Source of the DNA: Eukaryota sp. GEM-RC1
Lineage: Eukaryota
Length of the DNA stretch: 64,000 nt
Direction of reading: 5' to 3'
Assembly (NCBI GenBank): GCA_040285855.1
Contig: JAUFOQ010000010.1
Coordinates: forward strand, 310,001 to 374,000
Every line of letters begins with the position of its first letter. Within the stretch, counting starts at the first letter, position 1. The notes beneath the pieces are model-generated. The model had not been told where the DNA came from. It saw only the letters and a program-made list of their open reading frames with translations, and did no database searches. Below, one piece after another: positions 1 through 64,000 of this stretch. The position numbers and the translations under genes were made by a program.

Positions 1-1963
1 GAAAGAGCTGTATGCCATTCTCTTGATTCTGACCGAATCTAGTTTAGAAAGTTTCCTATTAAGTAGGCATTTGACGATCTTTACAGATCATAGGAACCTT
101 GCTTATCTGATTTCAGCTCCAGAGAAGAATCGTATTGTCAAACGATGGATTCCAATTTTCTCGGAGTTTGATTTTGAGATAGAACATGTAGCTGGTACAA
201 ACAATCAATGGGCTGACATGTTATCACGTGTCATTGACCGTCGCCCAGTTGAAACAATCAAATCTCTGTTGATCTCAAATCATACCATCAGAAATGATAT
301 AATTCTTTCTCACGAAGGGTTAATCTATGATGAAGCTGATTACGTTGAGATGCTTCCTTGTAACACCAACATACTAGCTATCAAGAGTCTACAAGACCTC
401 TCAACTTACAATAAATTGCCTTTATTTGATTCTTGGTTATCAACCATTCGAGCTGAACAACATAAAGCTATCAATGAAGGAGATCAACTGTTTCACGATT
501 CAACACTGTGTACTATGAGCAATGTATACATCAACTCCAAGAACAAGATTTTGATTCCATCTAGTTTGAGAACGAAAGTTTTTTACATGCTACATGGATT
601 AGTCCAGTCAGGACATCCAAACAAGAAACGAAGTTTGGAAATATTGTTCAATAGTGGTTACTTTTGGCCAAGTATGAAAGCTGACATGGTAAAACATGTT
701 AAGCAATGCCCTGCGTGTCAGAAAACGGCACCTGTCCCTAAAAAGATAATTGAATCGACGGGTTCTCTATGGGCTGATAGACCTTTTGCTAGACTTAATG
801 TCGACACAATTGGTCCACTTCCAAAAGATCAAAATGGAAACCAATTCCTATTGGTGTTTGTAGATTCTTTCACCAGATACACCATTTTGAGCCCCCTCGA
901 AGAACTTAACAGTAGAGAAGTAGCATATCGTCTTGTGTGGGATGTGATTGCTATCTTTGGAATACCGTTTAGTATACATAGTGATAATGGTACCGAGTTT
1001 GCCAATGCTATTTTCGAGGCAATATGTAACCTACTGGCGATTGAAGTAAGTCGTTCGATTCCTCATTTCTCCCAGAGTAATGGACTGGTGGAACGACGTC
1101 ACAGAGACGTTCTGCAAAGCCTACGTCGGCTTCTTGTGGACTTCAATGATTATGACAATTGGTCAACGTACATTCCAACTGTACAATTGCAAATCAACGC
1201 AACGAATAGTTCTGTGACTGGGCACTCACCTTATGAATTGATGTTTGGTAGTGACATAAGTCCTGGTGCAGATCCTAGTAATTTACTAGCTGCTGTTGAG
1301 AAATCAACAAAGAATGTTCCGTTTATTAACGACATTAAAATGAAACTGGATCGTCTTACTAAAAAGAGAGAAGAGGCAGAGGTTCGTCAATCGAGACTCA
1401 AGCCAAAGAAGAAGTCTGGCCCCAGTCAATCATTCAATGTTGGAGACCTTGTTTTAAAAGCATCCAAAACTAGTAAGCTTCATGGTAATTACACTGGACC
1501 TTATTTAGTTGTCTCAATTGATTCGAAATCGTCAGTTTCCTTAAAGAATCTGATCACTGGATATGTTAGTAAGACTAGCATTTATCAATGTAAGATCTTT
1601 CAATCAGGTCTACCTGCTGATCATGATCTCCACAGAGCAATTGCTTCTGGGGATTCTGAAGAACACATCGTGGTTAAGATCCTAGATAGGTTCAATACAC
1701 CCGATGGTGAACATTGTACTGTACTTTGGTTTGGTGGTGATACTTCATCAGTTCCCACCAAGGACATTAAGAACACCAACGCGTATAGTGAATTTGTAAA
1801 ATTAGAAAATGTAGATTTATTTTGTAATAGTAGAAACGTAGCTAAGAGTAAGCCCACTAAGCTTAAACGTACCTCAAGTAGTATGAGTATTCCAAAGTCA
1901 TCGTCTGTAGTTAAGACACCTGTAGCTAAGAGGACAAGGAGCTCAAGAAGAGAGAAGAGGTAA
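1..1963 (+). mobile_element. pol: Ty3/Gypsy LTR retrotransposon pol, 3' part (RNase H C-terminus, integrase, degenerate chromodomain); open at the window edge
   Basis: RNase H motifs TDHRNL and RW..FDFEIEHVAG..N..ADMLSR; integrase HHCC (HGLVQSGH...CPACQ); core D-D-E (DTIGP, SDNGTEF, NGLVERRH); GPY motif; chromo-like EHIVVKILD...TVLWFG. The RH-then-IN order is the Ty3/Gypsy order. Confidence 0.93.
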
Positions 1964-2054
1964 TGTTAGCCACAGGTGTTAGTGAAGTGTTACTAGTACG
2001 TATAATTTGATTTATAAACACCCTTTACCTTCCCCTTTGCACCTTTAGGTATTA
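1945..2054 (+). repeat. Polypurine tract and probable start of the 3' LTR (short or truncated)
   Basis: Purine run AAGAAGAGAGAAGAGG (1945-1960), then TAA, then TGTTAG at 1964; sequence switches to a LINE fragment at ~2055. No second LTR in the window to confirm. Confidence 0.6.
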
Positions 2055-2420
2055 CTTGGATGGAATCAATCTGTTGAATTCCAGTAACTGCCGTTGGATT
2101 CAATCTGCTATAGATTTGGTATCATCCTTGTCTCCTGAAATGTGGGAATCTTTGTTCCCTGCTCATTTGAAGGAGACTCCTTTAAGAAATAATTCTTCTC
2201 TACCTTCTGCTGTATGTAAGTTGCAAAATAAATTGACAAAGGAGTTTGAACTCTTGGACTTCAATAATCGTATTAGCTTGGCTAAAACTAATAGTCCCAA
2301 GTTTGCTGCTTTTTTAATTGACCTTTGTAATAGTGGACCTTCTGTATATATTTCTCAAATTCCTAAGGTGTTTGGATTACATCTATCTGATGAAGCTTGG
2401 ATGATCAATATGCGTCTTCA
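2055..2420 (+). mobile_element. Internal fragment of RLE non-LTR retrotransposon family A
   Basis: Near-identical to the reverse complement of ~10215-10580 (DGINLLNSSNCRWIQSA...GLHLSDEAWMINMRL). Confidence 0.85.
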
Positions 2421-2631
2421 TATGAATGATTGAGAGCTGGTTATCTGTGAGTTCATTATCAAAGAAATACAAACATTATAAACATTATATAGAATATTAA
2501 AAAGAGAATTTATCAGCACGACTACGGACTGCTTACATCGCAACGTAGTCTAATCGTTACGTAGAGCAATCATTTGAGCAATGGTTTCATGGGTTCGACA
2601 AAATTTATTCTACAAGTACTAATACAAACTC

Positions 2632-5600
2632 ATGACTCAACCTCCACCAAAGACATGTCATTCTTCAGGTAACGTTCCTTCCAGGTTATGGGTATACCTC
2701 CTCCAACCCACAGAAATCTCAATGCTTCACAAATTCTCTGTACAACCTTCAAGAAACTTCTGATCATGTCTACTTCCAACAGTCCCTGTTGATACTTGTA
2801 CATTCTCACTACCTCAGAAGTCTCTTGAAGTCTTCTTTGAAAGTGAATGACCCATTCTCAATGTCACGTCATCAGATACTCCGTGTACCCTTTCTTAGTT
2901 CTATCAAAGCACCTCTCACATTCTACGTTAAAGTTGGTTACGTGAGTCAACGTTTCTTTAAGTCATCGTTCCTTTCAGTCAAGATGTTCTTTGAAACAAA
3001 CACGTTTCCTTTAGTCCCTCAAGATCTTCCTAAACTCTCTTCAATCGCTTCTTTCTTTGGAGCAGAGCTTAGATCTGTATGTTTATCCATTGTTAAATCC
3101 TCAGTAGTTGAGGACATTCTTGAGTTTACTTCTATTGTCACTCATTTAAAAGCAGAAGATTCCTCATTTTTACCTCATCTACTTGACCATTCTTCTTCTA
3201 TTTTCCTTTCACGTCTTCGAGTTCTTGACGTTATCAGTAAGCCACCTGGTGATACTTTTACTTCCTTTTGTAATTCTCTAATGGTTAATACTACTGTTTT
3301 AGAGTTGCTCATTGATATTAGTGATGTTTCGTCCAACGAGTTGTTTTCATTTAAAAAAGTGTTTTGGTCCAATAATACTCTTAAGAAATTGACCTTAAGT
3401 TCTAAGTGTATTCCAAGATCTTTATATGAGGAGTGTCAGATCCTTTTTCAACAAGTTTCAACTCATTCAACACTTGAATTGATAGATTTATCTAATTTTG
3501 ATCTTAAAACTGAAATTTCTAATGTAATTGTCACATTTTTACAGAGTATTAGTATAAGAAGTGTTGTGTTTCCTAAAAATTGTAATCTTGATTCATCAAT
3601 ATCAGGTAGTCTCAATAATAATTCATCTCTTAGAGATCTAACTTTTAGTAAATATAGGGACATGTCTGAACTATTTGTTACAAGTTTAATGTCACATTCA
3701 AAATTTAAAAAATTAACGTTTTTAGGTACACGTTCAATGTATATAATTAGTAAAGGTATCGAATCTAATACCTCTGTATTAGAACTATCGTTGTTTCCTC
3801 ATTCAGAGTACGAGACTTCAATTGATAAGTACCAAGTAGAATCTTTAAGTTCAATGCTACAAAGAAATACCACTTTGTTGGTCTTAAATCTGCAGGTTTT
3901 CAGTTGAATCCACTTCAGTTTAAAACAATTCTTAAAGGACTTGGAAGCCAATGCAACCTTAAAGAAGTTTAGTTTTACTTCATTGAGATTCAATTGCTTA
4001 GTTTTAATGTTTGAAAGATTGATCACCAACAAATTGACTCTTAAAGTTGGACTTTATCCTCATTTGATTGATGTCACAACAAGGGCGTTTTGTTTTTCAC
4101 CAACAAAGTCTGTCGACATCACTTCTGAACAAATTTTGTCTCTAAAGACATATTTGAACAATTCTGGTATCAAAGAACTTACTCTTAAAAATTGCCTTTT
4201 TAGCGAGGATTCTTTCAAAACTTTGTGTGATTTAATCAGAGTCAACGACACATTGACTTCTGTTGACTTCAGTTACATTAGAGTGTATAATCGTTATTGT
4301 TCCGGTTATACTAGACCATGCCACGAGTTAACCGATGAACATTATCTGAAATTGATCGATGCTCTTCAGTCCCAGTCTAATTTAAACAAATTTAAAAATT
4401 TCAAAAATGTGAATCTTAGTATTTTTATTGACCGTTATAGACGTAGACATTCTATTGGATTCAAGATTCTTTTGCACATTTTTGATCTGATTTGCACCGG
4501 GAAATTAACCTCAAATATTACAATTTTCCCACATGCAATTGATGCTAATCTTGGTTTTATTCGTTATGAGAACGAGCTTGCAAATAGGGATTTACCTTTT
4601 CTATTAGAATCATTGAGATCAAATGTACCTATCAAACGTGTTGAATGTCTTGGAATGACACGTCTAAGTCTAAAAGGACTTATATCTTTATATGAAATCC
4701 GTTCTTTTAACAAGTCAGTAGAAGACCTTGATACTTCTCCTCATTTAATTGATGTTGACAATGGAGTGTTTAGTTTCAATTCCAAAAAGCCTATCGATGT
4801 TACTTTTGAAATATCTTCACTGCAGTCTTTTCTCGTACGTTATAATATCAAGCAACTTTCACTGACAAAACTTTGTTTTCCCAAAAATGCAATAAGTCTA
4901 TTGAATGATTTATTGGGTCAATCTCATTCATTGATTTCTGTTGACCTTAGTGGCTGTGTATTGTCTGATTTGCATTTTTTAACATCGTCCACTATTGAAA
5001 AAAGTCGTCAATCCAAACATTATCCTTTAAATTATTTGAAAATTCTGACTTTCATTAGTCTCGAAAGTCTTTTACTAATCTTTGATCAGTTTAAGAGTCA
5101 CAAATCACTTCAAAGAATGAAAGTTTCCGATCATGTGATTCACTTTGATTCTAAGTTGATTGAATATGACAAAAAGATCACCAATGAGGATTTAAGTGCG
5201 CTTTTAAAAGCTCTAAAGTCTAACGTTCCTATTAAACGTGTTGAATGCCGTAGACTGGGAGATCCAAGTCTAAAAGGACTTATTACTTTATTTGAAATTG
5301 GTTCTATTAAACAGTCAGTGATGGGTCTTGATATTTCTCCTCATTGTGTAGACGTTGAAAATGGTGTGTTCTGTTTTTCACCAAAAAGTCGACTAATATA
5401 ACTATCGAAGAAGTTTCGTCATTGCAGTCAGTTTTAAACAATTCCTGTGTTAAAAAGCTTACTCTAAAAAAATGTCGTTTTACTAACGATACAATCACTA
5501 TTTTATCTGATTCAATCAAAATCAATCATTCATTGACTTCTCTTGACATCAGTCTCTGTAAACTTTCTGATGATAATTGTAAACAAATAGTAGTTGCACT

Positions 5601-5958
5601 TCAGCTTACTTCATCGAGGCTTGTCACACTTAGTTTAGCCTCTAATTCTATTGGAAACGAAGGAGTGGCAGCATTGGCTGATTCCTTGAAAGGTAATACG
5701 TCGATATCTGAACTTTGTCTAGGTGGCAATTGTATTGGTAATGAAGGTGCTATTGCATTGGCTGAAATGATGAAGGAGAACTCTTCAATTACAACGATTA
5801 CCTTAGGATCAAACTCTATTGGTAAGGCAGGAGTTGAGTCATTAGCAGATGCATTGTTAATGAATTCCACAGTGACTTCGATTAAACTGTTTCCAATCAA
5901 GATCGATTCTGATGAAGCAGAAAATTGTGCAAAAGTTTTTGATGCTCGGATTTTCTAA
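2632..5958 (+). CDS. Large RNI-like LRR protein with composite repeats, split over several frames (frameshifted gene or assembly indels)
   Basis: ORFs 2789-3907, 3941-5401 and 5422-5958 are collinear with paralogs at 11906, 16754 and 26161 (QQSLLILVHS, KVGYVSQRFF, SNVPIKRVEC, PHxIDVxNGVF). C-terminal NSIGNEG LRRs. ATG at 2632 (MTQPPPK) parallels MLQPPLK at 26161. Confidence 0.75.
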
Positions 5959-6303
5959 TATTTGTTTAGAAAACAAGGTTATTATCTTATTTCTTTTCGA
6001 AAATGGTTTCTTTTGTGTCAAAAATTTAAATTATTTGAAACTTAATTTTCTTGTTATATTTAAACAAACAATGAACATACCTTAATTCAGAGAAGATCTT
6101 AAACTGTTTATATCAACTCCAAAGTATAACTTAAGAATCCCAAATTGGTTCGTATCTGGGATCATAAGTTCTGGACATATTTTCTTTTCAGTGTTTAGAA
6201 AGTTCTCAGTGCGAGAAGCGTATGTTGAATCTCACACATCAATTTATAAATAGCTGTAATAGGGACTGTTTAAATCCTAAAATTTTATTCGGTACCCAAT
6301 AAG

Positions 6304-7037
6304 TATACATGTTATTCAGCGTGACTCGTTGTGACGCGTCGAACGTCACGTCGACGTTGCACTGCGTCGACTTCTGATTTCTTATTCCACGTCGCGTCAC
6401 GTCGACCTCAGAATTTTGGCGTCGCGTCGCAGCGCGTCTCGACGCGTCACTTATATAAATGTCACTTCATGTTTGAATACGTTGACCCAGTTTATAGTGA
6501 TTTGTTTACTCCGATTTTTTGGACAAAAGTTTCTCTAGTAGAACTTTGTATAAACAAGTTTTTTTAATTCATATGAATTTCAATTTTTGGTAGTTATTGG
6601 TCCAGCAGGTATAAAATTTTTGAGTGATTTTAATCTTTTATGTCGTTCTAATGACACGGTTTCTAATGGTGCTGTATAGATTAATCGAATTATATTTGCT
6701 CCTTATAGAAGCATTTTCAAGAATTTATGTTCCATTTATTCCATCTATAGGGATAATTCTCGTGTTGATTGGAGAATTTAACTTCTTTCATTATTTGACT
6801 TAGCATGCACTGTCTTAATTTATTGTTGCAATTAAAATCTTTAGTTCTGTTGTAATGTCATATGATGAAAAAATTGCATTAACAATGATTATTTTATTTG
6901 GATCTACGTCGCGACGACTTTCAGCGACGTTTCGACGTGTCGACGTTGACGCGACGCGACCCTTGTACGCGCTGAGTGACTCCGACGCGGAACAAATGAC
7001 GTCACGTCGCGTCGAGTCACACTAAATGACATGTCTA
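6304..7037. mobile_element. hAT-like non-autonomous DNA transposon (MITE) with CpG-rich subterminal repeats
   Basis: 8-bp TSD CCAATAAG at 6296-6303 and 7038-7045; imperfect TIRs TATACATGTTATTCAGCGTGACTCG / CGAGTCACACTAAATGACATGTCTA; (CGCGT/CGACG)n subterminal motifs; the empty site is visible at ~9460-9480. Confidence 0.82.
6575..6855 (+). mobile_element. Decayed 3' end of non-LTR family B nested inside the MITE
   Basis: Matches the reverse complement of ~20860-21115 (ISIFG..GPAG..F.SDF..LCRSN...GDNSRVD.ENLTSFI) plus 3' UTR. Confidence 0.75.
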
Positions 7038-7045
7038 CCAATAAG

Positions 7046-8154
7046 GTAACCTTCCTACAAAACTGAAAAATTGCAAAAACAAACAAATAATACTAAGATT
7101 AAATCCAAACGACTTCATCACCACCCGGTAAACGATTATGTTTTTCAACATTAACCTTCACACCAAACTTGTACAATTTCTTAATTAATCGAGAGAAGTA
7201 GAAATGCATATTCCGATATATGGAAAACACTATACGGTTTTTCCATTCAGCCATTCTAATCTTACGCTTCTTTTCTTTACTCAGTTCATCGAAATCCTTG
7301 AAAAATTGATCATCAGCAGGACTAATAGATCCAAAAGAGAAACAGCAAAAGGTTGAAACACAAATCTGAAATATGAGTTGCTATTTAATTCTTCTACTTG
7401 AGAGTCATATTTGGAGTGTTTGAGCTTTTCAGCAGCTGTTAACGGATTAAAAGAAGAATCTTATATCCTACTAACACAAGATTTGTTACATACATCTACT
7501 GTAGTAAGATCCATTAATGATTGACTCGATTTAAGCCACGGAGTATGGAGATCCCCTCTTTTTTGATCAGTAAATTCATTATCTGAAAGATGATTCAAAA
7601 CTGGTTCAACATTAGAGTGAAAACCATGTGCTTTAAACATGGAATAACAAGAATCACGTACACCATCATGAATTACTGTACGTAGATAAAAAAAAATAAC
7701 GACAATTCACAATTAATTAAATGACGAAATACACCATTAGCTCCACAAGAGCAAGTTGAATAGTTTAATAGTTTTGCAGGCCAAATAGCCACACGAAGAC
7801 GCATATTGATCATCCAAGCTTCATCAGATAGATGTAATCCAAACACCTTAAGAATTTGAGAATTAAATCCAGAAGGTCCACTATTTACAAAGGTCCATTA
7901 AAAAAAGCAGCGAACTTGGGACTATTAGTTTTAGCCAAGCTAATACGATTATTTAAGTTTCAGAGCTCAAACTCCTCTGTCAATTTATTTTGCAGTTTAC
8001 AGACAGCAGACGGTAGAGATGAAATATTTTTTAAAGGAGTCTCCTTTAAGTGAGCAGGGAACAAAGATTCCCACATTTCAGGAGACAATGATGATACCAA
8101 ATCTTTAGCAGATTGAATCCAACGGCAATTACTGGAATTCAACAGATTGATTCC
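7046..8154 (-). mobile_element. 5'-truncated RLE non-LTR retrotransposon family A (degenerate)
   Basis: Collinear with 9475-10575; contains the CSC..H..C knuckle, IHDGVRD, GDLHTPW..MDLTT endonuclease region and 3' UTR. Confidence 0.85.
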
Positions 8155-8379
8155 AAAGATTCTAAATCCTTGGCGTAAACCACAATTGGGCAATTAAATT
8201 GCGGAGAATTGAAACAGTAGTGCAGCATGTCACGGGTATATTTATCTCAACACACTCATTCATAATCGATCAAACGAATAGTCAGTGAAACCACTAGTAA
8301 AAAGGGTTTATTGAAAAGTTGTAGTCCTAATAAATATTACACTTAACACAAACACATAAGATTCATTCCACATAATTTG

Positions 8380-9290
8380 TAAGAGTTGTACTAAAAGCGT
8401 CACACCATTTCCTGGTGTTTAAGAGCTTGCTCTTAAATATTGTCATTTTAGCAATGTACTACTACATGCATTGTGTCACGTGATCCAGGCAAATACTACA
8501 TTGACGACTTCAAAGATTGCCAATTCACCTATGATAGAATAATACAAATACTTTACTCGCTTCTGTGCAAATTATTAAGGTTTATTTAATCTAAAAAAGT
8601 CTATCTCACCAAAAATTTAGTCGGATTTCAAAGTGTCTTGACTATTTATGAATTAGTGTCAACAAACAAACTTGCTTCAAATATTAACTTAACTTAACTT
8701 AACTTAACATTAACTTGCCGGTCATGGTATGAAGCAAATTATGCTGGAGAATGGTAAGAGACTTTTTATATACCATTGTGAATAGTGGTACAAAACTAAT
8801 TTTGAATTAGAAGTAATGGTATAGAAAAAAATTTCCCTATTCAAATTCTCATCATTCTATTGAATTTTCTCTTGGATTTATTCGTTACGAAAATGTAGTT
8901 GAGAACAATGACTTACATTTACTTTTGAAAACTTTAAAGTCAAATCTTTCTATTAAACGAGTTGAATGTTTTGGATTGAAAAGTCAAAGTGTAGAAGGAC
9001 TTATTCATTTATTTGGAATTCTCTTCATTCAACAATTAATGATTGGTCTTGATGGTTTTTCTCACATAATTGGCATTGAAAATGGTGTGTTTTGCTATTT
9101 GCCAGAAAGTTGCACTCAAATTACTACTGGAGATCTTTCTTGTTTACATTGTTTTTTTAAGCGTTCCAGAATCAAGGAACTTACTTTTAAACGATGTCGT
9201 TTTCCTCACCAAGCAATCAATTTGAGTGATACACTTACACTCAATAATTCGTTGACTTTTATTGACTTTAGCGGGTGTACATTTTTTAAT
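8380..9290 (+). pseudogene. Degenerate internal fragment of the composite-repeat LRR family
   Basis: KSNLSIKRVECFGL...ENGVFCYLP...IKELTFKRCRF motifs; stops and an insertion at ~8686-8837. Confidence 0.7.
8684..8837 (-). repeat. Short insertion ending in a (GTTAA)n tail (TTAAC repeats on the + strand)
   Basis: TTAAC tandem 8684-8716; it interrupts TCAAATATT|CAAATT, which is contiguous in the paralog at ~13992. Confidence 0.5.
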
Positions 9291-9457
9291 GATATTGTAG
9301 AAAAACTTAATAAGGACGTGGGAGAACTTGTCGGAAGTCAGTTACCACCGCTCGTTTTTTTGATAAATATCGACATTGTTTGAGAGTGAGTAGATAATAT
9401 TTAATTACATTTTCATATAAGTGTTTATTTGCAGCAATAAATAGAGAGAGATATGTT

Positions 9458-10950
9458 TATTCGGCACCCAATAAGGTAACCTTTCTACAAACTATGAAAT
9501 TGTAAAAACAAACAAATAATACTAAGATTAAATCCAAACGACTTCATCACCACCCGGTAAAAGATTACGTTTATCTACATGAACCTTCACACCAAACTTG
9601 TACAATTTCTCAATTAATCTAGAGAAATAGAAAGGCATATTCCGATATATGGAAAACACTATACGGTTTTTCCATTCAGCCATTCTAAACTTACGCTTCT
9701 TTTCTTTACACAATTCTTCGAAATCCTTGAAAAATTGATCACCAGCAGGACTAATAGATCCAAAAGAGAAACAGCAAAAGGTTGAAACACAAATTTGGAA
9801 TATGAGTTTCTATTTAATTCTTCTACTTGAGAGTCATACTTGGTGTGTTTGAGCTTTTCAGCTGCTGTTAATGGATTAAAAGAAGAATCTAATATCCTAC
9901 TAACACAAGATTTGTTACATACATCTACTGTAGTAAAATCCATTAATGCTTGACTCGATTTAAGCCACGGAGTATGTAGATCCCCTCGTTTTTGATCAGT
10001 AAATTCATTTTCTGAAAGATGATTCAAAACTGGTTCAACTTTAGAGTGAAAACCATGTGCTTTAAACATGGAATAACAAGAATCACGTACACCATCATGA
10101 ATTACTGCACGGAGATGAATAAAATAACGACAATTAATTAAATGACGAAAAACACCATTAGCTCCACAAGAGCACGTTGAATAGTTTAATAAATTTGCAG
10201 GCCAAATAGCCAAACGAAGACGCATATTGATCATCCAAGCTTCATCAGATAGATGTAATCCATACACCTTTGGAATTTGAGAAATAAATCCAGAAGGTCC
10301 ACTATTACAAAGATCGATTAAAAAAGCAGCGAACTCGGGACTATTAGTTTTAGCCAAGCTAATACGATTATTAAAGTCCAAGAGTTCAAACTCCTTGTCA
10401 ATTTATTTTGCAGCTTACATACAGCAGATGGTAGAGATGAAATATTTTTTAAAGGAGTCTCCTTCAAATGAGCAGGGAACAAAGATTCCCACATTTCAGG
10501 AGACAAAGATGATAACAAATCTTTAGCAGATTGAATCCAACGGCAATTACTGGAATTCAACAGATTGATTCCATCCAAGGGAAACCGTTTCAAAAATTCA
10601 AACATAAAATTCTTAACACCTCCTAAAAGAGCAGATTTTCTAATGATTTTTGCATGGGTGAAACCTACTCCTGCGAATTCAGAAGAATAAAAAGCATGAA
10701 ATGGAATCTTAGACTCATCAATTTCAGCCAAGTTAGAGAGAAAATTTGTTCTAATAGAATTAAATTTCTTGGCAAATGTTTCAGTAAGGGAATAGTCTAA
10801 TGAACGTAAAAAATGATTAATTTTCCCGGAAAAACAGACCTGAAGCATAGCAAAGGAAACATGTTTGCTCACATCTAAAGATAATATTTGATTTAGTTTT
10901 TCTTCAATTGTAGTTAATGAACTCTCCAATTCTGAATGCAATAAATTAAT
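9458..10950 (-). mobile_element. 5'-truncated RLE (CRE-like) non-LTR retrotransposon family A, longest copy
   Basis: ORFs 10318-10956, 9659-10381 and 9528-9713: post-RT region (AGVGF), LSDEAW..NMRLRL, CCHC knuckle, IHDGVRD, VEP, RGD...DFT, AEKLKHTKY, FQPFAVS, the typical restriction-like endonuclease C-terminus. No RT core present. Confidence 0.88.
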
Positions 10951-11180
10951 ACACACTAATTCAGAAAATGAAACAAATCCACATCAATACGAGAACTGTA
11001 CAACTTCGAATAAATGGAACTCAAATACTTGAGAATACATCTATAAAGAGCGAACATGATTCGATTAATCCATACAGCGCTATTAAACACCTTGCCATTA
11101 GAACGACATAAAAGACTAAAATCACTGAAAAAATTTAAACCGGCTGGACCAATATTACCAAAAATAGAAATTGCAAATAC
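10941..11180 (-). mobile_element. 3' end fragment of non-LTR family B
   Basis: Matches 20865-21115 directly (TTCAGAAAATGAA...CCAATATTACCAAAAAT). Confidence 0.75.
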
Positions 11181-11329
11181 ATTACATTTTCAAGTCATTT
11201 TAAAAAAGCTCAATTTTTTATAGCTTTCAAGTTGAAAGTTTCAGCCCATAATTTAATTTTGAGATGTAGTAGTGTTTGTGTCATTATGTGATGTGTCTTT
11301 TGTAAATGAGACAAACAATAAAATCAATA

Positions 11330-11550
11330 TTTGTAACACTAAAATTAATACATACTAATTCAAAAAACGGAAGAAGTTAACATCTCCACATCAACACGGG
11401 AATTATCCTTATACGGTTTCGAATAAATGGAACTTAAATACTTGGGAGTGGCTCTAAAAGGGCAAGCATAATTCGATTAATCCATACAGCACTATTAAAA
11501 ACCTTGCCGTTAGACCAAACAGAAGACTTAAATCGCTGAAAAAATTTAAA
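11330..11550 (-). mobile_element. 3' end fragment of non-LTR family B
   Basis: Matches 20865-21080 (AATTAATACATACTAATTCA...CTCCACATCAACACGGGAATT). Confidence 0.72.
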
Positions 11551-11905
11551 GTAATTATTTACAATGTCAAAGGTTACAGTATGATTAAACTATTTTTTAC
11601 AGAAGAAAATGCACATTTTCAAATTCAAAACTTTCAACACTATCCCGTCAATCCATCATTAACAACACAGTCAGTGAATAGTCGTGGTCGTTTTTAAGAG
11701 ATAATAAGTCATTTATACTCCTTTCAATCCACTGATCCAGTAGCACATTGCCGTCTAATGCACCCATAAGGTTTCATGATGCATTTCATTGAAGGAATAT
11801 TGAAGCAAATAGAAGTAAACACGCAGTGTGAATGTTGAATTCTCTGCCCCTTATCAAAGAGGTGTTCCCAATCATTTAATTTCACTGCTACAGGGTATTA
11901 TGTAG

Positions 11906-14759
11906 ATGCAAGGTCATTCTTGTTACATCTGCAAGACTATAGGACCTTTCTCTATTCATATCTGCTGTGATCGTTATGTTTGTCTCAATGAATGTCTTGA
12001 TCTGTGGAGATCTAGTTCACATCCTTGTGATTCGTGCAACTTCCTTCCTTCCTCCTTCCTCGCCGCTCCACGTGATGTCCTTTCTTGTTCTACAAACCGT
12101 TCTTCGTCTCCAAGTATTGCCTCTCCCAATTCCATTCACTTACCACATTCCCTATTAGTCTTGGTCAAGTCTCACTTATTGAACCGTATGTACAAGTCCT
12201 ACATTGAAACTCCTCAACCCTATAACGTCAACACACATGCCTTCAACCAATTGTTTGCTGAACTCCCGTCTTTCTTTGAAAAAGTTGGTTACGTGAGTCA
12301 ACGTTTTTTTGAATCATGTTTCACATCAATAAGAGTGTTTTTCGAAACAAACACGTTTTCAATGACGTGTGAACACCTTCCACTTGTTTTTGCTTCTGTT
12401 ACTTTGTTTGGACTATATCCACAGTCTGTTTACTTAGACGTGAATTATGCTATCAAGTCAGATGACGTTTGCCAGTCATTAATTGATACATCTATTGTCA
12501 CACACTTAAGAGCATATTACGGCGTTCACTTTGATTTACACAGACTACTTGACAATTCTTCTTCTTCTTCTTTCCTTTCACGTCTACGAGTTCTTGAAGT
12601 TACCAAGATACATAATGATTATTTTTGTTCTTTTGTAAATCTCTAATTCATAATACTTCTGTTTTGGACTTAAGAATTGTCTTAGATGATCTGTATACAA
12701 TCGAAGCTGTTGCCCTGGCAGAAATGATTTGTTCAAATAACACGTTGAAAAAACTCTCTTTTGGGTGTTCTGAGTCACTTCAAGAGGAACATTCTCTCAT
12801 TCTGTTCACGGCAATCTTCAATTCATTTATTCAAAAAATTGATTTATCTCTTCTATCTATTGAAAATTTCAATGTTCTTTCAACACTACTGGAGAGTTCT
12901 AGTCTTAAAAGTGTTGTATTCCCTGTGAGCTGTAGTATTGATTCTACTGTAGTTAATCGTCTCAAAAAATATTCATCTATTGAAGAAGTTGTAATATCAG
13001 GACAAACACTCACTTCTGAACATATTGATGATGTTTTGAAATTTTTACTTGTTTAAAAAAACTTGAAATTCATGGACTATTTTCAGTGTCATCAATTTTT
13101 AAATCTCTTGAAGCAAATACTTCGCTACTGGAACTAATAGTTACTACGTGTAATCCAAGATTAACTTTGGATTCTTCCACACGACTTACTGATGCCGATG
13201 TTTTATCATTAGTGGACATGTTACAAATGAATAGCACTTTACTTGTCTTAAATCTGGAGGGAATAACATTCAGTTCATCTCAATTTAAATTAATTCTAGA
13301 AGGATTGGAAAATAATTTGATATTAAAGACAGTCACTCTTAATGCATTGTATTTAGATTCTTTAATATTGATATTTTATGGAATTAAGACGTATAGATTG
13401 GTTCCAAGTTTTAAAGTTTCACCCCATGCTATTAATGCTATTTCAGGGTTTATTCATTATGAAAAGGAGATTGAAAATCAGGATTTAATTTCTCTTTTGA
13501 AAGCGTTAAAATCAAGTATTCCCATAAAACGAGTGGAATGTCCAGGATTCAAAATAACCAATTTAGAAGAACTTTTTAATTTAGTTCAATTTTGCAACAA
13601 CGTCAACAATTCAGCCACTACTTTTGATATTCCTCCTCGTTTTATTGACACTGTAAATGGTTCATTTTGTTTTTTACCAGCAAGTTTTACTGACATTGGT
13701 ACTGATGAAGTTTCATCTATACAAATTCTCTTGCAGTATTTCCGTATCAACGAGCTTACTCTTAATAGGTGTAGATTTACTGATGACGCGATCACAAATT
13801 TGTGTGATTTAATTAAGGTTAACAATTCATTGACTTCTATTGACTTCAGTGAGTGCAACTTTCTTGGGGACAAGGTAATTAACGCAATTCAATTGAATTC
13901 TTACTTAAAGAAGATAAATCTTAGTTATAATCCAATTGGATTCACAAGTCTTTTGACCATTTTTGAACTCGTTTCAACCAAGCAATTAATCTCAAATATT
14001 CAAATTTCTCCTCATTTCATTGATTATTCACTCGGTTCTATAACATATAAGAATCGCATCAACAACTGTGACTTGAATTCACTCTTAAAAGCTCTAAAAT
14101 CTAACGCTCCTATTAAACGTGTTGATTGTCTTGGATTGAGAAATCCAAATCTTGAAGAACTTATTATGTTACTTGAAATTCTATCCATTAACACATCACT
14201 AGTAGATCTTGATATATACCCTCATTCTATTGACATTGACAATGGTGTCTTTTTGTTTGCTCATTTGTCTCCTAAAATTACAGTAGAAAATATGTCATCT
14301 TTATCATCTGCTTTAAAGGGCTTTAGTATCAAAGAACTTGCTTTTAAAGGATGCCTGTTTACCAACGATGCGTTGAGTGTTTTGTGTGATTTAATCAGGG
14401 TTAATAGTTCAATAAGTATAATTGATTTTAGTAATTGTTCGTTGTGTGATCAAGGTTTCTTGGCTGTACTTGGTGTTTTCGAGTTTCTGCCATGTCTAAG
14501 CAGAGTCAATTTTAGTTGCAACTCTATTACTGCCTTTGGAGCTAGTGAATTTGCTGAATTCTTAAAAATTAATAATTCCATTACTGAAATTGATTTTTCA
14601 AGTAATTCTATTGGTAATGGAGGTGCGGCAGCATTATCTAAAATATTTAAAATTAATACCACAATTACTTCAATTTGTCTACGAAATAACTCTGTTACCG
14701 AAAGAAAACGAAAATTAATCAGAAGACTTTCAAAAGGTAGAATTTTTTTCTCCGAGTGA
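11906..14759 (+). CDS. LRR family protein with N-terminal Cys-rich zinc-finger-like motif and composite repeats (frameshifts near 12630 and 13045)
   Basis: MQGHSCYIC...CCDRYVCLNECLD; FFEKVGYVSQRFF; two IKRVEC/IKRVDC composite repeats; terminal NSIGNGGA LRRs; breaks fall in T/A runs. Confidence 0.78.
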
Positions 14760-14911
14760 ATTGCTTTGTCATGAACATATTCTCCTAACCTTGTTGATTT
14801 TTGTCTCAAATGAAGTTAGCCACGTTTTGTTCTGGAATCAGACACTTCTGATGTAAGAAGTGTAGTTCACTGAAGCAACAAGACATTTATCAATCTCACT
14901 TATATGTATTT

Positions 14912-14973
14912 AATGATATCAAATTTTAGTTGGTTGATCTATTACATTTATAATAAAAGTAAATATAAAAAAG
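14912..14973 (+). mobile_element. Extremely truncated non-LTR family C 3' tail with TSD
   Basis: AATGATATCAAATT...GATCTATTACATTTATAATAAAA matches the reverse complement of 22660-22712; A-rich tail; ATATGTATTT at 14902-14911 and 14974-14983. Confidence 0.7.
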
Positions 14974-15489
14974 ATATGTATTTTGTAATGACATTGCTTC
15001 AATAAACGGTACATTAGGCTATTATCCACTATGTCATAAAGAAGAGTGTTCGTGATGTGGGATATCTCGAGAATTTCATTCAGCATCACATCTATAACTA
15101 TTAAATCAAGAAAATTGTAATTTTTAAAAGATTTACAGATTACAGTTTTCTTGATTTAATGTACGGTATAGTCTAAATTAAAACTGTACAAATATTCAAA
15201 TTGTTAGGTTGTCAGATATTTACAAATTTGAGAAATCTCAAACATACAGTAATTTCATATATGATTACACACACATAAAACATCTTTATTACTACCTTTG
15301 GAAGTCTTTTGATGATCTCTATACATACGTCAGCATCTTTGGCACTTAAGAGATGGTGTTGGTTACACTTTCAGCATCTTTTTTGTATCAAGAACATGTA
15401 ATATCTTAGTTTAGGCTCCAACTACTTACCACAGAACTACTTACATTTAATTTATATGATTTAAACAACTACATTTGACTAGTAGAGAC

Positions 15490-16080
15490 CCATGTGCGCA
15501 AATCTTTGGTACGTACCGTACGTACCGATTTATTTTAGTCGTACCGATGTCATTTGATTTTATTAAATGCCCTGTTTACGTATGGTCTAAATGTATTTAC
15601 AAATATCATTTTTGTAGTGGAGATTCATTGTTGCGTCAATCACTGTACTAGTACAATTTGCTTCTGCATCTTATAATCGTTTAAAAATACACTCATTGGG
15701 TTTTAGGGCCCTTCATCCATGTTACATCTCGTAACAGTCGCTCATTGAATGCACTGTGAGTCGGAGACGCTACCATTGTTGATGTCATGCTATTACTGAG
15801 ATTTGTATATACCATTGTCATTTTGGGTAAGTTTGTGGTCATCAAATGATGTATCCTATTTTTGAATAAGGTTGACAATCGTTATCCTAATATCATGAGC
15901 TTAGTTTAACGGCACAATGTATGACGATGGTAACTCTTAAAATGTCATAGTGTATTATCATGTTCAAATTAGTAATAATAGATTTTAGTCGACCAAAAGT
16001 ACAGTACCGGTACATGTACCGTACGTCCGTACGTACGGTACGGTACGGTACGCCTAAAATCGCTGCGGTTCGGAACATTT
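15490..16080. mobile_element. Second hAT-like MITE with (GTACC/GTACG)n subterminal repeats
   Basis: 8-bp direct repeat GTAGAGAC at 15482-15489 and 16081-16088; degenerate TIRs CCATGTGCGCAA / TTCGGAACATTT; inverted CGTACCGTAC / GTACGGTACG clusters near both ends. Confidence 0.68.
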
Positions 16081-16753
16081 GTAGAGACACACTATAACTT
16101 AAGTGAATTGTGATTGATCTGTTTTGTGTAGTGCTGACAAACACATTCAACTAGTGTGAGTCATATACTTTGATTGAAAATATCCGGCAAGAATTTGCTC
16201 AGATGAACAGAATATTACTATACGGTAAATAATGAACTTATTACCGAAATAGTAAAAAAATTTTATATATATACAGTAGAATGTACTACATTCAGTGATA
16301 TGATAACACTGACTTCCTGTATAATTTGTATATAGTTTTCTTGGGCAAACTTGAAGTACTCGAACTACAAAAGTTGATTTACAACTAAAATGAAGTCAAG
16401 TTCTAGTGCAAATCGTTTAAATACCAGATTGGTATTATGAAACATAAAGAGTGTCATTCAAAGTAAACACATAAGAATACGAGAACTGTCAAACGTGTTA
16501 ATTTGAAGGTCATTCTCAGACAACTGGTATTTGACATATTTGAATAGAAGTGCTTGACCACTTAATCGAATCAACGTGTTACAAATAAAGTGAAACTGTT
16601 TTAGCTTTGGATAGACTAATTAAGTCAAACTTCTGGATCCTCTAATAGAAGTTCAACACAGATGGACCGCAAATCACAGAAAATGAAGACTGTAGTATGA
16701 TTTTGATCATGACTTTAGATTCGTTTCATTCAATCACATTGTTCTGTCTTTCA

Positions 16754-18648
16754 ATGCAAAACTTCTCTTGTTCCATATGTCACTCTCTCAGCACCCACAG
16801 TTCCGTCATCTTCTGTAATCGCTTTTATTGTTCAAAAGAATGTCTTGATCAATTCAGGTCGAGCTCTCACCCTTCTACTTCTTCTAATGGAACTCCCTCT
16901 TCTTCCAGCTCCCCTCCTACTGCTCTCTATGGTAGAACTAGTTTCATTGCCCCTCTCTCCGCATCCCTTTCCTCTCCTAAGCACATCCATCTACAACAGT
17001 CGTTATTAATCTTGGTCAAATCTCAACTACTTCGAATGAAGTACAATAAACTCCAGGATCTACATTGCGATGACGTTGGTCCCGCCTTTATCGATTTTCA
17101 AGACCAGGTTCTTTCTTTTTTCAAAAAAGTAGGATATTTGAGCAATCAATTTTTTAAACACGCTTTCTATGCAACTACTATGTTTTTCCAATCCAACACG
17201 TTTCATGTACTTTCCAAACACCTCAAAATACTTTCTGCATTTGCCGCCTTTTTTGAGTCAGAGATTAAGTCAATTTTCCTACAAGTAGAAGACTCTTTTA
17301 AACTCCAAGACATTGTTCCATATACTTCCATCATGTCTCATGTTAGAATTTGTCTTGATTTTGTTGAAGTTAATGGTGACTCAAGTCTTTCTAATTCTAA
17401 TGATGATGATTACACTATGCCACATATCTTACTTGATCATTCTTCTTCTTTCTTTTTACAAAATCTTCGAGTTCTTGACATTACCATTGACAGTTCTGGT
17501 AATAAGTTTTCTACTTTTTGTAAAGATCTCATCGTTAACACTACTATCATTGAACTTCATATTCTAATTCTTTCATTTACCATAACCGAAGTTGACTGTC
17601 TTTCAGAGGTTTTCAAATCTAATACCACGTTGAAGATATTTTCCTTGGCTTGTGATTCTATACTTTCAGATGAAGAATTGATGACGTTGTTCACCGCAAT
17701 TTCAAATCATTCATCAATTGAAAAAATTGATTTAACTCATTTTAATATTGAAAGATCCAAAGCTTTTAGACCACTTCTACTCAATTCAAAATCTAGTCTA
17801 AAAAGACTTGTGTTTCCCACGGGATGTGTTCTTGATTCTAAAGAAATTAATACTCTCAAAGTCAATTCATCAATTGAAGAAGTTGTTTTGAAGGAAAATA
17901 TATATAATTCTGATGATATCGCAGAAGTGTTAACAATTAATAGTTCTTTACAAAAAATAGAAATCGAGGACTATTATTTAGCCTGTGATGTCGCACTATC
18001 TCCAATTTTTAAATCATTAGAAGCTAACACGTCTTTATTAGAACTTGTAATTAATTGTAGGAAATCACTTAGTCCCCAAGAATCTGAGTCTTTATTAACA
18101 ATGTTACAGAGAAATACCACTTTGCTTGTCTTAAGTCTAGATTTAAAATTTAAATCAATATTATTTAATGACATTTTAACAGGACTTGAAAGTAACTCAA
18201 ATTTAATGAAAGTTTTCTTTCTTTCATTGGATTTAAGTTTTTTAATATCGGTATTTAAGGGAATCTCTGCTGATAGATTTTGTTGTTCTATTGATGTTGA
18301 TCCTCATTTAATTGACGTTAAAAATGGATTCTTTTGTTTTTCACCAAAAAGATCTACTCAATTAGTTACTGAAGAAATCTCTTCTTTACAGTGTTTTTTG
18401 GAGTGTTTTAATATCAAAAGCTTATTCTTAATAGATGTTTATTTACTGACGGAGCAATCACCGCTTTGTGTCATTTAATTAAAGACAATAAGTCATTGAC
18501 TTCTGTTGACTTCAGTGGAAGTTACCTGTCTGAGAACGATGCTTCAAGATTAATAACTTCAACCTTTTCCAGTTCTAGTTCAAAACAGGTCAATATTAAT
18601 CTTGGGTTTAATTCCGTTGGTGACGAAATGTCTATGATTTTAGTTTAA
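16754..18648 (+). CDS. LRR family protein with N-terminal Cys-rich motif (3' end frameshifted or degenerate)
   Basis: MQNFSCSICH...FCNRFYCSKECLD; IHLQQSLLILVKS; FFKKVGY; LRRs; one PHLIDVKNGFFCFSP unit; frameshift in an A-run near 18418. Confidence 0.75.
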
Positions 18649-19173
18649 ATTTTTAAAATGTATTTTATTTTAATTTTTCATCTACTGACTGAGATTAATC
18701 TTGTGGGAACTCTCTGGAAGTTAAATCTAAAGAGCTTTCGGAGAACTTATCAAATTTGATTGTATCATGTTCTAGTACTTGATTAAATGATTTTCTCCTA
18801 ACATTACGACTCTTCATTTTAATTAAATAATGTTTGAACTATGGTACATGTACATTTTTTTATCAAGTCTGGATTTGGAACCAACAATTGGACTAAAACA
18901 AATTTGAAATATTGATGTACTTTTTATCAAACATGTATCTGAAGTTAGTCAATCACGGTTGCTAATCCAATTTCTCAAATTACATCAGTTACATTTATTA
19001 CAATTACATTTATTTAATTTGTGCTCTCCAATGCTGAAAGACTACTGAATCGGTGCACATCCAACTTGAATCCGACTAAATCTTTCTAGTTCAGAATACT
19101 TCTCGTTATTTTCAACAGTATTCAGTTGAGGAAACCTATCAACATCCATCACTACTTTGTGAGTGGAAATAAT

Positions 19174-20790
19174 TTAAATAAGAGCCATACTTCCCACTAC
19201 ACATTGTTCATTCATCCATAACGGAATGTTTAATCCACGAACATTAACTCTTTTAATAGGAATATTTGATTTAATAGCTTTTAAAAGTGACATCAGATCA
19301 GAGAAGTCGACGTGATGTTCATAACGAATATAACCAGACGAAAGGTCAATGGAATGATGAGAAATTGGAATGTTGTCTATCACCAAAATACCAATGGAAA
19401 GAAGTTGAAATAGAGAAATAAGGCCTTCTAGATTCGTACTTCCCAAGCCACTACATTCAACACGTTTAATGGGGATAGTGGACTTTGAAGCATTCAAAAG
19501 GAAATTTCATCAACTTCAGCTTCATACCGAATTAAACCGAGAGTAAGATCAATGACAGGAGGCTAATAATCAATTACTGGTATCAACGTGTCACTCAGTA
19601 CTGCTTCAAAAACCAACATTAAACAACTTAAATCCAAAAAGGAAAACAAACTTTCTTTACTGAAACCCTTCTAAGTCCTTGTAGAAATGTCTTCAACTGA
19701 GAGGAACTGAATCTTCTTCCCTCGAGATTCAAGACAAGCAAACTACTGTTAATTTGTAACATATTTGTTAATGATTGAACATCTTGATCACTAAGACATT
19801 TTCTGTGGGAATAAGAGCTGTAACTGTTAAGTACTATTAGTTCTATAAAGGAAGTGTTTAATTCAAGAGATTTTCAAATTGGTGAAAACGATAATAATCC
19901 TTCATTGATTACAAATATTTTCAAGCTAGTATTAAATTCCAGAAGATTAGCAAGATCACAAGAATTCAACTTATGGCGTTGCAAACCAACTTCTTTAATA
20001 TGTGAGCTTTTCATGAGACCGTAATAGATTGAAGAATGAAGATAACAATTTTGAGGAAACTTAATGCTTTTAATACTAGAATTGTCTAGAAGTAAAGTCA
20101 TATTTGAACTTTGAACTCGGAAATCAAATAAATTAATTTATTCAATTTTTGAATTATTTGTAAGGGAATTAAATAGATTAAAATATTGTTCATCTTTAAA
20201 TAAAGAGAGATAAATTAAAGAAATTCTTGTCACAGTGTTTATTAACACAAAACACCTTTGCAAAAGAATCGATTTCGACTTCTGTAGAAAAGTCCATATC
20301 AAGATTGAATTCTACAACACTAGTATTAATCATGAGACACTGACAAAACGTAGCGAAGTTATCCTGAGAACTGTCAAGAGTAATGTCAAGAATTCCAAAC
20401 TTTGGTAAGAATAACACAGAGGGTTTAGAAATTCAGTCAATTTTGAAATTCTTAAATGAGAAACAATAGTCGTATCGGTTAGTACATGGCGTTCATCATC
20501 TGCCTTATTGCTATCAGTCACGTCTAAGAAAACAGACCGAGGATATGGTCCAAACAAAGTAACACAAGAGTAAAGAAGTGGAAGGGGTTTACACTCTACC
20601 GTAAACATGTTTCTTTCGAAAAACACTCTTATTGCTGGGAAAGATGATTCAAAAAACGTTGACTCACATAGCCTACTTTTTGGAAAGAACGACGGGATTT
20701 GAGAGAATAATTGAAAAAAGGCTGAAGGCATGTGTGTTGACATAATAGGGTCCAGGAGTTTCAATGTAGGGCTTGTACATATGGTTCAAT
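19174..20790 (-). pseudogene. Degenerate paralog of the 11906 LRR gene, 5' end lost next to a LINE insertion
   Basis: Fragments VTLFGPYPRSVFLDV, CLMINTSVVEF, IPIKRVECSGL in several frames; closest to 11906-14759. Confidence 0.78.
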
Positions 20791-20859
20791 AGGAATTTTT
20801 CCATAATAATTTGTTATAACAATAATAATAATTTCTATAATAACAGAAGAGTTTAGTTG

Positions 20860-21988
20860 CAACAATAAATTAATACATACTAATTCAGAAAATGAAAGAA
20901 GTTAAATTCTCCACATCAACACGGGAATTGTCCCCATACAACTTCGAATATATGGAACATAAATACTTGGGAATGCTTCTATAAAGAACAAACATAATTC
21001 GATTGTTCCATACAGCGCTATTAAACACCTTGCCATTAGAACGACATAAAAGACTAAAATCACTGAAAAACTTTAAACCGGCTGGACCAATATTACCAAA
21101 AATTGAAATTGCAAATGGAACAAAAGAAAACTTAGAATATAGATTTTCATTAAGTTTCTGCAAAGCATCTACATAATTTGAACACTTTCGCTGTTCAGCC
21201 TTTTCCAGATGACCATTCGAATCATTCAGTATGGAGTCTTGGTAGACTTTTGCAAAAGGGTCAACTGTAGTAAAATCAACCACAACTTGAGATGAATCCA
21301 GAAAAGGAGCAATTAAGTCACCACGCCGAGAATCAAACACGTTATTGTCACTATAATGTTTCAGAAGAGTCTCAATTTTACAACTATAGTTGTAGGATTT
21401 GAACATTTCATAAGTAACGTCACGAACAGCGTTATGTAGAACAGATCGAAATTGCAAAAATTTCTTGCAACTAACAACATGACGAAACGTGGCTGTAGAT
21501 CGGTTATCGCAAACACAGATTGAATTATTTAGTAAGCCACTAGGGAATAAACCTAATCGAAGACGCATATTTTGCTTCCAAGCATCATTGTTCAAATGTA
21601 AACCAAAAGGTCTAGGTTGTTGAGTGATGAAGCTAGAACATTGTTGAATGTCACATAAAAAAAGCTGCAAAGACGGGATTATCAATCTTAGTCACACTAA
21701 GTCTTTTACTAAAATCCAAGTCTTCCAACCCAAGTAATGTAGCATTCTGTAACTTAACTACAGCAAGAGGTAGAAATTCAATTGACCGATCAGGAATAGA
21801 TGAAACACTTTTCGGGAAACTTTTGTTCCAAACTTCAATAGGCAAACCTTGAACTAACTCCTCCAAAGAGTTCAATAAAGCGTAAGAGCCGTCTACAACT
21901 GAATCGAAAATATTTTTGAACCGAAGCTTACTCTCAAAAAGAAAGTTCTTCATACCACCAACGAAAGCACTTTTACATAAATACTCAA
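20860..21988 (-). mobile_element. 5'-truncated RLE non-LTR retrotransposon family B
   Basis: ORFs 21651-21953 and 20885-21685: NMRLRLG, CVC..H..C, LHNAVRD, RRGDLIAP..VDFTT, AEQRK..NY, FVPFAISIFG. Confidence 0.88.
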
Positions 21989-22439
21989 AAATAAATATTA
22001 AATATTATAAATAAAAATTTCTATAATAATAATAATAATCTTTTTTCACCATATTTGTCGAAATTACATACCTACTATTGTCTGGTGTCTTGCTATATAT
22101 TGCAAGTTAGAACGTTTCAGAGCATTCTGATCTCAAAGAAGAAGCACAACATCATTATTACAACTAGTAAACGTACATGTACATGAGTTTCGATTGTTTT
22201 CCGTTACAAAATTCTGTTGGGTCTATCATTGCTATAATTATCAATATTATGGAATTATGCTTGTAATAATAATAATCACAATAAAAATAATAATAATAAT
22301 TATTTTTCCAGTTCATAATTTCAAGCTATGGTTCTGAAGTGAAATATTTCTTGCATGACAGACAGTGTTCAATTCAAACTGTTATGCTTGTTTTTATCAT
22401 GTACACTGGAATATAGATTTTAATTACTAGTAGTATACA

Positions 22440-24300
22440 AGAGTTTATTTGCAACAATAAATTCATACATACTAATTAATTTGTTAAATTCTATACATCA
22501 ACACGGAAATTGTCCCTATACAACTTCGAATAAATGACACATAAATACTTGGGAATGCTTCTATAAAGAGCGAACATAATTCGATTAATCCATACAGCGC
22601 TATTAAACACCTTTCCATTAGAACGACATAAAAGAGTAAAATCTTTTTTTTTCTAAATCAAAATTTTATTATAAATGTAATAGATCAAACAACTGAATTT
22701 GATATCATTAAAACGACACCCGTCACTATCAAACCTTACAACAGCTTTGTCCTCATAAAAGGAACTCACTGCTAATAAAGCTTTGGAGATGATTAGGGGA
22801 ACTGTTTTAAAAACAGTAAAAACGATCCGATTCAACCATAACATATGATCAAAACGTTTGTAAATTCTATTTTTTACGATTTTTCCGAAATCGTTTAAAC
22901 AATTCAATGCACTTTTTCCTAAACGTCCGTAAATTGGAAACATCAAAAGAGCATAATTCGCAGTCAACATGTTTTACATGTTTTAAAGCCATCAATGGTT
23001 TCTTGTACTTATCCTGTTTGGCCTGTTCAGAAATGTCTAAAGGAGAAGTTTCAGACGAAGCGTTTTTTAAAGATGTCTTTTTACAAACATCCACTGACAC
23101 TACATAAAAAAAACAACAAACAATTTGTCTGAAGAAGAAGGAACAACAACATCTGCTCTCCGTTTACCAAAAAATTGGTTTTGTTTTTCGACATTACAAT
23201 TATTACTTGGTTCTAAAGATCTTAGAAGTGGTTCAACAAATGACTCAATTTTGTAAGACTTACACATAGCATGTATTTGATCTCTTACAGTATCATGCAT
23301 ACACGTTCGATAAGTTATGTAGCGATTACAACTTAACAGATGAGAAAACGTTAATTGTTTTCCACAGATACATTGAAGATAATTTGGCAAATTATATGGT
23401 CATAAATAACAACGAAGTCCCATTGTAGTTGTCCATTGATCATTTAATAACAAACCATATACTTGTGGAATTTGATTAATTAATGCCACAGCAGAACTCT
23501 CCTTTAAATCAATTAAAAAATTAGCGAAAGCTGGATTTTTTTCAATATCCGAGCTAAGACGGATTGTAAAATCTAAATTTTCAAAGTATTTTATAAAATG
23601 ATTTTGTAGCTTTTTTAAAGCAAACTTTAAAGACAAAATGTTTCGACATGGAATTTCTTTGATATCAACAGGAAAGCAAGTTGACCATAGCTCAGGAGAA
23701 AGATTTCCTATTTCACCACGGAGATGATTAAGATAAAAGCTGCTAGTACTTTCAAGAAGAGAAGTTCTTGATGGATATCGATTACCAAATTCGAATACAA
23801 AATTCTTTCCACCACCAATAAAAGCTGCTTTAGTCCACCAATTAGAAGATGTAAATCCCAAACCTCCAAGAAATGGACTGGAAAATTTGTGGTTATTTAA
23901 ATTATTGAGGTTGAGTTGAAGAAGAAATGAAAGAAAGTCTGTGTCAATTTTGTTAAAAGCTCTACAGAAATCATACGATAACTCAGGAGCAAGGAACCTT
24001 CAAATATGACTAATTTTACGAGAATAACAAATTTTGAGCATGAAAAGATCAGTAAAAATCAGTGAAAAACTTTAAACCGGCTGGACCAATATTACCAAAA
24101 ATTGAAATTGCAAATGGGACAAATGAAAACTTAGAATATAGATTTTCATTGAGCTTCTGCAAAGCATCCGCATAATTTGAACACTTTCGCTGTTGAGCCC
24201 TTTCCAGATGACCATTCGAATCATTCAATATAGAGTCTTGGTAGACTTTTGCAAACGGGTCAACTGTAGTAAAATCAACCACAACTTGAGATGAATTCAA
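22440..24300 (-). mobile_element. Family B copy split into 22440-22643 and 24051-24300 by a family C insertion
   Basis: The two pieces join into the contiguous family B sequence ACATAAAAGAxTAAAATCAxTGAAAAACTTTAAACCG seen at ~21045-21080. Confidence 0.75.
22644..24050 (-). mobile_element. 5'-truncated RLE non-LTR retrotransposon family C with poly(A) tail and TSD
   Basis: GGLGFTSS, CIC..H..C, MHDTVRD, VEP, RRADVVVP, EQAKQDKY motifs; T9 run from 22644; TSD AGTAAAATC (22635-22643) / AGTAAAAATC (24051-24060). Confidence 0.87.
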
Positions 24301-24429
24301 AAAAAAATAGATTTTAATTAGTATTGGTATAATACCTACTGACTCAGGGTAGAAACATCATAAGGGCTGTTTTGTCTAGTAACTTAAAGAATGAAAATGT
24401 CAAGAGGTGTACTGTCTAAAGTACTGTGA

Positions 24430-24545
24430 AAAACGAGCCCTGTGTTAATCTCGAAAGTTCTTTTAACACTGAATATTTTCTGTGAAGAAAAGCTTCTGTG
24501 AATGGTAATGAATGTTGCTTTAATGTTACCGAGTTCTAGTTTTTG
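24430..24545 (+). mobile_element. Decayed 3' tail of a family C-related non-LTR element
   Basis: AATGGTAATGAATGTTGCTTTAA..GAGTTCTAG matches ~25914-25952. Confidence 0.55.
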
Positions 24546-25059
24546 TTCTCATCTCTTCGATAAAAGAATCTGTATATAAAGTATTAGAACTGTCGGCTTT
24601 TGTTGCCGAACTGTTTCAGTGAAGAACATTATTTAGTATTAAGTTAAACTGTTAGATTGCGGGTTAATCCAGCATCAATAAGAGTACGCTCAATGTGACT
24701 ACTCTCAAATCTAACACCCCAATCATAAGTAGACTAATTAATTCAATTTTTGAAAGAAAAGTAGTCCTACTGCGCTTGTTTTTGCACATTCAACTGTTCA
24801 AATCAATGTGAGATCTCATATTGTAGCCATTTTGTGAAATCTTGTGGGTGCGAATCAGGATCACGTTGGGAGTAACAAATCTTCTATTGATGAAGCAAAT
24901 AATGTGACAAACTGGAAGACTAAATAGTCACCGCATATAGTTTTGGTCGATTATAGTTCGATGTTGATGTATTTGAAAAATGATGAACAATGGCCATTGG
25001 GTTGATGTCTGCATTTAGCGGGTGCTGTCATGGAGATTAAAACTATTATGTAATAAAAG

Positions 25060-25460
25060 AACCGGTTTTATGATCAATCCGTCAACTAATTGTTTTTGCA
25101 AACAATAATAACTACCAGACACTAGCTAAAATATCTAAACTAAGATCCTTCTGTCGTTCACCGAACAACTTACCTAAAATTGAAAAAAAATATATGTGCA
25201 TTGAACGAAACAGCTCAAAAGTTAACCAAAACCACCACTTTTCAGTGACAACTTTTACCGTAATCAGAACATAATTTACCGAAGAAAGTTAAAAGACCTT
25301 GTGCAGCTGGTCCACCATTACCTTATATCGACATCGCAAAAGGTTGAAACACAAAAGAATTGTACCTGTCGACATTCTACTGGTGAATTGAATGACAGTA
25401 CTTTGTATATTTTGCTTCTACAGCTACTTCACGAGCAGAAAAATCATCATCTACAATGGT
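25060..25460 (-). mobile_element. Decayed 3' end of another RLE non-LTR family
   Basis: The reverse strand encodes EAKYTKY and SFVFQPFAMSI..G.GGPAA, the same C-terminal motif as families A and B; the lower boundary is approximate. Confidence 0.55.
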
Positions 25461-25464
25461 GATT

Positions 25465-25985
25465 CTAAAAAGACTTTTGGTAAAAGAAGAGTTGATGTCA
25501 TCGTTCCATAAGTCAATGATGAACTAACAATTTTTGATGTAATTACTGTGGATGTTTGCAAAAACCTTTTGAAAAAAATTGATTTAAGGATGCTAAAAGT
25601 GAAGTTTCTCCATTGGCTTTTCCGAACAATTTAAGAGAAACAAATGCGATGTTCCCTTGACTACTCTCAAACATACTAGACATGTTGAGTACAAATGATG
25701 TCTTTTGCAATTTCAATTTATGGTCGACTTGGTTAAGATGCTCTTGTTTTCTCTCTGATTTTGAGAAAGTTGTCAAAAAGAATGAACAAGACATTTGGTT
25801 TTAAATTTTGGTTGAATCGCATTGTCTTTACAACATTTAAAACAATTCCTATTATGATTTCAAAAGCTCTATTAGATCTCAGAATTTATGAAGGAAAAGC
25901 TGATGTGAGTTTTAATGGCAATGAATGTTGCTTTAAAGGTATTGAGTTCTAGTGTATTAGTGTATATCTTAGGTTTTTGTTCCAT
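25465..25985 (+). mobile_element. Degenerate family C-related non-LTR 3' fragment
   Basis: FGKRRVDVIVP, VDVCK, EVSPL, YGRLG, WLNRIVFTTFKTIP, homologous to 22653-23180. Confidence 0.75.
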
Positions 25986-26160
25986 AAAATTTTCCTATAG
26001 AAAAATCATCATCAAAAATCTTGGAAATTGATCTTGAAATACAAAGATCAACAGATTGAAATCCATGAAGAAAAATAATTCCTGACAAGATAACCAACAG
26101 AGGAAGAATATAGTAAGTGTTCCAGATCAAAAATTTTAGGCGGAAATACTCAATCTTCCA

Positions 26161-29100
26161 ATGCTTCAACCTCCACTTAAGAAGAGTCGTTCATCAGATT
26201 ATTCTGCATCAGTTTATGATCAGCCACTCCTTCATGAATATTCTTTCAATCCTATCCGTCTCCAACAGTCTTTGTTGATGCTTATTCATTCTCATTTCTT
26301 CAGCCGGATCTTAAAGTCTTCAACTGCACTTAATGACAACGAATTGCGTCGATCTCCTCGTCGTTTCTATAAGAAACTCCGCTCCTCCTTTCTCAAAGTT
26401 GGCTGCCGTCCAGCAGTTAAAATGTTTTTCGAAGCAAACACGGTTCCTGTCGATTCTAAAGACCTGGACCTACTTACTTCTTTCGCTTCTCTTTTTGGAG
26501 CTACAATTCGATCTGTTCGTTTGTATGTAGACGAATACTCTGTAGTTGAGGACATTCTTGAGTTTACTTGTATTATAACTCATTTAAACGCAGCTGATTC
26601 CTCATTTATACATCACCTAGTTGACCGTTCTTCTTCTCATTTCTTTCCACGTCTTCGAGTTCTTGAAGTTACTAAGAAGCCATATGATGATTCTTTTATT
26701 TCTCTCTGTAAATCTTTAAGGCTTAATACAACTGTTTCAGAATTCAATCTTAACATTATTTCTCTTTCTTCTCTTGACACAGTTTCTCTTGCAGACGTGT
26801 TTTGTTTAAATAACACCTTGGAGAAAGTTTCTCTAGCTTCCAATAGTTTACTTAAAGATGCTGATTGTCTGACTCTGTTTACTGCCATTTCAAGCAATTC
26901 AATTATTAAAATTGTTGATTTATCTGGTCTTCGTATCCGAAACTCTTCTGTCATTTCACCACTTCTAACAAGTTCTAGTCTTCGAATTGTTGATTTTCCT
27001 CGGAATTGTAGACTTGATTCTACATTAATTAATGGACTCAAAAATAATTCGTATCTTCGGGAAGTATCTATCTTGGATACCGTTTTTAATATTAATGATA
27101 TCGTTAATGTTTTAATTTCGAATAGATTTTTAAAGAAATTGGAGTTGAATGATTGTTCAGCAATTCCCAGTACTCTTGTACCAAATCTAGGTCATCTCAT
27201 TTTAATTTTTGAATCAATATATTGTGGGAAGTTAGTAGCAAATTTTGATGTTTGTTCTAATTTTATTACTCTTTCACATGGTACCATTCATTATCCAAAC
27301 GAGATTGATGATGATGATTTAGCGTCACTGCTAAAATTCTTAAAGGCAAACGTTCCTATTCAACGTGTCGAATGACTTGGATTGAAAAGTCTAAGTCTAG
27401 AGGGACTAATTACTTTATTTGAAATTTTTTCCATTGAGAAATCAGTGATCGATTGTAATGTTTCTCCTCACTTTATTGATGTTGAAAATGGTGTATTTTG
27501 CTTTTCACCAACTACTTTTACCAAAATCAATGATAAAACCATGACCTCTTTACACTGTTTGTTAAATCGTGTGGAAATCAATGAGCTTGCTCTAAAAAGC
27601 TGCATTTTCACCATGAATGCACTTACTACTTTGTGTCAATTGATTCAGGAAACTAGGTCTTTGACTTCTGTTGACTTCAGTGAATGCAAACTTTCTAATA
27701 CCATAATTCTTCAATTGATTAATGCCCTTCAATCAAACTCTAACTTAATTAAAGTCAATCTCAGTAACAAATTAATTGAGTTTCATGAGATTTTGACGAT
27801 TTTTGACTTGGTTTCGAGTGGTAAATTAACATCAAATGTCGAAGTTACCCTCCATTCTATTGATTTTGTTCTTGCACACATTCGTTATGACGGCGAGATT
27901 GGAAATGACGATTTAATTTCACTTTTAAAGGCTTTAAAGTCCAATGTTCCAATCAAACGTGTCGAATGTAGAGGATTGAGAAATCCAAGTATTGATGGAG
28001 TTATTGCTTTATTTGATCTCTTTTCTAATAACCACTCGGCAGTAGATTTTGATTTCTCCATCAACTTGATTCCCTCTGAAATTACGGTGGATGGTACTGA
28101 ACTATGTGCACTTTTCAATGCTTTAAAAGCAAACGTGATCATTAAAGGTGTTGATTCCCGTGTATTAAAAAATCAAAATCTACAGGGAATCATTACATTA
28201 TTTGAATTTCTTTCAGTTAACAACTCAGTCATGCGAATTGATGTTTCACCTCATTTTATAGATATTGAAAAGGGAATATTTTGTTTTTCGCCAGAAAGTT
28301 CAACCCAAATTACCGCTACAGAACTCTCTTCTTTGCAGTGTTTGTTACAGTCTTTTAACGTGAAAGAGTTTGCTCTGAATAAGTGTTTATTTACTGACGA
28401 AACAGTTTCTATATTATATGATCTAATCGAGGTCAATAATTCATTGACTTCTGTTGACTTTAGTGATTGTAAAATTTCCAAGTCGAAAATTCTTCAATTG
28501 ATTCATGCCTTTCACTCCAAACCTAAATGTATTAAAGTCAATCTCAGTAATACTCTAATTGATTTTCAAAATCTTTTAACTATTGCTGAGTTGGTTTCGA
28601 CTCACAAATTAACACCAAATGTCGTTGTTTCACCTCATTCTTTAGATTTTTCACTTGGCTGTATTCGTTATGACAATGAAGTTACAAATGAAGATTTAAT
28701 TTCACTTTTGAAAGCTTTGGAATCAAATGTTTCAATCAAACGTGTTGATTGTCGTGGATTGAACAGTCCAAGTGTTGAAGGAGTAATCACGTTGTTTGTT
28801 ATCTTTTCAAATTTCGAATCGATGGTAAGTCTTGGTTTTGTTCCAAATTTAATTTGTGGTGAAACAATGACTAGCAGTAGTATGTTAATATCACTTTTAA
28901 ATGCTTTAAACTCAAATGCTATCATTAAAGGTGTTGATTCCCGTGTATTAAAAAATCAAAATCTACAAGGACTGATTGCATTATTTGAATTTCTTTCTGC
29001 AAACAAATCATTTAAAAGAATTGATGTTTCACCTAATTTTATAGATATTGAAAAGGGAATATTTTGCTTTTCACCAGAAAGTTCAACTCAAATCACTGCT

Positions 29101-31295
29101 GAAGAAGTTTCGTCTCTACAGTCTTTATTGGAATGTATTAGCATTAAAGAGCTTACTATTAAGCAATGCATATTTACTGATACAGCAATCACTGCTTTGT
29201 GTGATTCAATTAAGAACAATTCGTCATTGTCTTCTGTTGAGTTCAGTGAGTGCAGAATTTCTAATGACATGACACGTATCCGATGTTTTCATTTATGTTG
29301 TTCATCAAAACAGGAAAATACCACCATAAAATTCAAAGAACTATTGGCGGTGTTTTGTCTTTTTCAACACATAATTCGCTGCAGCGCATGTGCATTGATG
29401 ATCATCAAATCAATTTTGATCGCCGTGTTATCAGTTTCAATAACTGGATTTTTAAATGTTGATATTTATGAACTCTTGAAACTTTTGAAATCAAATGTTC
29501 CTATTGATCGTGTTGAATGTCTTGGTTTAAGAAAACCAACTCTTAAAAGTCTTTTAGTTTTGCTTGAAATTCGGTCTATTAAGAAATCACTAATTGATCT
29601 AGATGTTTATCCTCACATTATTGATGTTGATAATGGCGTGTTTTGTTTTCCAACACCACAGTATTCCACGAAAATACATCCTCGAGAAATCGCGTCATTA
29701 AATCGTTTTTGTATCAAAGAGTTTACTCTAAAGAAATATACGTTTACTGAAGCATGCTTTATTGCTTTTTGTAATCTAATCAAGGTCAATCAGTTGTTGA
29801 CTTTTATTGACTTAAGTGATTGTAATCTTTCTAATGAAAATGTGTCAAAACTAATCAATGCACTTCAATCAAATTTTCGATTAAAAACCATCATCTTAAA
29901 CAATAATTCCATTGAGTTTCAATGTTTATTAACCATGATGGAAATGATATCGACAAAACAATTACCTGCTAATATTCAAGTTGTTCCTCATTCAATTGAT
30001 GTTAGGAATGGTGTGTTTTGTTTTTCGCCAAACAAGTTCACACATATGCATATGACTGTCCAAGACGTTTCATCTCTAAAGTCCTTGATGAAGGGTTTTA
30101 GTATCAAGGAGCTCTCTCTTAAACGATGTGCCTTTACTCAGGACGCAATTACTGTATTGTGTGATTTAATTAAGGCCAACAAAGATTTGACTTGTGTTGA
30201 CTTCAGTTATATTAAAATGTGTCAACCAATTTCATCACTTCAAGATTCAAGCGGTGGCTGTGACTATTACTCATCGATCGGCCAATTGTCTGATATTAAT
30301 TTCTTGAAATTAATCTCGACACTTCACTATAGCTGTAATTTACAAAAAGTCGATTTTAGGCATGCTTCTATTGGACTCAACAGCTTGTTAACCATTTTTG
30401 AGCTGGTTTCAACAAACAAATTCATATCCAATATTGATATTGCTCCCCATGTCATTAATACTAAAAATGGTGTGCTTGGCTTTTCACCAGAATGGCTTAC
30501 CGTAATCACTGCAGAAGAAGTTTCGTCTTTAGACACTTTTTTAAATTGTTTCGGTGTCAAGCACCTTAAGCTGAAAAATTGTAATTTTGTCAATGAATCA
30601 TTGATTTTGTTGTGTGATTTAGTTAGCACCAATATTGCTTTGACTTCTGTTGACCTTCATTTTTGTCGACTGTCTAATGACATCAATTTTTTCCGAAGTT
30701 GTCATTGTAACTCTTCTTTAAAACAATTGAGTGTCAATGGTTCCCCTGTAGAGTTCCAAAACCTATTGGATGTTTACCTTCTATTTTCAAAACATGACTC
30801 GATACAATTGATTACTATTGATGATCATTTGCTCGATTTTAATCATCATAGCATCACTTACAACAATTGGATATCAAGTGCAAAGTTAGTACCTCTTCTA
30901 AACGTTTTAAATGTCGTGGTTTGAGAGACCTCACTTTCAAAGGTCTTGTTTATTTGTTTATAATTCGTTCTATTGACAAATCAGTGACTGATCTTTTGCC
31001 TCAACATGTCGACGTCGAAAATGGTGTGTATTGTTTTTCTCCTTCTCGTACTTCTGCCAAAATCTCTCATAGAGAAATCTCATATTTAAAATGTCTGTGT
31101 ATCAGAAAGCTGTCTTTACTGAACTGTAATTTTACTGATAGTGGCGTTGTTGCTTTGTGTGATTTATTGAAAGTTAGTAAGTTCTTGATTTCTGTTGACC
31201 TACGTGGTAGTAATCTGTCTAATGACAATTGTTCCAAACTTTCTGATGCACTTCGATCCAACTCCAGTTTAACAGCAGTTGGTCTCATTAATTAA
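26161..31295 (+). CDS. Very large composite-repeat LRR protein (in-frame TGA at 27373-27375, frameshift near 30900)
   Basis: ORFs 26161-27375 and 27382-30924 are in the same frame, separated by TGA at the conserved Cys of RVEC.GL; multiple NVPIKRVEC / PHxIDVxNGVFCFSP / SLTSVDFS units; internal 783-bp duplication. Confidence 0.8.
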
Positions 31296-32519
31296 ATATT
31301 ATTTACTATAGTTTATTGTTATATGCCTCAGTATCGAAATTCTTTTTACTTGCTCTGTAATTTATTTTTACTACACCAAACGGTTTAATTGGTTTTGGAC
31401 CAGACTAATTTTTACAACTTTACAAAATAATTATGTAGCCTAAGACCAGACTAAAAGTAATTTTTATAAAATTAAAATAATTTGGATTGCTGTTTGTTTG
31501 CATCATTAGAATTGATATGCTTCTTACGTCTGTGTTTGTCAGATGCAGAGAGAGATTGTGTCCAATTCTTTTAACTTTACGTTGTTGAAACACGAATACA
31601 AAATACCACTTCCTTCTCCACTTAAACATTGTTATGAACACGACAATGGAGATCAGTTTGTCTGAATGTTTTGAATCCGTTGGAGTTCAAGCAGAGTTTA
31701 TCTGGAGAAGAGGCTTTGCTTAACAGGGAAAAAGAAACTGATTTTGACATGTTCATGTTGGAAAAAGTTCAAGAATAGTTAGTGATGATACCTGCAAAAC
31801 AATGTCTGACGACGAAGATATCGATAATATGTTGGAGATTGTGAAGCCTCCTGCGTGTAAATACACGCAGCATTGATCTATATAGATAGTCCTATAGTAA
31901 GTTTTACAGACAGTTCTTCTACAATAAATAAATACAAAAGTTATTACACATAATCTAATTTTGTCCAGACTGATGAAGTTGTGATTTGTGTGATTGCAAA
32001 CTATGGTTAAAAGCAGGGCCTCGAAAAATTGAATACAATTATTTGAATACATTGGTATGAAACATTGATTGGTTAAATTTAAGACATTGGAATTGGCATT
32101 GTCAATCAGATCAATTCTTCCAGGCCCTGGGTTGAAAGGTTCACGAAAAGTAGGTGTGTAACAATGTGATGATGAAAATAGAACAAAGTTTATGTTAAGA
32201 ACTGTCGTACAATGGCATAAACAGAAATAATAATCGGAACTAACATCGCAAAAAGTGGACATGCAACAACGCGCTTAATGGAAGGGTAAATGGTAGATCT
32301 ACTCCTACAATTTCACGTTAAGCTATTTAAACGCAACACCCAACACTCAAAAGATCTGCCAAAGCTCTAGCACCTCCATCTCCAATAGCGTTGCCCCACA
32401 TCTCAATTTTAGCCAGATTTTAGACGAATTTGTTTGCTTTTATACTTGAAGAATCATCGGCAATCCATGACTTCCTGAATACATTCTTCTTGGTTCAACG
32501 TTCTAAATACACATGTAAT

Positions 32520-33470
32520 TTAACAGGAATCATTGCTACAATCGGAGAGGCTAATATCAATATATTGATTGAATAATCAACGGTTATTTGATCCCAAATA
32601 AAACAAGCTCTTAGATTCATCTCAAATTTAAAAGAAGTCAATCTTATTAATTCTTCCGTTGGTTTTAAATTTATCTTGTCCTTTTTGAATTGATTGCAGC
32701 TGCCAAATTAAGACTATACTTTAAAATTTGTTGTCATTCTGGAAATTTTTGTCAGGGTTTCATTTCGTATCACAACAGGAATCATTGCCACGATCGGAGA
32801 GGCTAATATCAATATATTGATTGAATAATCAACGGTTATTTGATCCCAAATAAAAAAAGCTCTTAGATTCATCTCAAATTTAAAATTGATTGCAGCTGCC
32901 AAATTAAGACTATACTTTGAAATTTGTTGTCATTCTGGAAATTTTTGTCAGGGTTTCATTTCGTATCAAGAGGAAGCTCTAAATTCTGATTTGTTTCTAC
33001 TGGAAAAAGCATTAAATGCAAACGTTCGTATTAAACGTGTTCAATTTCTTGGGTTAACAAGGCCAAGTTTACAAGGACTCATTGTTCTATTGCAAATTCT
33101 GTATATTCACAAATTGAAATTGATCGTGATGTTGCTCCTCATATTGTTAATGTTGAAAATGCTGTATTTTGTTTTTCACCACAAAAATACACACCAGTGA
33201 CTGCTGATGATGTTACATCCTTACAATGTGTGTTAAATTATTGTAGTATCAAACAGCTTACTCTTAATAGATGTTATTTCACCAAGGAAGCAATCACTAT
33301 TTTGTGTGATTTAATTAGAGTCAATAAGTCACTTATTTCTGTCAATCTGAGTCATTGTAATCTTGACGATGACGCAGCTCCAGCTTTCGCTCATGCACTG
33401 GAAGTAAACACTTCGATCGAAAGTATTGATCTAAGCGACAATTCTTTTGGTAGTGAGAAAGTGCAATGAC
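32520..33470 (+). pseudogene. Degenerate 3' fragment of the composite-repeat LRR family with a local ~250-bp tandem duplication
   Basis: NVRIKRVQFLGL, IKQLTLNRCYFT, LSDNSFG; 32523-32632 recurs at ~32775-32885 and 32690-32771 recurs at ~32886-32968. Confidence 0.7.
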
Positions 33471-33729
33471 GTTCAAAACTTCTACTCTTGAACGTGTAGT
33501 GTATCCTCGTGATTGTAGACTGCATAAGTGAAGAAAGTTGACCATAAAAGTACTGTATAGTAAATTTAAACTGTCAAGTCATTGGTTATCAGTATCAATT
33601 CATTGAATGAAAGTCATACATAGTCAATATTCCTCTGTGTTCTGTTGTAGTAAACCATTTGCTTTTTCCAACATCAATATTTTAAAATTATATATGTTAA
33701 ACTCCATTCTGTTCCTTTCAGTTTTTTGT

Positions 33730-34545
33730 TCTTTTATAAAACAGTAATTATAGAACTCAACTTTATCACATCCTTCGATGTTAACCATTGATGACCATTT
33801 ACTCAAATTTGGTCACCATCTAATTATTTACAAACAGTGGATGTCAAATACAGCTTTCGATTCACTTTTAGATGTCGTAGTACACTGAGTGAAAACTCAA
33901 AATTCTTTTCATGTGCTTAAATGTCCAATTTGGGGTATTGAAATAGATTAACATGTATCAATGTAATAAAGTAGTGGTGTTTGTGTGACGTCGATTTTTA
34001 AAAGACATTGTGTTAGTTTCACATAAAAACCACATCACAACTAACAACAATCAGTGTTGATCTAATTCTTTATAGTAACTTCCAAAATGGTACGAACAAA
34101 TCTTGATGATAAGCAAAGACGAATTGAATGTATAACCGAAAACCAAGAATTGACGAAATTCACAGATATGAGTATGCAACAGGATAAAGAAATTAGTGAA
34201 AGATCTTGATTATGTGTCCGCATCACAATTTAACAACAGTTTACACCGCACTTTGACATAAACAGGTCACAAACCTAGTTCGACAGAATCATGGATTATT
34301 CGGAATCAATTTGATTGGTGTTTGATCACATTGAGTACATATAGTTGCATCAGAATCTACAGCACATCTACTGCACTGACCCTACACGGCAAATCTTTTG
34401 GTATGAATAGTAAACACTGTTTCTTGTATTCTTTGATCAACTTTAGTTGACACAAACAACTGGTAACTATTATACATACTAAAAAAAATACGCATTGAAA
34501 GCAAATTGAAATTGGACTTGTTCAAAATGATTTGAAAATGTAAAG
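33730..34545 (+). repeat. Dispersed diverged duplication, copy 1 (copy 2 at ~63050-63873)
   Basis: Long shared blocks such as CATCACAACTAACAACAATCAGTGTTGATCTAATTCTTTATAGTAACTTCCAAAA and GTTCGACAGAATCATGGATTATTCGGAATCAATT. Confidence 0.85.
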
Positions 34546-36061
34546 AAAGCAGAAGACCTATACAATGCTACAAAAGGAATTCAAAACATGCAGGACTTTA
34601 CAGATGAACTGATTCAGGAACTTCTCTTGGGTGATCAGGAAGGAACCAACAGATCTGTCGGTTGCCTTGATGAAGTAGGAACCCTCTTGTTTTATGACGG
34701 AGTCGACCACTTCCCTCAATTCTGGAGATATTATGACCTTAAATGATATATGTGTAGACCCATGGAATTTGTACAATTGTTTACGGTACGCAGCACGAAA
34801 CCTACACTTAAGATTAAATGATGAGAGTTGTAGGCTTCTTGTTGTCGTCCCAGGAACTCATCCTGATCTTCAATCCCAATTTCCTGATCCTGTTATTGTT
34901 TCCAGTTCCAGCCTACTTACAGCACCCAAATTCAACATTCTTCAAATTGCAATCTGCAAAACCCATTCGTCCGTTGGTAAATGTCTATCAGCAATTAGAT
35001 ATCCGACCTTTGCTGGGTGACAATAGCTCTGTAGACTTCTACGAAAGATGTATTTCCTTTTGTTGTATTACAGGAATGCACTGTTCCAACGTCCTTGCTG
35101 GTTGTCTATTGCAAAACTATGTAAAACGAAGGATGTACTCTCAACCGTTTTTTATACGCTATTGACCATAAGATTGACTTATTTCAGAAAAAGAGTTTTC
35201 CTCCATCGAATCATGTGTACTACCTCTCTGCTTATTTGGTTCAACTCTTCAAAGCTCCATCATCTCACACTTAATTCAGTTCTTATTCCTCGTATTACAG
35301 CAGTCAATAGTATTTAGTAGTTTTCATCAGTTTTGTAGCTTCACTGTCGACCAATGGCGTCATCATTATGGAAAAGAGTAGTATGTTTGACAATCTTTGA
35401 TCTGGACAGGAATATCAGCGAGCTTAGTGGAGTTATCCTTGACAGTGGTTTGGATGTTTCTCTCATTGGTGAACGACTGGAACTTGTTGTTTTGACAATT
35501 TTCAATTTTATGATACAGGATTGTATTAAATGATTGTTATCTAGTACCGACAGGAACCTGCAATTCTGCTCTCTACATGACGTTTTTTCAAAGAAGTGTG
35601 ACCGCCACGATTTAGTTTCCACTATTGAACAAGATGAACTACAAGACCCAAGCAGTTCTTATGTCTTTCAATACCTTCCCGACTCTGAAGACGAATCTTT
35701 GTCTGAACAAACAAATCTTCGTGATTGGTTTGTGTCTATTCTACAACCTTGAAAAAAGGTTACTCTTCGTACGTTGGATGTCATTTGCATCAAGGATGGA
35801 GAACCACATGATATTGAAAGGATGTTACTGTTTGTTCTTGTTTAAAGGGTCACATTTCAGATGACACGTGTAAATCGATCGTTTGATTTCCTTGTTCCAA
35901 TTATCAAACGTCAAGATGGATGTGATTTTCCGAGTGTGTTGATGTATGTACAGCTAAAGTTGACAATTCTCAAAGAAGAATCCAATTTTTCCCAGTGTTT
36001 GTGCAGAGTCAAACTTGGAATGATTTTGTTCTCCGTTTTCAGCAGATCCCAAAAAATTTAG
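34340..36061 (+). pseudogene. Heavily fragmented gene, possibly P-loop NTPase plus PD-(D/E)xK nuclease (Crinkler/RHS-effector-like)
   Basis: Coding-like fragments in shifting frames: LHGKS remnant, SGLDVSLIGERLELV, and FDFLVP...LMYVQLK resembling a D...QxK nuclease motif. Motif similarity is weak. Confidence 0.3.
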
Positions 36062-37836
36062 CACCGAATCTGAAAACTGTCTGATACTAGCTTTTTCTTA
36101 GGGTTTGTAACAACCATTATGGCCTTTTCACTGACTATTTTGATAGTATTCCTTGATATCAAATTATTATGAATATCATAACAATGTGTTTGTTCTGCTT
36201 CAATGAAGAAAAACTTAGTGACAAATTTCTATTACATTTGATTCCTTCATTTGATTGAATAGTTCAAGACGAATTGTTCACTAATTTTAACAATGACTTC
36301 AGTTTCAGCTTTCCCTGTTGAACTTTATCTATAATCTATATAATTTCTATCAACATCCTAACAATTGCAAGTAGGATTCAAGAATAGAGTAGGAGCTTGT
36401 GAGACAAAAGAATAAAAAGGTTTTACTAGAGAAACTCCTTTATATAGAAAAACACCTAAAAAGACTCGACAAATCCTAGTGTTTGAATTTTGGTGTTGAA
36501 TTTTAACACTTCTGCCAATGTGTTTGCTTCTTCAACTTCAAAAATAAGGTTGTCCGAAAGATGAATGAATGTATTTCCCAACAATAACTTAAATGTTTAA
36601 GTCAATTAGGTTCAGTTGCCTTGAGTACAGTGGTAGTCCTCGAGGTTCATTCATTAGCCCAAAAACAAGGAACTATTATTTTAAGTTGCAGTACCTCAAA
36701 TGATTGACTGGGATGTAAGTAATCCAATCAGACATCATTAGAAACTGTCGATCCTTTATGGAAATAATTTGAAGTTTATAGTCTTCGTCTTGTTCTTCTA
36801 TAATTCCTCCAAACACTGTTGAAACCGCATTTTGAATCTTGGCATCGTAATAATGTCAGATACGTCATACATCACTAGTTTTGATCAACATATGTTAAGC
36901 TGAAAAAATGATGGGGTTTTGCAGAAGATTATGCCTTAAGATCTTCATAATGTTAAACTCTGCAGGGATGGTTCATATTTGGCAAACAGAAACGAAGCAC
37001 GTTGTTACAAATCACGAACAAACAGTGATTCATGAGACAGTGTTCTGACAATGTTGACAGAAGCAGATGAGAATCGAACTCAGGTTATATGTCTATTTTG
37101 ATTGAACATATCCCTTCATTTCGTTGATTCACTCAGAAATCTGACAATTTCACTATCAAGTTTAAGCCAGTTCTAAGAGAGAAAGTGATAGAACAATCGG
37201 TGTGATATCTCCTAAGTATATCCGAGTGAGTTGAAGTGAGCTAGAATTTGTTATACAAGAGGAAGAAAGTGCAGGACCAGTGTTGAAAAGGTCTTTGGTC
37301 GGATCTCCTAATGGTCTCGACGTTTGGTGAATCAGTTTACGAGCGTAACTCAGCAAGATCTCTTGAACGTTTTGAATGATGTATTTGATTAAAGTCGCTC
37401 AAAACAGAAGTCTAACATGAGACAGACCGTGTTACATCATCCAATTGACACTTCGAAATCAGTATCTGTGGGTTACAAAGACACGACATGTATAATTGAA
37501 AAAGATACCGTTTGACACGCTGACTCGGTGTTAAAAATTTCATTTGTTGTTTCAAATCCAAAGAAGATATTCATTAATGTCTTAATGTCTTGCAACCCTC
37601 GTTAATGTCACGTCACCACTAATCTTCAAGGGTGCTGGATCCATCACCTCTACTTATTTATTATTATTAATCAGGCGTCTGTATTGGGGAAAACAATTTT
37701 AGAACAGTTGTTTATATAATCTGTTCCATTGAATTGATTTTTTAGTTATCTTTCTTAATTTTCGAATGATGAGAGTAACTTTCATCATTATTGTTTGTTT
37801 AAATGCAATTTCGAAGATTAGCTAACATTACTTAGG

Positions 37837-38300
37837 TTACTTATATCTTCTTTCAGTGTTCTCATTATTAATCATCTTTATCAATCCATTTTTTAGTGCT
37901 GGTAACACATTGATTACCACCAGTAAAAACAAATATACAACATTCAAATCAAGACTATACAATAGACCAAATGTTGTTTTCTCACACCATTTGTTGAACC
38001 AAAAGGGAATGTAGGGTTTCAATTCTGGGAAACGTGACGTTGTATTGATTTTGAAACTTGACAACGTGATACAAGAAAGGGAAATGTATCTAAATGAAAA
38101 TCATAACTCACAAACAATCGTGGGCAATGTTGAGTAATGAAGGAAATGAAGTTTTCAAGCATAATTGATTCACTGCTTGAGATATGTAAGGTACAGAAAT
38201 CCAAATTTGTAGTGTCAAAATTGCCATAGGAAAATATGTGTTTTTCACTATGCTCATTGTGATCAATGATCTGGATGGAAATTGAAACAGTTGGGTCAAC
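37837..38300 (-). pseudogene. Degenerate domain resembling the family-B DNA polymerase 3'-5' exonuclease, copy 1
   Basis: DPTVSISIQ...ESIMLENFISFITQHCPRLFVSYDFHLDTFPFLVSR...WFNKWC...YSLDLNVV; homologous to 41369-41830. Confidence 0.45.
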
Positions 38301-38359
38301 AGAAGAATCACGTTTAACTTCTAATTGATTTTCAGCTTCACCTTCAACAGTTTCAGTAT

Positions 38360-41100
38360 CATCATCTTCTTGCACAAGTTGAACATTTCTACCATTAATT
38401 CTTTTCTTTTTTGGCAAAATCACTTTGAACATGGATTAAACAAAAATGGCCTTACCCCTTCTTCTTGGGAATCGAGTGTCATTCCAATCCCCAAAACCAA
38501 CAACGACTTCATTTGGATCACCATATTGGAGAGCTAATCTGCGGACCAAGTTTTGTTCACTTCGTTCTTTTCTTGAATATTGAGTCAGGTGTCTACGTCT
38601 AAAAAAATTTTCTTCATAAAGGCCTTCTGTTGCAGCAGGTATTTGTTGATTTGGTCCTTTCTTAGGTAGTTTCTTTGATGGTCCTGTCTTTTTATGTAAT
38701 CTTTCCGCAGTTACTTTTCCAGTTGTGGTTGATCTCATTAACACAGAAAACTTCATTGTTAACCATGTACCTTGAAAATTCTTCCAGTTTGCATGATTTT
38801 CTTCTTGGAGTATAAGAACTGTAGGAATCCATTCCACACACTGTTCTCAAACTCAGTTGAGTACCTTTGTAATCGTTCGCTTTCGGTCAATTTGACATTG
38901 TTTTTGTTACAACGCTTTCTTTCACGTTTTTTGAAATTTCGTTTTTCATTTCGTTCCTTTTTAGCTTTGTTTTCTTTCTGTGTCAATTCTTTTGGTACTG
39001 TGATGGTCGATTTTTTTCTTGGTTTCCATCCAGACTTGTTAAGATCTGCCATTCTCTTCCCAGTAGTGTATCGGAAAACCTTCCATTGGTCACACTTTTT
39101 CCACTTTACAAGTTGTGGGTTAGTACCTTGCTTCCAATCATTTAATTGTTTTTTTCATTTTTTCCAAACTTCCTCTTTTTTAGAAGACAATGGATCAATC
39201 TTTCGTTTTCTAACTAGGGTAACTGGTTTGGGCTCAATTTCATTCTCAACTGAAGAATCAATAGATTGTTCATTTGAAGCAAGATCAACTTCTAAAACAT
39301 TTTCACGAGCATTGGACATTCCATTTTTTATCAATTTTTTGTTTCTCCCCCTCGTCTTTTTACTTATTTAGGATTCTTCAACCTGATTTCTGCGATGATC
39401 TCAGGTCCGACAGCGGTTTCCAACTCATTGTTAATGAGTTCCAATAGCTCACTAATCGTGTGTGCGGCCTTGTCTACAGCGATCATTCTGTTAAAGCATC
39501 AACTTTAATTTTCTCACACGCCGCTTCCTCATCAGTTTTTAAACTGGCACAATACATGAGATCATGTTGGTTGGGGTCAACAGCAACAATTCTCTTAGAT
39601 TTTAAATTCAGTTCTTCAATTTCATCTTCACCTAATGAATCAGTATATCGTTCATTTGAAGCAAGATTAACTGCTGTAACATTTTCACGAGTATTTCCAT
39701 TTTCATAAAGTAAATCTTTCCTCATCATTAATAAACTACAACTTAAACCGTCTGACGAAATTGAAGTGTATTTAAAGTCATAGGATAATGACTCTGGAAT
39801 AGCATGTGGGTTTAAGGTTTTAAAATTGAATCCCAAATAAGTTTCGGTACTTCATTATAGTTATAGGGAAGATCCATACGAAATAATTCGTGGAACCATT
39901 GCGTATCGAACCTGATATGATTTGGAATTAATGACTTAGACAATGGGAAAGGATTGTTTGCTGTTACACCAGGACAATAATCTTCAAAAGAAGGTTCAAA
40001 TACGATGCACGACTTAAAAAGTATAATGGATCACTCTTTTCGGCATAGAAGATCGTTTTCTCCATATTTCCTTCAAAATAATTAAATAACTAATTGAAGA
40101 AGAGTATACTCAAGTGAGATTCCGGATTGGTTAAAACTGGATTGACATCATCAAAGTTAATTTTGAAAATTTCATCATTAATAATTAATTCTATACCTTC
40201 ATCAATCCTTTGACAGAGTTCTTGTCTTTGAGTTATGTCGGTATTAGCTTCCATTTTCTCTTTCTTTTGAGTCACCAAGTACTCATGGAAATGTTAACGT
40301 ATGTTTTTCTTATAATTTGTAATAATTTCGGTTGTAGCGTAACCAAGAGGCCAAGACAAATATAGTTCACTTGGAAACACGATCATGTCTTTACCAACCA
40401 TTTCAGTAGCAGTTTCTAACAGAGGGATGTAGTTTGATAGGAAGTGTTGGGCGAACTCCTTCTTTGTAGTTGTTTTAACATTAGAAATGATGCTGTTTAA
40501 AGAGTTTTCCACAATTTAATATGATCAGTACTGTTGAAAAATTGGTCATTTTTGGAATCCACATCATTCCAACAGTTGTCCCATTGGACCCAACTTAAAG
40601 TAACCTCCCAGTCTGGTAGTTCAAATTTGGTAGTTTGAATTTTAGTAAACAGGTCAAGTTCAGGTTCACCAGTTTGATTTTCATCAATGTCTTCATCTAA
40701 AATTTCAAATTTAATTGTACGATCGCAAACAAAATGAGGATCCGAATACATGCAATTCAGTTTCTTCTTCTAATTGTTGAGGCACAAACTCTTCACTTAA
40801 AACTTCTGTTTGTTCAGTGTCTGAAACTTCAGTGTCTGTTTCAATTTCTTCTTTAACAGATAAAATGTAATCAGTGGGATGTAGTATCCCTTTGACCTTG
40901 TCGAAAATTAAAGAGTTGTGAAATTTAGTTACGAAAAATTGTTTCAACAAATGTGTACCACGAACTCTGACTTGATGAGCTCTCTTAGCACAAGATTCAA
41001 TCCAATTCGCTTTAGTCTTTGATACAACATTATCTAGTCGTTTCCTTACCACCTTCAGTGGTGGTCGTTCTCTTAATTTTTGCTTCTTTTCATCGAAAAG
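38360..41100 (-). pseudogene. Fragmented Fanzor1-like (eukaryotic TnpB-derived) gene lacking a recognisable C-terminal zinc finger/RuvC-III
   Basis: Ordered motifs: YATTEIITNYKKNIR, FPLSKSLIPNHIRFDT (~39903-39950), SISSDGLSCSLL, RuvC-I-like RIVAVDPNQHDLMYC (~39550-39595), LYEENFFRRRHLTQYSRKERSEQNL, YGDPNEVVVGFGDW, possible RuvC-II NVQLVQE; many frameshifts. Confidence 0.72.
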
Positions 41101-41368
41101 ATCAAATAAAAGGTATTATATCAGAGACAACTTATTGATTGAGTTCAATAACAAAGTGGCTCTCGAAGTTGTAGATTCGTAAAGTTCATTAAGTTTTGTT
41201 AATTCTGCTAATAAATCCAATCTCCATAATAGCTTTGGGTTTTAGTTTTACAGATGGCGCTTTGTTTTGACGTTCTTCAGTTTTGACTTTCATTTGTTCA
41301 ACTGAAACTAGAGGATTGTCCAAAGAATTAAATATTCTCTTAAAAAAGACATTTTCCTTGTCAAAATT

Positions 41369-41830
41369 TTAAAATGTTCTCGAATGATTATTCATGTCCA
41401 AAATAATTTTTGTCTCGTTTTCCAAAAACCAACCACCTCTAAAGACATACAACTTCTTCAATACTGAATTCAAGTCAAGGGAATAAAAAGGGCCAATATC
41501 CATTGGTTTGCACCATCTGTGGAACCAAGATGGAAGAGAAGAAATGTAATCATCAATTGCATAATCCATGTCAATTTCAAATTTTTTATATCGCGATACT
41601 AGAAAAGGGAAATTATTTACATGTCAATCATAACATATTAACAAACTAGGCCGGTTAAGCTTCAAAAATGAAATGAAATTTGACAACATTGATTTTTCAA
41701 TTTTCAACGTGTGAACTACACTATTAGGAAGTGAAATTTCTGAAACATTATGGGTGAATAGGTCATTTGCAAATTTATCATGGGTAAACTGAAGAGAGAT
41801 TGATCCAATTGAATCTAAATCTGGATCATG
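41369..41830 (-). pseudogene. Degenerate PolB-exonuclease-like domain, copy 2
   Basis: Manual translation: DPDLDSIGSISLQ...EKSMLSNFISFLKLNRPSLLICYD*HVNNFPFLVSR...WFHRWC...YSLDLNSV; one in-frame TGA. Confidence 0.45.
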
Positions 41831-42599
41831 TTGAATTTTAAAAGTAGCATCCTACATTTGTGGAATACATTCTACAGTTGATTCAATTGATTGCTTTTCG
41901 TCTACTTCTGGCTCCTGTTCAGCTCGAACGACTTTAAGATTCCAACGTTCGTCTGGCTATTCTTTAACTGAAATTAATGGTATTACTTATCATAAACTCT
42001 GAAACAAATACTAACCATAGTCATTGGTTAATCGACGTTATGATTTTATATCAATAAACAATGGACCATAAACAATTATCATTTATAGAGACAATTATTT
42101 TGTTTTTATTTTTGTCAAAGAATAGAGCAGCCACATTTCCAAAGCGGAGAGATGGGGCAGAAGTGCAACGATAAGATCTCCATAGAAATACAAGGTTAAG
42201 GAACGACGTGATGAAACATCTATAAAGGAGATTGGTATAAAGTTATTTTAACGGTGCGGTCAGAGCTTGTAGATGTGTGATTTAAAGAGTGATTATTGTG
42301 GAAAAGAGTCTCTCTGAAAAGTGCAAATCCTTCATGAAATTAAAATGTAGAAACTGTTGATTATCTGTTCTACTCATTTGAATCATGAATCGTGAATAGA
42401 ACAATAAATTCATTTCAAATATTTTAAAAAATCTATATGTACTCTAAAAAACTATGAAGCCAGAATCGTCACCAAAAGTCAAAGATCTGTTTAGCCTGAT
42501 TATTCACATAAATCAAAGACTGACTTATTAAAGAAACAAGAATTATTCAAAGTTAGTTTCTTGATTGTGAAACATTGAGACAAGGGCTGTAGTTGTGCT

Positions 42600-43420
42600 T
42601 CACCAGTACACGTAGTTATATTCCAAAACTTTGAGTGAAAAACAAATCACTCATCATATTTACCTTGTTTGATATAACCCAAGGTAAAGTAACCCAAGGA
42701 GCGAATCAAAAGATTGTAGACGACCCAGGCTTGATGAAGAAGCGATAAGAGAAACATGGGTTTTTGGATAGGATTTAGTAGAGATTTTAAGGTACCTCAA
42801 ACTTTGATTCAGACACAGGGGTGATGCTATGACATGATCGTAGTCACATTGTGGAAGTACATTATAAGTGTTTGGAGAAAGAAGAAGATGGTTAAGAGCA
42901 TCAGACTGTATAAGACACAACGGAGAGTTATTAAAGGAGATGATATTCTTCCAAACAATATTAGAATTCTGGAAGTGTGACCTCCTGATTCAAGTACAGT
43001 CTAGACCTTAATGGGAGTTTTACCTTAATGGGAGGTTTTGTTTGTACAGACATGAACAGCAGACGACAGCCTTTTATGATATATAAACCAACAAACTATG
43101 ACTATTGTGCACCATTTGGTGATGAATTGAAGATGGCACGGATCTACCACCACGGGTAATCGTCGTCAAATTTAAGTGGTGGACACTCAATCATCAGCAA
43201 ATAGCAATAATCTCTCAGATTTCTGCTAAATGGATGGATGAGAGAAGGGGAGAACTAGTGCTAACGGGGAGGGCGATATAAGAGCGAGAAAGGTCAAGGA
43301 CGGACCTGCAACTACCAATATAGGAAAGGAGAAAGTTTCAGATACTCAAAGAGACAAATCACAGAGAACTTGTTCTGAAACCGTTAGTACGCAGAATTGA
43401 ATATGTGAATAGAAGAACCC
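42600..43420 (-). pseudogene. Possible highly diverged N-terminal part of an LRR-family gene
   Basis: Cys-containing start, Ser/Pro-rich linker and HLLLSP...LCLNQSLRYLKI echo the layout of the 11906/16754 genes; weak. Confidence 0.3.
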
Positions 43421-43884
43421 CTTCAAAGCATTGATACGACAATAGCAGCATTAACATTGCTAGAGAAGAGTGTTCTTAAAAAAGAGAATCTACAAGAGGG
43501 ATATAAAAGATAGGGTAATTTATGCAAGAAGTACACCTAAAATCGTATTCTCAAGATGACAACGAAAACAGCAGATGATTGGTGATGAAAAGGGTAAGCT
43601 TATGTCTTAAGTTTACCCCTTGTTTCTTTGCTGCCTAAGAAACAATACTCTCTGTTATCTACTCTTTCTGAAAGTCAAAAATAAAAACCAATGATCCCGG
43701 TTAAGCTAGATTAGAAGGGTGTGATTGTTGCAAAGATAAGGTATCGATTCTGGCTTATATATGGTACTGTAACTGTTGGAAGAGGTTGAAAAGGAACCCG
43801 AAAAGGGGAAAAAATTGTCGTGCGACAAAATGATGGAGTTTTTTTGAATGAACTCTTCGATCTGTGGTCTATTTTCTTCTTCCA

Positions 43885-45336
43885 ATGTCTCACTATCTCT
43901 GTGATATTTGTCATGAAATTCTCAAGAATCCGGTAACTACTTGGTGTGGCCACACCTTTTGTATGTCGGATTTGCAGGAGTGGCTTGTTTCTCATAACGG
44001 ATGTCCGATCTGTCGAGCTGAAGTGGACAAGTCAAGGCTGTGTCCTAACTACAAGTTGAAAGAAGCTGTTGAAGCCTTTGTTGCTGGTCAAGGTGAGACT
44101 ATTTGTTTTGAGTGTGATGAAGCTGCTGCCACTTGTTATTGCGCAGATTGTGACGTTGATTTCTGTGACAACTGTTTTAACCCTGCGCATCGCCCCAAGT
44201 TGCTACGATCTCATGTTGCTGTCCCCCTAAATAAGAAGCATGCCTACCTTGTTCCTAAGTGCCCCAGCCACAACATGAAGTCGTTAGAGTTGTTCTGCAC
44301 CTTCTGCTCCGTCGCCCTTTGCTCCACTTGTGCTTTCCTTGGTGATCATGACCAGCACAAAAAGAAGTTGCTTCCCTTTGACGAAGGTCGAACCTCTGTT
44401 GAAAAGAATATCAACTCTATAAACCAAGAATTGTCCGTTGCTATTGAAAAAATATCACAGTTAGCTGAAGCTGCTATTCAGCAAGCAACAAGTGGTTTTG
44501 TCCAACTCAAAGAAAGTCTGACTGTCCTGCTCCAAGAAACTATGTTAGACTCTGCTACCATTATGAATGACTTACAATCTGGGAAACCTGTCATGTTCAA
44601 GCCAAATATCAGCGAAAAATTCACTACCACCACTTCAACCCTTCTCAACAACCAATCTGATGTCATCTCCTCTTTAAATGAAGAACTGTTCTCCATCCAC
44701 TCCGATGCTTCTCGTCGTTTGACCTCTCTTTCCGTTGATTCGGAGTCTAGTGTTGCTTCTGCTAGGCTTCTAGAAGACCCTCCTTTACCAATCAAGTGCA
44801 TTGAAAGTGTCTGCCCTGTACAACAAGTTGAAGAGAAGAAACTTGTTATTGATTGGAGCAAGCTTAGCTCTAAGTTGAAGAGTTGTTATGATCAAATGGT
44901 GAGAAATGAGGTTTCTACGATCAATCTAGACAGCAACTCAATTGGTAATGAAGGCGCTATTGCAATTGCTGAAGCTTTGAAGGTGAATTCTTCACTTTCT
45001 ACGATCTATCTATATAACAACTCAATTGGTACTGAAGGCGCTATTGCAATTGCTGAAGCTTTGAAGGTGAATTCTTCACTTTCTACGATCTATCTATATA
45101 ACAACTCAATTGGTACTGAAGGCGCTATTGCAATTGCTGAAGCTTTGAAGGTGAATTCTTCACTTTCTACGATCAATCTAAATAACAACTCAATTGGTAC
45201 TGAAGGCGCTATTGCAATTGCTGAAGCTTTGAAGGTGAATTCTTCACTTTCTACGATCAGTCTATATAACAACTCAATCAACAGTCAAACACAACAGTCG
45301 TTAAAATCTCTACACCAGAACAGAGTGTATTTTTAG
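43885..45336 (+). CDS. TRIM-like protein: RING - B-box1 - B-box2 - coiled coil - RNI-type LRRs (4 full modules + cap); putative E3 ubiquitin ligase
   Basis: Intact 483-aa ORF from ATG 43885. RING CDIC..CGHTFC..D..CPIC; B-box1 CFEC..CADC..FC..C..H..H; B-box2 CPSH..FC..C..LC..C..H..H; heptad-like helical region; 28-aa STIxLxxNSIGxEGAIAIAEALKVNSSL repeats. Confidence 0.92.
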   Translation: MSHYLCDICHEILKNPVTTWCGHTFCMSDLQEWLVSHNGCPICRAEVDKSRLCPNYKLKEAVEAFVAGQGETICFECDEAAATCYCADCDVDFCDNCFNPAHRPKLLRSHVAVPLNKKHAYLVPKCPSHNMKSLELFCTFCSVALCSTCAFLGDHDQHKKKLLPFDEGRTSVEKNINSINQELSVAIEKISQLAEAAIQQATSGFVQLKESLTVLLQETMLDSATIMNDLQSGKPVMFKPNISEKFTTTTSTLLNNQSDVISSLNEELFSIHSDASRRLTSLSVDSESSVASARLLEDPPLPIKCIESVCPVQQVEEKKLVIDWSKLSSKLKSCYDQMVRNEVSTINLDSNSIGNEGAIAIAEALKVNSSLSTIYLYNNSIGTEGAIAIAEALKVNSSLSTIYLYNNSIGTEGAIAIAEALKVNSSLSTINLNNNSIGTEGAIAIAEALKVNSSLSTISLYNNSINSQTQQSLKSLHQNRVYF

Positions 45337-46222
45337 ACATGTTTTTCTTGGATATAAAGATCACATTTTTCAATCACAAATAATTTCTTGTCAGAAACAC
45401 CATTATTAAACGATGTATGTATAAAACACTTCAAAAATGATTTAGCTCAGAACAATCATTGTCCCGAACAAAACTCAGAAGTGACTCACCACAGATAATC
45501 AAATATCATGGCTGTTTAGCAGATGTTGATATACATATTTTAACTACTACTCTGGTGAGTAACACACATCATATTTACTCAGCTGGTGCTTTTGCGATTG
45601 TTTCCAATAACACCAGACATTTATTAGTATCTGAAATAGTGTTTATACTATATACTTACCAATATTTGGAATTGCCAACATTCAATCTCATTATTAACAC
45701 GACTATATTATCCTTTGAGAAGCTTCACTGTCATGATGCTTGGATTATTCTCAGTGATGATTCATATACGTGTTTTTGCATTTTTTCAGTAAATCTGACA
45801 GTGATAGACAAAGAATTACCAAAACTGTTTCATTGAATATTGCAGTCAATAGCAAGAACACAAATGGCGGCGTTGAATTTACGAAGACTCAGTGAAACTA
45901 TTTTGCTTTCTGCAGTTTTTACATAGGCAAGTAAAAGCTATTGAAATTAAAGAGTATGAATTTGTAATCTTTGTTAACTGATTGTTGAGAATTTATTCGC
46001 AAATTACAGATATTTTACCAGAAGAAAGAGTGTATATATAGACTTTTTAATACTGGTTAGAAGTAATATTATTATTTTGTCTTTGTGTCAAGACACAAAA
46101 CCGGTTTTTGTACATCTTAACTTATGTAACATATACTAGGTGACACAGCAGTGGATATGTATTCTGTAGACTATCTGAAAAACACAAAACGTAATTGATA
46201 AGGCTTTGAAGAAACACGCGGA

Positions 46223-47050
46223 GTCGTCTTTAAGCCAAAGATCGAAAAATTCACTTCCACCACTTCAACCCTTCTCAACAACCAATCTAATATCATCTCC
46301 TCTTTAAATGAAGAACTGTTCTCCATCCACTCCGATGCTTCTCGTCGTTTGACCTCTCTTTCCGTTGATTCGGAGTCTAGTGTTGCTTCTGCTAGGCTTC
46401 TAGAAGACCCTCCTTTACCAATCAAGTGCATTGAAAGTGTCTGCCCTGTACAACAAGTTGAAGAGAAGAAACTTGTTATTGATTGGAGCAAGCTTAGCTC
46501 TAAGTTGAAGAGTTGTTATGATCAAATGGTGAGAAATGAGGTTTCTACGATCTATCTAGACAGCAACTCAATTGGTACTGAAGGCGCTATTGCAATTGCT
46601 GAAGCTTTGAAGGTGAATTCTTCTCTTTCTACGATCTATCTAGATAACAACTCAATTGGTACTGAAGGCGCTATTGCAATTGTTGAAGCTTTGAAGGTGA
46701 ATTCTTCACTTTCTACGATCAATCTAGACAACAACTCAATTGGTAATGAAGGCGCTATTGCAATTGCTGAAGCTTTGAAGGTGAATTCTTCACTTTCTAC
46801 GATCAATCTAGACAACAACTCAATTGGTAATGAAGGCGCTATTGCAATTGCTGAAGCTTTGAAGGTGAATTCTTCACTTTCTACGATCAATCTATATAAC
46901 AACTCAATTGGTACTGAAGGCGCTATTGCAATTGCTGAAGCTTTGAAGGTGAATTCTTCACTTTCTACGATCAATCTACGTAACAACTCAATCAACAGTC
47001 AAACAATACAGTCGTTAAAATCTCTACACCAGAACAGAATGTCTTTTTAG
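46223..47050 (+). pseudogene. LRR cassette unit 2 (5 full modules + cap), no RING/B-box
   Basis: Homology to the TRIM gene starts at ~46223; in-frame stop just upstream; first in-frame ATG at 46526 (MVRNEV). Confidence 0.8.
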
Positions 47051-47937
47051 ACATGTTTTTCTTGGATATAAAGATCACATTTTTCAATCACAAATAATTT
47101 CTTGTCAGAAACACCATTATTAAACGATGTATGTATAAAACACTTCAAAAATGATTTAGCTCAGAACAATCATTGTCCCGAACAAAACTCAGAAGTGACT
47201 CACCACAGATAATCAAATATCATGGCTGTTTAGCAGATGTTGATATACATATTTTAACTACTACTCTGGTGAGTAACACACATCATATTTACTCAGCTGG
47301 TGCTTTTGCGATTGTTCCCAATAACACCAGACATTTATTAGTATCTGAAATAGTGTTTATACTATATACTTACCAATATTTGGAATTGCCAACATTCAAT
47401 CTCATTATTAACACGACTATATTATCCTTTGAGAAGCTTCACTGTCATGATGCTTGGATTATTCTCAGTGATGATTCATATACGTGTTTTTGCATTTTTT
47501 CAGTAAATCTGACAGTGATAGACAAAGAATTACCAAAACTGTTTCATTGAATATTGCAGTCAATAGCAAGAACACAAATGGCGGCGTTGAATTTACGAAG
47601 ACTCAGTGAAACTATTTTGCTTTCTGCAGTTTTTACATAGGCAAGTAAAAGCTATTGAAATTAAAGAGTATGAATTTGTAATCTTTGTTAACTGATTGTT
47701 GAGAATTTATTCGCAAATTACAGATATTTTACCAGAAGAAAGAGTGTATATATAGACTTTTTTAATACTGGTTAGAAGTAATATTATTATTTTGTCTTTG
47801 TGTCAAGACACAAAACCGGTTTTTGTACATCTTAACTTATGTAACATATACTAGGTGACACAGCAGTGGATATGTATTCTGTAGACTATCTGAAAAACAC
47901 AAAACGTAATTGATAAGGCTTTGAAGAAACACGCGGA

Positions 47938-48645
47938 GTCGTCTTTAAGCCAAAGATCGAAAAATTCACTTCCACCACTTCAACCCTTCTCAACAACCAA
48001 TCTAATATCATCTCCTCTTTAAATGAAGAACTGTTCTCCATCCACTCCGATGCTTCTCGTCGTTTGACCTCTCTTTCCGTTGATTCGGAGTCTAGTGTTG
48101 CTTCTGCTAGGCTTCTAGAAGACCCTCCTTTACCAATCAAGTGCATTGAAAGTGTCTGCCCTGTACAACAAGTTGAAGAGAAGAAACTTGTTATTGATTG
48201 GAGCAAGCTTAGCTCTAAGTTGAAGAGTTGTTATGATCAAATGGTGAGAAATGAGGTTTCTACGATCTATCTAGACAGCAACTCAATTGGTAATGAAGGC
48301 GCCATTGCAATTGCTGAAGCTTTGAAGGTGAATTCTTCACTTTCTACGATCAATCTAAATAACAACTCAATTGGTAATGAAGGCGCTATTGCAATTGCTG
48401 AAGCTTTGAAGGTGAATTCTTCACTTTCTACGATCTATCTATATAACAACTCAATTGGTACTGAAGGCGCTATTGCAATTGCTGAAGCTTTGAAGGTGAA
48501 TTCTTCACTTTCTATGATCGATCTACGTAACAACTCAATCAACAGTCAAACAATACAGTCGTTAAAATCTCTACACCAGAACAGAATGTCTTTTTTAGAC
48601 ATGTTTTTCTTGGATATAAAGATCACATTTTTCAATCACAAATAA
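47938..48645 (+). pseudogene. LRR cassette unit 3 (3 full modules + cap); an extra T at the stop gives read-through
   Basis: Same linker; first in-frame ATG 48241; T6 instead of T5 before AG at ~48591. Confidence 0.8.
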
Positions 48646-49484
48646 TTTCTTGTCAGAAACACCATTATTAAACGATGTATGTATAAAACACTTCAAAAAT
48701 GATTTAGCTCAGAACAATCATTGTCCCGAACAAAACTCAGAAGTGACTCACCACAGATAATCAAATATCATGGCTGTTTAGCAGATGTTGATATACATAT
48801 TTTAACTACTACTCTGGTGAGTAACACACATCATATTTACTCAGCTGGTGCTTTTGCGATTGTTCCCAATAACACCAGACATTTATTAGTATCTGAAATA
48901 GTGTTTATACTATATACTTACCAATATTTGGAATTGCCAACATTCAATCTCATTATTAACACGACTATATTATCCTTTGAGAAGCTTCACTGTCATGATG
49001 CTTGGATTATTCTCAGTGATGATTCATATACGTGTTTTTGCATTTTGTCAGTAAATCTGACAGTGATAGACAAAGAATTACCAAAACTGTTTCATTGAAT
49101 ATTGCAGTCAATAGCAAGAACACAAATGGCGGCGTTGAATTTACGAAGACTCAGTGAAACTATTTTGCTTTCTGCAGTTTTTACATAGGCAAGTAAAAGC
49201 TATTGAAATTAAAGAGTATGAATTTGTAATCTTTGTTAACTGATTGTTGAGAATTTATTCGCAAATTACAGATATTTTACCAGAAGAAAGAGTGTATATA
49301 TAGACTTTTTAATACTGGTTAGAAGTAATATTATTATTTTGTCTTTGTGTCAAGACACAAAACCGGTTTTTGTACATCTTAACTTATGTAACATATACTA
49401 GGTGACACAGCAGTGGATATGTATTCTGTAGACTATCTGAAAAACACAAAACGTAATTGATAAGGCTTTGAAGAAACACGCGGA

Positions 49485-50315
49485 GTCGTCTTTAAGCCAA
49501 AGATCAGCGAAAAATTCACTACCACCACTTCAACCCTTCTCAACAACCAATCTAATATCATCTCCTCTTTAAATGAAGAACTGTTCTCCATCCACTCCGA
49601 TGCTTCTCGTCGTTTGACCTCTCTTTCCGTTGATTCGGAGTCTAGTGTTGCTTCTGCTAGGCTTCTAGAAGACCCTCCTTTACCAATCAAGTGCATTGAA
49701 AGTGTCTGCCCTGTACAACAAGTTGAAGAGAAGAAACTTGTTATTGATTGGAGCAAGCTTAGCTCTAAGTTGAAGAGTTGTTATGATCAAATGGTGAGAA
49801 ATGAGGTTTCTACGATCAATCTCAATAACAACTCAATTGGTACTGAAGGCGCTATTGCAATTGCTGAAGCTTTGAAGGTGAATTCTTCACTTTCTACGAT
49901 CAATCTAAATAACAACTCAATTGGTACTGAAGGCGCTATTGCAATTGCTGAAGCTTTGAAGGTGAATTCTTCACTTTCTACGATCAATCTAAATAACAAC
50001 TCAATTGGTAATGAAGGCGCTATTGCAATTGCTGAAGCTTTGAAGGTGAATTCTTCACTTTCTAGAATCGATCTACGTAACAACTCAATTGGTACTGAAG
50101 GCGCTATTGCAATTGCTGAAGCTTTGAAGGTGAATTCTTCACTTTCTAGAATCGATCTACGTAACAACTCAATTGGTACTGAAGGCGCTATTGCAATTGC
50201 TGAAGCTTTGAAGGTGAATTCTTCACTTTCTACGATCAATCTAAATAACAACTCAATCAACAGTCAAACACAACAGTCGTTAAAATCTCTACACCAGAAC
50301 AGAGTGTATTTTTAG
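49485..50315 (+). pseudogene. LRR cassette unit 4 (5 full modules + cap)
   Basis: Same linker; first in-frame ATG 49791. Confidence 0.8.
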
Positions 50316-51205
50316 ACATGTTTTTCTTGGATATAAAGATCACATTTTTCAATCACAAATAATTTCTTGTCAGAAACACCATTATTAAACGATGTATGTA
50401 TAAAACACTTCAAAAATGATTTAGCTCAGAACAATCATTGTCCCGAACAAAACTCAGAAGTGACTCACCACAGATAATCAAATATCATGGCTGTTTAGCA
50501 GATGTTGAGATACATATTTTAACTACTACTCTGGTGAGTAACACACATCATATTTACTCAGCTGGTGCTTTTGCGATTGTTCCCAATAACACCAGACATT
50601 TATTAGTATCTGAAATAGTGTTTATACTATATACTTACCAATATTTGGAATTGCCAACATTCAATCTCATTATTAACACGACTATATTATCCTTTGAGAA
50701 GCTTCACTGTCAATATATGATGCTTGGATTATTCTCAGTGATGATTCATATACGTGTTTTTGCATTTTTTCAGTAAATCTGACAGTGATAGACAAAGAAT
50801 TACCAAAACTGTTTCATTGAATATTGCAGTCAATAGCAAGAACACAAATGGCGGCGTTGAATTTACGAAGACTCAGTGAAACTATTTTGCTTTCTGCAGT
50901 TTTTACATAGGCAAGTATAAGCTATTGAAATTAAAGAGTATGAATTTGTAATCTTTGTTAACTAATTGTTGAGAATTTATTCGCAAATTACAGATATTTT
51001 ACCAGAAGAAAGAGTGTATGTATAGACTTTTTTAATACTGGTTAAAAGTAATATTATGATTTTGTCTTTGTATCAACACACAAAACCGGTTTTTGTACAT
51101 CTTAACTTATGTAGCATATACTAGGTGACACAGCAGTGGATATGTATTCTGTAGACTATCTGAAAAGCACAAAACGTAATTGATAAGGCTTGAAGAAACA
51201 CGCGG

Positions 51206-52614
51206 AGTCGTCTTTAAGCCAAAGATCAGCGAAAAATTCACTACCACCACTTCAACCCTTCTCAACAACCAATCTAATATCATCTCCTCTTTAAATGAAG
51301 AACTGTTCTCCATCCACTCCGATGCTTCTCGTCGTTTGACCTCTCTTTCCGTTGATTCTTGCTTCTGCTAGGCTTCTAGAAGACCCTCCTTTACCAATCA
51401 AGTGCATTGAAAGTGTCTGCCCTGTACAACAAGTTGAAGAGAAGAAACTTGTTATTGATTGGAGCAAGCTTAGCTCTAAGTTGAAGAGTTGTTATGATCA
51501 AATGGTGAGAAATGAGGTTTCTACGATCAATCTAGACAGCAACTCAATTGGTAATGAAGGCGCTATTGCAATTGCTGAAGCTTTGAAGGTGAATTCTTCA
51601 CTTTCTACGATCAATCTAAATAACAACTCAATTGGTACTGAAGGCGCTATTGCAATTGCTGAAGCTTTGAAGGTGAATTCTTCACTTTCTACGATCTATC
51701 TAGATAACAACTCAATTGGTACTGAAGGCGCTTTTGCAATTGCTGAAGCTTTGAAGGTGAATTCTTCACTTTCTAGAATCGATCTACGTAACAACTCAAT
51801 TGGTACTGAAGGCGCTATTGCAATTGCTGAAGCTTTGAAGGTGAATTCTTCACTTTCTACGATCAATCTAAATAACAACTCAATTGGTAATGAAGGCGCT
51901 ATTGCAATTGCTCAAGCTTTGAAGGTGAATTCTTCACTTTCTACGATCAATCTAAATAACAACTCAATTGGTACTGAAGGCGCTATTGCAATTGCTGAAG
52001 CTTTGAAGGTGAATTCTTCACTTTCTACGATCTATCTAGATAACAACTCAATTGGTACTGAAGGCGCTATTGCAATTGCTGAAGCTTTGAAGGTGAATTC
52101 TTCACTTTCTAGAATCGATCTACGTAACAACTCAATTGGTACTGAAGGCGCTATTGCAATTGCTGAAGCTTTGAAGGTGAATTCTTCACTTTCTACGATC
52201 AATCTAAATAACAACTCAATTGGTAATGAAGGCGCTATTGCAATTGCTGAAGCTTTGAAGGTGAATTCTTCACTTTCTAGAATCGATCTACGTAACAACT
52301 CAATTGGTAATGAAGGCGCTATTGCAATTGCTGAAGCTTTGAAGGTGAATTCTTCACTTTCTACGATCTATCTATATAACAACTCAATTGGTACTGAAGG
52401 CGCTATTGCAATTGCTGAAGCTTTGAAGGTGAATTCTTCACTTTCTACGATCAATCTAAATAACAACTCAATTGGTAATGAAGGCGCTATTGCAATTGCT
52501 GAAGCTTTGAAGGTGAATTCTTCACTTTCTACGATCAATCTAAATAACAACTCAATCAACAGTCAAACACAACAGTCGTTAAAATCTCTACACCAGAACA
52601 GAGTGTATTTTTAG
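51206..52614 (+). pseudogene. LRR cassette unit 5 (12 full modules + cap); 11-bp deletion in the linker
   Basis: GATTC|TTGCTTC at ~51358 versus GATTCGGAGTCTAGTGTTGCTTC; first in-frame ATG 51502. Confidence 0.8.
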
Positions 52615-53507
52615 ACATGTTTTTCTTGGATATAAAGATCACATTTTTCAATCACAAATAATTTCTTGTCAGAAACACCATTATTAAACGATGTATGTAT
52701 AAAACACTTCAAAAATGATTTAGCTCAGAACAATCATTGTCCCGAACAAAACTCAGAAGTGACTCACCACAGATAATCAAATATCATGGCTGTTTAGCAG
52801 ATGTTGATATACATATTTTAACTACTACTCTGGTGAGTAACACACATCATATTTACTCAGCTGGTGCTTTTGCGATTGTTCCCAATAACACCAGACATTT
52901 ATTAGTATCTGAAATAGTGTTTATACTATATACTTACCAATATTTGGAATTGCCAACATTCAATCTCATTATTAACACGACTATATTATCCTTTGAGAAG
53001 CTTCACTGTCAATATATGATGCTTGGATTATTCTCAGTGATGATTCATATACGTGTTTTTTGCATTTTGTCAGTAAATCTGACAGTGATAGACAAAGAAT
53101 TACCAAAACTGTTTTATTGAATATTGCAGTCAATAGCAAAAACACAAATGACGGCGTTAAATTTACGAAGACTCAGTGAAACTATTCTGCTTTTTGCAGT
53201 TTTTACATAGGCAAGTATAAGCTATGGAAATTAAAGAGTATGAATTTGTAATCTTTGTTAACTGATTGTTGAGAATTTATTCGCAAATTACAGATATTTT
53301 ACCAGAAGAAAGAGTGTATATATAGACTTTTTTAATACTGGTTAGAAGTAATATTATTATTTTGTCTTTGTGTCAAGACACAAAACCGGTTTTTGTACAT
53401 CTTAACTTATGTAACATATACTAGGTGACACAGCAGTGGATATGTATTCTGTAGACTATCTGAAAAACACAAAACGTAATTGATAAGGCTTTGAAGAAAC
53501 ACGCGGA

Positions 53508-54590
53508 GTCGTCTTTAAGCCAAAGATCAGCGAAAAATTCACTACCACCACTTCAACCCTTCTCAACAACCAATCTAATATCATCTCCTCTTTAAATGAA
53601 GAACTGTTCTCCATCCACTCCGATGCTTCTCGTCGTTTGACCTCTCTTTCCGTTGATTCGGAGTCTAGTGTTGCTTCTGCTAGGCTTCTAGAAGACCCTC
53701 CTTTACCAATCAAGTGCATTGAAAGTGTCTGCCCTGTACAACAAGTTGAAGAGAAGAAACTTGTTATTGATTGGAGCAAGCTTAGCTCTAAGTTGAAGAG
53801 TTGTTATGATCAAATGGTGAGAAATGAGGTTTCTACGATCTATCTCAATAACAACTCAATTGGTAATGAAGGCGCTATTGCAATTGCTGAAGCTTTGAAG
53901 GTGAATTCTTCTCTTTCTACGATCGGTCTATCTAACAACTCAATTGGTAATGAAGGCGCTATTGCAATTGCTGAAGCTTTGAAGGTGAATTCTTCTCTTT
54001 CTACGATCTATCTAGATAACAACTCAATTGGTACTGAAGGCGCTATTGCAATTGCCGAAGCTTTGAAGGTGAATTCTTCTCTTTCTACGATCTATCTAGA
54101 TAACAACTCAATTGGTACTGAAGGCGCTATTGCAATTGCCGAAGCTTTGAAGGTGAATTCTTCACTTTCTACGATCGGTCTATCTAACAACTCAATTGGT
54201 AATGAAGGCGCTATTGCAATTGCTGAAGCTTTGAAGGTGAATTCTTCTCTTTCTACGATCGGTCTATCTAACAACTCAATTGGTACTGAAGGCGCTATTG
54301 CAATTGCTGAAGCTTTGAAGGTGAATTCTTCTCTTTCTACGATCCGTCTATCTGACAACTCAATTGGTAATGAAGGCGCTATTGCAATTGCCGAAGCTTT
54401 GAAGGTGAATTCTTCACTTTCTACGATCTATCTAGATAACAACTCAATTGGTACTGAAGGCGCTATTGCAATTGCTGAAGCTTTGAAGGTGAATTCTTCA
54501 CTTTCTACGATCTATCTATATAACAACTCAATCAAGAGTCAAACACAACAGTCGTTAAAATCTCTACACCAGAACAGAATGTATTTTTAG
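53508..54590 (+). pseudogene. LRR cassette unit 6 (8 full modules + cap)
   Basis: Same linker; first in-frame ATG 53814; carries IGLSN and IRLSD module variants. Confidence 0.8.
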
Positions 54591-55072
54591 ACATGTTTTT
54601 CTTGGATATAAAGATCACATTTTTCAATCACAAATAATTTCTTGTCAGAAACACCATTATTAAACGATGTATGTATAAAACACTTCAAAAATGATTTAGC
54701 TCAGAACAATCATTATCCCGAACAAAACTCAGAAGTGACTCACCACAAATAATCAAATATCATGGATGTTTAGCAGATGTTGAGATACAGATTTTAACTA
54801 CTACTCTGGTGAATAACACACGTCATATTTACTCAGCTGGTGCTTTTGCGATTGTTCTCAACAACACCAGACATTTATTAGCATCTGAAATAGTGTTTAT
54901 ACTATATACTTACCAATATTTGGAATTGCCAACATTCAATCTCATTATTAACACGACTATATTATCCTTTGAGAAGCTTCACTGTCAATATATGATGCTT
55001 GGATTATTCTCAGTGATGATTCATATACGTGTTTTTGCATTTTTTCAGTAAATCTGACAGTGATAGACAAAG

Positions 55073-55171
55073 CTGTTGTAAGGTTTGATAGCGACGGGTG
55101 TTGTTTTAATGATATCAAATTCTAGTTGTTTGATCTATTACATTTATAATAAAACTATTAATTAAAAAAAA
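55073..55171 (+). mobile_element. 99-bp 5'-truncated family C non-LTR insertion with A8 tail and 17-bp TSD
   Basis: Matches the reverse complement of ~22660-22750; TSD GACAGTGATAGACAAAG at 55056-55072 and 55172-55188; absent from six other spacers. Confidence 0.92.
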
Positions 55172-55592
55172 GACAGTGATAGACAAAGAATTACCAAAAT
55201 TGTTTTATTGAATATTGCAGTCAGAAGCAAAAACACAAATGGCGCCGTTAAATTTACGAAGACTCAGTGAAACTATTTTTCTTTTTGCAGTTTTTACATA
55301 GGCAAGTATAAGCTATAGAAATTAAAGAGTATGAATTTGTAATCTTTGTTAACTAATTGTTGAGAATTTATTCGCAAATTGCAGATATTTTTCCAGAAAA
55401 AAGAGTGTATAGACCTTTTAATACTGGTTAGAAGTAATATTATCATTTTGTCTTTGTGTCGACACACAAAACCGGTTTTTGTACATCTTAACTTATGTAA
55501 CATATACTAGATGACACAGCATTGGATATGTATTCTGTAGACTGTCTGAAAAACACAAAACGTAATTGATAAGGCTTGAAGAAACACGCAGA

Positions 55593-56921
55593 GTCATCTT
55601 TAAGCCAAAGATCAGTGAAGACTTCACCACTTCAACCCTTCTCAACAACCAATCTAATATCATCTCCTCTTTAAATGAAGAACTGTTCTCCATCCACTCC
55701 GATGCTTCTCGTCGTTTGACCTCTCTTTCCGTTGATTCGGAGTCTAGTGTTGCTTCTGCTAGGCTTCTAGAAGACCCTCCTTTACCAATCAAGTGCATTG
55801 AAAGTGTCTGCCCTGTACAACAAGTTGAAGAGAAGAAACTTGTTATTGATTGGAGCAAGCTTAGCTCTAAGTTGAAGAGTTGTTATGATCAAATGGTGAG
55901 AAATGAGGTTTCTACGATCAATCTAGACAGCAACTCAATTGGTAATGAAGGCGCTATTGCAATTGCTGAAGCTTTGAAGGTGAATTCTTCACTTTCTACG
56001 ATCAATCTAAATAACAACTCAATTGGTACTGAAGGCGCTATTGCAATTGCTGAAGCTTTGAAGGTGAATTCTTCACTTTCTACGATCTATCTAGATAACA
56101 ACTCAATTGGTACTGAAGGCGCTATTGCAATTGCTGAAGCTTTGAAGGTGAATTCTTCACTTTCTACGATCAATCTAAATAACAACTCAATTGGTAATGA
56201 AGGCGCTATTGCAATTGCTGAAGCTTTGAAGGTGAATTCTTCACTTTCTACGATCAATCTATATAACAACTCAATTGGTAATGAAGGCGCTATTGCAATT
56301 GCTGAAGCTTTGAAGGTGAATTCTTCACTTTCTACGATCGATCTACGTAACAACTCAATTGGTACTGAAGGCGCTATTGCAATTGCTGAAGCTTTGAAGG
56401 TGAATTCTTCACTTTCTACGATCAATCTAAATAACAACTCAATTGGTAATGAAGGCGCTATTGCAATTGCTGAAGCTTTGAAGGTGAATTCTTCACTTTC
56501 TACGATCAATCTAAATAACAACTCAATTGGTCCTGAAGGAGCTATTGCAATTGCTGAAGCTTTGAAGGTGAATTCTTCACTTTCTACGATCAATCTATAT
56601 AACAACTCAATTGGTAATGAAGGCGCTATTGCAATTGCTGAAGCTTTGAAGGTGAATTCTTCACTTTCTACGATCAATCTAAATAACAACTCAATTGGTA
56701 ATGAAGGCGCTATTGCAATTGCTGAAGCTTTGAAGGTGAATTCTTCACTTTCTACGATCAATCTAAATAACAACTCAATTGGTCCTGAAGGAGCTATTGC
56801 AATTGCTGAAGCTTTGAAGGTGAATTCTTCACTTTCTACGATCTATCTATATAACAACTCAATCAAGAGTCAAACACAACAGTCGTTAAAATCTCTACAC
56901 CAGAACAGAATGTATTTTTAG
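55593..56921 (+). pseudogene. LRR cassette unit 7 (11 full modules + cap)
   Basis: Same linker with an in-frame 6-bp deletion; first in-frame ATG 55893; carries GPEG module variants. Confidence 0.8.
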
Positions 56922-57403
56922 ACATGTTTTTCTTGGATATAAAGATCACATTTTTCAATCACAAATAATTTCTTGTCAGAAACACCATTATTAAACGATG
57001 TATGTATAAAACACTTCAAAAATGATTTAGCTCAGAACAATCATTATCCCGAACAAAACTCAGAAGTGACTCACCACAAATAATCAAATATCATGGATGT
57101 TTAGCAGATGTTGAGATACAGATTTTAACTACTACTCTGGTGAATAACACACGTCATATTTACTCAGCTGGTGCTTTTGCGATTGTTCTCAACAACACCA
57201 GACATTTATTAGCATCTGAAATAGTGTTTATACTATATACTTACCAATATTTGGAATTGCCAACATTCAATCTCATTATTAACACGACTATATTATCCTT
57301 TGAGAAGCTTCACTGTCAATATATGATGCTTGGATTATTCTCAGTGATGATTCATATACGTGTTTTTGCATTTTTTCAGTAAATCTGACAGTGATAGACA
57401 AAG

Positions 57404-57502
57404 CTGTTGTAAGGTTTGATAGCGACGGGTGTTGTTTTAATGATATCAAATTCTAGTTGTTTGATCTATTACATTTATAATAAAACTATTAATTAAAAAA
57501 AA
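57404..57502 (+). mobile_element. Duplicate of the 99-bp family C insertion
   Basis: Same sequence and same TSD (57387-57403, 57503-57519) as 55073-55171. Confidence 0.92.
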
Positions 57503-57922
57503 GACAGTGATAGACAAAGAATTACCAAAATTGTTTTATTGAATATTGCAGTCAGAAGCAAAAACACAAATGGCGCCGTTAAATTTACGAAGACTCAGTG
57601 AAACTATTTTTCTTTTTGCAGTTTTTACATAGGCAAGTATAAGCTATAGAAATTAAAGAGTATGAATTTGTAATCTTTGTTAACTAATTGTTGAGAATTT
57701 ATTCGCAAATTGCAGATATTTTTCCAGAAAAAGAGTGTATAGACCTTTTAATACTGGTTAGAAGTAATATTATCATTTTGTCTTTGTGTCGACACACAAA
57801 ACCGGTTTTTGTACATCTTAACTTATGTAACATATACTAGATGACACAGCATTGGATATGTATTCTGTAGACTGTCTGAAAAACACAAAACGTAATTGAT
57901 AAGGCTTGAAGAAACACGCAGA

Positions 57923-58578
57923 GTCATCTTTAAGCCAAAGATCAGTGAAGACTTCACCACTTCAACCTTTCTCAACAACCAATCTAATATCATCTCCTCT
58001 TTAAATGAAGAACTGTTCTCCATCCACCCGATGCTTCTCGTCGTTTGACCTCTCTTTCCGTTGATTCGGAGTCTAGTGTTGCTTCTGCTAGGCTTCTAGA
58101 AGACCCTCCTTTACCAATCAAGTGCATTGAAAGTGTCTGCCCTGTACAACAAGTTGAAGAGAAGAAACTTGTTATTGATTGGAGCAAGCTTAGCTCTAAG
58201 TTGAAGAGTTGTTATGATCAAATGGTGAGAAATGAGGTTTCTACGATCAATCTAGACAGCAACTCAATTGGTAATGAAGGCGCTATTGCAATTGCTGAAG
58301 CTTTGAAGGTGAATTCTTCACTTTCTACGATCAATCTATATAACAACTCAATTGGTACTGAAGGCGCTATTGCAATTGCTGAAGCTTTGAAGGTGAATTC
58401 TTCACTTTCTACGATCGATCTACGTAACAACTCAATTGGTACTGAAGGCGCTATTGCAATTGCTGAAGCTTTGAAGGTGAATTCTTCACTTTCTACGATC
58501 TCTCTATATAACAACTCAATCAAGAGTCAAACACAACAGTCGTTAAAATCTCTACACCAGAACAGAATGTATTTTTAG
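57923..58578 (+). pseudogene. LRR cassette unit 8 (3 full modules + cap); 1-bp deletion in the linker
   Basis: CATCCACCCGATG at ~58021 versus CATCCACTCCGATG; first in-frame ATG 58222. Confidence 0.8.
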
Positions 58579-59469
58579 ACATGTTTTTCTTGGATATAAA
58601 GATCACATTTTTCAATCACAAATAATTTCTTATCAGAAACACCATTATTAAACGATGTATGTATAAAACACTTCAAAAATGATTTAGCTCAGAACAATCA
58701 TTGTCCCGAACAAAACTCAGAAGTGACTCACCACAGATAATCAAATATCATGGCTGTTTAGCAGATGTTGATATACATATTTTAACTACTACTCTGGTGA
58801 GTAACACACATCATATTTACTCAGCTGGTGCTTTTGCGATTGTTCCCAATAACACCAGACATTTATTAGTATCTGAAATAGTGTTTATACTATATACTTA
58901 CCAATATTTGGAATTGCCAACATTCAATCTCATTATTAACACGACTATATTATCCTTTGAGAAGCTTCACTGTCAATATATGATGCTTGGATTATTCTCA
59001 GTGATGATTCATATACGTGTTTTTGCATTTTTTCTGTAAATCTGACAGTGATAGACAAAGAATTACCAAAACTGTTTCATTGAATATTGCAGTCAATAGC
59101 AAGAACACAAATGGCGGCGTTGAATTTACGAAGACTCAGTGAAACTATTTTGCTTTCTGCAGTTTTTACATAGGCAAGTAAAAGCTATTGAAATTAAAGA
59201 GTATGAATTTGTAATCTTTGTTAACTGATTGTTGAGAATTTATTCGCAAATTACAGATATTTTACCAGAAGAAAGAGTGTATATATAGACTTTTTAATAC
59301 TGGTTAGAAGTAATATTATTATTTTGTCTTTGTGTCAAGACACAAAACCGGTTTTTGTACATCTTAACTTATGTAACATATACTAGGTGACACAGCAGTG
59401 GATATGTATTCTGTAGACTATCTGAAAAACACAAAACGTAATTGATAAGGCTTTGAAGAAACACGCGGA

Positions 59470-61224
59470 GTCGTCTTTAAGCCAAAGATCAGCGAAAAAT
59501 TCACTACCACCACTTCAACCCTTCTCAACAACTAATCTAATATCATCTCCTCTTTAAATGAAGAACTGTTCTCCATCCACTCCGATGCTTCTCGTCGTTT
59601 GACCTCTCTTTCCGTTGATTCGGAGTCTAGTGTTGCTTCTGCTAGGCTTCTAGAAGACCCTCCTTTACCAATCAAGTGCATTGAAAGTGTCTGCCCTGTA
59701 CAACAAGTTGAAGAGAAGAAACTTGTTATTGATTGGAGCAAGCTTAGCTCTAAGTTGAAGAGTTGTTATGATCAAATGGTGAGAAATGAGGTTTCTACGA
59801 TCAATCTAGACAGCAACTCAATTGGTAATGAAGGCGCTATTGCAATTGCTGAAGCTTTGAAGGTGAATTCTTCACTTTCTACGATCAATCTATATAACAA
59901 CTCAATTGGTAATGAAGGCGCTATTGCAATTGCTGAAGCTTTGAAGGTGAATTCTTCTCTTTCTACGATCTATCTAGATAACAACTCAATTGGTACTGAA
60001 GGCGCTATTGCAATTGCTGAAGCTTTGAAGGTGAATTCTTCTCTTTCTACGATCTATCTAGATAACAACTCAATTGGTACTGAAGGCGCTATTGCAATTG
60101 CCGAAGCTTTGAAGGTGAATTCTTCACTTTCTACGATCGGTCTATCTAACAACTCAATTGGTAATGAAGGCGCTATTGCAATTGCTGAAGCTTTGAAGGT
60201 GAATTCTTCTCTTTCTACGATCTATCTAGATAACAACTCAATTGGTACTGAAGGCGCTATTGCAATTGCTGAAGCTTTGAAGGTGAATTCTTCACTTTCT
60301 ACGATCAATCTAAATAACAACTCAATTGGTAATGAAGGCGCTATTGCAATTGCTGAAGCTTTGAAGGTGAATTCTTCACTTTCTACGATCAATCTATATA
60401 ACAACTCAATTGGTAATGAAGGCGCTATTGCAATTGCTGAAGCTTTGAAGGTGAATTCTTCACTTTCTAGAATCGATCTACGTAAAAACTCAATTGGTAA
60501 TGAAGGCGCTATTGCAATTGCTGAAGCTTTGAAGGTGAATTCTTCACTTTCTACGATCAATCTAAATAACAACTCAATTGGTAATGAAGGCGCTATTGCA
60601 ATTGCTGAAGCTTTGAAGGTGAATTCTTCACTTTCTACGATCAATCTAAATAACAACTCAATTGGTACTGAAGGCGCTATTGCAATTGCTGAAGCTTTGA
60701 AGGTGAATTCTTCACTTTCTACGATCTATCTAGATAACAACTCAATTGGTACTGAAGGCGCTATTGCAATTGCTGAAGCTTTGAAGGTGAATTCTTCACT
60801 TTCTACGATCAATCTAAATAACAACTCAATTGGTAATGAAGGCGCTATTGCAATTGCTGAAGCTTTGAAGGTGAATTCTTCACTTTCTACGATCAATCTA
60901 TATAACAACTCAATTGGTAATGAAGGCGCTATTGCAATTGCTGAAGCTTTGAAGGTGAATTCTTCACTTTCTAGAATCGATCTACGTAAAAACTCAATTG
61001 GTAATGAAGGCGCTATTGCAATTGCTGAAGCTTTGAAGGTGAATTCTTCACTTTCTACGATCAATCTAAATAACAACTCAATTGGTAATGAAGGCGCTAT
61101 TGCAATTGCTGAAGCTTTGAAGGTGAATTCGTCTGTTTCTAAGATTGATCTAGATAACAACTCAATCAACAGTCAAACACAACAGTCATTAAAATCACTG
61201 CACAAGAATAGAATTCGTTTTTAA
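59470..61224 (+). pseudogene. LRR cassette unit 9 (16 full modules + divergent cap); in-frame TAA in the linker
   Basis: CAA>TAA at 59533-59535; first in-frame ATG 59776; cap SVSKIDLDNN...HKNRIRF differs from other units. Confidence 0.8.
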
Positions 61225-61789
61225 AGATATTTTCCTCAGATATAAAGATCACCCCATTATAAGTCACACATGAACAAATACCAAAGCGGTTTAAAAGTTG
61301 TTCATACACATATTGATTTTCAGTTTTACCTGGTCATCAAGACACGTCATATCGAAAAGTTCATTTGCTATTGATTTCAACAACACCACGTATTAATTGG
61401 TATCTGGAAATGATGTAACATTATACTATATGTATTAAATATTTCGAATCGCCGACACATTGTCTCGTTATTAACACGGTTGTATTTTTTCTCAAAAAAC
61501 AGCTTAATTGTCCTTGAGTTGAGTGATGCTTTGATTATTCTCAGTGATATATCAGATGTACAGTATCCTTTTGTATGTGTTCCATAGCTATTTTAGTCAT
61601 GGTCATTTGTTGAATAATGGTCAAAATTAGGTTGTTCGTTAGATTCTTTTTTAGTGATCTGTTATTTAATTGGAAATCTTGTCGCGCAATTGTCTCAACA
61701 TACAAAGTAGGTCTTTGCTTATCATAAATTGAGTGTATTATCTAACGTTATCTAAGCTTCTCTTTAATAGATATGTGTTCTATAAACCG

Positions 61790-62035
61790 GCTAGAATTTC
61801 TGATTTCTATCTACATAAAAACTCAATTGGTTCTGAAGCTGCTATTGCATTTGGTGAAGTTTTGAAGGTGAATTCGACTGTTTCTCATATTTATCTATTT
61901 AACAACTCAATTGGTCCCGAAGGCGCTACTGCAATTGCTGAAGCTTTAAAGGTGAATTCGTCTGTTTCTCGTGTCTATCTATATAACAACTCAATTAACA
62001 GTCAAACACAATCAACCGAAGGGACGTGTGTGTAA
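61790..62035 (+). pseudogene. Diverged orphan LRR cassette (about 2 modules + partial cap) of the same 28-aa type
   Basis: FYLHKNSIGSEAAIAFGEVLKVNST, IYLFNNSIGPEGATAIAEALKVNSS, VYLYNNSINSQTQ; followed by a diverged spacer fragment. Confidence 0.7.
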
Positions 62036-62149
62036 TCAACGGTCATGATTATCAACACGACTGCATTTTTTCTCAAGAAATAGCTTCATTGTCCTTGAGT
62101 TGAGTGATGCTTTGGTTATTCTCAGTGATATATTCTATGTTCAGTATGC

Positions 62150-62768
62150 TTGTAATCTTTCTGATGACGATTGTTTCATATTGATCAGTGCACTTCACAA
62201 CAATAATTTAAAAAAATTGGATCTCAGTCGCAATTCGTTTGGTCTCAACCGTCTTTTATCCATTTATGAGTTGGTTTCAACAAACAAATTTCCACCCACT
62301 GTTGAAGTGGATCCTCATTCTGTTGATGATGAAAATGATCTATTCTCATTTTCCCCAAAAAAGTTGACTCATTTTACTACAGAAGATGTCTCAGTTCTAC
62401 GCCGTTTTTTAGGTTCATCTATAATCAGAGATCTTTCTCTTAATAATTGTAGATTTACTGATGAAGCATTCACTAGATTTTGTGAAGCTGTCAGACTCAA
62501 TCACATGGCGTTGTATTCTATTGACCTCAGTCACTGTGCACTCACAGACGACAACGTCTCCCAATTTGTTAGATTATTGCAGTTCACTTCAAATCTTAGT
62601 GTTATTGATCTTAGTAGCAATTCAATTTGTAATGAAGGTGCCATTGTATTGGCTGAAATGTTAAAGGTAAATACAAATATCACTAGTATTTACCTTCGGC
62701 GAAACTCTATTGATACTGAAACCCAACTCTTCATCCAAAAAGTTTCAAATGGTCGTATAAGATGTTAA
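62150..62768 (+). pseudogene. C-terminal fragment of a composite-repeat LRR gene
   Basis: YELVSTNKF..VEVDPHSVD...FSFSP, LNNCRFTDEA, LSSNSICNEGAIVLAEMLKVN, SNGRIRC end as in the 14759 gene; lacks its own N-terminus. Confidence 0.7.
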
Positions 62769-63049
62769 CTTAAATCTTATGACATTTTCGTAAATTTATT
62801 AGTACACATAATAATACTTTACCGTAAATTCTGTTTTTTCACAAAAATCTGTTCACACATACGATTTGTTAAATTTTGATTTTTCAACACACAAAGGGAA
62901 CCTGATGTGTTATAAGTCCTATGAAAGTAATTCTTGGTAAATATTCAAATGTGTTGTGTTGGAGTAAAATATCTGCAGTTCCGTTTTCCCGACATCATTA
63001 CTGTAAAACAAAAGAATTAAACTCATTACCGCTCCTGTGATTTATTAAC

Positions 63050-63873
63050 CTTCTTTAAAACAGTAATTTTAAAACTCAATTTTATCACATAGTTCAATGC
63101 ATTTGTTGACCATTGATGACCATTATCATTTACTCAATATTGGTCAATATCTTATTATTTACAAAATCGAAACATAAATTAAGATTGGAATTCACTTTTA
63201 GATGTCGTAGTAACACTGAGTGATAACTGAAAATTCGTCGCATTTGATGAAATGTCCAATCTTTTCCGGATTAACATGTATCAATGTAATAAAGTGGTGG
63301 TGTTTGTGAGACGGCGATTGTTAATCGACATTGTGTTAGTTTCACATAAAAAACACATCACAACTAACAACAATCAGTGTTGATCTAATTCTTTATAGTA
63401 ACTTCCAAAATAGTACGAACAAATCTTGATGATAAGCAAAGACGAATTGAATGTATAAACGAAAACCAAGAATTGACGAAATTCACAGATATGGATATAC
63501 AACAGGATAAAGAAATTAGTGAAAGATCTTGATGATATGTCCGAATCATAATTTACCAACAATCTACACCACACTGTGAAATAAACAGGACACAAACCTA
63601 GTTCGACAGAATCATGGATTATTCGGAATCAATTCAATTGGTGTTTGATCACATTCAGTACATATACCAATTTTTCAACTTTTGTCATTTTACAAGAATT
63701 GCGTCAGAATCTACAGCACATTTACAGCACTGATCCTACATGGCAAATCTTTTGGTATGAATAGTAAACTATTTCAATCAATCCAATTTCAAAACAACTA
63801 TTATACATCCCAAAACAAAATACGCGTTGAAAGCAAAATAAAATTGGATTTGTTCAAAATGATTTGAAAATGT
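63050..63873 (+). repeat. Dispersed diverged duplication, copy 2 (copy 1 at ~33730-34545)
   Basis: Direct sequence match to 33730-34545 with substitutions and indels. Confidence 0.85.
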
Positions 63874-64000
63874 AATTATAAATTGTCTGATAACTCTGAA
63901 ACAATGTCAAAAACTGACAAATCGAAATTTAATTTATGAACGAAACACTATGAAAATGACTACAAAATCAGATGTTAGACTCTGTAATAAACATTCTGAT

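Follow-up and report, generated by a model that had tools for sequence, protein, structure and literature searches.

Organization of the locus

Within the window, by which we mean the whole 64-kb stretch of DNA from Eukaryota sp. GEM-RC1 that was analysed, one intact gene with a RING/B-box/B-box/coiled-coil/LRR architecture (u0) is followed on the same strand by eight units that lack the head, as the initial annotation had described (Table 1). The intact gene is an open frame of 483 codons with capped LRRs, and searches by blastn and tblastn returned one match for the RING/B-box/coiled-coil head across the 64-kb window. All eight downstream units share a single start point, near head residue 236, and open with a linker of 320-331 bp that is 95-98% identical to that of u0, in agreement with the near-identical linker of about 300 bp reported earlier. 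Our recount of the modules, each of 28 aa (84 bp), likewise gave the series 5, 6, 4, 6, 13, 9, 12, 4 and 17 for u0 and units 1 to 8, that is, 76 modules in the locus, nine capping modules included, with no two arrays alike.

Table 1. Features of the locus; positions are those of the window and residues those of the u0 product
Feature	Position	Strand	Remarks
Intact gene u0	43885..45336	+	483 aa; RING/B-box/B-box/coiled-coil/LRR; 5 LRR modules, first at 44914
RING of u0	residues 6-43		Asp replaces Cys as sixth zinc ligand
First B-box of u0	residues 74-114		
Second B-box of u0	residues 124-160		
Long helices of u0	residues 163-281		Predicted
Disordered stretch of u0	residues 282-319		Followed by N-cap helix 329-339, then LRRs
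Shared linker in u0	44590..44913	+	Final ~250 bp without substitution in all nine units
Type-A spacer, ~885 bp	45337..46223	.	Repeated between all units
Headless unit 1	46224..47050	+	6 modules; internal ATG 46526
Headless unit 2	47939..48645	+	4 modules; internal ATG 48241
Headless unit 3	49486..50315	+	6 modules; internal ATG 49791
Headless unit 4	51208..52614	+	13 modules; 11-bp linker deletion; internal ATG 51502
Headless unit 5	53509..54590	+	9 modules; internal ATG 53814
116-bp insertion	55056..55188	+	In type-B spacer; A-run at end; 17-bp target-site duplication
Headless unit 6	55594..56921	+	12 modules; linker start B-type; internal ATG 55893
Second copy of 116-bp insertion	57387..57519	+	Duplicated along with its unit
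Headless unit 7	57924..58578	+	4 modules; 1-bp linker deletion; internal ATG 58222
Headless unit 8	59471..61224	+	17 modules; stop within linker; internal ATG 59776
LRR relic	61790..62020	+	~2.5 modules and partial cap; open frame; older; 81-84% identity to array

The linker frame is broken in three of the eight cassettes (units 4, 7 and 8), and no frame break was found inside the 71 cassette modules. Intactness of the LRR frames was considered as proof of selection and discarded as not significant, with 1.6 indels expected and a probability of 0.20 of finding none. Every cassette possesses an in-frame ATG six codons upstream of the LRRs, corresponding to Met338 of u0, with open frames of 118-482 aa; in unit 2 one additional T at the stop codon results in a read-through of 16 codons.

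The type-A spacer is composed of the 3' flank of u0 and some 430 bp that match nothing else in the window. A reading of the spacer as the decayed remains of a head or of some coding gene was rejected, as tblastn gave only a marginal match (E 0.04) in the rest of the window and the best match among the fetched proteins had an E value of 0.39. The 116-bp insertion has dispersed copies at 22647-22751 (92%) and 14909-14974 (88%). No inverted repeat reaching 8 bp was detected at the junction (46151-46330), where no specialised junction signal was found. The window is rich in decayed LRR genes and mobile elements, and the LRR relic lies beyond the stretch delimited by the initial annotation. The order and content of the array rest on one assembly.

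Predicted product of the intact gene

The TRIM-like anatomy attributed to u0 was borne out by Pfam searches, which identified a RING (PF13923, 36.2 bits against a cut-off of 27), B-boxes (PF00643, 44.4 bits over two stretches, and PF22586 at residues 74-111) and LRR_6 repeats (46.2 bits) of the 28-residue strand-helix, ribonuclease-inhibitor type, with no NACHT or NB-ARC domain detected by Pfam. The ligands of the RING are C6, C9, C21, H23, C26, D29, C40 and C43, and residues I8, W33, P41 and R44, which we take to be positions with a role in E2 binding, are present. Structure prediction suggests a coiled coil, putatively dimerising, formed by helices 163-220, 224-231 and 244-281 (pLDDT 57-74); the RING was poorly modelled (pLDDT about 30-37) and the LRR region (321-483) reached pLDDT values of 83-95, the closest folds to its predicted structure being those of NOD2 (5irm), 3un9 and NLRP1 (5y3s). 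By prediction, u0 encodes a cytosolic ubiquitin-ligase receptor.

Variation at the predicted binding face

In keeping with the receptor of variable specificity initially proposed, variation among the modules is concentrated at the predicted binding face: five of the 28 codons (module positions 2, 4, 6, 7 and 12) carry 83% of the module diversity, and the variable positions alternate along the beta-strands of the structure model. As a descriptive ratio, pN/pS is 0.24/0.20 (about 1.2) at positions 2, 4, 6 and 7 and 0.002/0.030 in the framework; position 12 shows a pN of 0.24 and a pS of 0. Within the locus, 13 of the 17 face types are confined to cassettes, and three of the 17 recur exactly in eight paralogues. 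Several cassette face types show many base differences with the framework codons left intact, which implies that the donors had these types earlier or elsewhere. The null model posed at the outset, neutral unequal crossover of a tandem repeat, keeps its mechanism as the probable one, but in its purely neutral form it fails to explain why 83% of the diversity falls in five codons.

Sequence exchange among the units

The spacers diverge by up to 4%, type-A and type-B spacers differing at 30-35 of about 885 sites, and the two B spacers show no mismatch in 1001 aligned bases. In the four-gamete test 36 of 741 informative site pairs failed, with a minimum of three recombinations; the spacers are mosaic, and the headless copies have recombined with one another. 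The longest run without substitutions covers 260 of the 1209 aligned columns, lies immediately 5' of the LRRs and was reached in 7 of 20,000 shuffles; u0 shares its final ~250 columns. If synonymous sites alone could vary, the probability of the invariant linker would be about 0.09, and that test therefore leaves room for selection on the coding linker.

The near-identity of cap and 3' flank claimed for all units breaks down in unit 8, where the last module and cap differ at 18 of 102 bases (2-7 of 102 in units 1 and 3-7) and the 3' flank is identical at 242 of 315. Judged by its sequence, unit 8 is made up of 16 head-type modules followed by the last module, cap and 3' flank of an older, diverged paralogue. 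This is the only overwriting that can be oriented, and it runs from head-type sequence into a cassette; modules common to head and cassettes carry no readable direction of transfer, and no flow from cassette to head was observed in the assembled locus. The exchange via constant flanks that had been postulated is real, through the linker and LRRs, but its visible direction is from head-type sequence into the cassette.

All four internal modules of u0 have base-identical twins in the cassettes. Head and cassettes also have residues in common that are specific to the locus: C305 and S333 occur in the nine units, the corresponding residues being S and N in seven of eight paralogues, and 66 of the 67 modules of the window end in Leu, the residue at 40 of 45 paralogue junctions being Val. 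The locus has undergone concerted evolution, non-functional copies included. Among singleton framework changes in the cassettes, three of four are non-synonymous, as in unselected DNA.

Paralogues and relatives

The nearest relatives all come from Eukaryota sp. GEM-RC1, a Skoliomonas metamonad, where loci outside the window are known here as annotated proteins rather than DNA. The head, unique in the 64-kb window as first stated, is not so in the gene family: GEM-RC1 encodes at least four further complete RING-B-box-LRR proteins (P0001, P0011, P0002 and P0004), together with several fragments whose start residues vary widely, among them P0005 and P0024 with 95-96% identity. P0001 and P0011 agree throughout residues 1-300 and differ in their arrays (9 versus 11 modules); P0010, a head-only model, ends near residue ~236, where the cassettes begin. 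A pattern search of 147 further head relatives found one with an LRR array, also from GEM-RC1. Similarity to animal TRIM proteins is 25-29%, pairwise matches to frog TRIM-like proteins having 25-28% identity (E 4e-7 and 7e-5). Look-alikes in the Atlas, taken as leads only, comprise RING/B-box clusters (0.92 and 0.91) and B-box-plus-LRR clusters (0.86-0.87), and a search for longer fused forms yielded one distant octopus match, which is weak evidence. None of the six products looked for in the protein collection (u0 and five of the eight internal-ATG products) was present. The literature searches brought up no account of this locus or of any RBCC-LRR cassette layout, and the word "leucine" does not occur in the main text of the GEM-RC1 genome paper (PMC11316075).

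Origin and possible role of the headless units

We lean towards the reading that u0 encodes a TRIM-like receptor under fast evolution, its repeats and those of the neighbouring headless reservoir changing in concert through unequal crossover and conversion of the ordinary kind. The headless copies likely constitute a spare, unprogrammed pool of binding-face variants for u0, and unequal crossover, acting on repeats already diversified by selection, is the most likely mechanism. The reservoir reading follows the precedent of Podospora HNWD genes, whose repeats exchange with pseudogenes (PMC1805685). The diverged right end suggests that the locus started as a complete gene A with an old paralogue B, itself headless, at its side. 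Recombination within the linker and LRRs, by unequal crossover and gene conversion, may have multiplied the unit, leaving the mosaicism observed, and would also have overwritten paralogue B with A-type sequence, misalignment by multiples of 84 bp altering the number of modules. Given the geometry of the array, any contracting crossover would attach cassette LRRs to the head, and such reciprocal contracting crossovers, together with conversions, would place cassette modules on it and alter its target. By analogy with TRIM biology, the LRR face would select a target, likely of a virus, bacterium or mobile element, to be ubiquitinated by the RING, and selection on expressed copies would hold the framework constant and the face varied.

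The initial annotation had instead drawn the parallel with VLRs and antigenic-variation loci. Read as a dedicated system of that kind, the locus would keep its headless units as silent donors and transfer them onto the head frequently, or under regulation, within a clonal population, as in vlsE or msg-I. A contiguous same-strand array after one complete gene, an invariant block of ~250 bp that might serve as a junction element, 13 face types exclusive to the cassettes, and linker breaks in three of eight units against none in 71 cassette modules are all consistent with it. This proposal did not hold up well, and we consider it fairly unlikely: u0 is already complete, the readable overwriting runs in the opposite direction, the junction has no inverted repeat as long as 8 bp, every unit has its own in-frame ATG, the intactness of the LRR frames is not significant, and the singleton framework changes (three of four non-synonymous) resemble those of unselected DNA. 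Moreover, with at least four other complete genes and fragments beginning at many residues in GEM-RC1, the family has no single expression site. The corresponding picture of one ligase head fed by 71 silent LRR modules via a 250-bp junction block, with a specificity that varies within a clone, is accordingly given little credence. If such cassette-fed switching were true, cells within one clone would bear ligases of differing specificity, a recombination-driven, cytosolic counterpart of the lamprey VLRs in a unicellular, free-living anaerobic protist.

The in-frame ATG and open frame in all eight units, and the location of the three linker breaks upstream of that ATG (P ~0.02-0.08), could also point to stand-alone LRR proteins that work next to the full ligase as sensors, decoys or inhibitors. 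This is unlikely, because the ATG is simply Met338 of u0, a protein started there would have no N-cap helix (329-339) and the linker contains short upstream ATG frames; the absence of the five products from the protein collection weighs little, since u0 is absent as well. We also doubt that the array is a dead end, a broken copy that has recently expanded under neutrality, receives from the live gene and returns nothing useful. The visible overwriting into a cassette, the neutral look of the singleton changes, the decayed LRR genes and mobile elements throughout the window and a genome that is 48% repetitive (PMC11316075) would fit, but 13 cassette face types are absent from the head, several with many-base differences and unchanged framework codons, and array-expanding crossovers have reciprocal products that alter the head. 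Concatenation of alleles or dispersed copies, or scrambling or homogenisation of units by short-read polishing, appears highly improbable: repeats of this sort are known to assemble wrongly from short reads and at R9 homopolymers (PMC12222747), and the two B spacers are fully identical, but the units carry consistent multi-site haplotypes, private indels and a shared insertion with its target-site duplication, the terminal unit is diverged, and polishing would be expected to homogenise spacers too and not linkers alone. Hardly credible at all is alternative splicing of the head to any cassette as last exon. By eye, joining a GT in codon 236 of the head to an AG where the cassettes begin would keep the reading frame, and P0010 ends near that residue; however, the motif scan gave no support, missing a GT that is far from the donor consensus, the sole branch-point-like motif, ~240 bp upstream of that AG, leads into closed frames, u0 itself has an uninterrupted frame, and 3' of the AG three cassettes have broken frames.

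Much is still to be learnt about the means by which free-living protists detect viruses and intracellular bacteria, and a TRIM-like head combined with NLR-type LRRs, diversity at the predicted binding face and an adjoining reservoir is a tangible candidate, found in a lineage kept in culture. Even if unprogrammed, the locus indicates that an expression-site-plus-cassette layout can emerge from one broken paralogue and ordinary recombination.

Comparison with known systems

Lamprey VLRs vary in LRR modules at the concave face and have donor modules adjoining the gene, and their germline gene, itself incomplete, is put together in lymphocytes. In contrast, u0 is complete, and its donors would be whole 3' halves rather than single modules.

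Among antigenic-variation systems, both vlsE and msg-I have contiguous headless copies with a junction sequence common to the complete gene, as found here, but one expression site per family, whereas GEM-RC1 has the complete paralogues listed above. In Pneumocystis msg-I, the UCS is single-copy, the CRJE junction is 33 bp long with an imperfect inverted repeat, and 18 different genes were fused to the UCS in one sample (PMC5676039); like the GEM-RC1 locus, it has a start codon carried by the 5' part, genes that lack this head and a junction sequence common to them, but the msg-I product is a surface antigen and that of u0 is predicted to be cytosolic. Borrelia vls likewise joins a complete gene to contiguous cassettes with segmental mosaicism, but it is arranged head-to-head, with inverted repeats and unidirectional transfer into the expression site (PMC11499132), whereas the GEM-RC1 units stand head-to-tail and the one direction that can be read is opposite.

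Animal TRIM/RBCC proteins and Dictyostelium DdTRIM carry a RING, B-boxes and a coiled coil followed by a variable substrate-binding C-terminus (PMC5758549); the GEM-RC1 gene has the RING, the B-boxes and, by prediction, the coiled coil, but its C-terminal domain is a ribonuclease-inhibitor-type LRR array. Tetrahymena LRR genes with 90-bp exons form young arrays by unequal crossing over near retroelements (PMC6564038), their modules being intron-separated exons and those of GEM-RC1 uninterrupted 84-bp units on a TRIM-like head. In the HNWD/NWD genes of Podospora anserina (het-d, het-e), near-identical repeats of variable number evolve in concert, about four hypervariable residues per repeat lie on the interaction surface, and pseudogenes keep their repeats intact through exchange (PMC1805685). 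The GEM-RC1 locus shares the near-identical repeats, the few hypervariable codons at a predicted surface and the concerted evolution; on the other hand, HNWD proteins combine WD40 repeats with NACHT and this one LRRs with RING/B-box/coiled-coil, and the Podospora family occupies separate loci, whereas in GEM-RC1 eight headless units stand in tandem right behind the live gene.

An intact RBCC-LRR gene and its headless array

The intact gene is an open frame of 483 aa encoding a RING domain, a pair of B-boxes, long helices and five LRR modules of 28 residues each, which fits the sequence definition of RBCC/TRIM proteins, the RING being an Asp variant. Eight units follow 3' on the same strand, each composed of a 320-331-bp linker, an LRR array and a cap, with spacers of ~885 or 1000 bp between them. 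The module counts, head first, are 5, 6, 4, 6, 13, 9, 12, 4 and 17 (76 in total, including nine capping modules), and the head sequence has a single match within the 64-kb window. The layout and module counts proposed in the initial annotation were thus borne out, whereas its claim of near-identical flanks held only in part, the end of the last unit having diverged. Three linkers are broken. Two adjacent spacers carry an insertion of 116 bp that has an A-run and is accompanied by a 17-bp target duplication, implying that units were copied whole. Every cassette contains an in-frame ATG. In unit 2 the usual stop is passed by read-through into a 16-residue tail (48588-48645) similar to one reached in the same way in the paralogue P0011, reflecting either a common real variant or an identical homopolymer error.

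Features of the window surrounding and including the LRR array
Feature	Coordinates	Strand	Basis or remark
LTR-retrotransposon pol end	2-1960	+	RT_RNaseH, Integrase_H2C2, rve (Pfam)
Related fragments, non-LTR-like	2011-2430	+	motif-based
Related fragments, non-LTR-like	9662-10983, 20888-21691, 23403-23999	-	motif-based
Other LRR-like family, long, partly broken genes	2636-5955, 11906-14756, 16649-18475, 26140-31292, 33035-33466, 62049-62765		
1-kb duplicated stretch on both sides of the array	33607-34543, 62921-63875		79% identity
Broken frames, Fanzor/TnpB-type RuvC-like motifs	38400-41100	-	about 2.8 kb upstream of head
Intact RING/B-box/B-box/coiled-coil/LRR gene	43885-45336		
Eight headless units	46224-61224		

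The region has the look of a nursery for LRR genes, and of the many genes in the other LRR-like family some have a degenerate N-terminal Cys cluster. The non-LTR-like fragments resemble 3' parts of a non-LTR retroelement with a restriction-like endonuclease; a Pfam search of 9662-10402 gave no match, and 2055-2419 shares 93-95% identity with two further places. The motifs upstream of the head are tentatively labeled as a Fanzor/TnpB-type RuvC nuclease, a Pfam search of these frames being without match.

Distribution of variation among modules

Codons 2, 4, 6, 7 and 12 of the 28 account for 83% of the nucleotide diversity among the 67 internal modules. Pairwise pN/pS was 0.237/0.198 for codons 2, 4, 6 and 7, 0.243/0 for codon 12 and 0.002/0.030 for the remaining codons. 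As a neutral tandem repeat, the null model initially considered, would spread diversity evenly, its packing into 5 of 28 codons argues that the modules were shaped by selection at some stage, although positive selection was not formally demonstrated. Framework changes occurring once in the cassettes comprised three non-synonymous and one synonymous, whereas those in multiple copies were all synonymous (4/4), suggesting that older framework variation was filtered and that recent variation looks unselected.

Along each strand of the predicted structure (345-349, 373-377 and 401-405), positions 2, 4 and 6 are interleaved with Ile and Leu residues that do not vary. In LRR geometry such alternating positions point to the concave, ligand-binding side, so these variable residues would lie on that face. 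By fold comparison, the predicted fold resembles the LRRs of NOD2, NLRP1 and ribonuclease inhibitor. Thirteen of the 17 variants of the predicted binding face are confined to cassettes.

Signs of sequence exchange

The spacers fall into two types, which can be told apart at 30-35 of some 885 sites. Immediately 5' of the LRRs, 260 columns are free of substitutions among the eight cassettes, a run reached in 7 of 20,000 shuffles, and the last ~250 of them are common to the head as well; about 9.7 differences would be expected in this block (P about 6e-5), or 2.4 if variation were confined to silent sites (P about 0.09). In the four-gamete test, 36 of 741 pairs among 39 informative sites fail, indicating at least three recombinations. 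Arrays contain internal in-register duplications (for example, 416 bp inside unit 8) and share long runs (for example, 404 bp in units 6 and 8). All four internal modules of the head have identical twins in the cassettes, and C305, S333 and the module-end Leu (66/67) are common to head and cassettes, the paralogues having Ser, Asn (7/8) and Val (40/45). After 16 local-type modules, the end of unit 8 carries Val and HKNR residues typical of other paralogues; its last module and cap show 18/102 differences and its flank 242/315 identity, so this terminus is that of an older paralogue.

Relatives of the gene

The top seven proteins in a first similarity search were all named Eukaryota sp. GEM-RC1, described in PMC11316075 as Skoliomonas sp. 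GEM-RC; this metamonad is free-living, and 48% of its long-read assembly is repetitive. In that organism the family, known as protein annotations only, includes a minimum of four further complete RING/B-box/LRR genes (P0001, P0011, P0002 and P0004; 70-81% identity), P0003 with a different tail, the head-only model P0010, and fragments with differing start residues (P0005, P0006, P0007, P0012, P0013 and P0024), of which P0005 and P0024 match the window gene at 119/124 and 56/59 residues; broken gene models may account for some of the fragments. P0010 stops near residue 232, some five residues at most from the point where all eight cassettes start, which could reflect chance, a hotspot for breaks or an artefact of the gene model.

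A head query against 1.84 billion representatives found further RING/B-box proteins, and the ten looked up comprised six from GEM-RC1 and four from TZLM1-RC. By pattern, only one of 147 further head relatives carries an LRR array, again from GEM-RC1, so the LRR-tailed form looks restricted to this lineage. Proteins P0017-P0027 point to an expansion of the RING/B-box/coiled-coil family in skoliomonads; several tails are SPRY-like by eye, but among the four searched with Pfam no SPRY match reached E 0.5.

Origin of the array and comparison with known systems

In the simplest history, a complete gene (A) would have adjoined an old headless paralogue (B), and misaligned crossover in their common linker or LRRs would have duplicated the block from A's cap via the spacer to B's linker, producing the array, with conversion tracts extending outward from the repeats and homogenising the flanks. 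The reciprocal product at the first unit would join the head to a cassette-derived array with deletion of the intervening DNA, and the cassettes could thereby function as a reservoir with no need of special machinery. Such return flow to the head, which we infer, agrees with P0001 and P0011, whose residues 1-300 are identical and whose arrays differ. By analogy with TRIM biology (PMC5758549) and from the variation pattern, the product may be a ligase receptor for foreign proteins.

The signs of exchange and the variable-face modules lend partial support to the cassette-based diversifying receptor originally proposed, but its bolder form, dedicated cassette switching, is improbable. The head gene is complete, the only readable direction of overwriting is from head-type to cassette, a scan found no junction inverted repeat of 8 bp or more, and each cassette might be expressed by itself, starting at its ATG. 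That the 71 cassette modules are free of frameshifts falls short of significance (1.6 expected, P(0) 0.20), and repeats of this kind are difficult to assemble (PMC12222747). Furthermore, several family members are complete, so the single expression site characteristic of msg-I (PMC5676039) and vlsE (PMC11499132) is lacking. We consider the locus real and better than neutral, and most likely the product of ordinary recombination working on a diversified receptor family.

In the literature searched we found no earlier description of an RBCC-plus-LRR architecture in a metamonad, or of a tandem headless reservoir directly 3' of an RBCC-LRR gene, and we regard both as new. The vls and msg-I systems are similar in layout and differ in at least one defining feature, the single expression site. 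The closest working likeness is the Podospora HNWD family, in which, according to PMC1805685, repeats undergo concerted evolution, four surface codons diversify and pseudogenes retain intact repeats, although the present locus, having neither NACHT nor WD40, is a likeness and not a member.

Follow-up and report, generated by a model that had tools for sequence, protein, structure and literature searches.

In the NWD/HNWD genes of Podospora anserina (het-d, het-e, het-r), as far as described in PMC1805685 and PMC2873952, about 70 near-identical repeat units undergo concerted evolution within and between loci, and four codons of the binding surface are under positive selection. Pseudogenes with intact repeats and a fast turnover of array length and order are further features of that family. 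In the ROCO genes of Ectocarpus, according to PMC3341825, LRR modules are shuffled, the selected sites lie on the concave face, and noncoding spare modules have been put forward as a reservoir. The expressed Borrelia vlsE gene, which has an excess of replacements at variable sites, lies next to a contiguous series of vls copies that are partial and highly similar (PMC3828179, PMC11499132). Finally, the order in TRIM/RBCC ligases is a RING, then two B-boxes and long helices, with a binding domain at the C terminus (PMC2533329, PMC3503706, PMC5758549). All of these traits have counterparts, some of them only likely or predicted, at a locus in a 64,000-nucleotide stretch (the window) of contig JAUFOQ010000010.1 from Eukaryota sp. 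GEM-RC1, although expression of the gene is presumed here. The locus consists of a TRIM-like gene and eight headless copies with mosaic modules, in which gene conversion likely maintains a uniform scaffold and selection likely preserves variety at four predicted face codons, an account that we regard as probable on balance.

A TRIM-like gene and its headless copies

The one whole gene, an open frame of 483 amino acids (positions 43885 to 45336; this and all other features lie on the + strand), contains array 1 only, and arrays 2 to 9 belong to tandem copies without the 5' half. Pfam matches and a structure model gave the domain order RING, B-box, B-box, coil, and LRR. The RING finger (residues 6 to 43; 43900 to 44013) was recognized by zf-C3HC4_2 (E = 5e-9) and by its Cys/His positions; the sixth ligand position is Asp, as opposed to His in relatives P0004 and P0005. 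B-box 1 (residues 74 to 110; 44104 to 44214) matched ANCHR-like_BBOX at an E value of 7e-6 and 26.6 bits, just below the cutoff of 27, with zf-B_box matching in 2 stretches, and B-box 2 (residues 126 to 158; 44260 to 44358) matched zf-B_box (E = 2e-11). A coiled-coil region (residues 166 to 281; 44380 to 44727) was predicted as long helices at residues 166 to 218 and 240 to 281 by a single-sequence model of low confidence (pLDDT, 56 to 67), and the Pfam matches of the intact protein included no coiled-coil family; in TRIM/RBCC ligases, the coiled coil assembles into an antiparallel dimer. The domains are separated by 30 residues (RING to B-box), 15 residues (between B-boxes), and 185 residues (B-box 2 to end domain), compared to 35 to 55, 13 to 20, and 170 to 220 residues in human TRIMs (PMC2533329); thus, the first gap is just below the human range and the other two are within it. 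MATH was absent among 12 Pfam families, the C terminus being LRR, and neither NACHT nor WD40 was among the matches. The intact protein is a predicted TRIM-like E3 ubiquitin ligase, with the activity predicted from its RING.

LRR array 1 (44914 to 45333) comprised 4 modules plus a cap in the module search. The longest array, modeled alone from one codon after the ATG that precedes it, was predicted to fold as a horseshoe-shaped RI-type solenoid of 28-residue strand-helix repeats (pLDDT, 90), which aligned with ribonuclease inhibitor 4per_A over 452 residues (Z = 40.1; rmsd = 3.5). Side-chain direction was deduced from the register of the repeats together with the known RI fold. In the model of the intact protein, residues 330 to 339 form a predicted N-cap helix of the LRR.

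Downstream of the gene, in the same orientation and with 0.9-kb spacers between them, lie the eight headless copies. Alignment showed that the gene and all eight copies have an arm in common (44590 to 44913 in the gene), with homology beginning at about residue 236. Relatives P0128 and P0131 end near residues 230 to 236, where the headless copies begin, which may point to a recurrent break between head and tail. The noncoding spacer (45337 to 46222) recurs ahead of each headless copy by sequence comparison and had no blastx match among the proteins compared; only its diverged counterpart 3' of copy 9 matches an LRR-like frame, at 62049. The arm is open in copies 2 (46223 to 47050; 5 modules plus cap), 3 (47938 to 48645; 3 modules plus cap, the terminal T-run being one T longer, which lengthens the frame by 16 codons), 4 (49485 to 50315; 5 modules plus cap), 6 (53508 to 54590; 8 modules plus cap, with many G-L-S faces), and 7 (55593 to 56921; 11 modules plus cap). 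It has an 11-nt deletion in copy 5 (51207 to 52614; 12 modules plus cap), a 1-nt deletion in copy 8 (57923 to 58578; 3 modules plus cap), and a stop codon in copy 9 (59470 to 61224; 16 modules plus cap), in which the end of the last module, like the cap and the 3' flank, belongs to a diverged paralog type. An A-tailed insertion of 116 nt with a 17-nt target duplication is present in one spacer (55056 to 55188), with a second copy at about 57387 to 57519, and an older degenerate remnant of three modules is located at 61799 to 62035.

The closest relatives of the intact protein were skoliomonad (metamonad) proteins. Only 1 weak match to longer relatives of the head was obtained among 2115 candidates, 0 of 354 pattern matches in metagenome contigs were confirmed, and an exact-sequence look-up of 7 window proteins in a protein collection found none of them. 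An Atlas search gave leads only, namely, RING/B-box clusters (0.92 and 0.91) and clusters that pair a B-box with LRR_4 (below 0.9).

Module variation and exchange

The window contains 76 modules in 9 arrays (44914 to 61221), i.e., 67 full modules of 84 bp each plus 9 caps at the array ends that share codons 1 to 9 only; arrays 1 to 9 hold 5, 6, 4, 6, 13, 9, 12, 4, and 17 modules, respectively, caps included. The first-pass annotation had proposed that variation is concentrated in five codons on the predicted binding face. Its allele lists were reproduced in the 76-module alignment at codons 2 (T67/R7/M1/K1), 4 (N38/Y20/D11/G4/S2/R1), 6 (N24/D21/Y15/R11/S5), and 7 (N66/S7/K2/D1), as well as at codon 12 in the 67 full modules (N33/T32/P2). 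The proposed location held for codons 2, 4, 6, and 7, which fall on the predicted strand and turn, but not for codon 12, the second helix residue in both models. Beyond the five codons, just 4 alleles were replacements (I16F, A19V, E20Q, and L28V), none of them occurring more than once. Silent TCT at codon 27, listed as rare, occurred in 10 of 67 modules. Pairwise pN was 0.238 at the five variable codons versus 0.0024 at the other 23, where pS was 0.030, and pN at the likely exposed helix-side codons was 0.002. Because the full modules represent only 28 distinct DNA haplotypes and all 76 only 17 face types, the modules cannot be treated as independent.

The modules are recombinant mosaics, both within and between arrays, with four-gamete failures even between codons 4 and 6, and the longest identical run common to two places is 4 modules. 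Copies 2 and 3 have no module in common, although only 1 and 2 substitutions separate their flanks; the arrays turn over far faster than the flanks. DNA on both sides of the arrays is homogenized, the intact gene included. Between spacers S1_2 and S6_7, 38 of 787 core sites are different, compared to 0 of 285 and 0 of 127 array-adjacent sites, and the final 250 nt of the arm are identical in 6 of the 8 headless copies. Each of the 4 full modules of the gene has an identical counterpart in the headless arrays, and the headless copies likely exchange modules with the gene. The homogenization of the scaffold that the annotation had postulated is supported, as scaffold marks in the relatives tend to be locus specific: VNSSL occurs in 66 of 67 modules here, LKLNSSV in 4 of 5 repeats of relative P0003, and VNSSV in others. 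Concerted evolution of repeat units was seen between arrays here in DNA and between distant loci in protein only. Relatives P0002, P0003, P0006, and P0014 have the same pattern of variation (face difference, 0.55 to 0.65; scaffold, 0.02 to 0.08), and 15 of the 19 face residues of the window are also found in 8 paralogs.

Probable selection and alternative explanations

Diversifying selection at the module face, which had also been postulated, is supported but not proven by comparisons of the aligned codons. With every allele entered a single time, the 12 face sites had 17 replacements, compared to 9 silent changes on 21.4 module-wide sites (ratio, 3.4; P = 0.002), and the ratio rose to 4.1 when the diverged tail was left out; without singletons, 11 face replacements remained versus 6 silent changes in all. 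Neutral coalescent simulations with independent genealogies gave P values of 0.005 to 0.012 for counts, where more than 3 runs qualified, and 0.001 to 0.028 for diversity. The nonsynonymous excess held up under single counting of alleles and in the neutral controls. It was not significant, however, when the silent sites were restricted to the face (omega = 2.1; P = 0.24) or, as a local control, to codons 1 to 9 (P = 0.10). Moreover, codons 2 to 7 are inherited mostly as a block, so that the independent events are few and may be imports from diverged paralogs, and since the headless copies account for 71 of the 76 modules, not every module can be under selection as part of a ligase. Adjacent modules did not avoid identical faces (13 observed versus 12.3 expected). 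Because the commonest codons at positions 4, 6, 7, and 12 are AAY, template-adenine mutagenesis by a diversity-generating retroelement was also considered; it was rejected, since adenines were changed at codons 4 and 6 in 37 and 52 of 76 modules, compared to silent adenines in only 2/76, 0/76, 0/67, 0/67, 0/67, and 10/67 modules.

One alternative is an account free of positive selection, in which residues exposed on the strand merely tolerate change and older paralogs contribute variety through short imported tracts, within the limits set by purifying selection. The nonsignificant face-only omega would agree with this, as would a pairwise pS that is also raised at the face (0.135 to 0.198), the clustering of multibase codon changes in blocks, and the finding that the same positions are the most variable in Capsaspora and other, unrelated RI-type repeats, so that part of the pattern reflects general tolerance. 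We nonetheless consider the account quite unlikely, given that third positions of the fixed codons interleaved with the variable ones are nearly monomorphic (pi = 0.016, versus 0.29 at face first and second positions), that the observed contrast was reached in about 1 to 3% of neutral simulations or fewer, and that likely exposed helix-side positions do not vary. That an artefact of assembly or polishing accounts in part for how many modules and copies there are, and in what order, appears very improbable. The named relatives do derive from Nanopore assemblies with short-read correction, as stated in PMC11316075, short reads map ambiguously on 84-bp repeats, and two spacer pairs are only 1 substitution apart; however, spacer cores differ by up to 4.8% and have an insertion in common, all 76 modules keep an exact 84-bp spacing, polishing does not respect codons, and the pattern is repeated in relatives on other contigs.

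What the headless copies do was weighed in the same way. As in Borrelia vls, they might form a maintained donor library from which segments are copied one way and at a high rate into the sole expressed ligase gene, so that clones differ in specificity. A single whole gene adjoining a contiguous row of partial copies, homogenized array flanks that resemble homology arms, and the absence of 13 of the 17 face types from the gene (R-I-D-L-R and G-L-S faces are private to the copies) are all consistent with such a library, as is the location of all 3 internal disablements in the arms (2442 nt) and of none in the arrays (6084 nt; P = 0.023 on the assumption of independent sites). Yet no boundary motif and no recombinase turned up, the family lacks a single expression site in that P0002, P0003, P0005, and P0129 are intact and lie at other loci, the repeats of Podospora pseudogenes stay intact by concerted evolution alone, as reported in PMC1805685, and the diverged tail of copy 9 fits plain unequal crossover; we therefore consider the library unlikely. 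Direct expression of the copies, either as LRR-only decoys or adaptors from the ATG ahead of the array or by splicing of the gene head to a downstream array, seems less likely still. An in-frame ATG 18 nt upstream of the array and an open frame of 118 to 482 codons are kept in 8 of 8 copies, the longest array folds alone in the model, and one in-frame GT-AG join (44590 to 46234) coincides with a copy boundary. That join is, however, 1 of 26 in-frame candidates, with conserved Val and Lys codons accounting for both dinucleotides, and the fornicate-type branch and acceptor motif was absent. Furthermore, three arms are broken, LRR-only products would be without the predicted N-cap helix, and singleton scaffold changes in headless copies had a near-neutral ratio, albeit in tiny numbers (3 replacements versus 1 silent).

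We prefer to read the locus as encoding a variable-specificity E3 ligase that probably evolves like the Podospora NWD receptors. Unequal crossover between an intact gene and a truncated downstream paralog would have produced the tandem copies, and conversion and crossover between register-shifted modules would remove differences in the scaffold and reshape the arrays in both length and order. Many face alleles would be retained through selection on intact family members, while the headless copies, mostly unselected yet exchanging, could serve as a passive reservoir of modules. The concave face may bind a fast-changing intracellular target, such as an invader protein or mobile element, which would then be ubiquitinated.

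Comparison with known systems

The evolutionary mode is already known from fungi and brown algae, and face variation of this kind is common in LRR arrays; what is new is the RBCC-plus-LRR architecture, together with the expansion of the RBCC family in skoliomonads and the presence of headless copies in tandem. The recognition of intracellular invaders in single-celled bacterivores is largely open, and this locus is a concrete candidate, far from animals and with 71 spare modules. If clones rewrite the gene from the copies, it would represent cassette-based diversification of a protist defense receptor. A free-living metamonad would then possess anticipatory recognition inside the cell, the LRR face of a TRIM-like ligase being rebuilt in clonal lineages from adjacent silent cassettes, with the logic of vls antigenic variation and lamprey VLR assembly moved to a cytosolic E3 ligase; we view this extension as doubtful. 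One-way, high-rate conversion has been demonstrated for vls alone, and the layout here was read from sequence; moreover, the product is a predicted cytosolic ligase rather than a surface antigen, and the copies lie downstream in the same orientation with spacers between them.

Compared to TRIM ligases, the order of domains is the same and the spacing mostly so. The non-animal TRIMs treated in PMC3503706 are of the MATH-bearing subfamily A (TRIM37-like), nearly all with one B-box, and the main text of that paper does not use the term "LRR"; the protein described here combines two B-boxes with an LRR end of the RI type in place of MATH. In Ectocarpus ROCO genes, the repeat is a 72-nt exon, whereas here a single frame runs through contiguous modules, and each spare unit is an entire 3' half of the gene. 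The four predicted face codons may be likened to the four selected codons of the Podospora NWD genes, with selection supported rather than proven in the present case, and the pattern of face variation likely reflects selection for varied target recognition, resembling that in fungal non-self receptors. Experimentally recovered rearrangements in Podospora were, according to PMC2873952, intragenic only, which advises caution against a large role for headless copies. The Podospora copies are dispersed, whereas those here are in tandem beside the gene, and the Podospora receptors, which have a phenotype as opposed to a locus known from sequence, join a HET-NACHT head to WD40 repeats in the places that a RING-B-box head and RI-type LRRs occupy here.

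An intact gene and its headless copies

The anchor search recovered 76 modules at 44914-61221 in the window, arranged in nine arrays of 5, 6, 4, 6, 13, 9, 12, 4, and 17 modules. Full 84-bp units, with 28 distinct DNA haplotypes, made up 67 of the 76 and end caps the other 9; no count includes three further modules at 61799-62035, which are older and degenerate. The LRRs of array 1 close a 483-amino-acid frame (43885-45336) that also has a RING, two B-boxes, and predicted long helices. Arrays 2 to 9 are each preceded by a 0.9- to 1.0-kb spacer and then about 320 nt from the middle of the gene, and homology to the gene in these headless copies starts at about residue 236, without RING or B-boxes. 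The whole gene of array 1 and the headless state of arrays 2 to 9 are context absent from the first-pass annotation. In copy 9, the end of the last module, the cap, and the 3' flank belong to a diverged type (83% over 115 nt, 67% thereafter), which would fit an amplification in which the gene underwent unequal crossover with an older truncated paralog.

Several other elements were observed in the window. A 0.95-kb repeat, 79% identical, flanks the locus on both sides (33607-34543 and 62921-63875) and had no match to the arrays. A second LRR-like family of large, mostly broken genes with long internal repeats occupies 2636-5958, 11906-14759, 16649-18478, 26140-31295, and 62049-62768, and some members end in SIGNEG-type repeats as found in the arrays. 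An A-tailed 116-nt insertion with a 17-nt target duplication occurs at 55056-55188 and about 57387-57519; judging from its matches at 22647-22751 (92%) and 14909-14974, it resembles a non-LTR retroelement 3' end. Broken minus-strand frames at 9659-10983, 20885-21691, and 23400-23999 resemble non-LTR retrotransposons with a restriction-like endonuclease; these frames gave no Pfam match.

Variation and probable selection at the face codons

Amino-acid entropy was 0.64, 1.85, 2.16, 0.71, and 1.16 bits at codons 2, 4, 6, 7, and 12, respectively, and at most 0.11 bits at every other codon, so the concentration of variation in five codons was borne out, and the alleles originally listed for them proved correct when the modules were recounted. 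Pairwise pN was 0.238 over these five codons, and the remaining 23 gave a pN of 0.0024 and a pS of 0.030. Serine at codon 7 is an edge-specific allele, found in first modules only, in 7 of 9 arrays (1, 2, 3, 5, 7, 8, and 9). The copy 9 array was modeled as a strand-helix solenoid (pLDDT 90) that matched ribonuclease inhibitor over 452 residues (Z 40.1, rmsd 3.5), with strands at codons 2 to 6 (2 to 4 in inner repeats) and helices at codons 11 to 24. Codons 2, 4, 6, and 7 occupy x positions of the xxLxLxx motif, a strand and turn region described as the usual ligand-binding part of LRRs (PMC3138743); codons 1 and 9, which are also x positions, do not vary. Since codon 12 is helix residue two in the model, the five binding-face codons first proposed become four, plus one at the rim.

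Diversifying selection had also been proposed. With the face fixed beforehand as codons 1, 2, 4, 6, and 7 and each allele counted once by minimum steps, the face had 17 replacements over 12.0 sites and 2 silent changes over 3.0, against 6 replacements over 50.6 sites and 7 silent changes over 18.4 elsewhere. Face replacements thus exceeded module-wide silent changes 3.4-fold (P = 0.002), or 3.9- to 4.4-fold with transition bias and 4.1-fold once the diverged tail of copy 9 was removed. Neutral coalescent simulations in which the face and the helix had independent genealogies yielded P values of 0.005 to 0.012 on counts (one setting having only 3 qualifying runs) and 0.001 to 0.028 on diversity. 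Within the face, pi was 0.016 at third positions of fixed codons versus 0.29 at first and second positions of the face codons, and eight helix-side codons picked as likely exposed had a pN of 0.002. Counting against selection were the face-only omega (2.1; P = 0.24), the comparison with local silent sites (P = 0.10), and the removal of singletons, which left 6 silent changes and 11 replacements in the face; moreover, codons 2 to 7 are strongly associated, and the events are therefore few. Also counting against it, positions 2, 4, 6, and 7 were the most variable within 21 Capsaspora proteins and among the highest in 54 others. Selection for variety at the face codons is likely but not proven, and a face under no positive selection appears improbable.

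Probable exchange among arrays and the possible role of the headless row

Many site pairs, including codons 4 and 6, failed the four-gamete test, and the longest identical run common to two places was 4 modules. The flanks of copies 2 and 3 differ by only 1 and 2 substitutions, yet the copies have no identical module in common; copies 7 and 8 (12 and 4 modules) have 2. The spacer between copies 1 and 2 differs from that between copies 6 and 7 at 38/787 core sites but at 0/285 before and 0/127 after the array, and across all 8 spacers, segregating sites numbered 48/800, 2/285, and 1/127, respectively. In 6 of 8 copies, the 250 nt that lead up to the array match the gene exactly; in the other 2, a deletion is the only difference. 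Identical copies of the 4 full modules of the gene lie downstream, 2 to 5 for each module, which would fit exchange or recent common descent. At the protein level, the relatives P0002, P0003, P0006, and P0014 differed by 0.55 to 0.65 at the face versus 0.02 to 0.08 in the scaffold (P0007, 0.30 and 0.04; P0005, 0.75 and 0.23). Only 3 of 17 window face types recurred among the 37 types of 8 paralogs, in which 15 of 19 single face residues were also found.

The best reading, and one we consider reasonably probable, is a predicted variable-specificity E3 ligase with a recombining repeat end, selected face alleles, and a passive headless reservoir. Recombination would homogenize and reshuffle the repeat end, selection on intact genes would maintain the face alleles, and the headless row would passively store modules; by analogy with animal TRIMs and the discussion of Dictyostelium in PMC5758549, the protein may act against intracellular invaders. 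The arms of copies 5, 8, and 9 are broken, whereas the array of every copy keeps an open frame from an ATG that precedes it by 18 nt (with a T-run slip at the last codon of copy 3), a contrast with a P value of 0.023 if sites are independent. Selection on donors, LRR-only products, or concerted evolution alone can each account for it; for concerted evolution, the Podospora pseudogenes, as described in PMC1805685, offer a precedent. Singleton scaffold changes in the headless copies (3 replacements to 1 silent, diverged tail left out) weakly favor unselected copies; a dedicated donor library is unlikely, and expression of the headless copies is more doubtful still, no specific support having been found at the locus for splicing of the head to downstream arrays. 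That the number and order of modules are partly an assembly artefact is scarcely credible.

The wider family and known systems

Among 2,429 candidates, 9 matched the head, 7 of them named Eukaryota sp. GEM-RC1, which PMC11316075 places among the skoliomonads, metamonads that live freely and feed on bacteria. The window is thus assigned to that lineage or a close relative. P0002, P0003, P0005, and P0129 are whole relatives, and P0006, P0007, and P0051 are annotated without a head. The head-only P0128 and P0131 end near residues 230 to 234, and the headless P0006 and P0007 begin near 220 to 236 (compare 44590 in the window); these ends near residues 230 to 236 suggest a recurrent break point or may be an annotation effect. 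Ten further matches that were looked up were all skoliomonad proteins (4 GEM-RC1 and 6 TZLM1-RC); 7 of the 10 had RING and B-box families and none an LRR family. In two skoliomonads, P0132, P0134, P0135, P0137, P0141, and P0142 belong to an expanded family of RING-B-box-B-box-coil proteins; their C-terminal ends had no Pfam match, and P0135 and P0142 have the same one. GEM-RC1 proteins made up 29 of 119 matches in the LRR search. P0014 joins a second-family head to window-type modules and cap, P0015 a B-box head to related modules, and P0004 a window-type head to an unrelated end; heads and tails thus appear mixed across the GEM-RC1 family.

The codon pattern by itself is common. The viral-collection contig L001 has a weaker form (face pN, 0.385; rest, 0.108); its three tandem RI-type LRR genes (744-1484, 1543-2241, and 2953-3651) consist of mosaic 84-bp modules with aromatic or charged face residues. 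No description of the family or locus was found in the open-access articles searched; domain expansions may be tabulated in the supplements to PMC11316075. The tripartite motif is described as animal-specific in PMC2533329 and was extended to other eukaryotes through the MATH-bearing subfamily A in PMC3503706. The layout is similar to that of vls, for which one-way transfer is known; such transfer would be hypothetical for the window locus. The evolutionary mode is similar to that described for Ectocarpus ROCO genes (PMC3341825) and closely matches that of Podospora NWD genes, with 69 repeats and four codons (PMC1805685), where the mutants described arose by rearrangements within the gene only (PMC2873952).
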